From Trichoplax sp. H2 (taxonomy: Eukaryota): 64,000 nucleotides of DNA. How positions within the stretch are numbered: the stretch's first letter is position 1; each line of letters opens with the position of its first letter. Positions 1-64,000 of the stretch are shown piece after piece. The notes under the pieces were generated by a model, which made no database searches, was not told the origin of the DNA, and saw only the letters and a program-made list of their open reading frames with translations. The position numbers and the translations under genes were made by a program. Where the stretch lies: the NCBI GenBank assembly GCA_003344405.1, contig NOWV01000131.1:124001-188000 (forward strand), written 5' to 3'.

Positions 1-155
1 ATGAATTCGATGGATTGCAATACATCAAAGAAGTCACACCATGTAATTGATACAAATGGATAATGTTTGATTCAAATTTAATTTATTGATAAGTTAAGAA
101 AGTACCGGTTATTCTTATCGGTTGATTGTATGTCGTGTGCAGTCTACAAATTTAC

Positions 156-808
156 CTTGAATGTATAATGATATAAAGTGGTGCAATAAGAAACTTCCAT
201 CTGTTTGAGAATCTATAATGACCAGCGATTTTCCCTACAATAAATAGCAATAGAACAAAATGGTTAGTAAGTAGCGTACATTAATTAATAAAACAACATT
301 TTCGACGTTAAACTATTGTAAAGTACAGCATGCTAGTAGAGAACCATAGAGTGTACAAATCTGTTCTAATGGTGTCAGAGGCATACAGAATAGTTAGGTA
401 GATCTTTTTTTTTACTTCTACGGGTATTGGAGTACAGTAATGCTATAGCAATGAATGAAATTTAGGCAACTTCATGTAACTTGCAATTTAGAAGCAGTAT
501 GCTAGCAATACAGTAGAACATGTCGATTTACTTTATAGTAAAGCCTTTTCTGCGGTATACTTATGCAGCTAAACTAAAGTGCATCTCTAACTGTACATGT
601 ACTTATGCATACAGTATTTAAAGTAGTCGATTTTGGGCATCGCAAGCGGTCTTTCGATGAACGAATAACAAATAATAAAGTAGACGAGAGCAGAACATGA
701 TAGCCAATTTTAGCTAGGCTAATGCAGTACGAATGCCGTATTGTAAAGTATTACGTTGGGTAAATTCTTCTTGTTACATTCCAATAGAGAATTAAGTTCT
801 GGAAACAT
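156..808 (-). CDS. ELP6: Elongator complex subunit 6, N-terminal two exons; gene continues beyond the window's left edge
   Basis: Exons 808-755 and 234-156 with GT-AG junctions give MFPELNSLLECNKKNLPN|GKSLVIIDSQTDGSFLLHHFISLYIQ. This matches the ELP6 N-terminal signature (MFxELN...DGSFLxHHF). Confidence 0.85.
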
Positions 809-2425
809 CTTAGTAACGTGATTAAGACGATGTAGAAGGGCTCCTGAAGTGTTTAAATTTTCTTTCTCGACCTGCTAGCTGATGCTACCCTGCACGATGG
901 AGCTCTAAGCTCAGAGACTTCGTCTGGAGATCGTCTCATAGGGGAATGTCTATGAGCATCTCGGACTCAAGTACTGTATACTGTACTGTCGTCTAGCCAG
1001 AACCAAGTATGCGACTTGGAACCGATATTAAACCCTAGTACCGGTACTCGTTCTGCATACTATATACTAGCGTTTAGCCGATAGGATGATACTGTACCCT
1101 CTCTACTATAGCAATCTTACAACTCGCCTAATATGAAGACGATGGATGTGCTTTGCAATTTTAAAAATAAGGCGGCTACTCTACATCTACTATGGCCAAC
1201 ATTGACAATGTATCAGTCCTTTTGACTTACGAGAGATCTCTTTCCTATACCATAGACATTCTTCTAGAGATTTTTGTCAACAATAATGTATAAAGTGCTT
1301 ATAGTAGACCCTTTCTACATAAGCTTATTCAGCATGGCAAGTTTACTGGCGCAAGGCATACATCTAAGGCAACGCATCCAATTTTCCTTGGTAAAGCTAC
1401 CCTACAGAAGTATCTGTAATCTCTATATAGGACAGTGGGAAAATCGTATCATATGAGAGGCTATCCTGTAGATCGAGATGAGGTGTAAATTTCCTTTGCA
1501 AAACAACCATGCATCCCGCGTATGTATCTAGACTGGTAATTAATATGCGGAATAGTTGAAGCAACATGGAAAATGGATGCACTGCAAGTTTAACCTTATT
1601 GTATTCAGGTAAAATATTGAATTATTTAATTTATGTATCGTTATTATGAGGAGATAAATTGGGATTTAGCCCATATTATAATAGAAAATATATCCATTAA
1701 TACATGTTATTTACTGTATTTGAGTGAATTTCATCCCCACCCTATGGATTTTTCGAACCTTCAACTTCTATACGAAGTCGTACAGAACATTGTCCATACT
1801 ATCACTGTATTCCTTAACATATGACTACTGTAATTAGCTAAAATTATTGACAGACATACTGTAAAAATGCTTAGTTTGTCTACAGTGTATCATGTAATCG
1901 TTGATGGTTATTTCTCAGCAAGGTACTTGAAAATGACTTCAATAGATGCCTCCCAATGCAGGACACATTAATTACTATCTATAATTGCACAAATAGTCGA
2001 TAGAAGCAGGAGTAGCTGATGTTAATCAATAGGGTTAATTAGATTCTACTGCACTAGCATGGATGGCAGAAATTAAAAGTAAACAGACGTGAGGTAATAC
2101 ACGTATGCTGTAAATTTAATTGAAATTATACTAATTAGAAATAATCGTCAAAGTAGTACGTATGCAGTTTCTGTTCTGAATCTACGTAAACAGTATAAGA
2201 AATAATTATAGCCTAGCTACATCTAGATATAGTACTCGCTTGATGTAAGAATGCTACGTATGCAGTTCCCTCATCGACATCAAAGATGCATAATTTCCAT
2301 TTACAATGATGCTTTTAGCTTTCAATAAGCTCTCCCTTACTGGCCAAACCCCTACAGTGTCAAGACAAATGATCCAATGATATGAAGAAGAAGCGACAGA
2401 ATGATTGGTGAGTAAGTTGTCATGC

Positions 2426-2439
2426 GTTTCTATAGCAAC
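2426..2439. promoter_or_regulatory. RFX X-box (ciliary-gene promoter element)
   Basis: GTTTCTATAGCAAC fits the X-box consensus GTYNCY-AT-RGNAAC. It lies just after a good donor (TTG|GTGAGT at 2408), which could end a non-coding first exon of the CCDC60-like gene. Confidence 0.5.
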
Positions 2440-5400
2440 CGATGTAAAACATCTTTTTTATTGTTGCGTAATTCCTTACGTTGCATTTACCATAATGATA
2501 GCGATTGTTCTACTACTAGATAATATTCTTGAAACATTGCAAGGCTACTATCTAATTCATTGATAATAATATAGAGCACTACACACTATACACGTATACT
2601 GTACTAATTGACTGGATCATTTTTGACAATATTAGTTGTAAGATTCAACATTAAATCATTCATCATTGTCATCGATATTAAGAGCAAGTCATATAGGGAA
2701 GTTATTGTCTTGGATATCAACTAATGCTAAGATCTATGGCCATGGAGAATTACTAGGAGTTACATCAATATAATGAACATTAATCTTGAGTGTTAACAAG
2801 CGATAAGACGAGAGCACGATTGCAATTGCTCAATTACTTATATCGTAACTTTTATCTATCTATTCGTATATTATTGTACAATAATCTTGACGCCAATCAT
2901 CATCAATTAGGTAAGAGATTTATGCGTGTGTTCAAACTTTATATATCAACGTAATAACTACAGTTATAGCCATTAATTATTTTTAATTGGAAATGATTGG
3001 TATTGTTAGTTCACGCTTGTTCTAACGTTTCGATGAATTTCATCATCGTTAATAACATTAAACGTAAAGCGACTTTCGATGGTAAATGATTCAGGGAATA
3101 TGGGCTATTTTCTTACGATGGGCTATTATAGTTATAATAGGAAATAAAGCTTTTTGATACGATAGTAATTAACATCTTGGCATACCGCTGTTTTGAGTTA
3201 TGTGAAAGATTTTATATACAGAATTAAAGTAATGTAAAATATTATTTACGTGCTTTCGAAGTAGTACTATACCGTTTACTTTATAAATTATCCGAATAGG
3301 CGTTACGAGTGATAGTAAATTACTTGTACACTACCTGCAATTTTACTCATGTTTACGTTTTAAATAAATGTCCTGGTAAATTATTCGAGAAATAATTCCC
3401 TTGACCTATCAAAGAGGGTGTACCAATCGAGAGTCAAATAGAAGTAATAATTATTTCTATTCAGTTATACTAGTTACTCAGAAATTTTCAATAGAATTGT
3501 TGAAAAAGTCTTCCTATTAGATTGAGATGCTCTCATAATAAACCATCTATCTACTGAATTTTCTTATCAAACTTTTAGATGGGAAGTGAATACTGCTACA
3601 TCATACGAGGAAGATATAGATATATAGGTTAAAAACAGGCAACGTATTGACCAGTGTCAGGCCCATTGCCTATTGGTTTTGGTGAAAGCCATTGCTTGAC
3701 TATTCTAGTATTTGAAAACATGCAACACTTATACTTGTCATTACATGACGGTTAATCTTCTACAATACCTTACTTATCTTGATTTGCTTAACCTTACGAG
3801 CGGACTATCGGCTAGAAATGATAATATATCCGACATATTTAAGAAATGTTCCATCCACAGCTCATTCAGTGCACTATTTAAAGACATATACAATACTTCA
3901 TATCTTATTTTAATACAATCCTGACGCCAATAATAATATCTCCTCACAAAGTGGAAATTATGATCACGTCATGGATGAAAACTGAGTATGCTAAATTTTG
4001 TTTCATTCTCAAGATCAATTTCGGAGAAAGTAATAGAATTTTCGTAACGTGATTGAAATTCATATTGTCTTTTCCTTAGCAGTTGTTGGTTTCTAATGTA
4101 ATTTATATAAATATAAGAAAGAAACGAAGTAGGTGATTTTAAAATAGAAGCTATATGAATAGGATTATTGACATTTTGTAGTCATTTTTAATATGTGAGT
4201 CAAGATGTCGGTGCATACGAAGGACTGCTCATACAAAGGGGCATAGTAAATCATTCTTCCCTTCTCTAATTTCCTGAATGTATCAAAATCAAAGAAATCC
4301 ATACTCAAATCATTTCATTAGATTTGTTTGATAGTTAGATGATGCTGAAATGTTGTACCCTTGCAGCATCATTGTTTGAGTTGGTTTTCGTTCATTTACT
4401 TCTCTTCGTTTTAACGTAATTTTTGATAATGATAAAAAATAATATCAAATAAAGTCAGTACTTCTGATTACAGCAAGTACGATTTGATGTTTATATAACA
4501 GGCAGTTAGTTTTTTATAACAATACTAATTGTTCATACTGGATGATTTTCTAAAGCCTCAATTATTAAACGCCGAAATATACTGCTAATACGAATTCTAT
4601 TTTGATGATGTTTAAATATTATAAAATACACAATAGTTACTATATACTGTATCAACGGATAAATGAGATTTTTGAATAATACTTACTCAGAGTTTAAATT
4701 TTTCAACGTAAAGGATAGGTAATATTATCTATTTATATTCTCTGATAGGGCGCTCAATCCTTTAGCTCCTTTAACTATTAGATTTTTAAATTATCCTATT
4801 GTCAGAGTTAAAAGTTATTCAGTCTTTTTATGTAACAATTGCATGAATAGATATAATTATAGACTTTTGGGATAGTGCATCCTAACTCTCAAAATAGCTA
4901 ATATTTAATTTGCGCTATTTTATAAAAGTTACATATTGGGGCTATTCTGATTCAAGATTTATGAAATATATTTTTTGGTCTGTTAAGTGTTACATCAAAA
5001 ACTTACAATTAAAATCTACGATTAGTTCATAAAATTTAGAACCATGAGTATAAAAGTGTTTCTCCACTTTTTAAGTATTTCTTATTATTGTAATTTAGTG
5101 AGAAAAATAGACTCTTTTAATATAAAAAATTCAGCATTCGATTTTGGAATATATTAGGGTATCTATATACGGTATAAGGATCTGCTTTTATCGAAGTTTA
5201 TCAGCATTACCTTATTTTGAGTAACATTCAAATCTGTTAACTAATAGTAATCATATACTACAAGTATATAATGTAATGTTTCGAAAATAATGGAAGAATA
5301 AGTATTTAAAGTGATCTTTAATTTATCTTCGACTTAATTACGTATCCGCTCATGCATTTTTTAATTAATTATATTTAATCATAGTGAGATTGGGCCCTTT

Positions 5401-5603
5401 TAAATTGAACTTTGAACTGTTATTTCGATTGAATCATTACCAAATTCTATTATCTATATAATATTGTTTGTTAAATTAGAAATATCGATTCGGTATAAAA
5501 TCAAAAAATAAGTTCTTTATGATCATAAAATTGCTGTTGAATGACTGCTTGTATTATGAGCAAATTACTTCATTTTTTAATTTTTTATTCTAGGTGAAAA
5601 AGT

Positions 5604-8600
5604 ATGCTATCCGTGAATGCTCATTATAATGTAAGAGATATTATCGATATTAAACCGTTACCAACGCCGTCATGTATTGGCGAAAAGGTATCAGTGAGAA
5701 GTTCAACAACTTACATTAGCCCTAGTTTGAAAAAAGATCAATGGAAAAATAACCATGAAAGAAGAACTAAACAAGTCACTGAGTGTGGCTATCGATCTGT
5801 GCCTCACCGTCCTTATAAGCCCGTTGGCGAAATGTGCCTTGATGAAAAGCAGCTAATACTATCTGCTTTAGGCCAAAGCAATAATCATGTAAGTTTAAAA
5901 AGAATTATTAATTATCGTCGATACATTATTCGTGTAAGCTACAATGATGTTACAATCGAATAACTTAACTACTTTAGGCTGATCAAGATGGAGGAATAAA
6001 TACACCAAGCGATAAAGGCTTATATCACGATATCGCTAGAGGCGATAAGGTTAGTTTCTAAAATTCTATTGTATAAAAATATCTTTTTGGATAAATTTAT
6101 TTGTTTCGCTACCCTTTTTTTGTTATGCTTTATTTTAGTCGAAAGTGACAATAAGCAGTTATAAAAAGTTGTTAAAAGTTCAAGATTTAGTCAATAAAGA
6201 TAGGTAAGTGCAGTTTTTTAATAAGTTCCTCTTTAATATGTAGTTTTAAGTATCTAAACTGTTTTCGATTCATATTCGATTACAATGCAGCTTGTAGTCG
6301 TACGCATTTTATCTTAATTCGTTGATAGAATATTATACTTAATTACTAGTGATCGAATTTCTAAAATTAAGCTTGGGCATGGATTATTTCAAATTATTAA
6401 AGACGAAGAAAAAGCTAAGGTAAACCCATTTACAATATCAATAAAAGTAACAAAATTTTCGGCTACAAAATTAACTTTAGTCAATATTATGAAATTTTAT
6501 ACGACGGTATTATTTTAACATCATGATTTGAATTTTCGATTGATATCAACGTGATTGCTGTACGATATTGTAATCCGTGTTCAGGCACAAAAGGCAGCCA
6601 CTGAAGAGATAGAAGCAAAAGCTAGAGCCAACAAGCAGTGGAAACCATCGAAGGGAGAGTCTGATTCGTCGTCAGACGATGATGATGACATAGGTTTCCG
6701 TGAGGTTGTCCAAAATTATTTGATAAGGTATGGCAAAATTTAGTAAGCCTCTAGAATATCTATCTATTTACAGATGTCAGAGAGATCCCTACAGTAAATG
6801 ATACTGCCCAATTCAAGTATCCCTTTAGAAAAATAAGTGTAAAAGTGCTCACGTTGGGAGAGTTAATCTTTAACTGATTTATTATTTTATCCGACTTGTG
6901 CTTTATGACATAGGTATCAAACACCTTCGTTACAGAAAGATAATCTGGAATTGCCATCTACTACGTCAAGTCCGATTGGAGTAAAATTTACACCAGTTAG
7001 TGCTCGCCAAACTAATAATGGCGAGTATTCGCGAATAAGGTAGGCTGTAGCGGAAATTCTTTGTGCTGTAACTGTCATAATTCTTAATGTCATGGTACTA
7101 TACAATACTAGAAATGTAAGAAATACTAGTTAGAAAAGATAATAGTTGCACTTTTTTAATTTGGAAAATCACAATGGAATGATGATTATTTGTATTAATA
7201 ATTAATTCTTAATGATTAGGCGCTAGCTTTAGTTGTGGATCGGATCTACGAGTATCACTGTAATTTACTACTACATTTATCGTATGGTATTTAAACTGAT
7301 ATTACTTATATCCATAGACATATGATCATGTGATACCAGTAGTTATTCATTTTTTATGGTTTCATATATACATCATAAATTAACTTGATATTAGCTGTAA
7401 TTATTCATGTGCAGTACGCTGTTTTCGTTTACTAGTAAATTTTATCGTATTGTAAATAACATACCCTAGTTATTATAGTTTAGAAATCAAAAATGATGAT
7501 TTTTACATACGAGTGAAATCAATTAGAACCTTAACAAGAACTGAAATTCTAACTGTTACTTAATCTTGTCGTAATTATAGCTTGGATGGATCGCCATATG
7601 GCGATACGAAGGAACATAGTGGCCGTTCAATAGAATCGCCACATCCGAACTTTAGGTTACATCGCAAGCATTACAGATCGCGAAAAAGCTCTTCAATTCA
7701 AGTTCGTCCTTTTTCTCCATATTATTCCAGTGTTGCCAGTTCACCGATCCAATCAGACAGGTATAATTTAGTATTTACAGCTGATGGAGAGTGATCGTAT
7801 TTATTTACTATCAAATCTCTAATCCATATGATAACAATATTTTCAATACTATAGAGAACATATCTTTCGTCAACTATGTGTTATTCAATGGCTTCTGGAA
7901 GCTACAGCATTAGAATTGGGTTATATTATGGTTCCTATTTCTGCATGTTGGAAATTGAAGTAAGTTTAAGAATGAAAATTTTTTCATAAATGATGTTTTA
8001 TATTAAAGTTGAATCTTCATTTTAAGTGAATCAAATGACGGAAAAATGTCGCGTAAACGCCAAGAAAAGGATAATAAGAAAGCTTTGGATAATAAATGGG
8101 ATGCATTATGCAATAATCCACATCAGTTATCTAATATTGTAAGATTTCGTATTCATCGAGATAGCAGTTTATATCTGAAATAATGTACTTGTATATGTAC
8201 ATTTCAATATTCTAAGTTAATGTTAGGAAATGTAGTAATTATCCTGTAAGCGAAATCAGTAGCTATACACATTTTTTTTGATATTGTCATATTCACTTTA
8301 AATGTTTAGATCAAAATGCCTGATAAACCAAAAACTGCACGAGGGCAGAAAATTCTAAAGGAAGGCTGGCTAGTCAAGCGTAGTCGTAACAGAAACGCTA
8401 TCAATAAAGATGCCAATTATCGCTCTCGATACGTCCGTTTAACGAAGGATTACCTGATATATTATCTTAACGAGAAATTGGTTAGAATCACTTTATTAAA
8501 ATATAATATATCAATCCCATTTTAAGTATAGAAAGGCGTCAAACTGATGTAAATAAATTTTTTACTTTATTTATCATCGATTTTACTAAATTTATGCCTC

Positions 8601-11600
8601 TTGAATTTCTCTATGTCATCAACTAGAATAACTACAAAGATTGTATTCATCTAAAATATGCTACTATTGTTGAATCGGTAAAAGATCATACATTTGAAAA
8701 GAAGAAAAATGTTTTTCAAGTTAGTAGAAATCTCTTTTATTTTTCTGATACCCTGTTGATATTTTTACAATTTCTTGTGCTCTCAGATGTGATGCATTGG
8801 TAATCATTTTCAGAAACGTAGTATTTGGTGCAACAGTTAGATATTTTCTGTAGTATTATTATATGAATAATGCCGTGATTGTATGTTTTAATCATGTCGG
8901 CTGGATTTAATAGAGTATGAAATAAATGAATAGTGTAGTTTCAATTAGTTTTCAGGAATAGTACATATGGAAATATAAGCTAGATAACAGTGTATAGCGG
9001 GAAGTAAATCTCTCCTTTTACTTTTCTTTCGGCGACACTGCAAATACAGATTAAGCTACTGTATATACTGTACTGTGCAGTATAGTGATATTATGCCTTT
9101 GCTAGCTATATAAAAGTATGTATAAAAATGGCAGTGGTAGAAAACTTTTTTTTGGAATAACAATTGGATTGAATGAAACTAACGACTGAGCTTATTTATA
9201 TATTCAAAATATAGATTGGCCAGAAAAATGATTTTTTATATCTACTAGCTCAAAGCGATAGTCATCGTGAAGATTGGCTGAATGCAATACGAAATGGTAA
9301 AGTAAAAAATTTCTTACCTGTTATGTAATTCATGAAGGCTAAAGTCCAAGAGTCATAAAAATCATTATAAAACGTTTTCAATTTGAAATTAACATTATGG
9401 TATTTTCTATTAGCTTGCATGAGACTAAGAAATAAAATGGATAAAAAATTTCACCCTGGGGCTTTAACTAAAGGTGAACGATGGTCTTGCTGCTCTCATC
9501 TGTCTAGTGCTGAAGGTTGCGAAGATGCTTTTGACTATACACTAGGTATGAAATGATTTACAGTTCATGTAAATGATCCACTTTAGGATGTCTCATTTCA
9601 TGAAATGGGTCTGGAGTTAAATTTGCGAGCGTAATCTATACAGTGTCCATTAGTTATATACAGTTTAAATATATTTATTACAGACTAATATAAAGGACTT
9701 TTTATTTCTAAATAGATACTAAGGTTATTAAAGAAGGTTGGCTTACCAAAAGAAGTCGCAATCGCAAAGATCCAAAAAAAGAAGCCAATTATCGTGATCG
9801 CTATGTTAGAATGACTACAGAGTGCCTGTCTTACTATATTACGAATAAAGCGGTAAGTATTGTTCGAGAACTAATAAGGACATAATTTTTATTGAGTAAG
9901 TTTTAGTTCGTTTACAGTCAATCGTAGCATGGAGTTTATCGTCTTACGATATTACCATAATATAAAAAGTAGTAAAAGATTGAATCAATTAATAGAACTG
10001 ATGATCATCATTTTGTTCTTATTGATCTCTTGAACTATATTTAGAACGCTGTACCTAAAGATTCCATGAAATTAAAAGATGTGACAATTGTAGAAGCAGT
10101 TACCGATGGCACATTTGGTGAACGAAAATACTTCTTTCAGGTCTTTAAGTTTTTTTTACCTAATTGTAGTTATCATATATTACGAAGTCTGCATAATAGA
10201 AAGGTGCTGATCTTGATTGCTTTATCCAGTAGAAAAAATAGCATTATAATGCGCTAACATGTAACAATAGAAATTTTGCAAATCTCCATAGTCGGAACGA
10301 TAAATTTTTATGATTGCTACAGGTTGGATCAAAAGGAGATCTTCTTTATGCTCATGCTATGAACCCAACTGATCGTGACGAATGGGTATTAGCATTACGG
10401 CAGTGTAAGTTTGCTTTTCTATACGGCTAGATATTAAATGAATTTAAGCAGTTTATTTCCTTATTCTAACTGACTGAATTAGGTCAAAAAATAAGTTGTA
10501 CCCTCAAGTATGTGAAATGTGCGGTTATAAATTTGACCTCTTTTACATCACTATGTAGGCTGTCAGAGATTAAAACTAAATATGGATCGGCGCTATCATC
10601 CTGGTGCCTATACTGATAAATGGAGCTGTTGCCAAGCGGTTGATCTTTCGCAAAATGGTTGCCAACATGCATTTGATTATTCTACTGGTGAGTACAACGT
10701 AAACGATGTTTTAACTATTTGATTCCTAAAAGTTGACAGTAATAACTGAATGACCTTAGAATGATCATAAATACTACTGCCCTATGGTAAGAGATTTGTT
10801 CGAGTTACGATTATTTTTAATTTTTAATATCGTAATACGATATACAGCATCAATTGCTCATGTCATGAAGTAAAGAAGCGTAGTATTCGCTCATTTTAAA
10901 TGTACTATTGCTATGTATGGTAGATCTTACAGAAACATTGTATTTTAATTGAACTAATTCTAAGTGATGCAAACTATATAGAATTGTCAACCGTAGTTAA
11001 GAAAGGCTGGGTAGTAAAGCGGAGTCGTGGACGTGGAAAGAGTAAAAATGCTGCAAATTATAGGGAACGATTTGTTGTCTTGACAGAAGAATTTTTATCA
11101 TATTATGGAAATGAAGCTGGAGTAAGTATTCTTTTAATTCATAAAAGCAATGTAGTAATTAACTAAGGGATGGATAAAATTGTTATTGCTGTATGCATAT
11201 TTAAATGCATTAATAACTAAGTACTTGTGCACTCTGAGCTGGTATGATATCTTATGTAAAAGTATTAATTTGTTTTGTTTCTAGGAATATAAAGATTGCA
11301 TTAACATGAAGCATGTCTCTATTGTGGAACCTGTTAATGATGGAACGTTGGAGAGAGATTTCGTCTTTCAGGTTATTTCTTTTTCATTCGTATAATTGCA
11401 TTGATATTAGAAACATTAGAGTTGGTTAAAAGTTTCGTTACCAGCAAATATTGAGAGGTTTGATTCACGGAATTTTCATTTGCTATTATAATTGTAATCT
11501 GAATCTTACAAACTAAAGGAGTTTGATAGTAATTTTAAGAAATCAGTCTTCTTTAAGGATGGAACAGGAATAGAACAATACGTGTACTGGACTAGAATAA

Positions 11601-14600
11601 TTTATCTATAGATATTAAATATAGATATACCCGTGCGTTAAAAATATATATTTTGGGGACTGCATACACTTATACCTTTACTTTTGTCATGACATAGGTT
11701 GGGAGTAAAGGAGATATTTTATATATATGTGCTCCTAATGAAGAAGAACGAGAAGATTGGATTGTAGCTTTAAGATTTGGTAAGTAACGATGATATGAAA
11801 TGTCAGACATTACAAGGTATCTAGAAAGTTAGTCAAAATTGTTCAAATTTTAGACAGATAAGAATCATTTAAAGTGATTTTCACGGGTGATGTCATACAA
11901 TATTGATAAGGTCACTACCATATCCTGAAACCTAACAATAAAAGACTGTATGATCTGCAGTATGCATACTTTCTTAGAGTGATGCTTAAAAATATGGAGG
12001 TATTGCACAGAAAACTTTTCTTCCGTATCAGAGTTGATGTGACCATAAATGAGCAAATTACCAAGAAATACGTTATTATTTTGCTACAATATGCAGTGCT
12101 ACAAAACCTCAAGAAGGAGTTATTTATTTTTTAGGCAGAAAGTATATAGTTGGTAATAGTTAGAATTACAGGGTTGAATGATATAAGAGTACTAATTGAA
12201 GATCGAAGAAGGCGCTATTTGTTTATTACATCTCATAAAAAAATCAGTAGATCTTACATCGATACTATTGTATCTCACGGAAGATTTTAATTTATGCTGT
12301 ATTTATTACTTAAATAGTAACTCAACAACTGCATAACAAGATGGAAGATAGATTTCATCCTGGAGGTTTTACTAGGAGTAAATGGACATGTTGTGATTAT
12401 CCTTCCCTCGATGAAGATGGGTGCCAGAGAGCGTTTGATTATAGTAAAGGTAATTTAAAAGCCGCTATTGTAATAAATTTACATTATTCCAGGGTCAAAT
12501 ATACTTCAAAGTGCAAATTGAATAATCTTTTTTGAAATTAGTGCTAGCATTTAAACTGTACATTGGTATAGGTAATAAAAAATTTGTAGGCTTACTTATT
12601 CTTAAATAAATCTGAAACTTGCAATTAAGCGACTATATTCTATCACTAGGTGTTGCATACAGTCCTAAAACAGAAGAAGATTACTACCCTATGCCAACTG
12701 ATGATAGTTTATACGCTTTTAATGGTAATATTAGTCCATTTATGGTTGGTAGCTCAACGACACCAAAAGCTGAGACAGCTATTAATATTAAAAGCTCACG
12801 TCGAGCGTCTTTAGCAAAATCGAGCGATATTAACCAAATTACAAGACGTGTATCAATGGCTATGCCCCCAACTATGGAAGGTATTGTAACTGGCAGGAGA
12901 TCATCAATGGCTGTTCAAGCAGAAGCTATACCTCTGAGCAGCAATAAGAGACATTCAACAGCTGCTTCAAAACCGACTGATTTTAGTCAAATAACTAGGC
13001 GAATATCATTAGCCGTAGGTAAAATCCCTACTCAAGTTCCACTGACCCCTGGTGGACAAAATGAAAATGCACCAAAAAGCAAATGGCCAATTGCTGCCTT
13101 ACGAAGTATACAAAAATTTATGCAATATACACAACATCGTCGAATTAGAACATTAGGAAACGTAAGTTTATAATCATTATACTGAATATTGTGCTATTTC
13201 AATGCAATCTTAATTAAAAATGTCCGCATAAGCTAACAATATTTATTTCAACTTTTACTGGCTGTATGATATCTGATAATCGTAAGGCTACAACTCCATT
13301 TATACTTTTTATGTGCTTTTTATTTACAAGGCTGAGGATGTTAACAAGGACAAAATTAGCGACGATGCTAAAATTAGGGCATGGATTGAAGAGTTTGGTG
13401 GCATAGAAGAAGATGACCGCCAGCGAAAGAAAAAATTACGACCGCAAAGGTGATTATTATAGCTATATTTTTAAAGTAAATGATGACATGGATACTATAC
13501 TAGCTGGGGTACCGCTTTATTACATTTTGTGAAGCTTTAAAAACATTTGATTTGATATCAAGATTAATTATTGTTAACAATAATAGCCAGTCATAGCTGC
13601 TTGATAGGTAAATCGAATACACTTAAATTCTCAGTCTTCAATTTATATTGAATATGAATAAAATTATCTCTTACGTCTAGCGCACCTGTTAAAAATACAC
13701 CGGGTACTGCAGGTATTGAGAGATACCAAGATTTAGCGTCAAGAATGCGACAGAAGTTTATTGATGTTGCCAAAGAAAACGAAGAGTTACTACACGATCA
13801 GTTAGATAGGATAGAAATGTAAGTACTACGTAATTCGTACAGATTAATTTTGAATAATATTCACTTTTTACTCTATGTGTCATTGTCAGCCTGTTGTCGA
13901 CGATGATATTTCGATTGATTGTTACCCACTTATTTAAATAGATGACGAAATGATTATAAAAATGATTTATGTTTACCTAAAGTTTGTTCTTTACTTATAT
14001 TAGGAAAAGATCTCAAAAATGCGAGCTTCGCTTCTTTGCTATTGAGCCCAAGACTTATGTTCATCGCGATTTAGGAAAAATGCGACATAAGATAAAAAAA
14101 ATCGAAATACGCCAAGCTAACAAATCAGTCCATCGACCTTGGTAATTGTCATTTTTATTTAGCTAACAATCACAATGCTTTACCTACTACGTGATAATAT
14201 ACAGTTGTTCCATTTAAGCTTTCAACCAACTTATCCACTTTTTTCCTATTACTTCATGATAGGTATATTAATCTAGTCAACACTTTACCGGAAAGTATTC
14301 GGGAAGATCGTCAATGTTCTCAAACGTTAGAAAGGATTTCATCCCACGCTAAGGTAACTAATAATTACAAATAAAAGTATTCTACGATACGACCAAGGTA
14401 GACTAGGCTGTTTTAGCTACTTGTTGTGAAAATAGTATATTTTAATCGTTTAAATAACAAATGATATTGCATTATGTATTATTATAGATTGATGGAATAG
14501 TTCCGAGCTCTGTCCAGTTAATTCGAGTACTGTCTGGGTTACGTCATTGGGAAATTTGCTCTCCAGATATTAGTGCAGCTATAGAAGTAAGTGATGCAGG

Positions 14601-14850
14601 ATTATTTATGTACTGGTATATTTCTTATTTTAGAGATGTCAGAGTAACTGCTATAAAAATTTTATTTCTAGCTTGAATAATAGTAGTATAATAGTAAATT
14701 AATTTTTTACCTAATCTTATACAGTTTGTAAGAGAAAAGATAGTAGAAATGCCTGATTACGAATATGAAGAATGGTTACGATCCATTTTACCTATGAAAA
14801 AGCCCAGAGCTGAATCTGATCCAACAAGTACGAACAAAAGTGACTCGTAG
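5604..14850 (+). CDS. CCDC60: CCDC60-like protein with three internal PH-Btk (Tec-homology) modules; about 28 coding exons
   Basis: Phase-compatible exon chain starting at ATG 5604. N-terminal exons: 5594-5888, 5978-6049, 6139-6203, 6350-6419 (SKIKLGHGLFQIIKDE), 6585-6728, ~6914-7040, 7581-7760 (VRPFSPYYS), 7855-7959 (IFRQLCVIQWLLEA...ISACW), 8027-8138. Then 12 PH/Btk exons in 8310-12449 and exons 12650-13161, 13331-13449, 13681-13818, 14004-14141, 14263-14353 (WYINLVNTLPE), 14488-14586 (LSGLRHWEICSPDISAAIE) and 14725-14850 (FVREKIVEMPDYEYEEWL, TAG). The flanking motifs match CCDC60 as I recall it. Confidence 0.75.
8310..12449 (+). repeat. Three tandemly duplicated 4-exon PH + Btk zinc-motif modules
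   Basis: Module 1: 8310-8480, 8627-8719, 9215-9296, 9414-9545. Module 2: 9716-9852, ~10045-10140, 10323-10404, 10559-10687. Module 3: 10982-11121, 11285-11371, 11698-11779, 12318-12449. Each encodes K(E/K)GWxxKRSR...ANYRxR, ...FQ, ...R(E/D)xWxxA(I/L)R and (F/Y)HPG...WxCC...GC..AFDY, with identical internal intron positions. Confidence 0.9.
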
Positions 14851-16639
14851 AAATGACTTCGTAAATTTTCACCGATCAAAGGAAAAACCTATATCAACAT
14901 CATATTCATATTATTTCATATCGTAAGGATTATTGATGTAAATGATAGTGTAACATCATACCCCGTTAATAGATGAAGATGTATACTTGTATATTAAACG
15001 CTATATCTACTGCGCATCAATTCTAAAATTGGTTATTAGAGACGACATTGATCTTCCTGATTTCATTTAGGAATAACAGTTCGTATTAATATACAGATAT
15101 GATTATATATTGATGATCTTCTTCAGGCCAATTTTTATTTATATCTCACTCTAAAGTTCATAATTTATTTAAGATACAAGTCGAATAATATTCAAATACT
15201 CCTCTTAATCTTACGTAATTGATTGTATTCGTTGAAAATGTTTACTAAGGATAATTTTTTATATCACTTTTATACGAGATTAATGCATATTAACCATGTT
15301 CATATTACAATAATTGAGTTAAGAATAGGAAAATTGTCATTTTTAAATAATAACCTGTCATGAACTTTGCTCACCGTACGTGTCTTAAAACTGACAGTAT
15401 CCGGCCATTATTGTCATGACGCTGGGATATCAAAGATAATCATATTGCATTAATCTGATTCATATTTTATGTATATATATGAGCATAATTTTTTTATTCT
15501 ATTGATCTATGGTATCAATAATCCATTATATTTGCATTTTATGTAAAAAATTTTCATCAAATATTAGCACAATCATACAAGTAATTTATAATATCTAAAA
15601 TTATTTTAAAGACAAATTTTGAAGCTATTCAAATACAAATAAAAAGGACGCATTTAAGAAGTATATTTACTCAATTGATTCAGTTACTTAAAAATTGATT
15701 TTAAACCCTGGGGTTAAATAGTTCACAATCGATAGTAAACTCGATACATTACAATTATCGTACACGATATGAGAATAGTCGCTGATAGACGATTATAAGA
15801 TTTAGAGAGATTATCTGTCCTGAATACCTGAAAAGCGATTTTACGAATAATGATAAATTAATGATTGCGTATCGTTTCAATTTATAATATTACTTTCTAA
15901 ATTCGTGCCTCATGCTCTAAGAGATACCGTAGCTATTTGGATATCAGCAATGAGAAGGACTAATGAAAATTTAACTGTAAATTAATGATAATACTTTCCA
16001 GATCCTTAATCAATGCTAAAGACAGTACCTTACCTAATTTACGTACGATATTTACTTACATGAAAGATTACTAATAGAGTACCAGCTTACTAGATTCATA
16101 TCATAAAATGTAGCAGAGTTAAGGATTACCGACAGATACCCTAAACATAATCAAATCTATGGATTAAGGTGATTATTACTGTTAAACACCTTTGATGATA
16201 TAATTACGAAAGAATTTCGCTAAACCTACTCTATAAACGTTTTAGTATACTGTATATATTTAGATAAAAATCATGTTTATTTTAAGTTTGATCTTATTGA
16301 TGAGCTTCTAAACCATAAAACGTAGATAGTATCTTACGAAAATATTGGCTTGACCTTAAAAACACATAAGTATCAGTAGATTAAGTGTAATTCGTACACG
16401 TATATACAACACCCGGTAGCAAAAACAGAATAAATTGCCGGAGATCAAGTTTGATATTAAACTGTAATTTAGATAGATTTAATACTATAAATTTTCTGTA
16501 AGCCTATGATATAATCGATAACAGAATTTACTGTAGCTGATCATATACAGGAGATTGTTGAGGTACTTGATGTTAAAATGCTGTACTGTAAAATATAGAA
16601 AAAATTCGATAATAAGGACAACAGTCTGACATTGTAAAA

Positions 16640-19600
16640 CTACTTATTTCGTTTTATCAATCCCAGTTCAACAGCTTTTAGTAAACCACGTTCAGCGTTG
16701 GCTACAATTTCTTTTTTATTTATATCAGTTTCTTGCGAAAGAACCATTAAAACTTCCAAGAGCTTGCTTTCTACAACCTAAACGACAAATTTACAGCATT
16801 TTACAATGCGAACATCGAACAATTTTTACTCATAAATCTGGTCATACTAACTTCGCTAGCTATTGCTTTGTTCGCTTCAATTAGGTTTGCAACAATGTAT
16901 ATTCCCCTGCAAAGAAAGATATTAAAGTGTATTGGTAAGAATGACTGGATAAAGCCAAGCTAGTTACTTCTACAAATACTAAAATTTGCAGCCTTACCTG
17001 TGCTGTAATTCTAATTTTTCAGAAAGTAATAGTTCTTGCATGATTTCTAGCCAAGGTTTGACCTAGATGAGTGTATGGGGGAAAATACGCTTAAAATTAT
17101 CAAAAATTTTATTCTAAAGACGCTAAATCAAGCTTATATTCATTAACATACCTGGATAATCTGCTTGCAAATATTTTCATTGGACGACAGGATTGCCAAT
17201 GTACCACTTGCAGCTCTAACGTGTACATATAAAGATTACGTTATCCATGAGAGTAATTTACTGTAGCAGATACAGACATAAGAAGCTAATAATGCAATAA
17301 ATGTCTATTCATTACAGTCATGTTTATAAGTTAACAGGCATAGCAAGATAATTTACTGTACCTAGCTAATTCAAAATCAGATTCGCCACTATACAAAGTC
17401 AGCAGCTTAACGCGATCTGTTTTATCGTTTAAGTATTTTTCTGCAGCCTATATGCGACATGCATAAGGAGTCATTAAGGGCTAAATCTTAAATCTAACGG
17501 TGGGAAAACGAATTTAAGTCGTTTGACAAGTAAATATACTTCTTCGCAATTGACTAGGTTACACATAGCCTCTGTAGCCGCTCTCTTTATAAGTTCGTGA
17601 TCGTCAAACATCAACTGTTCAATACTCGTAAATCCCTTTTCCGCCATAATTTTTCTCCTAAAGGAAACATACAAATACAACATCGTCGGTATCATACTTT
17701 TGCAGCATTTCTCTCAGCTATACCATTATATTTTACCATTTGCATTCATTAAAACCCATGCAAAAGTTTACGATTAAATCTTCAGGTTTATTCAATATCA
17801 AAATTATTAGATCTAAACTACGCAAACAGTATTACTGACGGCGGTAATTCTATACACAAGTGTTACCTAACAGTGTCATTGACTTGAGCTAGATTAGTCA
17901 AAGCCATTAAAGCTTCAAATTGTTGTATTCCCTTAAATATAAAAAATATGTAACGATCAGAAATATTTCATTGAATGAAAGGTAAGCTACATCAACAGTT
18001 AGATTACAGGATTAAACTTACAGAATCTGAAGAAAGTAATCCAATTAAAGGGCGGACAGTTTCTAATATCTAATTTATCAAATTTAGCCAGGGCATAAAC
18101 ATCATTAAAAGACGGAATTATTATACTATGCAATAAGTAAAAGAAATTACGAAAATTTTCCTTGTGAATACTAGCTAAATTAAAATGCTTGAAATTGATC
18201 AATGTTACTGACTCTTTGCCCAGAGAATGCTAATTCAGGATTAATTGAAATTCCTATCTTTGCGATCGCCTGAGTTGCCAATGACTTTCCTTTATCTGTG
18301 CCACTTAAAGCTAGTGAGCACAAAATCTGTTAAAAAGTATGCGAATACATGATCAACAGATGCCAAGATAATCTAAGGATATAAATTGATTTACCTTTGT
18401 CCCACCTTGCTGTACAATAACACCTCGGTGTTTAGGCTCAGTGGATAAGGCTAAAAATACTCTATTCCCGTAAATAGTAAAATGCATAAGTAATAATTTA
18501 GCTACAAATACAAGAGATTTAATAATTTGATCGATAGTATAAAAGAGACCTGTTTAAAACATTAATATTATACATATAATCTCTTACAATCACTAAAAGC
18601 GAATTGTAATGACATAGCGTTACTGTGTAACGACTAATTTCATTAGCTAACCTTGCCAGTTTTTCTTTACAGTTATCAGACTTTTCATCTAATCCCAGGT
18701 TGACTAAAGTCACTACGACATCGTTCTAACATAAGAAAAGTAGCACAGTAAATGAATACTTATGACAAGTACTTTGATAGCCAGTGAGGTTTTGCGCATG
18801 GCTTTTCTACCTTTATCATGGTTAGGATTCTTTTTTCGACATATTTTTCACTATCCTAAAATTAAATAGGAAAAGTAATTCATAAATAATTGTGTAATTG
18901 GATTAGGAAAAATTGACGACTCTACCATAAAACTATAATTACCTTTTCGTGAACTTTCGGAATTTTATATTGAGCAAATTTAGCAAGCTCTTCAAGTTCA
19001 AGATTTTTTTCCGGTTTATCATAACTATTGGTAACATTTACTAATGTTGAAGCAATTCCAAATGTTACTGCCATATCTTTAGTCTAGTTAGAAAGTATTT
19101 AAAATATCATAAACCACCATTAAATGAGGTGTCGTAATTGCTTGAACAAAGGACGTTATACAGTGAAATTGAATGTTTTATTACTCTATATACATTCAAA
19201 TTCATAATGATAAATTGGATAACCTTAGCCATATTGAATAGAATCTTTAAAGCTTCTGTATCGGAGACCAAAGCATCCTAAAACCGATATCAGATGACAA
19301 GTATTATTGCAAGTCCTATTGGAATAGCAACGTGATTTTTTGACTATTGATGTTACAGTACCTTAGCGTCAGCATCCAGAGTAATTAGGGCCAATGCTTC
19401 TATAGACCATTTCTTTAGATCCGAACTCCTTTCTCCCCCCACTAGATAACTAAGTTACAATAGGTTTATGAATGTAAAATTCACTTTTCGTCATAGCAAT
19501 CAGTTATTTGACTGACCTTCTAATAATAGAATACAATTCCAGTACGGATTCTTCCGGAAGCCAATCCTTTACTTCGCTGGCGTCAACAAGACCTATTTTA

Positions 19601-22600
19601 CATAAACCCTGTGGTAGTAAAGTAAATAAGATTTAGTGGAAGTAATATTTTATAACATATAATATCAACGTTCTTCTAACAGCATAGCAGATATTGGTTG
19701 AGGAACTAACCACTAGAGCCCGAATGCGTATTTTTCTGTTTTTCATCTCATAAAACACTTTCATCAACGGAAAGATCTAATCATTATAATAACATGATTT
19801 GTTACAGGTGAATGAATAATAAAGCAATATTTTATAAAGATTATCATACCTGCGATCTAATTTCCAGGCATTTATTCTTATCGGAACATATATGAGTGAA
19901 AACTTCGGTAGCGGCGCACTAAATAAGAGTCCCAATAAAATGATATGAGTGAACAATAATGTCCAGTATAAATGTAATTTTGACTTTAGCTATTGTCATG
20001 GCATGTAGTAAAAACGTCCGATATAATATAGCTTGATTAGAGAATTTTTATGCAGTAATGCATAAATAGATCTCATACAGTATTTTCATAAAGAAGTTAC
20101 GTAGTATTACTTTCGCAGCCAAGTCCTTCGACGCAATTAATTCAAACAATTTCTGAAGGATACTGTCTGTGTACGCAATTTCGATTCCAACCTCACTAAC
20201 TCCCTAGGATTATATTAATAATTTAGCCAGAATTATCCTAAAACTCTTGTTTTCATATAGATTCAACTACGTTGAATTAATTTTGTGCCTCTTACAACAA
20301 GGAGTGCAGATAGAGCGATGACCCCTCCAATATTCATATCAATATCGTTGCTATATTGCATATGCTCTCTAGTTGTTATAATTATATCGATAAAATCACA
20401 ACGTCATAATTCATAGAGGTCAATTGTTCTGTTAGAAATAATTGTAGTAATTTTCCTTACCTAATAAAAATTTCACATTGCCTTCGAAAAATTAAGCGGC
20501 TTTGGTCATTTCTATGAGAAAGTTTGTTTTAATAAATTGCTAATATTAAATATTACTTAGAATTGTGTCATTAGTTTGTCGACTTTGATTCGTAATATTA
20601 TTTAAGTTATCTGAATAATTCCAGTACTGTGACAATGAATTGATAACTCGTTTATTAATTTAATAAAATTTTTGGTTAGTTAATAGCAGAACTTGAGAAA
20701 TTAAAATTGTTTCTTCTTACCGGAGCGATTTATACAACTGGAATAAAGCTACTGATACATGCATTTGACATTCAGATGTTGTATTTTCATTTTGATCTTT
20801 GGAAGCACTAGTGTCAATCATAAAATATGGAGCAGAGTCTGCTGCGACTTTTAAGAGTTTGCTTAGTCCTAATAAAGATTTGAATTTTAAGAAATGCTAC
20901 TCAGTTTGCCATTAAATATAGGTTATACAAGCAATAATCCATGAAGCAGTAATTTATAAAATAATATGCATGCGCTACTTAATTTTTTGGAGGGGATAAA
21001 AAATCGAAAAGTCCCTATAATATGATACCTTTGCATTCGATGAACGTTTTCGTCATGCCAGCTTCGGGAATTGCATATACCACAACATTAATAGCAGCGC
21101 TTCTACCACTGATAGTAATGCTATAAAATGATAAAATATTTTGAGGTTAAAGTAATAGATTTCCTGAGTTGAATAGTTAATGCTTTTACCTTTGATTCGT
21201 CATTGCATGAATTAGCAAGTCAAGTAACTCATCAATGTCCACTTTGTTATCTTTTTTATAGAAGGATTAAGAATTCTTTTATATACACTTTCATGGATAA
21301 ATGTTATAATGAAATGATTACGAGTACAGTATTTGTGATAGTATAGTATACCTATTACAATAGCTTCATTGGGAATCTTTGCCGGATTGTCGTCGCAGCC
21401 GGTTAATGTAGTCAGAGCAGTTTGTAGGAATAAAGCGATTGATTGGCACAAATCTTCTTCTGGCTGCAAGAGTAATTGTTTTTATTATGAAATATAATAA
21501 ATATTTTTAATAAATTACTTGGTATAGTCCCATAATAGAGGCGATTGAGATTATTCGATCTAAAGGATTACATATACGAGTATCTAGACTCAAAAACTGA
21601 TGGTCTGGTAATCCCTACCGACGATAACATCGTGAGCAATCTTGATTTAGTCATTTCCTTGAGAGTAACAGACATCTACACCATCGATTGATTACAAAAG
21701 GAACGAATTAGCGTCGATAACATCAGATGGTATAAGAAATAATAGCATTGAAGCAAATTTACCCTATTTCGATGACCTTGACAAATGCGTATAAAAAGTT
21801 TAACAATGGAAGATTTTACTTCTTCTGTTTCGCTATCTAGTGATGATAGCAGTTTCCAAGTTGCTTCTATTAGAGGAAGAAACAAATTGTTAGTATAGAG
21901 TAGGAAAAACTTAATAGATTCGCCTGAATTTAGATATCATTTTACTGTAAGCTACAAAATGACTTTATAGATAGTTTATTGTAACCTTCTCGAAATATGA
22001 ATTCAGAACCAGCTGCTTCCTTGGCTACTACGCGTAAATTATTAAGAGCCTATTAGGAAAGTTAACTGTAAGTCAATAATTAATTCATTTTAAATAAAAC
22101 ATGATTTTAGAATTTGGTTCTTAAATTAAAATAATATCCTACCTTCATCTTTTGGTCATTGGTACTAGAAGAGTTCAGAACTACTGATAGCATTTGTTGT
22201 ACCTTCGTGCTGGTTTTACCTAAAGCTTGGGACTATGCATACAAGACCATAATTAGCTTTACGATCATTGAAACTATTCTAATGATCACTAAAATTGTTA
22301 TTTTTCTTAAAATTCTTTCAAACGGAGTTCTATGCTCTTGTAATAGCTTAAGAATAGCATTTTTAACGTAGATTTAATTTTGTGTTTATATCTATTCAAG
22401 GTGATAGCTAACTTTGTGAAGTTATCATGTAGTTTACGTGAATGATTTCAATCTGAATTCATCATGACATAGTATTACAATACAATCGGTCGAAAAAATA
22501 TGATGCAGTGGTAGAACTAGTTTATACTTACTTGTGAAGTCATTTGTATATTAAGTTGGCGTAGCATATCTATCACAGCTTGATTCTAATTTTAGTGGCA

Positions 22601-23711
22601 GTTTCAAACATTAATCTTTTAGTTGGATAGAAGAAATCAATGTATTCGCACGATACTGTGAAGAGCAACACGTTATTGATATGCTGTAATATGCTTTATC
22701 TGATAAACGAACTTTTGAGTCTAATTTGTTGAGCTTTCTTGCTTCTTGATACGCTTCCTTTAATTGACCTAATTTTTGGAAAGCTTGGCAACGACGGAAT
22801 AGAGCTTTTGTATCGCTAGGAGTAATGGCCAATGCTGCAATAGATATTAGTAGAATAGCGATGAAAGAATTTAATTTATACAAATTGTAGTGAGGTATGC
22901 AATATTATCGTTACCCTGAGATTATTACTTATTGGATTAAAAAAGACGTGATTGATAATAAATTATATGAAATTGACTCCTATTATCGAGATAGGGTTTA
23001 GCTATATTGGTGTAGTTTTTCAGTTCTAGAAACATCCGTGAGAGAGAGTAGAGGTTACGGTACTATACTACTGTATATATTTGTTAGGTGAAATTACTGG
23101 TAAGCATATCATTTTACTGTACTGTGACACACACACTTGATTATACTATAAATTTCTTTTAAGAAGTCCAAGTTGATCAAATCAAACCGGCTGATGTAAG
23201 TTTATTTATATTTCGGTAAACGGAATACTTACAGGCATTGCAATCCGTTATTGCATCTTGATATTGGTTCTAGAGTGTTATAGAAAGAACTGATTTTAAA
23301 ACCTTTCTTCTTGATTCATGATATAAATATATATAGATATAATATGCGGAAAAATTGATTTAAAATTCAATCTTATACAATGATACGTATAGCTTTTCAA
23401 TGTTGATCGTTTTATTATCGATCATTTATAAGTATTGCATACAAGTATTCTTTCACTATCGTATTCTATACAAAAATAGCTGATACTATCCATAGTGTAG
23501 GAGTGGAACTGACCAATTTTAAATAGCAAGCAGCACGATTTTTATAATAAATGCTTGCATCAGTCGACTGCTTGTGTTGGCATAGCGTTAAGGCTTTGGT
23601 ATAACATCGAGCAGCTGAGGTATAATCCTGTTGAGTAAAATATTGATTGCCTTTGTCTTTGGCTGTATGATCATCTGCAAAGTCGAAATCTTCTTCATTT
23701 CCCATATTCAT
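16640..23711 (-). CDS. UNC45: UNC-45 myosin chaperone (TPR + central + UCS domains), many exons
   Basis: N-terminal TPRs (KDKGNQYF...YKNRAACYLKL; KALFRRCQAFQKLG). UCS motifs include RGVIVQQGG, QQFEALMALTNLA, MFDDHELIKRAATEAMCNLV and RVKLLTLYSGE. Stop at 16640-16642. Confidence 0.92.
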
Positions 23712-24144
23712 ATAGCTACATTGAATAGCATACCAACATCAGTTTCATAAACAGTAGCAAATCACTCTTGGCCTCCTTTATTTTCTCGCTCGTCTTACCT
23801 CAGTGATTTCAACTTGTGCACTGCTTACAGGTTGTAAACGATGTTGGCCAACCCACTTCAAAACTAGCCTCGCCCTAGTCTAGCAAGATTTACTCGGGGC
23901 GAAAAAATGATCAAGAAGGAAAAGAAAGAGTTTTTGTTGGTTGACTTTCTATTTGCACTTTACGAATGATTGAGCAATGATCAAGTAGGTAGGAATGGCC
24001 AAGATTCAATTTTGAATTCATTGAAACGCAACCATGGAGATGGCTGCATTTATTGCAGAGCAAAGTGAGCTTTTACAATACGTTTTGCAAGAAGCACAGT
24101 ACAGTACTGTACAGTACTGTACAATATACTGTAGCACTGCACTG

Positions 24145-24653
24145 TAATGGCCAATGAAAGTGCAATAAAGAAAATTGACCATGCACAAACCTAGTCTAAA
24201 AGCTGTTAAAACCTCAAAATTATAGCACTTCTTATTTCGTATCCACAGAAAGAAGTCTCCTATTTTTAAGCTTTATTCTCCTGCTTATACGATATATGAA
24301 GCTCTTTAACAGGCTACGGAGTGGGTTATTAAGCTGTTACAAATTTTTCAATTCGTCAGAGCACGCTCTTAAGTCGACTGATGATTTTTTCAACGGACGC
24401 CATCATTTTTTTTCGGTCGAATTCTGATGCTCACTCGAATGTTCTCTTTTTAAAATATTCATTTACGGCCAGTAAAGCTTAATTAGAAATAAAACATTTA
24501 AATATAGAAATTTTGGATTTTTTCTACGCATTTTAGGGAATTTTTAACCCTGTTTAAGTAACTCAAATTGAATTCTACATATTCAAAAATGAAGTTGATT
24601 TGACCGTAAAAATGGCCGTACAAAAGCCTTTATTGCACTTCCATTGGCCATTA
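24145..24653. mobile_element. Putative MITE / non-autonomous DNA transposon with 26-bp TIRs (including terminal TA)
   Basis: TAATGGCCAATGAAAGTGCAATAAAG (24145-24170) is the reverse complement of CTTTATTGCACTTCCATTGGCCATTA (24628-24653) with one mismatch. TA sits at both ends and the interior is non-coding. Confidence 0.75.
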
Positions 24654-24679
24654 GTGAAAGTGGATAGTGCACTAAAATG

Positions 24680-25165
24680 CAGTGCAGTACTGCACCGTAC
24701 TGTACTGTATAATGAGTGTACATGCTGTTACTGAGTATGCGTATTACTGTACGGCACTGTACAGTGTACAGTGTACAGTGTGCAGGTACGCTCTGGTGCA
24801 TTACACTCTGGTGCATTACAGTACAGTTCAGTCCTGACACAGTCCGATGACCGTGAAGTACTGTAGTAGTCAACCTGCACAATTTTGGGCAATGAACTCT
24901 TGAGCAGTTGCTCTCTCCTTCATAGGTTAGACATGATGTCGGTGACAGAAAAGTCTCAATCAATACTGTTGTATTGTCGCTCAAAATTGCAGTCATTTCA
25001 GACTGGCATGAATGTCATATTGCATGTGCGCTTCGCCTTGAAGATTGAGTGTGCACTGTACTGTACACTGTACACTCAGTATACTGTACTGTACTGTACA
25101 ATGCTACAGTACTATGTACTGTCCCAGCAAATTCCTTCGTGAGTTCGATGTACTGTACTGTACCT
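24680..25165. repeat. TACAG/TACTG/TACACTG-type low-complexity array in the UNC45-LSM6 divergent promoter
   Basis: Dense GTACTGTACTGTA and TACAGTGTACAGTG units; a similar run lies at 24097-24144 on the other side of the MITE. Confidence 0.8.
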
Positions 25166-25378
25166 CCGTAAGCGCCATACTGCTGCAGTCTACGGTAATG
25201 AGAGATTGAGACTAGCAAGTCGAAATACACTACGGTTTGCGCGTACCTTCAGCTGGCTCATACTTGGAAGTACTTGGAAGTTGGAAACTCCATCGAGGCT
25301 AACATTTTAACTAAAACAGCGTTAATTTACTGCCAGCCATCGCCGATTATTTTGAAGGATAAAATAAAGGTCAAGAAA

Positions 25379-26609
25379 ATGAGTAAGAAACAGACACCAA
25401 GTGAATTTTTAAAGAATGTGATTGGCAGGCCAGTGGTCGTCAAGCTCAACTCCGGAGTAGATTACAGAGGTAATGAAGTAGAAATCATCCATTTAGGTCG
25501 AACTGTATGTAGCACATTAAGCGAGTACCAAGATACAAGATTGAGCAACCCAATCGATCGATTTTATAATCTTAATCGAGATTGACTACCTGTCTTTGGC
25601 TCTAAAAATTTGAAAGTAATAACAACAGTCGATACTCAGTCAATATACAATAGAAATGCATACTCTATCATAGTTGGATAGACTTGGTTTCATTACTTTG
25701 AACCCAAAAATCCTCCATGATTCCTATAGTATTCTACCTGATACACAGAATACCACGAAATTGAATATACGATTGTACATTGTACAATGCACAGTGTATG
25801 ATATCACGTAATTACTTTATACTAAGCCTTAGCTTTGCTAAATTTATTCACTGTCTGCCCTATCTCTAGTAGTAGTCATTCAATATGTTAAAAACTATTT
25901 TATCATGGATCGATTGGAAGACAGGCTGCTGCAAATGCCTATCAATGCAGTACTACCAGCTTTTGATGCTATTATCCATACTCTTAACGTGAAACTTGAT
26001 GGAATACGATTAGATATCAACTCATTCATAATTAATATTGCAATCAAACATTTTAGGGATTTTGACTTGCCTTGATGGTTACATGAATATCGCTTTGGAA
26101 CAAACCGAGGAATATATTAATGGACAAGTATGTGGTATTGGTAATCCTTTGTTGTTCAAATCACTCATTTCTTATACTGTATGAAACACATACAACGTGT
26201 CGTAATATTATATAAATAATATATAGAGTTAGTTTATACTTGCTTTTGGTTACTGGTTACCATGATAAGTACTCTAGGTGTTGTAAGACAACTGTATAAT
26301 CATTAAATTTCTGTATTTCATGGCGTACAGGCATTTCAACTTACAAATAGACTTTCCTAGTATCATGCTTACATGATGTGATAATGGTTTATGCTATCGT
26401 AAGCTGTTATTATTAACTTGTATTATTTTTCTTTTAGCTAAAAAACAAGTATGGTGATGCATTCATTAGAGGCAATAATGGTAAGCTAATCTCTACAAGT
26501 TATTCTTTTGCTAGGGTATAACGTAATGTAGTCATTGACTCATGACATAAACACTCTTTTCTGAATTTTTCTAGTTTTTTATATAAGCACACAGAAAAGA
26601 CGACTTTAA
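25379..26609 (+). CDS. LSM6: U6 snRNA-associated Sm-like protein LSm6
   Basis: Exons 25379-25469, 26057-26127, 26438-26480 and 26575-26609 give MSKKQTPSEFLKNVIGRPVVVKLNSGVDYRGILTCLDGYMNIALEQTEEYINGQLKNKYGDAFIRGNNVFYISTQKRRL*. Confidence 0.97.
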
Positions 26610-27440
26610 ACCTTCTAGAGACTTACCTTCCAGTGTTAGAAGGTGTTTGATCCAGGCAAAGATTGAATTTCCTTCTTAATGTTATATAGCATTTTATACA
26701 GTATATTATTTTGTAGCATAAATTCATCATTATGAAGATCCTATTTCCTTTTGAAAGTCGTTGTCGAAGTTCATTCTGAACTTGAAGTTGTACACTTGTC
26801 ATTATTATTCTTTGTGCCTGTAAACTGTCGGATCATTTTCCTAAATTGCTGTACTTAAATTAAAAACGTTTACATAAAGTACTAATTTAATGAATTATAC
26901 GATATTATTTGTGGTACTTGACATTGCGACGAATATTTATCGTATTAGATAAAATCTTGCCATAAAGGATTGATTTTCTGAAGCGTGAGTAGTATTATCC
27001 ATTTATTTACTGTTGCACGTACGTACAATTGCGTCAAATAATGCCTCTTTAGATAACGATTTTGACATTCAAGAACAAAGTCGTTAATGGCATACGTACA
27101 TTCCTGGACTATGTGTACTATAAAATTCATTCATTGCAAATGTCCTCAGTCGTAGTAGGACCAATTTTATTTATTACGATCAATATTGTATTAGCTCTCG
27201 TGCTGGGACACAGCAGATAACAGCCTTAGAAATAGAATATTACAAAGAACAGTATTTTTACTCGACAACCGAATGGCAATGTTTTATACTTAACTTCCCT
27301 AATAAACTAGGTACAGTTTTCACGCAAATAAAGTCAAATACAAGAATTAATCATTAGCAGAGTTGTATTTAAGAATCATACTTGAGTATAACATCTGCCA
27401 TTTGTTGCCGAAATTACAATATCAACTTGATAGGAAAACT

Positions 27441-30318
<2,878 letters not shown>

Positions 30319-30451
30319 GATTATGTTACAGTAAGAACGATTAATAAGGAAAGATTTGAGTGTAAGCTGGAAAAATGGTGATTGGAAAAGATTTTATGGG
30401 ATTTTAAACGAGCGCTTTCTCACTGATTTCTATTCTGTTGGAGATGGAGTA

Positions 30452-30862
30452 ACAGTATAGTACTGTACTGCACAGTACTTTCAGCCCATCGTACAGTACA
30501 GTACGTACAGTCACTACTGTACACTGTACACTGTAGCCAGGAATGCTTTGTCATACTGTAGTCATGGTACAGTGTCCAGTGTACAGTTTACAGTACTATC
30601 ACGTACTGTACATTGTAGCCATCAATGCTTTGTTTGTCATACAGTACAGTACTGTACTGTACAGTACACTGTACCGTACAGTGTACAGTACAGTTTACAG
30701 CACTATTACGTACAGTACTGTACAGTGTACAGTACTGTACGTACTGTACTGTACACCGTAGACATCAATGCGTTGTGTTTTACCATACTGTAGTTGTGGT
30801 ACAGTGTACAGTGTACAGTGTACAGTACGATGACCCTACTGTACTGTACACTGTACAGTACG
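30452..30862. repeat. TACAG/TACTG array built on three degenerate tandem units, PSMD14-NOL6 divergent promoter
   Basis: Near-continuous TACAGTA/TACTGTA/TACAGTGTA units, interrupted by three related anchors GTAG(C/A)CA..AATGC(T/G)TTG...CATAC at about 30533, 30615 and 30758. Confidence 0.8.
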
Positions 30863-31414
30863 TTTGCAGTTTGGTTGCCTGTGAAAGTTGAACTGCCATG
30901 CTCTTAATATTTCTTACTAAATCCTTCCGTCTTAAATTGAATCATAGACGTTGTTTATGAACTCTATGGACTGAATAACTTCGTAGGCTTTCTCGTTGAA
31001 TCATTATTTCCTAGGCTTAGTCGTTCGCATGTAGGCAGAATACATAAATATCAAATAATTATAGCGATGTGATACTGTACTGTACACTGTACAGTATAGC
31101 AGAGAGAATTGGTTGAATGGATAGCAGGAATCGAATCGATGTATAGGTATCAAACAGTATCTAATCGATAAGGGATTGGACTCAGTAAAGCGGACGATAT
31201 AATATAAAATAGGCAACAAACGATCGATCGATCAACGGACGGACTCAAAATGATTCGGTTCAAGTCCATGATTGGGTGCATAGAGCGACATTAGTTTTGA
31301 TTCCGATAACTACTCCACTATCCTATCTTGGACAATTAAGTGCGAAATTAATGTCATGCCCGCTACTACGCACACGCTACCACACAGTCCTACCGGATAG
31401 AGTCCAGTTCTCTG

Positions 31415-31431
31415 TGACGTAAGCACACGTG
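31415..31431. promoter_or_regulatory. CRE-like TGACGTAA and canonical E-box CACGTG upstream of NOL6
   Basis: TGACGTAA at 31415-31422 and CACGTG at 31426-31431. E-boxes are typical of Myc-regulated ribosome-biogenesis promoters. Confidence 0.4.
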
Positions 31432-31913
31432 GTAACTGAAACGGAGCCATTCAGACCTGAGTACTATACGGAATACGCAACGATTGAATGCGAATACTAT
31501 TCTGTAGGGAGGAAATGGCTCACGAGAGACCTAACCCTGACATCTACCCTGAGGGAGTCAGACTGGCAGTTTTGGATGAAGCATTGCAGCCAGGCAAGCA
31601 GCTCGATTTAGGATCAGAAAGTTGAAAGTAAGCAATTATTGTTGAGGTTTATTCAAGCAATTGGACTACATTCAGTATATTAACAATGTCTATAGCTAGA
31701 TTGCCATAGTTAGATAGTCGTTCGCTAGCTTAAATATTAAAGTACGATCTGTAATATTGGAATACTGGTGATTGTCCTGGTTTTATTTCAGCTGTTGACC
31801 ATTTTGAGCTTGTACTGTATCATCATTTGTAGCTGTAGATAAACTCACTTGATTTATCATTTCACGTAAGTAGTTTACTCATTTGCTCAGCCATCCTGTC
31901 AAGCTCTACTGAC

Positions 31914-34900
31914 ATGAAATCCAAGAAAGCCGATCATCTTAAAAGAAAGGTAATGTTACATTTTATAGCCAATGTTGAGATAAATGGGTGGAACCATCAT
32001 TAGCTACAATTTAGCTTGGTTTAGCAGCTTGCTGTACTTTGAATTAGCAAACATTGCAAAATAGTGAATGTAGATTGGCACTTTGATTGGCCCAAAATTA
32101 TACCTTGTATGACGTTCTTATCATCATACAGGTGTAGCCATATAGGTAGAATGATTGCTACGTATTTTATAGAGGCATACATCAACTACATTATCGGTTA
32201 AAAAAAATTTCTTATTTCTGGCAATACACACGCATATACAGTATACTGTACAACACATACGAGGACGGGCATACGACTCGTGTCCAATTTTGGTTTCAAA
32301 TTGTACGGGACTATGCACGATACACTTCTCGTAGGCATAATAGGCAATAGATATACCTAGAACAGGTTATATTGAATTACTGATACAGCTTATTGGATAA
32401 TATATATATATATGTATATATTTTAATTGACCATATAGGAAAATGCTTCACAGTCCGATCATGCTGATACTGATGAAGGCAAAGTTGTCAAAAAGAAGAA
32501 AAAAAGTTTATATGCACCTCTGACTCGAGATGAATTATTTACCATCAAAGAAACTGAAAGTCTCTATCGATCTGGATTATTTCGTATGCAAATTGATGAA
32601 TTATTAAAAGAAGTTAAATTAAAGAAGAAAAGAAATAAAAAATTAGATCTTTTTCTTCATGCTTTACGTAACTGCTTAATCAATATACCCGATGACAATC
32701 AACAGGAACTTGAATTTGATAGTTTATCCTGCAAACCTGATGGCATTCAGATACCTCTTCATTTAAAAGATGTGCAGACTATCAAGGGCAAATTTATATT
32801 TAAAACCCCGACTGTCATTGCTGTTGTTGGCAGCTATATGATTGGTACCATTACCAAGCCAATAGTCAACGTGGATGTTACTGTAGAGATACCGCAGGTC
32901 TCAATCGCTATACTTATAATTAAAATTTAAAAATTGATTAGTGTACAAAATTAAATTTATTAACACAAGATATACTCGTAAAGTAATAATTTGTGTTTTG
33001 TGTATTTCAGGAATGTTTAAATTCTAGAGATCACATCAATGCTAGATATTATTACCGACGTGCACTTTACTTAGCACATTTGGCTTATCATTTAAATCAG
33101 AGTGATATCTGTCAAGAAGTCCAGTATTCAACAATGAATGGAGACCCACTTAAGCCAATCTTAGTTATAAAAGCAGCACCGGAACGATTTAATCGCTACT
33201 TTACCATTCGTTTATACCCTTGCATTAATCAGTCAGCGTTCAAATTAAGTCAATTAAAGCCAACTAAAGATAATATAAGATATGAATTTTATCCAACGAT
33301 AGAGAGTAAATTAAATGAAGAAACTCAACGGTTAGGCCCGCCAACACCTCATTACAATCATGGTATATTGGTAGATATGAGCTTCGGCCGCCACCTGAGG
33401 GAGATTTATCAAGCAACGCGACAAAGTCAATCTTTAATTGATGCCATTACCTTAATCAAGATATGGCTATACCAACGTGAATTTAATAAAGGGATAAACG
33501 GATTGAATGGATTTCTTGCTTCAATGTTTTTGATTTACTTATTAAAGAAAAAGAAACTCAACTTGCAAATGAGCTCTTATCAGATTTTAAGGATCTTCCT
33601 TATACAATTAGGTATCATAATACGATTGTACGATAAAATAAGATGGTATTAATTATTACACAGATAGAAATCAATAAGATTCGAAGAAAAATTTACATAC
33701 AAGCATTAACATTTTTTATCACCTGGATTTTTTTGTTGGAATAGCGTCATCCGACTGGTCTACCAATGGAATAACACTTGCGGAACAGGACAATTCCAAT
33801 ATTGTAATTTCAATATTCAGATTATGAGCTCCTTTGTATTTTTCAAATATCTATATAACAGTCCGCTCTAAATTTTTTATAGCCATCTACTGCAGAATTT
33901 TCTACAGTTTTTGAAGTGGTTTTTATCGACTCTTCTGGATACTTAAATTTAGCCGCCAACTTAACGAAAATTTCATACGATGAAGTTAGTAACAATTATA
34001 ATCCTGCAATAGTAATGCTCTTAATTATTACAGTTCGGTATTATAAAAGATTTATATTCATCTTTACAAATTGTACGCTCTTAAATTATTATATTCTGAT
34101 TTGTTACAGTTACGTCATGCAGCCTCCTCGTCACTGCGACATCTCGATAGCAGCTCTAGCGATGTTTTCTCTGACCTTTTCGTGAAAAAAGTACCATACT
34201 TTACAAAATATGATCACTATATTACGTAAGTCCTTGACAGCTGCTATCATTAAAAATGCATGTAAAAAAAGTATTCAAAATAAGCTATTATAAATTAAAT
34301 TGATGATATTTTTCGGATTAATGGTAATAAACATGATTTCTGTCTTTATTGGCTAACCATTGAATCTGTACGTTGAATTTAAACCAGGTTAAAACAGTTA
34401 CCACAAATAGAAAAAGCTAATATTGGACAAGAAGTGTTAGAGTATCTTATCAGTAGATGCAATCATTTACGACCAGTCATGCTACGCTGGTTAATGGTTA
34501 TCCTTCAAAAAGGTTTAAATAAAAGAGTTAAATTGATTTCTGTTATGCCTGAAGATATTTCAAAGGTAAAATTTCGAATTTTAAAATACTATCTAATATA
34601 TTTTATTCACTATGAAATGCTTTTTATTTGCTTATAGTGGCCAATTACTAAGATGCCGCCTGCAGAAAGTGAAACTGTAACCATCGGCTTATCACTTGAT
34701 ACAGAACAATATTCTTCCATTGTAGAAATGGGTCCATCGGCTGAAGACTCACAGGTAGATATGACTTATAGATTAAATTATATTTATTATTTCTATTATT
34801 TAGGTTCTTGATACCATTCGTTATACTATATAATAAACTTCGATTAGGCTGCGGAATTATTTAGAAAATTTTGGGGTGAGAAGTCAGAATTACGAAGGTT

Positions 34901-37606
34901 TAAAGACGGCGCTATTAAGGAAGCAGCTATTTGGCAATGCAAGAATATAGCAGAGAGAAGATTTATTTGCGAACGAATCGTAAAATATCTATTGCAGCTG
35001 TAAGTTACTACAGTAATTATAGGATCTACAAGGTATCCTGTATGTCCGCAACAAATCTTAACTTAAATTTATTTAATAATTAATCAGACATGGTAAAATT
35101 TCTCCAGAAAATGTTAACTATATTGCCGGCCAATTAGATCATACATTAGCGATAACATACGAGGACGAGAAATCTAAACTGCCTTTCTGTAATAATAACG
35201 CTACAGAAGATGCTATCTCAATTATAAAGTCTTTTAATGAGCTCTGCAAGCAGCTGCGTTTGTTGAAAGGTTTATCATTAAGTATCAATACAATTCAAGG
35301 AATCAGTCCTGTTTTTAGGCATACCGAAGTAAGTTAACTTTAAATCAAATTTTTGATGCTCTAGAATTTAGTACTCCAGTTGAGAACATCATTTTAATGC
35401 TACAATTGCTTAGTTTTATATTGTGATCATGCATTGGATGTAATATGCCATCATGAAATATTTTAGTTATTTCCATCAAAGCCAGCGAAACGTTTTAAAA
35501 GTCGCACCAGGCTTTCCGACGATGTACAATTTCGAAATGTTGCCAAAAATGTTTTACTACCAACTGCGAATAAGACATGTCCTGAATGGATTCCTGCTAA
35601 TGAAGGTTATTACTATGTCTGATTTGTATCATTTAGTATTCAGTAGTCATCAGGTTTATTTACAGCGATATTAATATATGTTCACAATTGTCTTACACTA
35701 GCTGTATGCAGCATGGAATTAAGTGGCGATTGGCCTCAAAATGCAGAAGCCGTACAACGAGTTAAATCTGCGCTTCACCTAGAAATTGCTAGATTACTAT
35801 CTCAGCATTACTCGTTGCTGGCGGTTGGTCAAACCAACTACATTGACGTTTTCAAAGTAAATACTAACTTTATGCGCTCTATTATGTGATCTATATTAAG
35901 TTAAGAATAAAATTTTACACTTTAATCGACTTTTGAATTATTTAACACTAGGATGGCTACGTATTTCGAGTGCGTGTTGCTTATCATAGAGAGCCAGGTT
36001 TAATACGATTAGTTGAAAATGAAGGAAATGAATTACTTGCTGCTGAATTAGAGAAAACTACCATCTTGCTACCTCAATTTGCTACCATGATAAACGGGTA
36101 TTTGTCCTAATTATTTTTGGCAAAGTAACGACTTCCTATGTACAAGGCAGTGCACTAAACTGACTCTCGTTTCAATATACTTTAGTGTGAATGAACAGTA
36201 TCATTCATACAGTACCACCGTTCGATTAGCCAAGAGATGGATTTCATCCCACCAACTTTGTGGCTATGTTACCGAAGAATGCATTGAAGTTATTGTGGCT
36301 TCTCTTTATCTAAATCCGGAAACCTACGATAAGCCTGGGTAGGATAACATAAATGCTTTCTGTAATATACATTTAAGAAAGGTAACTTTGGTAGTATCTT
36401 TTAACGTTGATAGGTCGGAGATTAATGGGCTGTTGAGGTTTCTTAAACTTATTTCTACTTTTGATTGGTTAAACTTCCCATTACTTGTTAACTTAAACGA
36501 AGAATTCAGTGGTGCGTTCAATAGTACAAAAGCTATGAACATTAATGCGTTAATGACATGACACAAAAAATATAGAATTACTATCTCTGATACCTTAGGC
36601 TCTGATATGGTAGAAATAGGAACGGACTTTAGAGAGAATAGATCTAAATTTCCAGCAATGTTCGTCGCCGTTCCGAAAAAGAAATTAAATCAACTTTTAA
36701 CTACTTCGAAACTTACAAATTCGATACTGCATAGGCTAACATTGTTAGCCAGCGAGTCCTATAATCTTCTGATTAAGCAATTGTCAACATGTGCATCGGA
36801 AAAGGTTGATTTTATGGTAAGCCATTGCTAAGACAGTAAATTATTTAACTGTAATTTTGTTGTTGGTATATGTTGCAATCGATTGGATGGAACGTATATA
36901 TCTCTGAAGCTTTTATTCTATTGGTAGAAAATATTTCGAACTCCAATGGAGGACTATGATGTGATTATTAATTTAAATCTAGAAAACGTTTGTCGATTCC
37001 ACGAAGGCATTGACAGTGTAGTCACTGAATGCCATAGCGATTTAAATAAGAAATATATGCCCGTCGTTAATTTCGATCCTGTTGAGTACTACCTTAAAGA
37101 ACTAGAGGTAAATATTGCCTAAATTTCAATATAGGTTATTGAGTAATAATCTACTATAATGAACTTTTAGGATGCCTTTGGAGATATTGCTTTATTCTTT
37201 TATAACAAGTATGGTGGCGACTTCATTGCTGTGGTCTGGAAGCCTGATGCATTCAAATTGCAATCATTTAAAGTACTGTTGATACTGTATTTTTGTAACC
37301 GAAATTTCATTATTCTAAAATTTAATTAACGTAAATGACGTTTATGAATTTTCAAGGTTAATGAAATGTATTATAAAAATATCAGGAAACAGGTACATTG
37401 TCATAGGATTTTACAAACTTTCTAAATATTTATTTATATCAAGTAGCAGGTGTTTGAAACTAAAAATATTTCTCTTCTAACAACTGGACTTATTGCCTTA
37501 ACAGGGGAGTTCAAAAAAGCTGCTGATGTGCCCAGATAAAGAAAGTATTCTACAAGACTTTCGATTATTGGGTGACAATCTTGTTTCTTCTATTGAATCC
37601 AAATAA
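31914..37606 (+). CDS. NOL6: Nucleolar protein 6 (Nrap/Utp22)
   Basis: Starts MKSKKADHLKRK|. Motifs: LFRMQIDELLKEV, VVGSYMIGT...NVDVTVEIP, RYYYRRALYLAHLA, PTPHYN, FRKFWGEKSELRRFKDG, TVRLAKRW, FFYNKYGGDFIAVVWKP. Stop at 37604-37606. Confidence 0.93.
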
Positions 37607-38624
37607 TTACATCTCAACGTTGTAGCCATATTTAATATCAGTACGGTAATTATAGGTGATAGATAAATCATGCAATACTGATAATAATTCTGCAGATTAC
37701 TTTATTGGACAAAGAATTTCAGATCGTTAAAATTTCGGATATTTGAGTAAGGAATACCGTACCGCAACTGTGTAGGAACGTTTTTTGTAAGCATGCCCAA
37801 CAGTTGTAGTAGCGAATTGCATATCCGTTTACATTGTATCTTCATTTACACGTACATACAGACACCGATGCCAATGAGTTGAGGATAACTTGCTATACAT
37901 ATTATATGCGGTTAAAAAATTTCTCTTTAATAAATTATCCAGTTAGCTTCATAATACTTATTTGTTGTTACTGGAATATCTGCATACTCTGTAATCAATC
38001 AGCCGCGAAATATAAACCATCATGAGTTAATGCAAATAAAGAGTATGACCTTTTGTTGAAAATGTTTTTTTTTGTTAAGCTAGGTTAGTAAGTAATGGCC
38101 CTAGTATTATGCAACGTGCAATTCCAATCTACTGATACCAATTGAAAATCTATATGCTTGCTATCTTTAATAAGTACTAATCCAATACAGTATTGTTCTC
38201 CACGTTGGATCATTAAATATAATTACAATACCCGTACACAGATTAAATATTTGACATCTAGACCTAAGTAATAACACATGTATAATAAACAAGAATTTAT
38301 GATCCAGTCTTTTGTTAATTCTATGATTAATTAATTTTTATATATTGTAACGAATTATACAAATAAAAATAGCTGTACAGGTCTATTATGTTTTAAGTGA
38401 CATGCCATTCCTGTAAGCAACTAAAACGGGTCAATTTCAAACACTTTTCCTACCAACATATTACGAAGAAATAGTCAGGATATCACATAAAGCGACATAC
38501 CAACTCAAGAATATGACAACCGTTAGCTTTCAGTACAGTACATGATGTCACAAAAAATAAACATGGAAGTATGTTCCTAACGATTCGATATGTACTAATA
38601 AAGAATATCTTCCCAACGCTTATA

Positions 38625-41600
38625 TTACTGCATGAGATGTGGCTGGGTAAACGGTACATTCGAATTAAATTGATTTGCTGCTTGTGGATACATGTTATAT
38701 TGAGGTTGTGCGTTCATTTGAGGTAGTGGCTGTTGCTGGGTTGTGCCTCCTTGAGACGTAGAATATACCCCTTTTGGATCGATAGGTTGCTGTTGGTGAT
38801 AGTATTGTGATTGTTGCACTGGAAATTCATTAGACGTCCCAGATGACTGATTTCTACCGTAATGAATATGGTTTCGTATAAAAATGTTAAAAGCACTAAT
38901 ATCTTTTGCATTGACAAGAACTTGTATCTTTGCAGCAAAGCTAAACAGTATACTTACACTGGATTGTACATGTTCTAGAATAAAAAAATTGTATAAAAGT
39001 ATAAGTACTGAGAAAAGGAATTAAAAAGGAAAATTTGTTGCTTTTCTAAGTGTCGTATATACAGTACCTGTTGCGATTGAGTAGTTTGCGGCTGTTGATT
39101 CAATCCCTGCATCATTGGGTGCTGTATAATTTCCAATTTTACCCAAATCAAAAATATTTCAGTAATATAGATAGTAGTCTACTTTTGATTTAGAAGTTTC
39201 ACACCTATAATTAAAAATGACTTTGAAAATTTACCTGTTCCGGCGAAAAATTTTGTGGACCTGTAGGCTGTTGTTGGTAGCCAAGAGTATTAGGTTGCTG
39301 CGGAATCTACCAAGATACATATAGTATAATTATCCGTAAAGAATATGCTTGTAGGCCTTTTCTGTTATCGTAGAGGTTAGTGAATTTAAATACGCCAAAA
39401 ATAAGTTCAGTAAGGATAACATACCATATGCTGTTGCGGTACAGGCTGCTGAGGTACAGGTTGCTGAGGTACTTGTTGTTGAGGTACTTGTTGTTGAGGT
39501 ACTGGATTGTTGAGGTATGGATTGCTGAGGTAAAGGTTGCTGAGGTACAAGTTGCTGAGGTGAAGATTGTTGAGGTAGAGGTTGCTGGATTGGTGCCATC
39601 CTTTGATTATCTTGCAAACGGTTGGATTGGAAGTGCTGCTGTGACATCTCTGTAAATATAAATGTAAACATTGCATTAACGAAATGGAAATTTTTCTCAA
39701 ATTAAAATAAGGACAAGAGAAAAGTACCAGGTTGTAAGCCTGCTGCAGAATAAGCTGCGTAGATAGAACTATATCGTGGCCGCTCTTGCATCAATCTATT
39801 AATATGAAAAGTAATATCAAAATTTTTTAGTTATTCGAATAACATCGAAAAAGCAATAGTTCATTTAGGTCAAGTCTTACTTTTGATAAAGAGCAAGAGT
39901 TTCTTCAAATTGATTTTTTAAAGTATTTACTTCTTGATCTTTACTATTGGTAATAATAATATAAAAATAGTGTAAATATTTAATTGAAACAAAAATAAGT
40001 TACTGTACAAGGTATAAAGACTCACGTTTCCAGGCGCTCTAATTTGTTAGTCATTTGATACTTCATTCGATTACACGTATCTATAAAATGATATGATTGC
40101 GCTTGTATTAAGTAAAAATGAGTATTTACCTATCTAACGGAAACATTTTAAGTTAAATTCCTTCAACCTTCTAAGTCAATAAGTTCTTGAGTATCTGCAT
40201 TTACAGTTATATCAGCCTTTCCAAATATCTCAAGTGTGATATCTATTTTTTCCTAAAACGATTGCAGACATTAAAAATACGTTTTTGTGGGTGATAATTA
40301 CTTTTAACTATAAATAGAAAATAACTTCTGCAAATAAATGTGATCTCAGCTTATGATTTTATTTCATACTTCGTCAATTTGAACTTCTTTATATTCGTCC
40401 ATTGACGGTTCTATTAGTAAAATTCAATATATTGTACTTAAAGTAGTAATAATACTATATCACAATTTTAAATGTTGTCGCTAGATACAAACGTTTTGCC
40501 TCTCCAAGACCATTTTGTACTTCAGATTCCTCTACTACTTCCGTCTCTAATTCCTGATGTACCTCATACTTGGGTACTTAACACCACAGGCAAAAAGTTA
40601 GTATCGTAAAAGGATGTCATAAAATTATATGTTGTTATAGAGATGAGACCGAGTAAAATTGTTAATAAACCTGGTTCATTGAGATCGGAAGTAACAAAAT
40701 TTGACGGAAATAGTCCAGACCCATGTGGAGTCTCTCCCTTCCACCAGTTGGGGTCGCTATTATATCAACGTATGAAACAGAATTATTGCATGAAGTAACC
40801 TAATCTCATACATTCAAATTGCTAGTAATAGACTTCATTGTGCTATACTACCTATCATCAATGATAGAAATGATGTCACCAGCTTTAAAAGTTAACTCGT
40901 TATCTTCAGCGGCCTCGAAATCGTATAATGCAAGAACTTTACGTCGTTCAAGTTCCTATAATATAGATATACATCCAACCCATTAATTTCTTATGGCCAT
41001 TAGTAACATAGTAATGCACGCGCATTAGATCTATATTTGATACTGAAAAATAATACATGGGCTACAACTTACCTTCCTAAGTGACTTAGGAGAAGGTGGT
41101 TTAACTACAGGGTAAATACTTGATGTCGAAGTCTAATTTAGAATAGTTAAAATAGAAGTTAGGTAAGAAACTAAATGTCATATTATAAATTCATTTTACC
41201 TGAGAATAAGTTGCAGGAGTACTAGTATTAACCGTCGTAGAATGAGAAGAATGGGATGCACCAGTTTTATCTGCATCTCTTAAAGACATTTCAATTGCTG
41301 ATATAATCGATTGAAAGAATAGATATCTTTTAATGACAAATTAAATATATTTTACTAAGATGTAGAACTAAATATAGTTGAAATCTACTATCGCATGTAA
41401 CGTGGTGTCATTTGTACCTCTAGCAAGATCTTCGTCCTCTTGTAGTGCAACTCTATCGCTACTAGGTTGATTCTTATTTGATGTAGAAGTGAAGTTCGGC
41501 GATTCAGTAGGATTGGAAGAGGCTGCTCCCCCAGGTACAATTTCAGGTGTAAAAGCAGGAAACTCAACACCTTCATTCTTTAAGCTATTGTAAAGTGTTG

Positions 41601-43050
41601 GTATTAACCTATGATTGAAATAGATATTGAACATGGGTTAATCCAATCTACAAGTCGAAATCTATTACAAATACCGAACTAATGTAAATAGTATTCATGT
41701 TGATTTCAATGAGAAGCTGTTGGAAGAATTGTAACAGTAGTTTAAAACAATAATAAATCAAGGTTGTATTTCAATACTATATAGTGTACTGTACTGTGTA
41801 TGAAGTCCAATTATTTTTAAAAAGCGACCTATTATAAGTAGTATTTCCTTACGTCACTTTAGGATCATCTTTAAGCATATGAGCCCATTTCTGTAATAGT
41901 TCTTTCATCTTGTTGCCAACAGCAGCATTGGAATGCTATGAATTATATATAATTGATATCCGTGAATCATAGTTTAGCAATTTAATTGATTGTGTAAGTA
42001 TAAACAATATGATCATCAAATTATTTCAGGAGAAATTGGAAAGACTACTTGGGAAATGGTATACAGCAAATGAATTGTCATTGAGCATTGGATTTTTAGA
42101 AAGGTGTTCTATGCATTGTAGAAAAAGTAGGATATCATTTTACTTACTTTTTGTATGATATTTCGTATTTCCAATGACAATGGCCTAGTACAAATTTCCA
42201 AATGGAATATTTGGCCACAGTTGTTCATACAAGCATCAAGAAGCTAAATAAGCGGAAGAGGATTACATTATGACTTGTCTAGGTACAGGATTTTAATTTT
42301 AGGACATGGATTATCCTCCATGGCTATTACAAATGCAGTGATAATCAAGTTGATAGCGAATTAGTACTGTAAACTAGTGTACTCGCATATTACATTTTCG
42401 ATTGTGCATCTTGTCATGCAAACAATGTCAAGGTAATCTCTGTACGCGTATTTTATATCCATCAAGACTCTAGCACTGATGGTCACAATTATTAAGCAAG
42501 CAATTGATCTGTTTCTTTTACCGTTAATGCTTGTATAGCAACGTGAGGAATTTTATGATTAACTCTTTTCATGATCGATTTAAGGCATTCTTTTGGTCTA
42601 CCAATAAAAACAGGAACGATATCATTGGAAATATTGAACAAAGCTCATACTTGTTATCATCAGAGCAATTTGTACAACAACAATCATAAAAAAAAATCAA
42701 TTTCTTCTACGTTAACAGCCAGTTATTGCTTTTCGTTGATATTGGTTAGCATTAGTCTTACCCATTTGCAGTACGGCCAACACGATCACAAATTTCCATA
42801 ATCAGAGACCAATCTTCAGAAGTATTGGTTTCATTGGTAACCTTATCTATAAGAAAAGAATATCCAAAGCACAATATTAACATGAACAGGCAAGATTGAT
42901 TTTCTCTACAATCTACTGGTTACTATTGCAGAATTCCAATCCATTTCTTTTTATTAATACCACTCCATCGACAACTAAAATACACTTATTCTCCTATCTT
43001 GACTAACCTACGTCGGCATCGAACGTATTATTGGAAGAAAATAGAGGCAT
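38625..43050 (-). CDS. STAM: Signal transducing adapter molecule (ESCRT-0): VHS-UIM-SH3-GAT with a Q/P-rich tail
   Basis: [32 protein letters not shown] (VHS), [14 protein letters not shown] (UIM), [21 protein letters not shown]...DPNWWKG...GLFPSNFV (SH3). Includes a 17-nt exon at 38958-38974. Confidence 0.93.
39430..39592 (-). repeat. Coding 15-bp tandem repeat (PQQxx pentapeptide) in the STAM tail
   Basis: Repeated TG(C/T)TGAGGTA.. units encoding PQQ(P/Q/S/L)(V/L/I/S). Confidence 0.85.
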
Positions 43051-43261
43051 TTTGGCATCAAAAATGGTGGCTGCTTTGTGAAATTTTAACCAACTCGAAT
43101 CGTTGACTTTGACTGACTGAAGTGGTACCGACAGGGGCGATTGATTACGTCGTTTTTGACGACGACGGTGTCTTGTACCAGGGACGCAATGGCTAGGCTG
43201 GTGTAATAGCAATGGGAAGAGTCATGTTTGAGTGATGATGGTCGCACAGTCGATTCTAGAA

Positions 43262-43370
43262 CACTACAGTACATGGTACAGTCACATGTGCAGTACTGTG
43301 CACTGTACACTGTACTGTACAGTACAGTATAGTACCATTAAACGCTTACAAGTACAGTACTGTACAGTAT
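43262..43370. repeat. TACAG/TACTG array at the STAM promoter
   Basis: CACTGTACACTGTACTGTACAGTACAGTA and similar units about 200-300 bp upstream of the STAM ATG. Confidence 0.75.
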
Positions 43371-45351
43371 AGCCTGAGTCATGTTGGCAGGCCAAGACCA
43401 AGACTTTGTAAGCAAATGATGTCATCGTTATATTTATATTTATTTACTAGCCTACAGCTCGCTAAAATGCGAGCGATAGAATTCTTACACCTAAAATAGT
43501 GCACAACCAAGTATATATTGTATCCAATTATAATGGTGTCAGAGGGTCAGACAGGTTCGATAATACAAACTTGATCGTATACTGTAAAAATAGACAACCG
43601 ATATTTTAACATAGATAGATAGGATATTTCAAAATTGTTTTCCACTCATCTAGTCATCATGGATGACATGGATTGTCTCGTTGACATTTTAAATGGCTGA
43701 AATTATGAACAGGCTGCAGTTGGTTGATAGCAAACCTAAGCATAAACATTCAATTTTCATTCTTATAATATCCTATCTTACTGTAAGTCATAGACTACAA
43801 TAACTTTACCTCAAGCTTAGTACAATATAGAGGACTGCAGCGCTGATTTGCATAACAGTTATTAATCAAGTGCTGCTAATAGCAATATGTAATCAATGAA
43901 TACATGTATCATGCATCGTATTAGGCTTGTTTGCCACTGCAAAGTGTTTATACTGCAACGAGAAACGGCCAACTCAAATAGGAAATGATTATTTCCTAAC
44001 CTAACTCCTTACGCACGCTATGTTATGCCATAGACTTCCAATTTTGTCAACAATACTACTGAAAGAAAGTGCTCGATTTACAGCTAATGCAGTATGCTAC
44101 AGTACAGCACAATGGAGAGTGTACTGTCAACAAGGAGGGACGCTTGTCGTCGCCTCACGGACACTACAGCGGACAGACACCACTCCAATCTTACTGTACT
44201 GTTCTGTCTTGTATTGTCTGTCCATCAGTCCTACTACTACTGTATCACAGTCAACATGGATGGATACCATAGATACTATCGTACAGTATGCACAAAAAAA
44301 AATTTCATTCCAGAATCTCTAAGCATCATTTTCAAGCAGCATTTCACGTCTTGGCAAATAAGGATAGAAATTGATACGTACAGTATAATGTTATTGTATC
44401 AATGCACTAGTTACCCTTTTCCCGCTTTTATTATCGTTATTATACCTACACTGATGCACATTATAATAAATAAATGATATTTGAAGGTGAACAGTTTCAT
44501 AGATTGTTTTTAATTTATTTATCTCCACTAGCTAACAAAGTTTATTACGCTTTGCTTTGGGCAACATGCCCTTATATACTGTATATGTTACAGTGTACAG
44601 TAGTCTGTAGTACAATGCATAATTGTCAGTATCTATTTATAAACAAACTAATATACTGGATGTTTTTGATTTCTGGATTCTGTTACTTGAGTGTGTGACA
44701 TGATATAGCTCTGCACATTGAACACCCGTATAGCAGTTATTAATGATGAATTGATTACAGTATCCTAAAGTAAAAAAAAACTGCAACATACAGTACACCA
44801 TTGTATAGTATAGTACTTGTTCATACAGTACCAGTGACATGTACGCTTATTTAGTACAAGTAATATTGTGTTGAGCATCAAAGGGCTTTAATTAATGAAT
44901 CGATCTGTTACTGTAAACTGTAGATTACTGCATAACTGCAGCGTGGATGGTCCATGACGTTGGATATCAAGTACCTACATTTAGTACAAAAACGACTTTT
45001 TTACCTCCAGTAAAATACTTTTATTGTAATAATAACAGCTTCAAGATGACAGTTAATATGACAAGGCCGCACGATGCAAGTACTCTCTATACAGTACATG
45101 GTAGTTTTTCATCTTAAACTCATTCACCAAATTTTACTTGTGTATGACTAGCGATGAAAACAAAATATGTAATTGCGCCGACGAAAATTTTTGTACATAT
45201 TTACGTACAAGCTTGAGAACAATGTTAATGTCATTGATGATAATCAAAATGTATGTAAAGATAATAAATCGATGATTAATTAGTGTAATCGGTAAGTAAT
45301 TACTCAGATAGGATTATTTTCAACCATCTAAAGGATATTACGTGATCAATT

Positions 45352-46361
45352 TTAAGCTTCCACGTTGATTAATTCTTCTGGAACAGCGTTCTTCGGATGT
45401 TTATTAACAAAGTGTTGTTTGTACGTCTTTGGGTCGGGCATTTGGCACTAAATAGAAGATTGAATACAGATTCGATAATGAATTAGTTTTAGCTACATCA
45501 TTGTCGTTGATTACATTGTACACTTTACAGTATACTGTGCGTACTACTACTATCCGCTGCTATGTTGTACTGTACCTCATTGCTCTTGCACTATTGCAAT
45601 AAGATGGGTACATTAGAAGGCTAGACAGCAGTAGAAGTTAGATACAGTACTGAATTAATCACTCGGCGAATGAATATGCTATAGTAATGTGATAATAATA
45701 TTATTCAGTTTGGTAAGTATTACTTACATAGAACTGTAAATTATAAAAATAACCGATATCATCCTCTAATTTCATTAACTGTTCAGGATAACTTTACTTA
45801 TCTTTGGTAAATCTACATAACTCCATATACGCACATATAGTGTCAAATCAAAAAGTACCAACTGTAAATCATGATCATTAGAAACTGAATAATGGTGGAA
45901 TTGAAAGCAAACTACTTGTACTGTAGATTAGTAAGAGATTGTAACAGTATACTGTAGTGTAATCCTTAACATCAACAACTGCAGAAAGTTCCGTTTACTG
46001 CTGCCAATATAGTACAATTAGTACTACAATATAGTCAATAGCACATGATAGTGTATCAGAAAGCATTTACTAATCTATATCCCATCAAAAGAGATGTGAT
46101 TAAATTGATGAGATGTACAATTATACAGTACATGCAATGGTAAATAAACTCTTGTTGTCAACTACTACTGCAGTGGGATAGCAACCTACTCGTATTGAAT
46201 ATTCTATGCAATACAGTGTGCCATACCTTACAAACAGTGCACGTATGAACTAGGGCCTTTTTAGCGGCTGTCTTCTGATCATGTCCATGTGCTTTGGCTA
46301 TTTTGGCTTTCTTTTCTGCATTTTTTTTCTGTGATTGAATCTTTTGATGTCCACGAGCCAT
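45352..46361 (-). CDS. ZNF706: Zinc finger protein 706 (4F5/SERF-like N-terminus + C2H2)
   Basis: Exons 46361-46227 and 45447-45352 give MARGHQKIQSQKKNAEKKAK...HTCTVCK|CQMPDPKTYKQHFVNKHPKNAVPEELINVEA*. Confidence 0.93.
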
Positions 46362-47482
46362 CGCTTTTATGACAACGTAACCGATAAAACAGTGTAGCCA
46401 AAATTGGGTGAGCAAATACCAACCTTATAACTTGTCCAAGTGGTTGAACTCAAGACTTTCTGCTTTCGATAGATACTCGGTACGGTCGAACTTTTATTAC
46501 CTTAGCAATAACAGAGTAAAAACGGTAGCGCTATCGAAGTCATAGTGTATTATGTCAGGTCTACGTACAGTACACCAGGCTCATTGTAAGTCAACCCGAA
46601 ACCCGATTCGAGGGCGGGATTCGGGTTTAAAAATTGCTATTGTAATACAGCGTTTGCATAGCGATTGCACCATTTCGGGTTAGAAAATCAACAATTTGAT
46701 CGGGTTTTGATCGGTTTCGGATTTCGTTTTCACTCCACTTGGTTACAGTATAAAGTGCGCTTTGTCTTTACAGTACTGTACACTGTACACTGTACCGTCA
46801 GGGACTGTCCGGGACGGCCGGGCCGAGTGAGTTGTCATTTTTTTCTGAAATCTAGGACACTACTCTATGGTTCATACCAGTGTACGACGTACTGTATCAG
46901 TCCTTCTATCATCATACAGTTAACTAGCGAAAATGATGTCGTTAACAAAGCCCTCGTTTTTAGTGTCAGCCTACTACCGATTCTTTACCAAGTATGACAT
47001 CCTTTTTGCAAGACTGCCAAACCGGACTCAGTGTAGTAGTACGATGCAATACTAGTACAGTATAGTAGGCTTTGATCATAATTATAAATCAGTTATATAT
47101 ACATGTATATACTGTACATTATTATGGGTATCCAAGGTCTCGTCCTTTTATATAAATTTCACCATCAAACGGTCGAAAAAATGATCTACTTCCTGACTTC
47201 GTAAAAGATTCTATGACACTTTACTGTACATCATGGAGGTAAATAATAAATAAAAAAAAAACCCTAACCCTTTTACCTCAGTACTGTACTGTACTGTACA
47301 GTACGATAGTTACAGTACTGTACAGTATGTTACGGACTGTGAGTGTGACTGAGTAGCATACTGTACTATACTGACTTAACGAGAAGTCCGCACGTCCGCA
47401 CATCTGTCGTAATAATGAAGCATAGAGCGCATGACAGTATTGCTCATGCTCACTGACAAAGCTGGAGCGAAAGGCTTGATCG

Positions 47483-47491
47483 TTCTTTCTT
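47483..47491 (+). promoter_or_regulatory. TCT / 5'-TOP polypyrimidine initiator of RPS8
   Basis: TTCTTTCTT about 25-30 nt upstream of ATG 47515, the usual position in ribosomal protein genes. Confidence 0.5.
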
Positions 47492-47514
47492 GTCGCTACC
47501 TGTGGTCCAGCAAG

Positions 47515-49927
47515 ATGGGTATGTAGCCGACTCCTCTCCATGCTTTTATATTGCTCTAATATCACATCCATCGGTTACTTTTTCAGACATTTACATAACT
47601 TTTATGCTCGCTGTAGTCACTTTGAATCATCTTTTCTACTTAGTTTAATTTTTCCAACAGTCTTTTTGTAAATTTTTTCCGTTTTATTGATTAGCATTTG
47701 GTAAGAGTGTGCTCTTCGTTGCTATACTACCATTTCACTGAAACTATCCTGTACAATTATATGAATCACCCAGGACATGCTTTTTTGTACAATTTGCTAT
47801 GGCTATGAACAACATGCTCATAGTAATAATCGCGGAAGAGGGATTAGAGATACGTTCAGTTGACTACTCATGATCGTTTTTAGCAAGTAGCTCATTCTCC
47901 ATCACATTACAGTAAAGTGGCCTTATTCCCGTAATGATTCGTATAGAGTACAGGATTAGTTGGCGATACGACTAGTCGAGATTGGATTAGCTCGCTAATT
48001 CGTAGTATATGGAGACTTGGATGTCTATCTCTCTTGCGGTCGAACTTTGCCACTACAGTACTGCATAATTGACAGTAGTTGCAGTTTCTTTAAACAGGAT
48101 GCACGTTGATCATATATTTTGATGATAGTAAATGATGGTGTCCGATATGATGGATAAGTTTGACCTTGTGCATGTCTTAGTAATATTGAGTAAAGAGCAA
48201 ATCTATTTCTGCAGACTTGAGTGTTTTAGCAATCCGTTACACGCTAATTTAATGTCATATTCAAATACTGATGACGATAGGGTTATTAATTTTTATTGTA
48301 TGATTAACGCAGGTATTTCTCGTGACTCTTGGCATAAAAGGCGAAGTACCAGTGGGCGAAAAGCCCCTCTTCGTAAGAAGAGAAAGTTCGAATTGGGCCG
48401 ACAGCCTGCTATGACGAAGGTTTGTCGATCTGTTATTTAATTATCAACTCTTGATAAAAGCAAATAATAATCGATAGAACTACTCTGGTATTAAATTATC
48501 CTTCGTAGTATTGGGTATAAAATTTCTACTATATGCTTAACCGTAACTCCCTACGATTTACGACGCTAGTTGGCTAGAGTATTTTTTAGCATGCCTTGAC
48601 TATGCTATTTTTTAGCTTCCTGCGGTTGCAGTGTAAAAATATCATGCATATTGGCCTTATTAGCAGAAGCAATCGACGCAGTACTAATTCTGAAATGATA
48701 AAATACTGGTATTTTACCTTACAATTTAAATAGTTGAAAATAATAAATGCTACTTAATTTTTACGTGAAGTGAAGTGTTACACCAAATTGTTAGAATCAA
48801 GGGTAGGGAATACTGTAGAAAGTAATTTGATTGAGGTATCTATCTCTCGCAAGGCGTAATTTTTAGAGTATTTTCATGCTTCACGGATCACTTGTCGTTA
48901 TTATAAGTTTCAGTCTTGATTGTGCTTTTTTTTTACAAAGCTATTTCGTCCTTTTTAATTGTCATACTACTTTTATTCTTATTAGATGGGAGCTAAGCGT
49001 ATTCATACCGTACGAACTCGCGGTGGAAATTACAAATACCGCGCTCTACGTTTAGAAACTGGAAATTATTCATGGGCTTCGGAAGGTAAGTACTTACTAA
49101 AAGGACAGTCTTATTTAAATTCCTTGTCTTTTACTGAGCATAGAAAGACCAGTATATCTGACAAGATTGAAATTGTTAATGTAGCCATCAGCCGCAAAAG
49201 CCGTATATTAGATGTTGTCTACAATGCTAGCAACAACGAACTTGTTCGTACAAAGACTTTGGTTAAGAATTGCATTGTTCAAATCGACGCTACTCCTTTT
49301 AAGCAATGGTATTTATTAATGCTTACTTACGTACTATGTCATATATTTTATCCTAGATAATAAGTAGGCTGTCAATAGAGTGAATTTTAACTCGTCTAAG
49401 ATAATAATGATGCGCCCTACAAGATAATTTCAAGTACTAACTACCTTTATTCGACTTAACAGGTATGAGAGCCACTACAATATCCCTATCGTACGTAAAA
49501 AGTCGAAACAACAGCAGGTATTACTACGATGCTACTTCAATTTGTATACGCGTACATGTAACATTTAAGAACCCGCCATTCATATGCCTATGTAGACTAC
49601 GGAAGAAACTGAAGAGATAAGACGATCTAAGAGGGTAGAAAAGAAATTGGAAGCCAGAAAACGTTTTGCCAAGATCGCCTCTGCCTTAGAAGAACAATTC
49701 GGTACAGGACGTATTTATGGTAAGACATGTAGTACGATCAAATTATGAAATAATGTACACAAGTTAATACTGCCATTACTTGATAACATAACATTAATCC
49801 AATACAACCTATTGTAGCTTGTGTTGCGTCCAGACCTGGCCAGTGCGGTCGTTGCGATGGTTATATACTGGAAGGAAAAGAATTGGAATTCTATTTAAAG
49901 AAAATCAGATCGAAGAAAACAAAGTAA
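47515..49927 (+). CDS. RPS8: 40S ribosomal protein S8 (eS8)
   Basis: ATGG|GT at 47515-47518, then exons 48313-48419, 48986-49085, 49185-49308, 49463-49517, 49596-49719 and 49818-49927. Protein: [16 protein letters not shown]...[14 protein letters not shown]...[32 protein letters not shown]. Confidence 0.97.
47909..48060 (+). ncRNA. Candidate structured intronic RNA (H/ACA-like 3' domain) in RPS8 intron 1
   Basis: ACAGTA (H-like), then stem AGTGGC/GCCACT, an internal loop, stem CCGTAA/TTGCGG and internal hairpins; ACA lies 15 nt from the upper stem. Confidence 0.3.
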
Positions 49928-50825
49928 AATGTAGAACGTTTCTGTTCTTTCATTCTGGTAGATCTTTGTGTATATTTTACAAGTGGAATGTTGGAAATAA
50001 AATACTATTGACATAAAGCTGTTATGTTTGATTTCGATCTCCTACATTTGACGATGTGAGAAATCAACCCTGTGATAATTCGCTTTGCTAAGAAATCGCC
50101 TATGCAGCTTAGTTCTGCCTCAAGCTTTAGATTTTGCTGGAGCAATGTTATAATACAGAAGCTAGATAAAGTTCCAATTTATTGAGGCTGTACTAATCCT
50201 ATTAGAATGGTTTTACGCATTCTAAATTGTACAATCGAAATTACTGGTGCATGACACAAGAAGCAATTAAATTATGCGCTCTACATTCATAACAGGATAA
50301 TTAATATACTTCTTAGCTATTATATGAAGTTTAAGATTGCAAGTGCAATCTTTCAGTGTCGTAATCACAAACCTTACTATTAATTGATCATTTAATCTCG
50401 AACTATGGCAATCAAGCATCTACTGCACTATGTGCACAGGTTTCATGAGTAACTGCCTTTTCGCTATGACTTTATAGCGAGCCATAATCGATTGCGTGTA
50501 TTAGCAGTAATCATTTTGCATGGATAATACCAATGTTTACAAGAAATCGTCCTTATTTAGCGACACAAATCGCACAGAATAAGTATAAAATTGAATTTGC
50601 AGAGCAATAAGTTCGAGATATGCTAACGTGTTTCACTAACAATTTCCAATTACTGTAGCAATGTATTAACTGACGATCATCTACCTTATTTTGAATATTA
50701 TCTATTGGTACGAGCATTTTAGCAGCCTGAAACTGAATTATTTCACTTCGGTAATCGTATTCATGAAAGCATAATTGCCAATTCAGAAATATTAACGTAC
50801 ATGAAAGAGCCTTTCAAACTCTGAA

Positions 50826-52115
50826 TTAATTGCTAGATTCAGAAATGTTACAAGTAACTACTTTATGCCTGCCATATTTTCGCCAGTTAAAAGCATACCG
50901 CACAATTGTAAAAATTCCGAAGTAAAGAGAGCGAATATGATTAACTGTTAAAGATCGGATAAGAGCTAACTGCTCTTTAACTGTCAACACTGGAATAGAT
51001 GTTGAATTTATATTATTTCGAATGTTGGCTATAATGTCGAATAGCAGACCAAGTAATTTTTTTACACGCAACGCTTCTAAAACAAATACAATACCGCGAA
51101 AGGAATGGATACCCAAATTCAGTAAATATTTTAGTAATCGCCACAAATTACTTAAAGCGTCGGTTGTCTCTTCATCAATTAGAATCGTAAACAATAACTG
51201 CTCAATAAAGTCGTAAATTGAGATCCATGGAAAGGCAGAAGTAAACAATATACACACCGGTTTAAAGCATTTAAGCCAATAGTGGGTAAATCTCAACAGA
51301 GTCTGGTCCACGAAGGAAATGAAATAATCAAAGTAATGGCCCATAGCAATAACTAAAGGTTGTAATGAAACTTTAATAAAAGAGACATTCTTATATAATT
51401 GCCATGTCGCCCAAACTACCGAGAAAAGTGTATAGAGTACTACAATAAACTGTAGAAATTGACGAAATCTTTTACTGTAGAGAGCAATAGGGATATAGAT
51501 GATCCAGTGAGGTAAACCTTGTTGAACTATTCCAAGATTAACAACTCTCTTTTCTTGGATGAAGTCAATTTGCGTATTTTGACTATTAAAAATCAGATCA
51601 CTGGAATAACGATCACTTTGGGCATCAACATCTTTATCTTTGAATAACTTCTGTTTGGATTGTTGATGTTTCTCAGCTCGATAAATATTTTTACCAGGTA
51701 GTGAGTGATCGCTTATACTGTTAACGTCTTCAAAGATATTAGAAAAGCGATGCATACTGTGCAGAGACTCATCATTATTACAACGGCAGATTTGATGGTA
51801 CTTTTCTTCCCGGAAGCGAATGAACTGACTTAAAGAATCTCGCAACGTACCACAGTATTGAACATCTAACCTAGCAATAATAACGTCGGTCGATAAATAA
51901 TTCCGGCGAGAGCTACATTGGCCTGCGATAATAGAATTAAAAATAAATGGAGTCGATTTATGAAACTCGGCGATTAATATCAAGTCTAACGAATCCAACA
52001 TTTTTTCCTTGAAATTGGAATCCAATTTCAAGTCGATAGCTGATAGGCAATCAAAGCCATAATAACCACTACAAAATTGGCGTTTCTTTCCATCGACCAT
52101 TCGGACTAATAGCAC
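50826..52115 (-). CDS. Uncharacterized multi-pass membrane protein; 429-codon uninterrupted ORF, true start uncertain (first ATG 52100; possible acceptor near 52115)
   Basis: Long open frame in AT-rich DNA, with hydrophobic segments GLPHWIIYIPIALYSKRFRQFLQFIVVLYTLFSVVWATWQLYKNV and further C-terminal hydrophobic stretches. Confidence 0.7.
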   Translation of the reverse strand: MLLVRMVDGKKRQFCSGYYGFDCLSAIDLKLDSNFKEKMLDSLDLILIAEFHKSTPFIFNSIIAGQCSSRRNYLSTDVIIARLDVQYCGTLRDSLSQFIRFREEKYHQICRCNNDESLHSMHRFSNIFEDVNSISDHSLPGKNIYRAEKHQQSKQKLFKDKDVDAQSDRYSSDLIFNSQNTQIDFIQEKRVVNLGIVQQGLPHWIIYIPIALYSKRFRQFLQFIVVLYTLFSVVWATWQLYKNVSFIKVSLQPLVIAMGHYFDYFISFVDQTLLRFTHYWLKCFKPVCILFTSAFPWISIYDFIEQLLFTILIDEETTDALSNLWRLLKYLLNLGIHSFRGIVFVLEALRVKKLLGLLFDIIANIRNNINSTSIPVLTVKEQLALIRSLTVNHIRSLYFGIFTIVRYAFNWRKYGRHKVVTCNISESSN

Positions 52116-52758
52116 TAGTGGTCAAACGATTATTACGTAGCAAGCTGGAGTTGATTAGCAAACCATTACCTACTGTATATTGTAGTGGATTAATAATCGC
52201 TAGTCGTATCGACTGCAAGACCAGAACAAGTTTTGCAGGCCGTAGAAATAGGCAAGGAATTAGCTATAGTAACAGATAGGAGAGCGTTGGCTTGAAACGA
52301 CACTTACTAATAATTTGCTACTGAATCCAGTACTAGTGTTATACGGAAATACTTATATATCTTCAAAGTAGGGTAGTAGGTGTGCAGATAATTAAGAATC
52401 ATTATTACGATTAGGTTGAGGCATTTATCCACCATTATGCTCATCACAAGAATTTATGTTTTATTTGTCTAATAAAAGAGAGTAGATCGGTATAACATCG
52501 ACATATTACGATTCAAGAATGCAAAATCATTGCTATCAATATACGACATAATCATCAAGTGAAAGTGTTAGAATTCAAAAGAATATTAAACAGCTTTGAA
52601 AATGGAAGGAAACCGTAATGATAACCCTAACTTTTTATTTACATATTATTTTCACTAAAAATTGTAGTACTGTACCAGTTTACAAATAGCTGGACTTTTA
52701 TCCTAGATTTGCTATAGTAAGTATGTAATCTAAGGCGATAATATACTATCAAACAAGA

Positions 52759-55700
52759 CTAAGGTTCCGGAGGAGGTGGCGGAGGTGGTGGTGGTGCCTG
52801 TTGCTATAGAGTAAGTACAGTAAATTCACACATCAGAAGTTTCAACATGTCAGTTTAACGACAAATAATAGTTGTAATAATCTTTTACCCATGGAGCGGT
52901 ACCAGGAGGTGGAGGAGCAGTGACATTTTTTGAGTCAAATCCAGGCGCTGCAGCACCAGGTTGAAGCCAAGGCGCACCACCTGGATTAGGAACATTGGCT
53001 AGAATTAAATTAAAAGAGTAACCTCTAAGTATTTAATTAAAGTTATAATTGTCCAATAACTACGATTTATAGAGGTATGGTATTATTAAATTTAGAAACA
53101 GTGATGATAAAATTCAATGCGGTTGTAGCAAAAACTTAAAAAGATTTCATCTAATCTTCATAAATCAGCATCTGAACCTTGTTGCCAAGGAGCTGATGGT
53201 ACAGCCGATGGATTTGTGTCCGAAGCAGCTAAACCAGGAGGAGGGGGGTTACCGCTTGGTACTGAAGAGAATAATGTACTGTATATTATTTTCATTTGAT
53301 AAAGACAATAAATAAGTAAACGATTATGTAGCAAATGTTGATCTACCTGATGGACCATGTGGTAAAGGTTGTTGCATTGGTGGATATCCCCAAGGTTGAT
53401 AACCACCCCACGTAGGTTGAGGCATCATCGGATATCCATACGGAGGGAAAGCACCAAAACCGGGAGGACCAGGGGCCTAAGAAAAAGGTTGTAGTTATGA
53501 TTATATTAGAGAAAATATTCTTAAAATGGATAATATCGTGTCATATTAATATGTCTATATTATGAGAAAGAATTGTACCATAGGCATATTTGTCATAGGC
53601 ATCCCTGAAGCTGGAGGCATTGGATGAGGACCACCACTAATGGGTACAGATGTCGGAGCAGGAGCAGGAGCAGGAGCTGGAGGTGCAGGAACTGCTGTGG
53701 TAGAAGTAGTAGTTGCAATAGTAGCAGTTGTGATTACGGTATTAAGATTAGTAGCAGGAGTAGATGTCGCTGCACTAGTAGTATCTGGTTTCTTAGTAAT
53801 TTCTTCAGGGGCAGAGCCTTCACCCAGTTCGGCCATCAATGATAGGTACTGTGATAATCAATTACCATCAAGTTACGCCTTTCATTAGTGGTTAAGTTGG
53901 ATATCATTGCAAGTAAACTAATAACTACCAAATCGAGAGTATCACTACTTCAACAGATGGCCAATGTAACTATAATAATCGAGTACGTCACTAAACTTAA
54001 AGGTACCCATACCTCATTATCCATTTTTTCTCTATCGATAACAGGTTCTACTGGCTCGTTACCACCTTCTTCGTTACTTCTAATTAAATCAGTAAGGAAG
54101 TGTAACATATCTAGAATATCGTGTAATATATTCTTTATAGAATAATAAAACATATTTATTTCTTACTTTTGTTTACAATCAGTTGCTACATGGCCAATAC
54201 CACCGCATATGGTACATGCGATAGTACTTGTAAGATTTCGCTGCTCTGGGCATTCCCAGTAACGATGCCCAGTGGCTCCACAATTTCGACATCTATGTTG
54301 AATCATAAATAGAGTCAGGGATAATCAAACAATAAGTTTAGCTTGTAAGAAGTTATGCATACCTATTCAAATCTTCTTCTCTCAGTGTGCCATTTAATTG
54401 AGCTAGTTCACGAAGTTGCATACGTTTTAGATCATTTTGTCCTTCCGGAGAATCGATACCGCACTGAATTATTTCATGTATCTGTAGTTAGATAATAAAA
54501 TTTAGTTACAATGATAGTAGTGATTCTAGTAGTATATCTCCCAATCAGAAGTATGGTCAAAAATTTCGCAGACATATTGACGTAAAATATGTATCACTAC
54601 TGGTTCATGACTACCTTGTTAACGGCAATCTTAACACCGTCAGCGGTTGAGCCAGTAATCAGTGCATGTAAAGCTTCATCTTCACCAGAATTCGGCTACA
54701 ACAATAAATAAGTAGAATAAGTACATAATATCTAATTTATTCTCTAACGATTACTGAATCATAATAAAGCCTCTAAAACTTGTTTGTCTTAACCAAGTGC
54801 ATGTTAAGTCATTGCATCATACTGTAACAGTCTTGATTGCCTTACATATAATTGTGCTTTTCCTTCCTTTGTTGAGCCTTTTCCTCGTATCATTATCTTA
54901 GAGTTGCTCTAAAACAAATAAAGAAAATAGAAAACATTAAGCAGAAAGTAAGTCGTATAATTAGGCATATGTGGTGGTAATATTACTTCTTTTTCTATTC
55001 TCTTCAAGGTGTTTCCACTATGAAAAAGTAATATTGAATACATGATTAGTCCAAACAATAAAAGATTGACAACCTCAGCAAAGTCATTAATTTAATAGTC
55101 TTATTAAAGTTACCGAGGTCCAATAAGTAGTCCGATAAAGTTAATAGTAGGATAGTCATCCTGTGGGATCATCACCTTATCTTGGACCTTAATAGCCGGC
55201 GGCCTGAATGAATGATGTGAATCAGTTAATAAAATGAGGTCAAAATTTTGTACTTGAATCATATTGTATTGAAATCAATAAAATGTGTCATTACTAAAAT
55301 AGATTTATACCGATAATCTACAGGAGGTTTATAATTTGAATTCAAGGCCGATAATTCTTGTATGGCACTATGCCTTTCTTCTTCGAGTTTCTTCCTTACA
55401 CGAAATTCTCTGGTATTTAATCTTTTACCATCATTACTATAAAGTGGTTCCGGCGACGGGGAACTGTTCATTCAATGAAGATTTTTCAATTGATTAAAAC
55501 AATTGATGCATTTCGTATTTCATAATAAAAAGGGATAAATAAGCGTTTAATTCTATTACCGATCTTCCGGGTTTTCCGGAATACCTAAATCGCCAGTTCT
55601 TAACATTTTCGTAACTTCTTCTATCCTATATTGTACTATAAGCATGTCGTAATAAGATAAGTATTTACGTCGTGGGTAAATATCCATGTCTAATCTGAAT

Positions 55701-57049
55701 AAACTGAAGGTATATCCAGCAAGCCATATTCTGATGTGTACTACCTTGTATTGTAGTATTATTTATCACATTAATACTCGATTGCGAAAGCAAAAACTAG
55801 CATGCCCTTTATGGAATAACATTATGTATGCATCTATATGCTACATTCATTGACGTAGAGGAGCAGTAAAACACTTCTAAAGTTCTAGACGTCCTCGATA
55901 ATATGTATCAAGGCACAATTAAACCAGATATGGGAGTAGGGTAGACATAATGTAGTAAGAATCATTTATTACAGATGTCCATTAATACTGTCACCAAAAT
56001 TTATGAATGAACTTAGAGATCATTCATACGCAAGCTGTATGCGTAAATGTAGGTTAACTTAGATAATGATGACTTTAGAATTAACAATGGTGTCAGACAT
56101 TCGCAGACATTACACCAGCTGCAAATTCCCTTCAAATAATTTTAATGATAGCCATTATGTAGAAGTCTACCAACATGATCCTAAGTTATAGATGAGTACT
56201 AACTAAATAGAATGGTAAAGTTTTCAATCTGGAAATTCATCCATTACAATTTCACTTAGAATGTATTGGAAAGAGTAATAAAAGAGCGTATGCAATTTCA
56301 TTTGAACAACTCGAGCACTCTATTCTATCTACTCTTTTAATTTCAACGCTTTATTATGCAGCACGGTATGGCATATCATGGCAGTGAAGCGAATGATTAC
56401 TAGGATATTTGCTAGAACAACAACTAATCCGTAACTGGTCTTTCTACTTTGAGAGGGCATGAATAGAATGATATCATAACAAAGTAGTTGCACTTGTAGA
56501 ATGAGGTAGATAGGCCTATCGTATTGTACGGGTTGGAGTAAGTTGTAGAGAAATTTGGACAGATACTCACACAAGTATTGCTTTTTCTGATCCTCTGTAG
56601 CATTTGTCGGGATGACCGTGGGCATGCCTGGTAGAATACTTTTCGATTCTTCGGAAGCCCAACGACTTCTACGTTTTCTTTTTCTTTGAGCGTCTCCAGT
56701 TCCTAATATTATAATAATAGAAAAGAGATGATTTCAAGATGGGGCCCACTCGTTATAGTATAGTGTGATCCATCTGAAGCTATAGCATTGTCAATGATCT
56801 CAATCAAGTTACTGTACAATTTGGCAAACATTGCAACTATTTGTGCCTGCAATGGATTGGAGCATAGATCAACAATTTCAATGAAAGAATCATTTCTTGA
56901 CTGTGTATCAAGTATCGCCTAGAGTCGATAGCTATACAAGGGACTACAAGACTGGTGTCGTCTCCATTGTACATACCATCATCTGCTGAACGCTTGTACT
57001 GGATATCGTCGTTATTATTACCATTGCTACCTTGGATAACAGCGCTCAT
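52759..57049 (-). CDS. SF1: Splicing factor 1 / branchpoint-binding protein (KH-QUA2, two CCHC knuckles, Pro-rich tail)
   Basis: RKRRSRW (ULM), [36 protein letters not shown] (KH), [18 protein letters not shown] (QUA2), [14 protein letters not shown] and [14 protein letters not shown]; ends [10 protein letters not shown]. Confidence 0.95.
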
Positions 57050-57295
57050 TTTCTTGACTTCTTCAATGTGTGTAAGGCGTCTCAATAGAACTCTAGTTCT
57101 GCTACTTGCAGGACGATAAATAAAGACAGGAATCGATGTCGATTCTGTCAAGAAATTAAACTACTTGACCAGTGAGAAAGAGAAGGAAACCTTTCTTTCA
57201 CTTTGCACTTCACTCTTTTGAACACATGAAGTTGGAAGTAGAGTCGCGCGTGCAGTCAGGCGCGCAGTCCGTCACACAGGCCTTTTTCCACTGAC

Positions 57296-58045
57296 GTCCA
57301 ACTAGACTCACCACGGCCAGTCTGTCATTATACAGTACTATATAGTTGCTACCATGTTGCAGCAGCACCATGGTCGCCACCAGACCTACAGTACTGTACT
57401 GTAGGGACCAAAAAGAAAGAACGCAGAGTGCACAGTACGTACTGTACAGTAAAGTGTACAGAATTTCACCTTAAAATGACGAAAACTTGTACTGTACACT
57501 GACTTCTTGCTACCAGCTGAAACGCTTAACAGTGTATGACATACAGACTGACAGAGGGGACTCTACTTCGATTGACTTCCAAGTAGACTTACCACGGTCA
57601 CATTGTATTATACTATATAGTTGCGTCAGGTCTAGTTGCTACCATGGTTAGCACCAGCACCATGGTCGCCACCAGACCTAGGGACCAAAAAGAAAGAACG
57701 CACAGTGTACAGTACGTACATGTACTGTAATATACAGTATGACATACTGTACTGTATACAGACTGACGTCGAGGTAGTGTCACCACTGTCAGTCTGTAAT
57801 TTTATTGTACTATACAGTACAGTATTGTTGCTACCATTTGTGTGCCATGGTAGCTCACCAGGCCTAGGGACCAAAAAGAGAAGAACGCACAGTGCACAGT
57901 ACGTACAGTACACTGTAGTGTACAGTACTGTACTGTACTGTACAGTACAGAGAAAATTTCACCCCCAAATAATTAAAACGTGTACTGTACTGTACTGTTT
58001 ACACGGACTTCTTGCTACCACTTGAAACGCATTACAGTGTACTGT
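57296..58045. repeat. Three degenerate tandem copies (about 200-280 bp) in the SF1-CMC1 divergent promoter
   Basis: Shared anchors GTTGCTACCAT...CCATGGT...CCAG(A/G)CCTA..GGGACCAAAAAGA.AGAACGCA at about 57345-57425, 57635-57700 and 57827-57890. Copies 1 and 3 also share GACTTCTTGCTACCA..TGAAACGC. Confidence 0.9.
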
Positions 58046-58131
58046 TCTGAGTGTATTCGTTCTTTTCTCGAGTTGGAAATCGGAGGGGGAAGGGAGGGAA
58101 TTTTCTCTTCGAGTACTGTAGTCTCTGGTAA

Positions 58132-58154
58132 TAGGGTTAGGGTTAGGGTTAGGG
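58132..58154 (+). repeat. Short interstitial telomeric repeat (TTAGGG)~4
   Basis: TAGGGTTAGGGTTAGGGTTAGGG. Confidence 0.85.
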
Positions 58155-58495
58155 TCAGTAGAACTTAGTACACAGTAGTCATTAAGCCTACAGTGTACAG
58201 TTCGAAACTGAAGTACTGTACGTACTGTTCTGTGATATCATTGGCTATGGAGATGACTACAGTGCAAAGTCTTTCTTTACAGTGTACAGTAAGCATAGTA
58301 CTGTAAAATTAGAAGTACTGAACTGTGTCCACTACTACAGTACAGTACTGTACGGTATGGTCCCTACTGTATACTGTACACTGTACACTATACCCGCACA
58401 GTACTGGACTGCACTGTCACCAACTTGTCACCCAGTTGAGCACAGATTCGTGATACGGTAGTGGAAGTGGGAGAGCAGCGGAAAGAGATTGCAAA

Positions 58496-59511
58496 ATGCC
58501 TTTAAAACCGACTGATGATAGTGAAGATCGAAGTTTAAGACATGTTGAAGAAAATGTACTAATTCCTCAGATAATAAGAAAGCGTGCTGCTAAGCTATGC
58601 AACGTCCAAGCTCAAAGTACGTAAGTTAGGACGAGCATGATGAAGTCAATGGATGCAAGGGTTGGTTGCACGTCTTTTACTCAGCTTGCAAGATCATGCT
58701 TAGTCGTATTCGTTATTATCATATCGCCACTGCCTTGTTATAAACTCTATTTTACAGTTATGATCAACGGATTAATAAGCAAGCGAGACTAAAGGACGTT
58801 GCAATACACGCGTATTCGTTATTTCGTATAATAAACAGTTTCGCAGACTTGTATACGAGTATCAAACATTCACTCAGCAATAGACCAATATGTGTCATAG
58901 CTACAGATGGGCCCTTATTCTAGCCATCAACTCATATGCTTCTATTATGTTCATGGATATTTTGTAGAATTTTTCGATTGCTGTAAGGGCAGAACTGTTT
59001 CAGCAGCATGGGCTTGCCGAGCTGAAGTGAAGATGATGAACGACTGTTTAGCCAAGTAGTAAGTACATTATATTCCACTATCTCCTATTGATGCTACTAC
59101 TTCTAGGAGATAAAGTTGCTGTTCATTTTCACCTTCCGTCCTAGGAAATCAACATATTACTCTTAGTAATTCATAATCTGATACATTGTACTAAAAAATA
59201 GGTCATGGTAATTCTTGGTGTATAAATGATTATTAAGTCATTATTTCACAAACATCTCAAAATGTAGAGATCTTCTTGCTAACATCTAAACTGCCACTTT
59301 TGTGTAAGCTAATTTAGCTGGTATTTGATCAATTTATGATAGCTACACAGATCCAGCTTTCTTCGAGGAGTGTAAAGAAAGTTATCTAGCAGAAAGAGCG
59401 CACTTTCGAAAGACAGGAGTTAATCCAAACAGAGTTAACAGGAGACGTGGTCGGACAAGTAGCTTTGAATCTCCCGAACAAGAAAATACAGAACAGCTTA
59501 GTTCTCAATAA
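58496..59511 (+). CDS. CMC1: COX assembly mitochondrial protein (twin CX9C)
   Basis: Exons 58496-58616, 58968-59058 and 59343-59511 give MPLKPTDDSEDRSLRHVEENVLIPQIIRKRAAKLCNVQAQKFFDCCKGRTVSAAWACRAEVKMMNDCLAKYYTDPAFFEECKESYLAERAHFRKTG...*. Confidence 0.92.
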
Positions 59512-61078
59512 TATACCTACCAATGCGCAATTTTAGCCTTTGGAACAACGCGTAGTTAATGTATCATATCAGTGTTTGTGCTTCATATGTAATATCAGTT
59601 TTAACCGTAATGCCTAGTATATCTTAGGAAATTATAAGAATAATTAATGACAGACACCGCTATTTCACATAGCAATACGCGATGTACTAAAATTCAAAAA
59701 TCATTGGCTAATTTATGGATCGAATACATTTTCCTGACGTACAGCATCAAAGCTTCAGTTTACTTATCAATGAAAATTTCCACCACAAATGACTTCATAT
59801 TCATGTTGCGTTATGCGCTATCAATTGTGTTATTTCAGGTAATCCTCACTGAATTTATAACTATCAATAGAACATAAAATTGCTTTGACGTATCTGTGTG
59901 AGATAAATAATGCTATCGTCTGCAACACTATCGGTATATCTAAAGTATGCGTAATTATAGAAAATTATTCCAACTCCTACAAATCCTGTACTCGCCAGTT
60001 GCGAGTACCATGATATTTCAATAAACCACAAATTTCCACAATGTTGAATCAATTGTGTTAATTTTGAGGCGATGCACCGGTAGCATAGGAAGTTATAGCC
60101 TATCAATTAGAATTACATTTTGGACTATGTTAGCACTCATAGCAGTTGTATAATTATTTTATTTATAAATCTGTTCCATACGTATCCCAATAAATTTTGC
60201 TACCATCGTAATTGCAGAAGAATTGCATATCATAATCACAAGCAGTGATTACGATCATATCAGAATGGATCTAAAATAAGAACATTTACTGGATAGAATG
60301 CCATTTGTAATCTACCTTTTTGAAATGCGATCCGTATTCACAGTGATCAAAAATACTGTAATAATGTGCATGCAAGACATGACAAATATGCCAACTTACT
60401 GTGAAAGCCTGATCTGTGATAATAAGTTTTTACTACTACAATATGAAATGCGTGCTAACGATCACTCCTATTTGAGAGGATAGCATTTTACCAACTTATG
60501 TTTATTTAGAAAAGTCTTTAGTACTTATACTGAATACTAAAAGTACACTGAGCTTAAAATTAAAATTATAAAGGAATTTTTAGTTCTTTATAATACTAAA
60601 ATCATAACTAATTATCTTATAAAAATTAATGAAACAAATATTAATTTCATTATATCTATCTGTCTACCGTAGTATAGATTTACTATTGGCTTAGTTACGA
60701 CCCAACTTACGAGCGTTGAATACTACTTGAAATGCTATTTCTTCATATTTTCATAACATAATGTGCTAGAAACATTAATATATGCAGTAACTTAAATGAT
60801 TAAGATAGTTTACTTCAGCTTTTAATATTTTTAGTTAGCCAAGCTTTCATATTAAGCAGCAATGGCAGTTCATCTACTCAAACCGTTAAGTTTCTTGTAA
60901 ATTGTAATATACTAAAATTGACGTAATACGTCTGATAGTTAAGAAACTGAAAAATATTACTTAGACAGATATGGACATTATGACCGAACAATAATTATGT
61001 CAAGTAATTCTTATCGCAAATTAATACTTGACAATATTAAAAGCGTCAGGATATTGAATTTACTTATAAAATTTGCAT

Positions 61079-63077
61079 TTAAAATTTAGTTATGGTCTGA
61101 TTTTTACGACGAGATAACATAACAGCAAGTATAACTGTTGTCAACATGAAGACACCACACAATACGCTCAATGCAACAGTAGCGATAAATAAACGTTGTG
61201 AGATAACTTGAGATAAGGCAGTCTCAGATGAGATCGTATTCTGCTCAGTCGAAATAAATGAAGCAGTAATCGGCCTGTTTGTGGAGTCATTTGTAGGGTA
61301 ATTTGTAGGTTTACTTGTAGAGCATGGGCGTGAATTTGCTGTAAGAGTAGGCAGGTATTTGTTCCAAAATTCCAATGCAGCTGGTTTGTAATCATTGCCA
61401 GCAGTCGTGGAATTGGAAATCATGATGTATCCTTTCTTGATCAAGTCATACTGTGGCCATTGTGGCGAAGTTAATAGATCATTAGGGTTTCTAAATATTT
61501 AAAAGAAAAATAAGAAAAAATTTAATAAATCGTACTTAATGAATTCAATTGCTATATCAAACCTAAGGGATTATCGATATAGCTCACCCTGTCTTGATGA
61601 AATTTGCCCACATACGCATGACTTTCTTGCTAACAGTTTGATCAATCCCAACAAATTTTTCCGGATACGAACTAGGTGGATTAATAGGATATCCAAACAC
61701 ATAAGAAATTTCTGAAGCGTGAGTAGCACCGTAATATTCTGGAAAGTAGATGGAATTAGCTGGACGTCGATTAAAAACATAAAAATAAGTCGGCAATCCT
61801 TGCTTAACATATTGATTTGCGCATCGTATAGTTGGCGCTAAAAATACAGCATCAGTATTAGCTATACCCATCTGTTCTCGGTTAGCTATTGGTGAGGTAA
61901 TATTATGCCAATCGCTATATTTATATATAATAGCATTAACTGCATTTTGACCAAAGCTTCCATAAGATGCTTGGGCTAGTTGTTTAAAAGTATTTCGGTC
62001 TATGCCATGTGGTAATCCGTTAAAACTATTGAAGGAAAGCGTTCCATCATCTTTAGTTATACCTGTTAAAACTTTTATCTTCTTATTAAACGAGTTATTA
62101 TTCAATAAGGTAACCGGATTATCTGGCAGTAATACCATATCGACAACTGGTTTAAAGGCAAAAAAGCTCGCTTTTAAGAGTATTAATTGAGCATTGAGTA
62201 ACTGTTCAGTTGATAATTCCTTAATACATGTAGAACTAAGCTGGGTGGAACTTCGACTACAATTCGTTACTTGCGCTAACAGATTAAACTGTGCTTGAAC
62301 TTGCAATAGCGTATAGCTTCCAATATCTAATAGTAATGGACCACTTTGTATAATTACTGCACGATAATATGGAAAGCTACTGGGCATGATAGTATGGTAA
62401 GCCACAGAGAATGCGCCAGCAGAATTACCAGCAATCGTTACTCTTTTTGGATCGCCACCAAATCGTTGAATATTTTTAGCTACCCATTTTAGAGCTAATT
62501 GCTGATCCAAGAGACCATTATTAGCCGCAAATTCTCGTTGCGTTCCACTTTCACCACTTGACATAAATCCAAAAATGCCTAACCTGTAATTTAATGTTAC
62601 AACAACAATATTCTCCGAAGCGGCTAGAGTTTGGCCTTGCCACCATGCCCCAGAACCTACAATTAATCGACCACCATGAATCCAGACCAGGACAGAGAGA
62701 TTGCCATCAACACTAGGCTCTGGCGTAAACACATTTAAATATAGGCAGTCTTCATTAATTTGAGATGATGAATCTTGTTGATCTAGCCAAGATATAGGTG
62801 TCTTTTGCGGGCAAGATGCTGAATATTGGCTAGCATTTTTAACACCAGTCCAATTCATACGCAATTCGTTTGGTGGTTGAAATCGCCTTTCATTAATAGG
62901 GGGCATAGCATAAGGTATGCCCCGATATATATAAATATCTTGTCCATATAAATTTACTATTGTTCCAATAACTTGTCCACGATCGGTGTTGACAACGATA
63001 TTACTTAAAGTAAAATTCGGCCAAAATAATACCAAAAGGAATGAACAAATGAAATAATGGATAGCAAAAAGTCTCAT
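61079..63077 (-). CDS. Type-B carboxylesterase/cholinesterase-family type I membrane protein (neuroligin/CEL-like), 2 exons
   Basis: Exons 63077-61588 and 61490-61079 (phase-2 intron; KTG|NPN). Signal peptide, GIPYAMPP, EDCLYLNVF, WIHGG, NYRLG, GNSAG, TKDDG and GATHASEI; then a S/T/P-rich stalk, a TM helix (LFIATVALSVLCGVFMLTTVILAVML) and the tail SRRKNQTITKF. Confidence 0.92.
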
Positions 63078-64000
63078 ATTGGAATCTCTAGTAGTAAGAA
63101 AGTTAAGGTTTAAAACTCAAATGATACATATAGACACTTTAAAGATTTTATTAATTAGCTAATAAGCTTTATCGAATTGTTTACCAATAAGATTCTTATT
63201 TCTACAAACAAATCCTTATAGATGATGGCGACAAGAGAGCCCTGGATTAGCTAAATGCCTAACATGATATTAACGGTTGATGCGTTAAGCTAAATGAAAT
63301 ATTACAGTCGTGAGCTACATAGACGTATTGGTAGTTGTGCAGAGTCATTAAAGTTCTTAATTTTAGCTTAATTAATTTCAGACTGGTTGATTATTCAAAA
63401 TAATGACGCAATTAATTTATGATAATGTTTGTTCATTTAAGTATTTATACGTTCTAGTGCTTAAAATTAAAACGGATGAAACGTGACATATTGGTAACTT
63501 ATTGAATCACAAAGCAACTTATGTATAATATCTACAAAACTTAACCATAGTCTAGTGTAGGAAGCTTAATTTAGGAAAATTATCTTATTGCATGAAACAT
63601 ATATTTTATTTATGCAGTAGTAACAATGTAATATTGATTTGTTGTAAGTCTAAATCTTATAGCTATGTCATTTTCTACGCCGGATTTCATTCTTAAGGCA
63701 AAATGCTCATAGTCGGTCGAAAAATACAGTTTTATCTAAAATAAATTCGTCAGAACGATGAAGCGCTCTAGCTAGAACCTACTCAGGTCTATTTTTACTC
63801 GTCTTCTTCCTTAGCTGTTTGAGGCATTCTCAGCAAGCAATTGATTATGGATCATTGATCTCACTTATCTTTATTCCTTTAATCTGAGTTTTATTTGGTA
63901 TTATTATATTAAAATTTGATCGTATAATTGCAAGCATCAATTATATGATTATTGCTACCAACGATTGATAGAATATGAGAAAATGACTTGCAAACAATCT

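What the first reader, a model, noticed from the sequence alone, without database searches (positions are those of the whole stretch)
5604..14850. CCDC60-like protein with three Tec/Btk-type PH-zinc modules spliced into its middle
Seen in sequence: CCDC60-type blocks lie on both sides of 12 exons that encode three PH + Btk-motif units. The junctions are in frame. Donor 8138 (phase 0) joins acceptor 8310 (ATC AAA ATG CCT), and donor 12449 (phase 1) joins acceptor 12650, so one ORF runs from 5604 to 14850. Established: PH-Btk normally occurs as a single unit in Tec kinases and GAP1-family RasGAPs, and CCDC60 as I know it has no PH domain. Inference: this is an apparently undescribed architecture, a kinase-less ciliary-type protein with a trivalent phosphoinositide-binding cassette.
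Basis: partly seen in the sequence, partly recalled or inferred. Interest (0 to 1): 0.85.

Follow-up and report, generated by a model that had tools for sequence, protein, structure and literature searches.

The report
Placozoan CCDC60 carrying three PH-Btk modules
This Trichoplax gene makes one messenger RNA for a CCDC60-family protein that has three tandem Tec-kinase-type lipid-binding (PH plus Btk zinc motif) modules inserted in its middle, a combination found here in no other animal's CCDC60, although the predicted protein is already in public databases.

Summary
A 28-exon, 3744-nt ORF (5604-14850, 27 GT..AG introns) encodes 1247 aa. The order is CCDC60/DUF4698 N-block, three PH+Btk-motif modules (12 exons, 8310-12449), an RRxS-rich exon, and the DUF4698 C-block.

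RNA-derived contigs from three studies carry the splices. Two contigs (3976 and 4666 nt) run from the CCDC60 N exons through the cassette into the C exons, with lengths that match the model to the base. It is therefore a fused transcript, not a nested gene.

The protein is identical to RDD39526.1 (Trichoplax sp. H2, named CCDC60). It differs at 6 of 1247 residues from XP_002117053.1 (T. adhaerens). The model is therefore public, but no paper naming these accessions was found.

None of 11 full-length-like CCDC60 relatives from other phyla carries PH or BTK. The three modules are each other's closest kin and are Tec-type, not RasGAP-type. They keep the zinc ligands and the positions aligned to BTK K12, R28 and K53.

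Kinase-less tandem PH-Btk proteins also exist in gastropods, apparently amplified independently. Lipid binding and a ciliary role are inferred, not shown. Interest is moderate.

The parts
2878..2910 (+). 3' end of a non-coding 5' exon spliced to 5594. The exon extends further upstream; its start was not mapped.
   Evidence: Loose ends of 223-255 nt lie before 5591 in X4, X5 and X7. Their last 30 nt match window 2878-2907 exactly. TAG|GT follows at 2908-2912. An in-frame TGA at 5595-5597 precedes ATG 5604.
5604..8138 (+). CCDC60/DUF4698 N-block, 9 coding exons (5604-5888, 5978-6049, 6139-6203, 6350-6419, 6585-6727, 6914-7039, 7581-7760, 7855-7959, 8027-8138); protein residues 1-386.
   Evidence: Exon model. 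P0001 residues 9-384 align with the N parts of 11 CCDC60 relatives (alignment). DUF4698 is matched in 2 stretches.
8310..9545 (+). PH-Btk module 1 (exons 8310-8480, 8627-8719, 9215-9296, 9414-9545); residues 387-545. It starts in phase 0 with 'IKMPDKPK', which holds ATG 8316.
   Evidence: PH hit on exon 8310 and BTK hit at 20.7 bits on exon 9414. The pattern H..CC..C is present.
9716..10687 (+). PH-Btk module 2 (exons 9716-9852, 10045-10140, 10323-10404, 10559-10687); residues 546-693; phase 1 to 1.
   Evidence: BTK hit 3.7e-08 on the exon. RNA joints 9542>9713, 9851>10044 and 10137>10320.
10982..12449 (+). PH-Btk module 3 (exons 10982-11121, 11285-11371, 11698-11779, 12318-12449); residues 694-840; phase 1 to 1.
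   Evidence: BTK hit 1.9e-06. Residues 695-834 align to the Tec PH-TH structure 2lul at 4.7e-13. RNA joint 11778>12317.
12650..13161 (+). Central Ser/Thr/Pro-rich exon (residues 842-1011) with four RRxS[LM]A sites at residues 891, 906, 923 and 957. It is probably CCDC60's own variable middle.
   Evidence: all 4 RRxS sites of the protein lie here, and 0 of 2000 shuffles give 4 or more within 70 aa. All 11 relatives have an R[RK]xS site just after their N-block. RNA joints lie on both sides.
13331..14850 (+). CCDC60/DUF4698 C-block, 6 exons (13331-13449, 13681-13818, 14004-14141, 14263-14353, 14488-14586, 14725-14850, including the stop); residues 1012-1247.
   Evidence: Exon model. DUF4698 best stretch is residues 1055-1226 on profile positions 308-478. 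The motif CSPDISAAIEF is invariant in 12 of 12 sequences. All 5 internal joints are seen in X4, X5 and X7.

Best explanation
This is one real Trichoplax gene, the placozoan CCDC60 orthologue. A 12-exon cassette has been inserted between the conserved N-block and the conserved RRxS site of the variable middle. The cassette encodes three tandem Tec-type PH-TH modules (a PH domain with a Btk zinc motif).

The cassette arose by tandem triplication of one 4-exon unit within the placozoan line. Modules 2 and 3 are 1-1 phase-symmetric. All three modules keep the four zinc ligands and the basic pocket residues that recognise the 3-phosphate in BTK/TEC.

The likeliest working model (inferred, not shown) is a kinase-less scaffold. 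Three PH-TH modules would bind PI(3,4,5)P3 or soluble inositol polyphosphates with avidity. That would tie the CCDC60 part, which in vertebrates is expressed with cilia genes, to 3-phosphoinositide-rich membrane. The adjacent cluster of four basophilic-kinase-type RRxS sites is a likely point of regulation.

Confidence by step: single fused mRNA about 0.9; placozoan-specific insertion among known CCDC60s about 0.8; PIP3/IP binding about 0.55; ciliary context about 0.3. The overall figure of 0.55 is for the whole statement, including lipid binding.
For: Shown:
- A 28-exon open frame with all 27 introns GT..AG.
- Spliced contigs in X4 (on record as RNA), X5 and X7, from 3 studies. The joints 12449/12650 and 13161/13331 are listed. 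Single contigs of 3976 nt (X5) and 4666 nt (X7) span the N-block, cassette and C-block with lengths exact to the base.
- 15 printed plus 12 unprinted joints make 27, the number of model introns. This leaves no room for an alternative joint if every intron is among them (inference).
- The same protein is modelled in two genome projects.
- Pfam on P0001 gives DUF4698 3.2e-59, PH 4.6e-50 (3 stretches) and BTK 1.1e-14, with no other kind of domain.
- 11 of 11 full-length-like CCDC60 relatives have PF15769 only. They align on both sides of the insert.
- The modules are 45-52% identical to one another and at most about 40% identical to any of the 150 listed hits.
- In a quick ML tree of 107 Zn-motif-bearing modules, the three Trichoplax modules form one clade (SH-aLRT 100). 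They sit in the half (support 93) that holds 17 of 17 Tec-labelled and 0 of 16 RasGAP-labelled rows.
- The best solved relatives are Tec and BTK PH-TH.
- An AF2 model of the cassette has mean pLDDT 83.5. Foldseek matches BTK PH-TH chains at TM(target) 0.73-0.78.
- K, R and K stand at the positions aligned to BTK K12, R28 and K53 in module 3 and in the same columns of modules 1 and 2. Passages of PMC13648279 name these residues as recognising the 3' phosphate.
- H..CC..C is present in all three modules.
- 0 of the 6 amino-acid differences between the two Trichoplax proteins fall in the cassette or the linker, which make up half of the protein. The one cassette variant seen in the runs is synonymous.
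- Exon fragments 82-88% identical occur in unnamed contigs (P0014, P0018, P0028).
Against: - The printed joint table does not show the 8138/8310 row. That join rests on length arithmetic.
- Short-read contigs cannot phase distant junctions and drop rare isoforms. A cassette-skipping form (8138>13331) or an internal-promoter form cannot be excluded.
- X5 and X7 are only guessed to be RNA by their records, although their contigs are spliced.
- There is no protein-level evidence.
- No lipid-binding data exist. PH pocket residues alone do not fix specificity.
- Module 1's Btk motif scores below Pfam's cut-off when its exon is scanned alone (20.7 against 24 bits). The whole-protein scan counts 2, not 3, BTK stretches.
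- Module 2's Btk region has pLDDT below 50 in the model. A pTM of 0.45 says nothing about how the modules pack.
- The cassette alone is 1363 nt (phase 0 to 1), so a clean exon-shuffling insertion does not explain the frames. The boundary must have been remodelled, or the RRxS exon came in with the cassette.
- The ciliary link is expression-based and from vertebrates only.
Confidence: 0.55

Rival explanations
1. The fusion is real, but the three PH-TH modules are not 3-phosphoinositide sensors. They could act as protein-protein interaction or oligomerisation modules, bind a different ligand, or simply be a tolerated lineage-specific insert in a disordered linker with little function.
For: - Many PH domains bind lipids weakly or not at all (general knowledge, recalled).
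- pTM is 0.45 and module 2's Btk region has low confidence.
- Module 1's Btk motif is weak.
- The insert lies at the start of a segment without confident structure in the Actinia CCDC60 model (residues 431-581, pLDDT below 50). Inserts are easily tolerated in such a place.
Against: - The residues at BTK K12, R28 and K53 and the Zn ligands are kept in all three modules, although the modules are only 45-52% identical to one another.
- No amino-acid change falls in the cassette between the two Trichoplax species, against 6 elsewhere.
- Exon fragments 82-88% identical occur in unnamed contigs.
- This pattern fits selection on a ligand pocket.
Confidence: 0.3
2. There are two products, not one. The PH-Btk exons would be a nested gene starting at ATG 8316, while CCDC60 normally splices 8138 to 13331. 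The long form would be a minor read-through or an assembly chimera.
For: - Exon 8310 holds an ATG at its third codon, followed by a Tec-like start of a PH domain.
- The 8310-13161 block is phase 0 to 0, so skipping it stays in frame.
- Contigs cannot exclude rare isoforms, and the 8138/8310 row was not printed.
Against: - Contigs in X5 and X7 bridge 7959 to 9413 and 7959 to 12648 with exactly the model's length.
- The joints 12449/12650 and 13161/13331 tie the cassette to the CCDC60 C exons in three studies.
- No 8138>13331 joint appears among the 15 printed. The total number of joints (27) equals the number of model introns.
- The RRxS exon behind the cassette matches a motif conserved in 11 of 11 CCDC60 relatives. 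The cassette therefore sits inside CCDC60 coding sequence, not in an intron bounded by intact neighbours.
Confidence: 0.06
3. The cassette is ancient. A free-standing three-module PH-Btk gene, as in gastropods, was captured whole by CCDC60, rather than one module being triplicated in placozoans.
For: - Free-standing proteins with three full modules exist (P0009, 502 aa; P0012, Pomacea, 486 aa).
- Module 1 begins like the N-terminus of a protein (Met at 8316).
- P0009 is the best hit of the whole cassette (4.9e-39, 3 stretches).
Against: - In the tree, the Trichoplax modules group with each other (SH-aLRT 100). The gastropod modules group module by module among themselves in a different starred clade.
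- Modules 2 and 3 share the same exon lengths and phases.
- Concerted evolution could mimic this pattern. The tree is a quick search without bootstraps, because the careful run did not finish.
Confidence: 0.12

Closest known systems
CCDC60 family (Pfam PF15769, DUF4698), e.g. Actinia tenebrosa LOC116295108, sea-urchin, crinoid, hemichordate and shark CCDC60
   Same: The N-block and C-block are colinear, at 27-38% identity. The motif CSPDISAAIEF is invariant. An R[RK]xS site follows the N-block. The variable middle has no confident structure.
   Different: 455 residues of three PH-TH modules lie between the N-block and the RRxS site. There are four RRxS sites instead of one to three. The protein is 1247 aa, against 637-841 aa for the relatives.
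PH-TH module of Tec-family kinases (BTK, TEC; PDB 1btk, 1b55, 4y94, 2lul)
   Same: The PH fold has an integral Btk zinc motif. The positions aligned to BTK K12, R28 and K53 are kept, as is H..CC..C. The modules fall on the Tec side of the module tree.
   Different: There is no proline-rich linker, SH3, SH2 or kinase domain. There are three copies in tandem. The host protein is unrelated.
GAP1-family RasGAPs (C2-RasGAP-PH-Btk, e.g. hit P0025)
   Same: They carry a PH+Btk unit outside a kinase.
   Different: They have a single unit. It falls on the other side of the tree (16 of 16 GAP-labelled rows). P0001 has no RasGAP or C2 domain.
Kinase-less tandem PH-Btk proteins of gastropods (Pomacea PVD34872.1, Batillaria KAG5698865.1, Aplysia XP_035826329.1, Nucella KAL8558468.1) and the unnamed P0009
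   Same: They hold two or three full PH+Btk modules in a row with nothing else recognisable.
   Different: They are free-standing proteins of 457-690 aa without a CCDC60 part. Their modules are not sister to the Trichoplax modules. They are all uncharacterised.
Multi-PH PIP3 binders such as centaurin-alpha-1/ADAP1 (PDB 3lju, 3feh)
   Same: They have tandem PH domains and bind the PIP3 head group. They are among the Foldseek hits.
   Different: The similarity covers the PH fold only (TM 0.22-0.29). They have no Btk motif. This is an analogy, not kinship.

Membership tests
CCDC60 / DUF4698 (PF15769) | Profile match above Pfam's gathering score | tested here: met
   201.5 bits against a cut-off of 28.6, E 3.2e-59, in 2 stretches on P0001. 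The window protein differs from P0001 at 6 of 1247 residues, none of them in the cassette.
CCDC60 / DUF4698 (PF15769) | N-block and C-block colinear with orthologues, including the invariant C-terminal CSPDISAAIEF motif | tested here: met
   BLASTP against 11 relatives aligns residues 9-384 and 1023-1241. The alignment shows the motif invariant in 12 of 12 sequences.
CCDC60 / DUF4698 (PF15769) | Association with cilia or flagella | not testable with these tools
   Only expression-based statements for human CCDC60 were read (passages of PMC8485144 and PMC12991005). No data on Trichoplax were seen.
PH-TH (PH + Btk zinc motif) module | PH domain profile match, three times | tested here: met
   PF00169 at 4.6e-50 with 3 stretches. 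A custom module HMM finds 397-545, 545-693 and 694-840, each covering the profile from position 2 to 148 or 149 of 149.
PH-TH (PH + Btk zinc motif) module | Btk motif profile match and the zinc ligands H, C, C, C in each module | tested here: met
   H..CC..C is present in all three modules. Pfam BTK scores 33.6 and 28.1 bits for modules 2 and 3. Module 1 scores 20.7 bits, below the 24-bit cut-off, when its exon is scanned alone. The whole protein gives 1.1e-14 with 2 stretches.
PH-TH (PH + Btk zinc motif) module | Basic residues that recognise the 3-phosphate (BTK K12, R28, K53) | tested here: met
   The alignment of module 3 to BTK chains and the three-module alignment show K, R and K in all three. 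The role of these residues is taken from passages of PMC13648279. Binding itself was not tested.
Tec-family tyrosine kinase | SH3-SH2-kinase unit behind the PH-TH | tested here: not met
   P0001 gives no SH3, SH2 or kinase hit at E up to 0.01. It is not a Tec kinase.
GAP1-family RasGAP | C2 and RasGAP domains before the PH-Btk | tested here: not met
   P0001 gives no C2 or RasGAP hit. The modules lie apart from 16 of 16 GAP-labelled modules in the tree.

The most novel reading that the evidence does not exclude
Placozoans and gastropods have independently built kinase-less arrays of three Tec-type PH-TH modules. This would be an undescribed class of multivalent, switch-like PIP3 or inositol-polyphosphate readers. 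In Trichoplax the array is wired into CCDC60, next to a conserved cluster of PKA-type RRxS sites. PI3K and cyclic-nucleotide signals would then converge on a cilium-associated scaffold in an animal that moves and feeds by ciliary gliding.
Probability: 0.2. Interest if true: 0.6.

Novelty: new variant of a known kind. Interest (0 to 1): 0.4.

Why it matters
CCDC60 is a conserved animal protein with no established molecular function. A natural version fused to three well-understood lipid-sensing modules hints that it acts at or near a membrane, which gives a concrete hypothesis to test.

The cassette and its free-standing gastropod counterparts also show that the Tec PH-TH module has been reused outside kinases and RasGAPs as a tandem array. 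This bears on how PH-TH dimerisation and avidity on PIP3 membranes work.

The case is also a clean, transcript-supported example of lineage-specific domain insertion into a disordered linker in an early-branching animal. It is not a new kind of system, and the sequence itself is already public.

Tried and rejected
- The genome search 'own' for other Btk-motif genes: no genome is held for this window. Trichoplax paralogues such as a Tec kinase or a GAP1 could therefore not be compared, and the donor gene remains unknown.
- ESM Atlas search with P0001: best score 0.79, generic PH clusters only, no structure held. It was uninformative.
- Earlier findings of this scan: nothing by place, words or sequence.
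- First module tree: two PH-only proteins without a Btk motif (P0033; P0156, labelled Amoebophrya) grouped with the Trichoplax modules. After reading them I dropped every module lacking H..CC..C, 7 of 114 rows, and rebuilt the tree.
- The 'careful' tree search did not finish in 288 s, so the quick tree (SH-aLRT only, no bootstraps) is what is reported.
- AF2 model of Actinia CCDC60 from a 12-sequence alignment: mean pLDDT 50.5. It is used only for the statement that residues 431-581 lack confident structure. It is no proof of disorder.
- Run X6 gave unspliced contigs and no joints. I treat it as DNA-like and as no evidence either way.
- Low-depth contigs lie over introns in X4 (for example 7010-7405 and 11345-11725). 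These are taken as pre-mRNA or DNA carry-over and were not pursued.
- Literature searches for 'Btk motif'+Trichoplax (1 paper, seen only in the search listing and judged unrelated from its title and abstract), 'Tec family'+Trichoplax+'PH domain' (0 papers), and the accession numbers (0 papers). Supplements are closed, so tables in placozoan genome or single-cell papers that might list this gene could not be seen.
- Window-wide repeat search: nothing touches the gene.
Full report
**What is there.** The window is AT-rich eukaryotic DNA of about 32% GC. Reading the + strand between 5604 and 14850 gives a gene of 28 coding exons. All 27 introns are GT..AG. The gene makes one open frame of 3744 nt including the stop, or 1247 aa.

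Exon 8027-8138 ends in phase 0 and joins 8310 (ATC AAA ATG CCT). Exon 12318-12449 ends in phase 1 and joins 12650.
- The block 8310-13161 is 1875 nt and runs from phase 0 to phase 0. The alternative join 8138>13331 would therefore also be in frame.
- An in-frame TGA at 5595 precedes the ATG.
- A non-coding 5' exon ending at 2910 is spliced onto 5594.

**Identity.**
- The translation of exon 1 finds one protein among 148 candidates, P0001, which is TRIADDRAFT_61094 of Trichoplax adhaerens (1247 aa).
- The window's spliced protein differs from P0001 at 6 of 1247 residues.
- It is identical (0 differences) to P0162, which is RDD39526.1, 'Coiled-coil domain-containing protein 60 [Trichoplax sp. 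H2]'.
- The fused model therefore already stands in two public annotations and in UniProt (B3SA09, 'PH domain-containing protein').
- A full-text search for four accession terms found 0 papers.

**Domains.**
- Exon by exon, Pfam finds the Btk motif three times (20.7, 33.6 and 28.1 bits, against a cut-off of 24). It also finds a PH start and weak DUF4698 matches in two C-terminal exons.
- On the whole protein, DUF4698 (PF15769, the CCDC60 family) scores 3.2e-59 in two stretches, PH scores 4.6e-50 in three stretches, and BTK scores 1.1e-14 in two stretches. There is no kinase, SH2, SH3, C2 or RasGAP domain.
- The cassette is residues 387-841. Its modules are 387-545, 546-693 and 694-840. They are 45-52% identical pairwise.
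- Each module is coded by four exons with the same phase pattern. Modules 2 and 3 are 444 and 441 nt and are phase 1-1 symmetric. Module 1 starts in phase 0 with eleven extra residues that include a Met.

**Is it one transcript?** Of 21 runs listed I laid four, from four studies.
- X4 is on record as RNA. X5 and X7 are guessed to be RNA. All three gave contigs that skip introns at GT..AG.
- X6 gave only unspliced contigs and no joints.
- Fifteen joints are printed, each seen in X4, X5 and X7. Twelve more joints were not printed. 15+12 = 27 is the number of model introns.
However, X5 contig 9 (3976 nt) has 457 nt between its pieces at 7853-7959 and 9413-9542, where the model gives 458 minus 1 shared base. 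X5 contig 9 and X7 contig 18 (4666 nt, starting in the 5' UTR exon and running past 15200) both have 1473 nt between 7959 and 12648, where the model gives 1475 minus 2.
- I take this as strong evidence for a spliced mRNA that joins the CCDC60 N exons, the twelve PH-Btk exons, the RRxS exon and the CCDC60 C exons.
- Limits: short-read contigs do not phase distant junctions, they drop rare isoforms, and there is no protein evidence.

**Where the insert sits.**
- BLASTP of P0001 against 11 CCDC60 relatives aligns residues 9-384 with their N parts and 1023-1241 with their C parts. The relatives are a sea anemone, three sea urchins, two crinoids, a hemichordate, two sharks and two unnamed records. 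Each relative has 120-190 unaligned residues in between (alignment).
- All 11 relatives have an R[RK]xS site 15-45 residues after the N-block.
- In Trichoplax all four RRxS sites of the protein (RRASLA, RRVSMA, RRSSMA, RRISLA, at residues 891-960) lie in exon 12650-13161, just behind the cassette. 0 of 2000 shuffles of the protein put four or more within 70 residues.
- I therefore read that exon as CCDC60's own variable middle and the insert as the twelve cassette exons only.
- Against a simple exon-shuffling event, the cassette alone is 1363 nt (phase 0 to 1). A boundary must have been remodelled, or the RRxS exon came in with the cassette.
- An AF2 model of the Actinia protein is poor (mean pLDDT 50.5). 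It has no confident structure at 431-581, starting where the Trichoplax insert maps.

**Is the architecture found elsewhere?**
- Searching the C-block (residues 1000-1247) among proteins of 685-2183 aa gave 7 non-self hits. Searching among proteins of 30-684 aa gave 7 more. All 14 carry PF15769 only.
- Three of the 14 are short fragments at 61-65% identity that cannot speak to architecture.
- Both searches depend on shared 5-residue words, so distant fused forms could be missed.

**Relatives of the cassette.**
- A full HMMER scan of 1.84 billion representatives with the 455-aa cassette gave 266 hits at E up to 0.001, 48 at up to 1e-10 and 1 at up to 1e-30.
- The best hit is P0009, an unnamed 502-aa protein (4.9e-39) with three full PH+Btk modules and nothing else.
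- Next come gastropod proteins with two or three modules and no other Pfam domain: Batillaria (457 aa), Aplysia (690 aa), Pomacea (486 aa, three modules) and Nucella (515 aa).
- PH-Btk is therefore not always a single unit.
- I built a quick maximum-likelihood tree of 107 modules that bear the zinc pattern. Seven of 114 rows were dropped for lacking it. Support is SH-aLRT only, because the careful search did not finish.
  - The three Trichoplax modules form a clade (100).
  - That clade lies in the half (93) that holds all 17 Tec-labelled and all 9 multi-module rows.
  - All 16 RasGAP-labelled rows lie in the other half.
  - The gastropod modules pair with each other, module by module, in a separate starred clade (the first version is).
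- This points to independent tandem amplification of a Tec-type module in placozoans and in gastropods. Concerted evolution is the caveat.

**Are the modules likely functional?**
- The best solved relatives by sequence are Tec PH-TH (2lul, 4.7e-13) and BTK PH-TH.
- The cassette model (mean pLDDT 83.5, pTM 0.45) matches BTK PH-TH chains at TM(target) 0.73-0.78. Module 2's Btk region is below pLDDT 50.
- In the BTK alignment of module 3, and in the same columns of modules 1 and 2, K, R and K stand at BTK K12, R28 and K53. Passages of PMC13648279 say these residues recognise the 3' phosphate of PIP3, and that the TH zinc finger is an integral part of the PH fold.
- S14, N24 and Y39 are also kept. 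Their roles are recalled, not taken from a call.
- H..CC..C is present in all three modules.
- None of the six amino-acid differences between the two Trichoplax proteins falls in the cassette or the RRxS exon, which together make up half of the protein. By chance this would happen about 1.6% of the time (my arithmetic).
- The only cassette variant seen in the runs is synonymous.
- Exon-sized fragments 82-88% identical occur in unnamed contigs.

**Mechanism (inferred).** I propose a kinase-less CCDC60 scaffold whose three PH-TH modules bind PIP3 or soluble inositol polyphosphates with avidity, placing CCDC60 at 3-phosphoinositide-rich membrane. The neighbouring RRxS cluster is a candidate regulatory site. 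R-R-x-S-hydrophobic is the recalled consensus of PKA-type kinases. The ciliary context rests on statements that human CCDC60 is expressed in ciliated tissues and cells (passages of PMC8485144 and PMC12991005). Its molecular function is unknown.

**Verdict.**
- The combination is unique among the CCDC60s found here.
- The sequence is already public, and tandem PH-Btk arrays exist elsewhere.
- It is a new variant of known kinds (CCDC60 and PH-TH), of moderate interest.

Noticed in passing
proteins P0009, P0010, P0012, P0019, P0161 (hits): These are kinase-less proteins made only of two or three full PH+Btk-motif modules. They occur in the gastropods Pomacea, Batillaria, Aplysia and Nucella and in one unnamed record. 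All are uncharacterised, and their modules correspond one-to-one among the gastropods.
   Followed up: partly
window 12650-13161 (residues 891-960) and orthologues P0002-P0008, P0163-P0166: An R[RK]xS site directly behind the N-block is shared by all 11 CCDC60 relatives examined. In Trichoplax it is multiplied to four RRxS[LM]A sites. It is a possible conserved phosphorylation site of the family.
   Followed up: partly
window 2878-2910 and 5594: The gene has a non-coding 5' exon about 2.7 kb upstream of the ATG exon. The exon's 5' end and the promoter were not mapped.
   Followed up: partly
window 61584-63116 (-), with 61079-61498 (-): A 510-aa open frame matches the carboxylesterase family (PF00135, 5.7e-125). 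The next frame downstream on that strand ends in a hydrophobic stretch. This suggests a membrane-anchored cholinesterase- or neuroligin-like gene.
   Followed up: partly
window 32439-33652 (+); 48986-49360 (+): These are exons of an Nrap (nucleolar protein 6-like) gene (PF03813 3.6e-36, PF17403 4.9e-14) and of ribosomal protein S8e (PF01201 5.2e-22).
   Followed up: partly
window 50826-52121 (-): A 431-aa uninterrupted open frame has no Pfam match at E up to 0.001. This is unusually long for an exon in this intron-rich region.
   Followed up: no
window 39417-39592: A 15-nt tandem repeat (GTTGCTGAGGTACAG-like) lies inside Gln/Pro-rich open frames on the minus strand.
   Followed up: no
window 9022-9146 (intron of module 1): Small indels separate the window from runs X4 and X6, including a 6-nt deletion at 9089 and a GC insertion at 9088. 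This is an intronic polymorphism between strains.
   Followed up: no

Follow-up and report, generated by a model that had tools for sequence, protein, structure and literature searches.

The ACAGT repeat arrays of Trichoplax promoters are built from the heptamers TA-CAG-TA and TA-CTG-TA in both orientations, and the locus described here, where three tandem copies of one promoter segment carry different numbers of these units, raises the question of how such arrays are written. An earlier note on this DNA had taken the units for excision footprints of a Tc1/mariner element of the Sleeping Beauty (SB) type, and the arrays for the product of repeated insertion and excision at TA sites, each event creating a new TA target. 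We followed up this proposal in the window (the whole stretch of 64,000 nucleotides of Trichoplax sp. H2 that was analysed) and in further stretches of the assembly (G000), together 700 kb of non-redundant sequence or 0.7% of the genome, of which 460 kb were chosen by position and the remainder mostly for arrays or transposase hits.

The locus and its ACAGT arrays

ACAGT is the commonest microsatellite of Trichoplax and a promoter marker. It lies upstream of genes, housekeeping genes included, in a genome with 0.13% transposon DNA and no active element reported; the portion of that account used here counts perfect ACAGT repeats and proposes a binding-site role (Wang et al. 2010, PMC2871265). 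The arrays in the window are ACAGT pentamer repeats upstream of genes, and are the published microsatellite of Trichoplax adhaerens. Those considered here are flanked by two genes, one SF1-like (minus strand) and one CMC1-like (plus strand), and the region between them is likely a divergent housekeeping promoter. Further down the SF1-like gene is what we take, by eye, to be a KH-type motif, and the predicted start codon of the CMC1-like gene is likely at 58496. The landmarks of the region are:

56332..56733, minus strand: open frame with an early exon of the SF1-like gene, directed away from the region (Pfam SF1-HH, E 0.003, below cut-off)
57286..57536, plus strand: tandem copy 1 of the promoter segment (ends approximate)
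57567..57760, plus strand: tandem copy 2, shorter (ends approximate)
57762..58041, plus strand: tandem copy 3, by alignment the most distant copy around site (a)
58116..58400, no strand assigned: additional clusters of units in this intergenic region, towards CMC1
58132..58155, plus strand: four telomere-type TAGGGT repeats within the SF1/CMC1 intergenic region
58970..59056, plus strand: exon of the CMC1-like gene, directed away from the region (Pfam Cmc1, E 4e-6, over cut-off)
61584-63116, minus strand: single-frame carboxylesterase exon, member of a Trichoplax family, the frame 99% identical to a Trichoplax adhaerens protein

Other unit arrays in the window lie at 24060-25200, 30290-31140 and 43225-47400, and the array at 30500-30860 is likewise duplicated internally. 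An AACCCT-type stretch near window position 47255 resembles the TAGGGT repeats, and GC-rich GACGG/CCGG-type repeats, possibly the published placozoan loop-anchor motif, adjoin arrays at window 46790-46825, L026:6400-6800 and L064:1470-2060. A metagenome scan with the neighbouring esterase as query returned no placozoan contigs, and when contigs of four public runs were compared with 39200-59100 at 80% likeness, the stretch was swamped by the genome-wide arrays.

Three tandem copies and one polarised insertion

The letters and coordinates previously given for three sites that differ between the copies all proved correct on re-reading. The features concerned are:

57389..57403, no strand assigned: site (a), where a bare TA of copy 1 has received a three-unit insert of 15 bp; the TA is empty at 57679-57680 and 57865-57866
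57333..57337, no strand assigned: site (b), occupied by CAGTA in copy 1; copy 2 has just the TA (57611), and copy 3 reads TTGTA at 57805-57809
57815..57824, no strand assigned: site (c), where by alignment copy 3 alone carries two CAGTA units
57921..57937, plus strand: exact match to the 17-mer of filled site (a) within the copy-3 array, 534 bp from site (a)
57542..57798, no strand assigned: inverted pair 57542-57571 / 57769-57798 (30 nt, 87%) bounded by TA-CAG...CTG-TA, a local inverted piece of the tandem unit

At site (a), copy 1 reads TA-CAGTA-CTGTA-CTGTA (57387-57403) against a bare TA in copy 2 (57679) and copy 3 (57865); the insert ends share TA alone, and there is no adjacent unit. With the insert omitted, the columns around the site agree in 55 of 58 cases between copies 1 and 2, and in 47 of 67 between either of them and copy 3. 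Since copies 1 and 2 are sisters and the distant copy 3 is empty, a single insertion in copy 1 is parsimonious, and on this alignment site (a) is likely a gain in copy 1. The other two sites are less clean. Site (b) is filled in two of the three copies when TTGTA in copy 3, omitted by the earlier note, is counted, so that one deletion in copy 2 fits equally well as two insertions; site (c) is unpolarised because the only filled copy is the more distant one, and its flank is also altered (TAG to TTG). Both have a CTATA neighbour, one transition from CTGTA. The reading of all three sites as polarised insertions at bare TA without a neighbouring unit thus stands at (a), one site in three: (b) may be a deletion, (c) has no direction, and both have a neighbour one change away from a unit.

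The array at 57921..57937 is a possible local template for the insert at site (a), although with 109 occurrences in the 700 kb this 17-mer is common. A query made from a hypothetical filled copy-3 site gave 0 matches. The inverted pair at 57542-57798 was considered as a Tc1-type MITE and rejected: its terminal 13-mer has 16 matches, none of which continues alike outside the window.

Exact TA-anchored gains between duplicates

To place these sites in a wider spectrum, indels were tabulated in 218 duplicate pairs, made up of tandem paralogues and of near-identical pairs flanking assembly gaps, the latter inferred to be alleles, at loci picked partly for their arrays. Strictly clean indels were of 5 bp in 11 of 83 cases, with three of 4 bp and none of 6 bp. 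Ten of these eleven were TA to TA-CWG-TA, eight of the ten being non-tandem, and the eleventh was CCGTA. The predicted peak at 5 bp with CWG+TA at TA sites is therefore present, and de novo CAGTA/CTGTA units at bare TA are borne out both by these clean indels and by the polarised sites. With looser flanks, 33 of 248 indels were of the footprint type; six shared TA alone, eight were tandem copies, and 27 either shared at least three bases or were tandem. Length changes are thus not confined to copies of adjacent identical units, as they would be in a slippage microsatellite. The TA-anchored 5-base gains in this known repeat are a real and surprising mutational pattern.

Twelve sites were checked for polarity and 11 located. 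One copy was filled among 3, 4, 5 and 3 copies at four of the 11, two of these four having been picked by eye, and at these four the filled state is derived; apart from (a), there are three such bare-TA sites, each filled in a single copy out of three to five. The other sites were mixed in two cases (2/5 and 2/3 filled), 1:1 in three, and yielded the filled copy only in two. More than 200 bp from arrays, seven of eleven 5-bp indels were CWG or CGG units and none was another TA-NNN-TA, in aligned DNA where other TA-NNN-TA outnumber CWG by 323 to 61, which makes generic TA-to-TA deletion unlikely as an explanation.

Recent events are 11-fold denser near arrays, at 27 per 330 substitutions up to a distance of 200 bp and 6 per 797 beyond it; the six far events mostly lie in unit-rich DNA. 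Both this clustering and the small share of events with TA alone in common (6/33) are predicted equally by templated insertion. Gains at bare TA are sometimes three or four units long, the best-polarised sites included, and such inserts could not be left by one excision. For the 4-unit insert at C2:1,020,186, a second copy is absent from the 3 kb examined. No allele carrying a full element at the same TA was found among the 218 duplicate pairs.

Near-identical copies on either side of 20-N gaps (L032:11-930; L038:7158-9458; L143:1312-2104; L128) are likely alleles that the assembly left uncollapsed; their arrays differ by many units, and they offer an as yet unexploited source of indel spectra. 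In one member of a gap-flanking pair, a 51-bp AT-rich insert ends in TACAGT (G000 C2:108559-108609), and no source of it was found in the 700 kb sample.

Lone units have Tc1-like target flanks

Taken together, TA-CAG-TA and TA-CTG-TA are 4.8-fold as frequent as a second-order Markov model predicts (934 against 196 on both strands of 494 kb). Extrapolation from 460 kb, where 824 units were counted against 100 for the control, gives approximately 170,000 units genome-wide against 21,000, an excess of about 150,000. Where transposon DNA makes up about 0.13% of the genome, such a record is very large. Genome-wide there are 5,134 four-unit and 744 six-unit matches, overlaps included. The excess is not restricted to arrays: the 157 kb located more than 3 kb away from arrays contain 124 TACWGTA against 31 TAGWCTA, 35 ATCWGAT and 29 TACSGTA, a 4-fold excess of lone units that lies beyond the reach of slippage.

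The target motif listed for Tc1 and Sleeping Beauty is CAYA-TA-TRTG (PMC2577343 Table 1), and the lone units show a flank of this kind, modest in effect. Flanks ending in AYA are 2.06-fold over local TA controls (94/964 flanks) and those ending in CAYA 2.8-2.9-fold (18/964), in a test chosen after the position profile of the lone units had been viewed. The AYA bias persists where there are no repeats or half-units within 25 bp (51/538 against 466/10,190, p 4e-6), and GC-matched TA-xxx-TA controls are flat (34/610, p 0.33). The AYA signal is only 2-fold and could be a protein-binding preference. Left-right symmetry of the flanks was dropped as evidence, the motif being its own near reverse complement. 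TACAATA-class decay products of lone units were not in excess far from arrays (83 against 104 for the control, a small sample).

In a set of 1,009 spacers lying between two units, short ones were empty in 37 cases, CA/TG in 19, C/G in 15 and CG in 14, with AG/CT (3) and A/T (1) rarer. These short in-array spacers match a list of non-canonical SB footprints, as given in the part of that source drawn on here (10.1101/659086). The only discriminating contrast is CA/TG against AG/CT (19 against 3, p 0.0009), a bias that two-step microhomology routes could also yield.

Probable growth of arrays by copying of existing units

The arrays are not head-to-tail runs of identical units in one orientation, since 3,931 of the 5,134 four-unit matches are mixed, and the orientation of neighbouring units is near random (in 494 kb, 95 neighbours agree and 84 switch; in 700 kb, 503 of 882 agree). 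Nevertheless, pure four-unit runs make up 1,203 of the 5,134 genome-wide (23.4% against 12.5% expected), a 1.9-fold excess of the same orientation, and units that had already mutated are duplicated in tandem in gap-flanking pairs. Slippage thus contributes to array growth and is not the sole process. Gap-flanking copies that are 0.3-3.3% apart have arrays differing by many units, which means that the arrays are hypervariable and not conserved. Runs of the variant unit GAGTA, attributable to slippage of a mutated unit, were seen in the arrays of L100 (G000 C1:524400-525100) and L092.

Among single changes within units, 6/20 were flips of the central A/T, compared with 42/349 A/T transversions outside units, so that orientation can change without a new insertion. 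Mixed orientation as proof of independent insertions is thereby ruled out. In-place flips are predicted by quasi-palindrome template switching, which the part of the literature consulted documents in yeast (PMC5677150). The 7-bp units CAGTG/CACTG are 8-fold enriched and occur near arrays only, with 0 in the 157 kb more than 3 kb away, and 29 of 58 stand in the context expected of a 7-bp duplication. We considered them as a second, 5-base footprint class and rejected this in favour of 7-bp duplication, given their absence far from arrays.

Search for the transposon and its transposase

Family searches returned at least two DDE_3, at least four Tc3-type HTH and at least three pogo-type matches, the pogo-type genes lying on C276, C248 and C339; one of the three pogo-type loci was examined. 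Each Tc1/pogo-type locus examined is decayed or truncated, has a change at a catalytic position, or yields no detectable end pair. The mariner profile PF01359 gave no match, and its control was likewise silent. One locus has candidate ends of the appropriate kind:

L050:941-2501 (G000 C251), strand not given: decayed 1.56-kb Tc1 element with candidate TA-CAG ends, from a terminal inverted alignment

The best terminal inverted alignment of L050 starts with TA-CAG at both ends, 1.56 kb apart, and 9 of 300 shuffles were as good. No second full copy was found, and a 96-bp match at 99% reaching into the flank is likely an assembly overlap. The search for CAG...CTG-ended Tc1/mariner elements that the earlier note had called for thus produced this one decayed, weak candidate and no multi-copy family: the 700 kb, which is 0.7% of the genome, contains five candidate TA-CAG...CTG-TA pairs at three loci, namely the window's own pair, a single-locus foldback and an inverted pair around an assembly gap. 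Weak as they are, the ends of L050 mean that the lineage cannot be declared to be without a CAG-ended element.

The Tc1-type gene of L004/L049 (L004:1390-2520, G000 C323) has an intact DD34E triad, an intron and one in-frame stop, with no end pair detected; the intact relatives of the L049 Tc1 piece are three proteins at 52-53%, none named as placozoan. L005 (L005:886-1968) is an open frame of Tc1/IS630/pogo-type origin that lacks the first catalytic Asp. L148 (L148:46-1623) is a 525-aa pogo-type open frame with Glu at the expected position of the third Asp, and L051 and L052 are HTH-only. To judge from their sequences, L005, L051, L052 and L148 look domesticated and are candidate array-binding proteins.

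A 117-bp TA-CAGTG foldback on C1 was rejected as a MITE, its three matches all being one locus. At L070:2032-2263, about 230 bp of arrays fold back around a 117-bp perfect inverted core, at a single locus. Also seen were two families of dispersed repeats, 400-600 bp long and about 89% identical (L022:6146-6779; L039:3408-4842; L007:2448-3001; L008:6562-7095; L094:28-455).

Discussion

We give a probability of about 0.5 to a two-step origin, in which Tc1-type footprints seed the repeat and the arrays then grow by slippage, template switching and short templated insertion. In the first step, a Tc1-type element with CAG...CTG ends would insert at TA, duplicate the TA and excise, and repair of the 3-base overhangs would leave TA-CAG-TA or TA-CTG-TA. 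In the second, for which the sequence patterns are observed, existing units would be duplicated directly by slippage, inverted copying and in-place A/T flips would occur at GTAC palindromes, and short templated insertions would lengthen and scramble the array. Site (a) would then be one seed followed by two copying events, or one templated copy. The patterns in the sequence are exact TA-anchored gains, an excess of lone units, a flank bias, an excess of pure runs, and flips. The feature works like an SB footprint, and a transposon seed is plausible, if unproven. Footprint membership is not established, since no donor element, full allele or active enzyme came to light.

The strongest competitor dispenses with a transposon today: breaks or stalled forks at TA would be repaired by copying units from a nearby or contacting array through TA, GTA or GTAC microhomology, with slippage and quasi-palindrome switching besides. 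The 11-fold clustering of events near arrays, the 27 of 33 events that share at least three bases or are tandem, the multi-unit inserts at bare TA, the exact 17-mer template 534 bp from site (a), the 51-bp insert ending in TACAGT, the flips and the restriction of 7-bp units to arrays all accord with it. Template switching is documented in yeast (PMC5677150) and placozoan promoters contact one another in hubs (PMC12221973), in the portions of those papers relied on here. We nevertheless consider this account somewhat unlikely: it leaves unexplained why the unit is exactly the SB footprint, why lone units are in 4-fold excess far from arrays with Tc1-type flanks, and why CA/TG spacers exceed AG/CT, and the 4-unit insert at C2:1,020,186 has no second copy in the 3 kb examined.

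That each unit is a separate footprint, with every new TA re-targeted by an active or domesticated Tc1/pogo-type transposase in open promoters, as the earlier note had it, appears quite unlikely to us. It agrees with the near-random orientation of neighbours, the preserved TA register, the SB-like short spacers, the intact triad of L004/L049 and the 525-aa pogo-type frame, and a preference for open chromatin is reported of one Tc1 element, in the part of the source used (PMC7913693). None of the three outcomes that the earlier note had named as refuting it was observed. Unit-by-unit writing is not supported, given the excess of pure runs, the tandem indels and tandem duplication of mutated units, the in-place flips, the need for three hits at one TA and none at two paralogous TAs, and the failure to find a mobile substrate, either among the candidate pairs in 700 kb or as a second copy of L050. 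An unlikely proposal of our own is that a placozoan Tc1/pogo-derived enzyme continues, at a high rate, to leave TA-CAG-TA scars in open chromatin. The arrays would then be a record of accessibility that a transposase has written and keeps adding to, and the animal may have co-opted them as promoter or loop-anchor sequence.

Very improbable is a heptamer that is simply a selected protein-binding promoter motif, the indels being deletions from older arrays: its position upstream of genes (PMC2871265) and its recognition by a Trichoplax chromatin-folding model (PMC12817080), both as far as the parts of these papers used here go, the good reading of site (b) as a deletion and a possible binding preference behind the flank bias are set against hypervariable arrays, four sites polarised as gains and the continued need for a mutational source of an exact 5-base insert, function and origin being separate questions.

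The same repeat, in the same genus and the same position upstream of genes including housekeeping genes, is that of Wang et al. (2010); the portion of their account used here does not mention mixed orientation, TA-anchored gains or an origin (PMC2871265). The units resemble SB-type Tc1/mariner footprints in their 7-mers, which are identical and occur in both orientations, in the duplicated TA, in having the same short variants, and in a similar target flank around lone units. A known SB footprint, in contrast, marks the donor site of an identified element with a single scar, whereas the Trichoplax units number about 170,000, are stacked in arrays, include 7-bp units and multi-unit inserts, and have no active element known. 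A placozoan promoter-hub motif found in 'Mutator' terminal repeats likewise marks housekeeping promoters and loop anchors and has a proposed transposon link (Kim et al. 2025, PMC12221973); it differs in that, in the parts of the reports drawn on, it is given as ACGG with ACAGT listed separately (PMC12817080), and the link is to Mutator ends and not to excision scars (PMC12221973). Quasi-palindrome correction and templated insertion predict flips, inverted copies and microhomology-bounded inserts within arrays (PMC5677150), but do not account for one fixed unit at lone TA sites that have Tc1-type flanks.

No footprint origin for the ACAGT repeat was found in the literature searched, subscription journals lying outside the search. 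The repeat itself is known; new here are the target-flank signature, the candidate fossil element L050 and the limits on unit-by-unit writing. The claim that scars seed the repeat is directly checkable with available placozoan genomes and reads. If it holds, cut-and-paste activity that has since vanished left about 150,000 traces in a nearly transposon-free genome, and the source of a promoter repeat would be the leavings of transposons and not their bodies.
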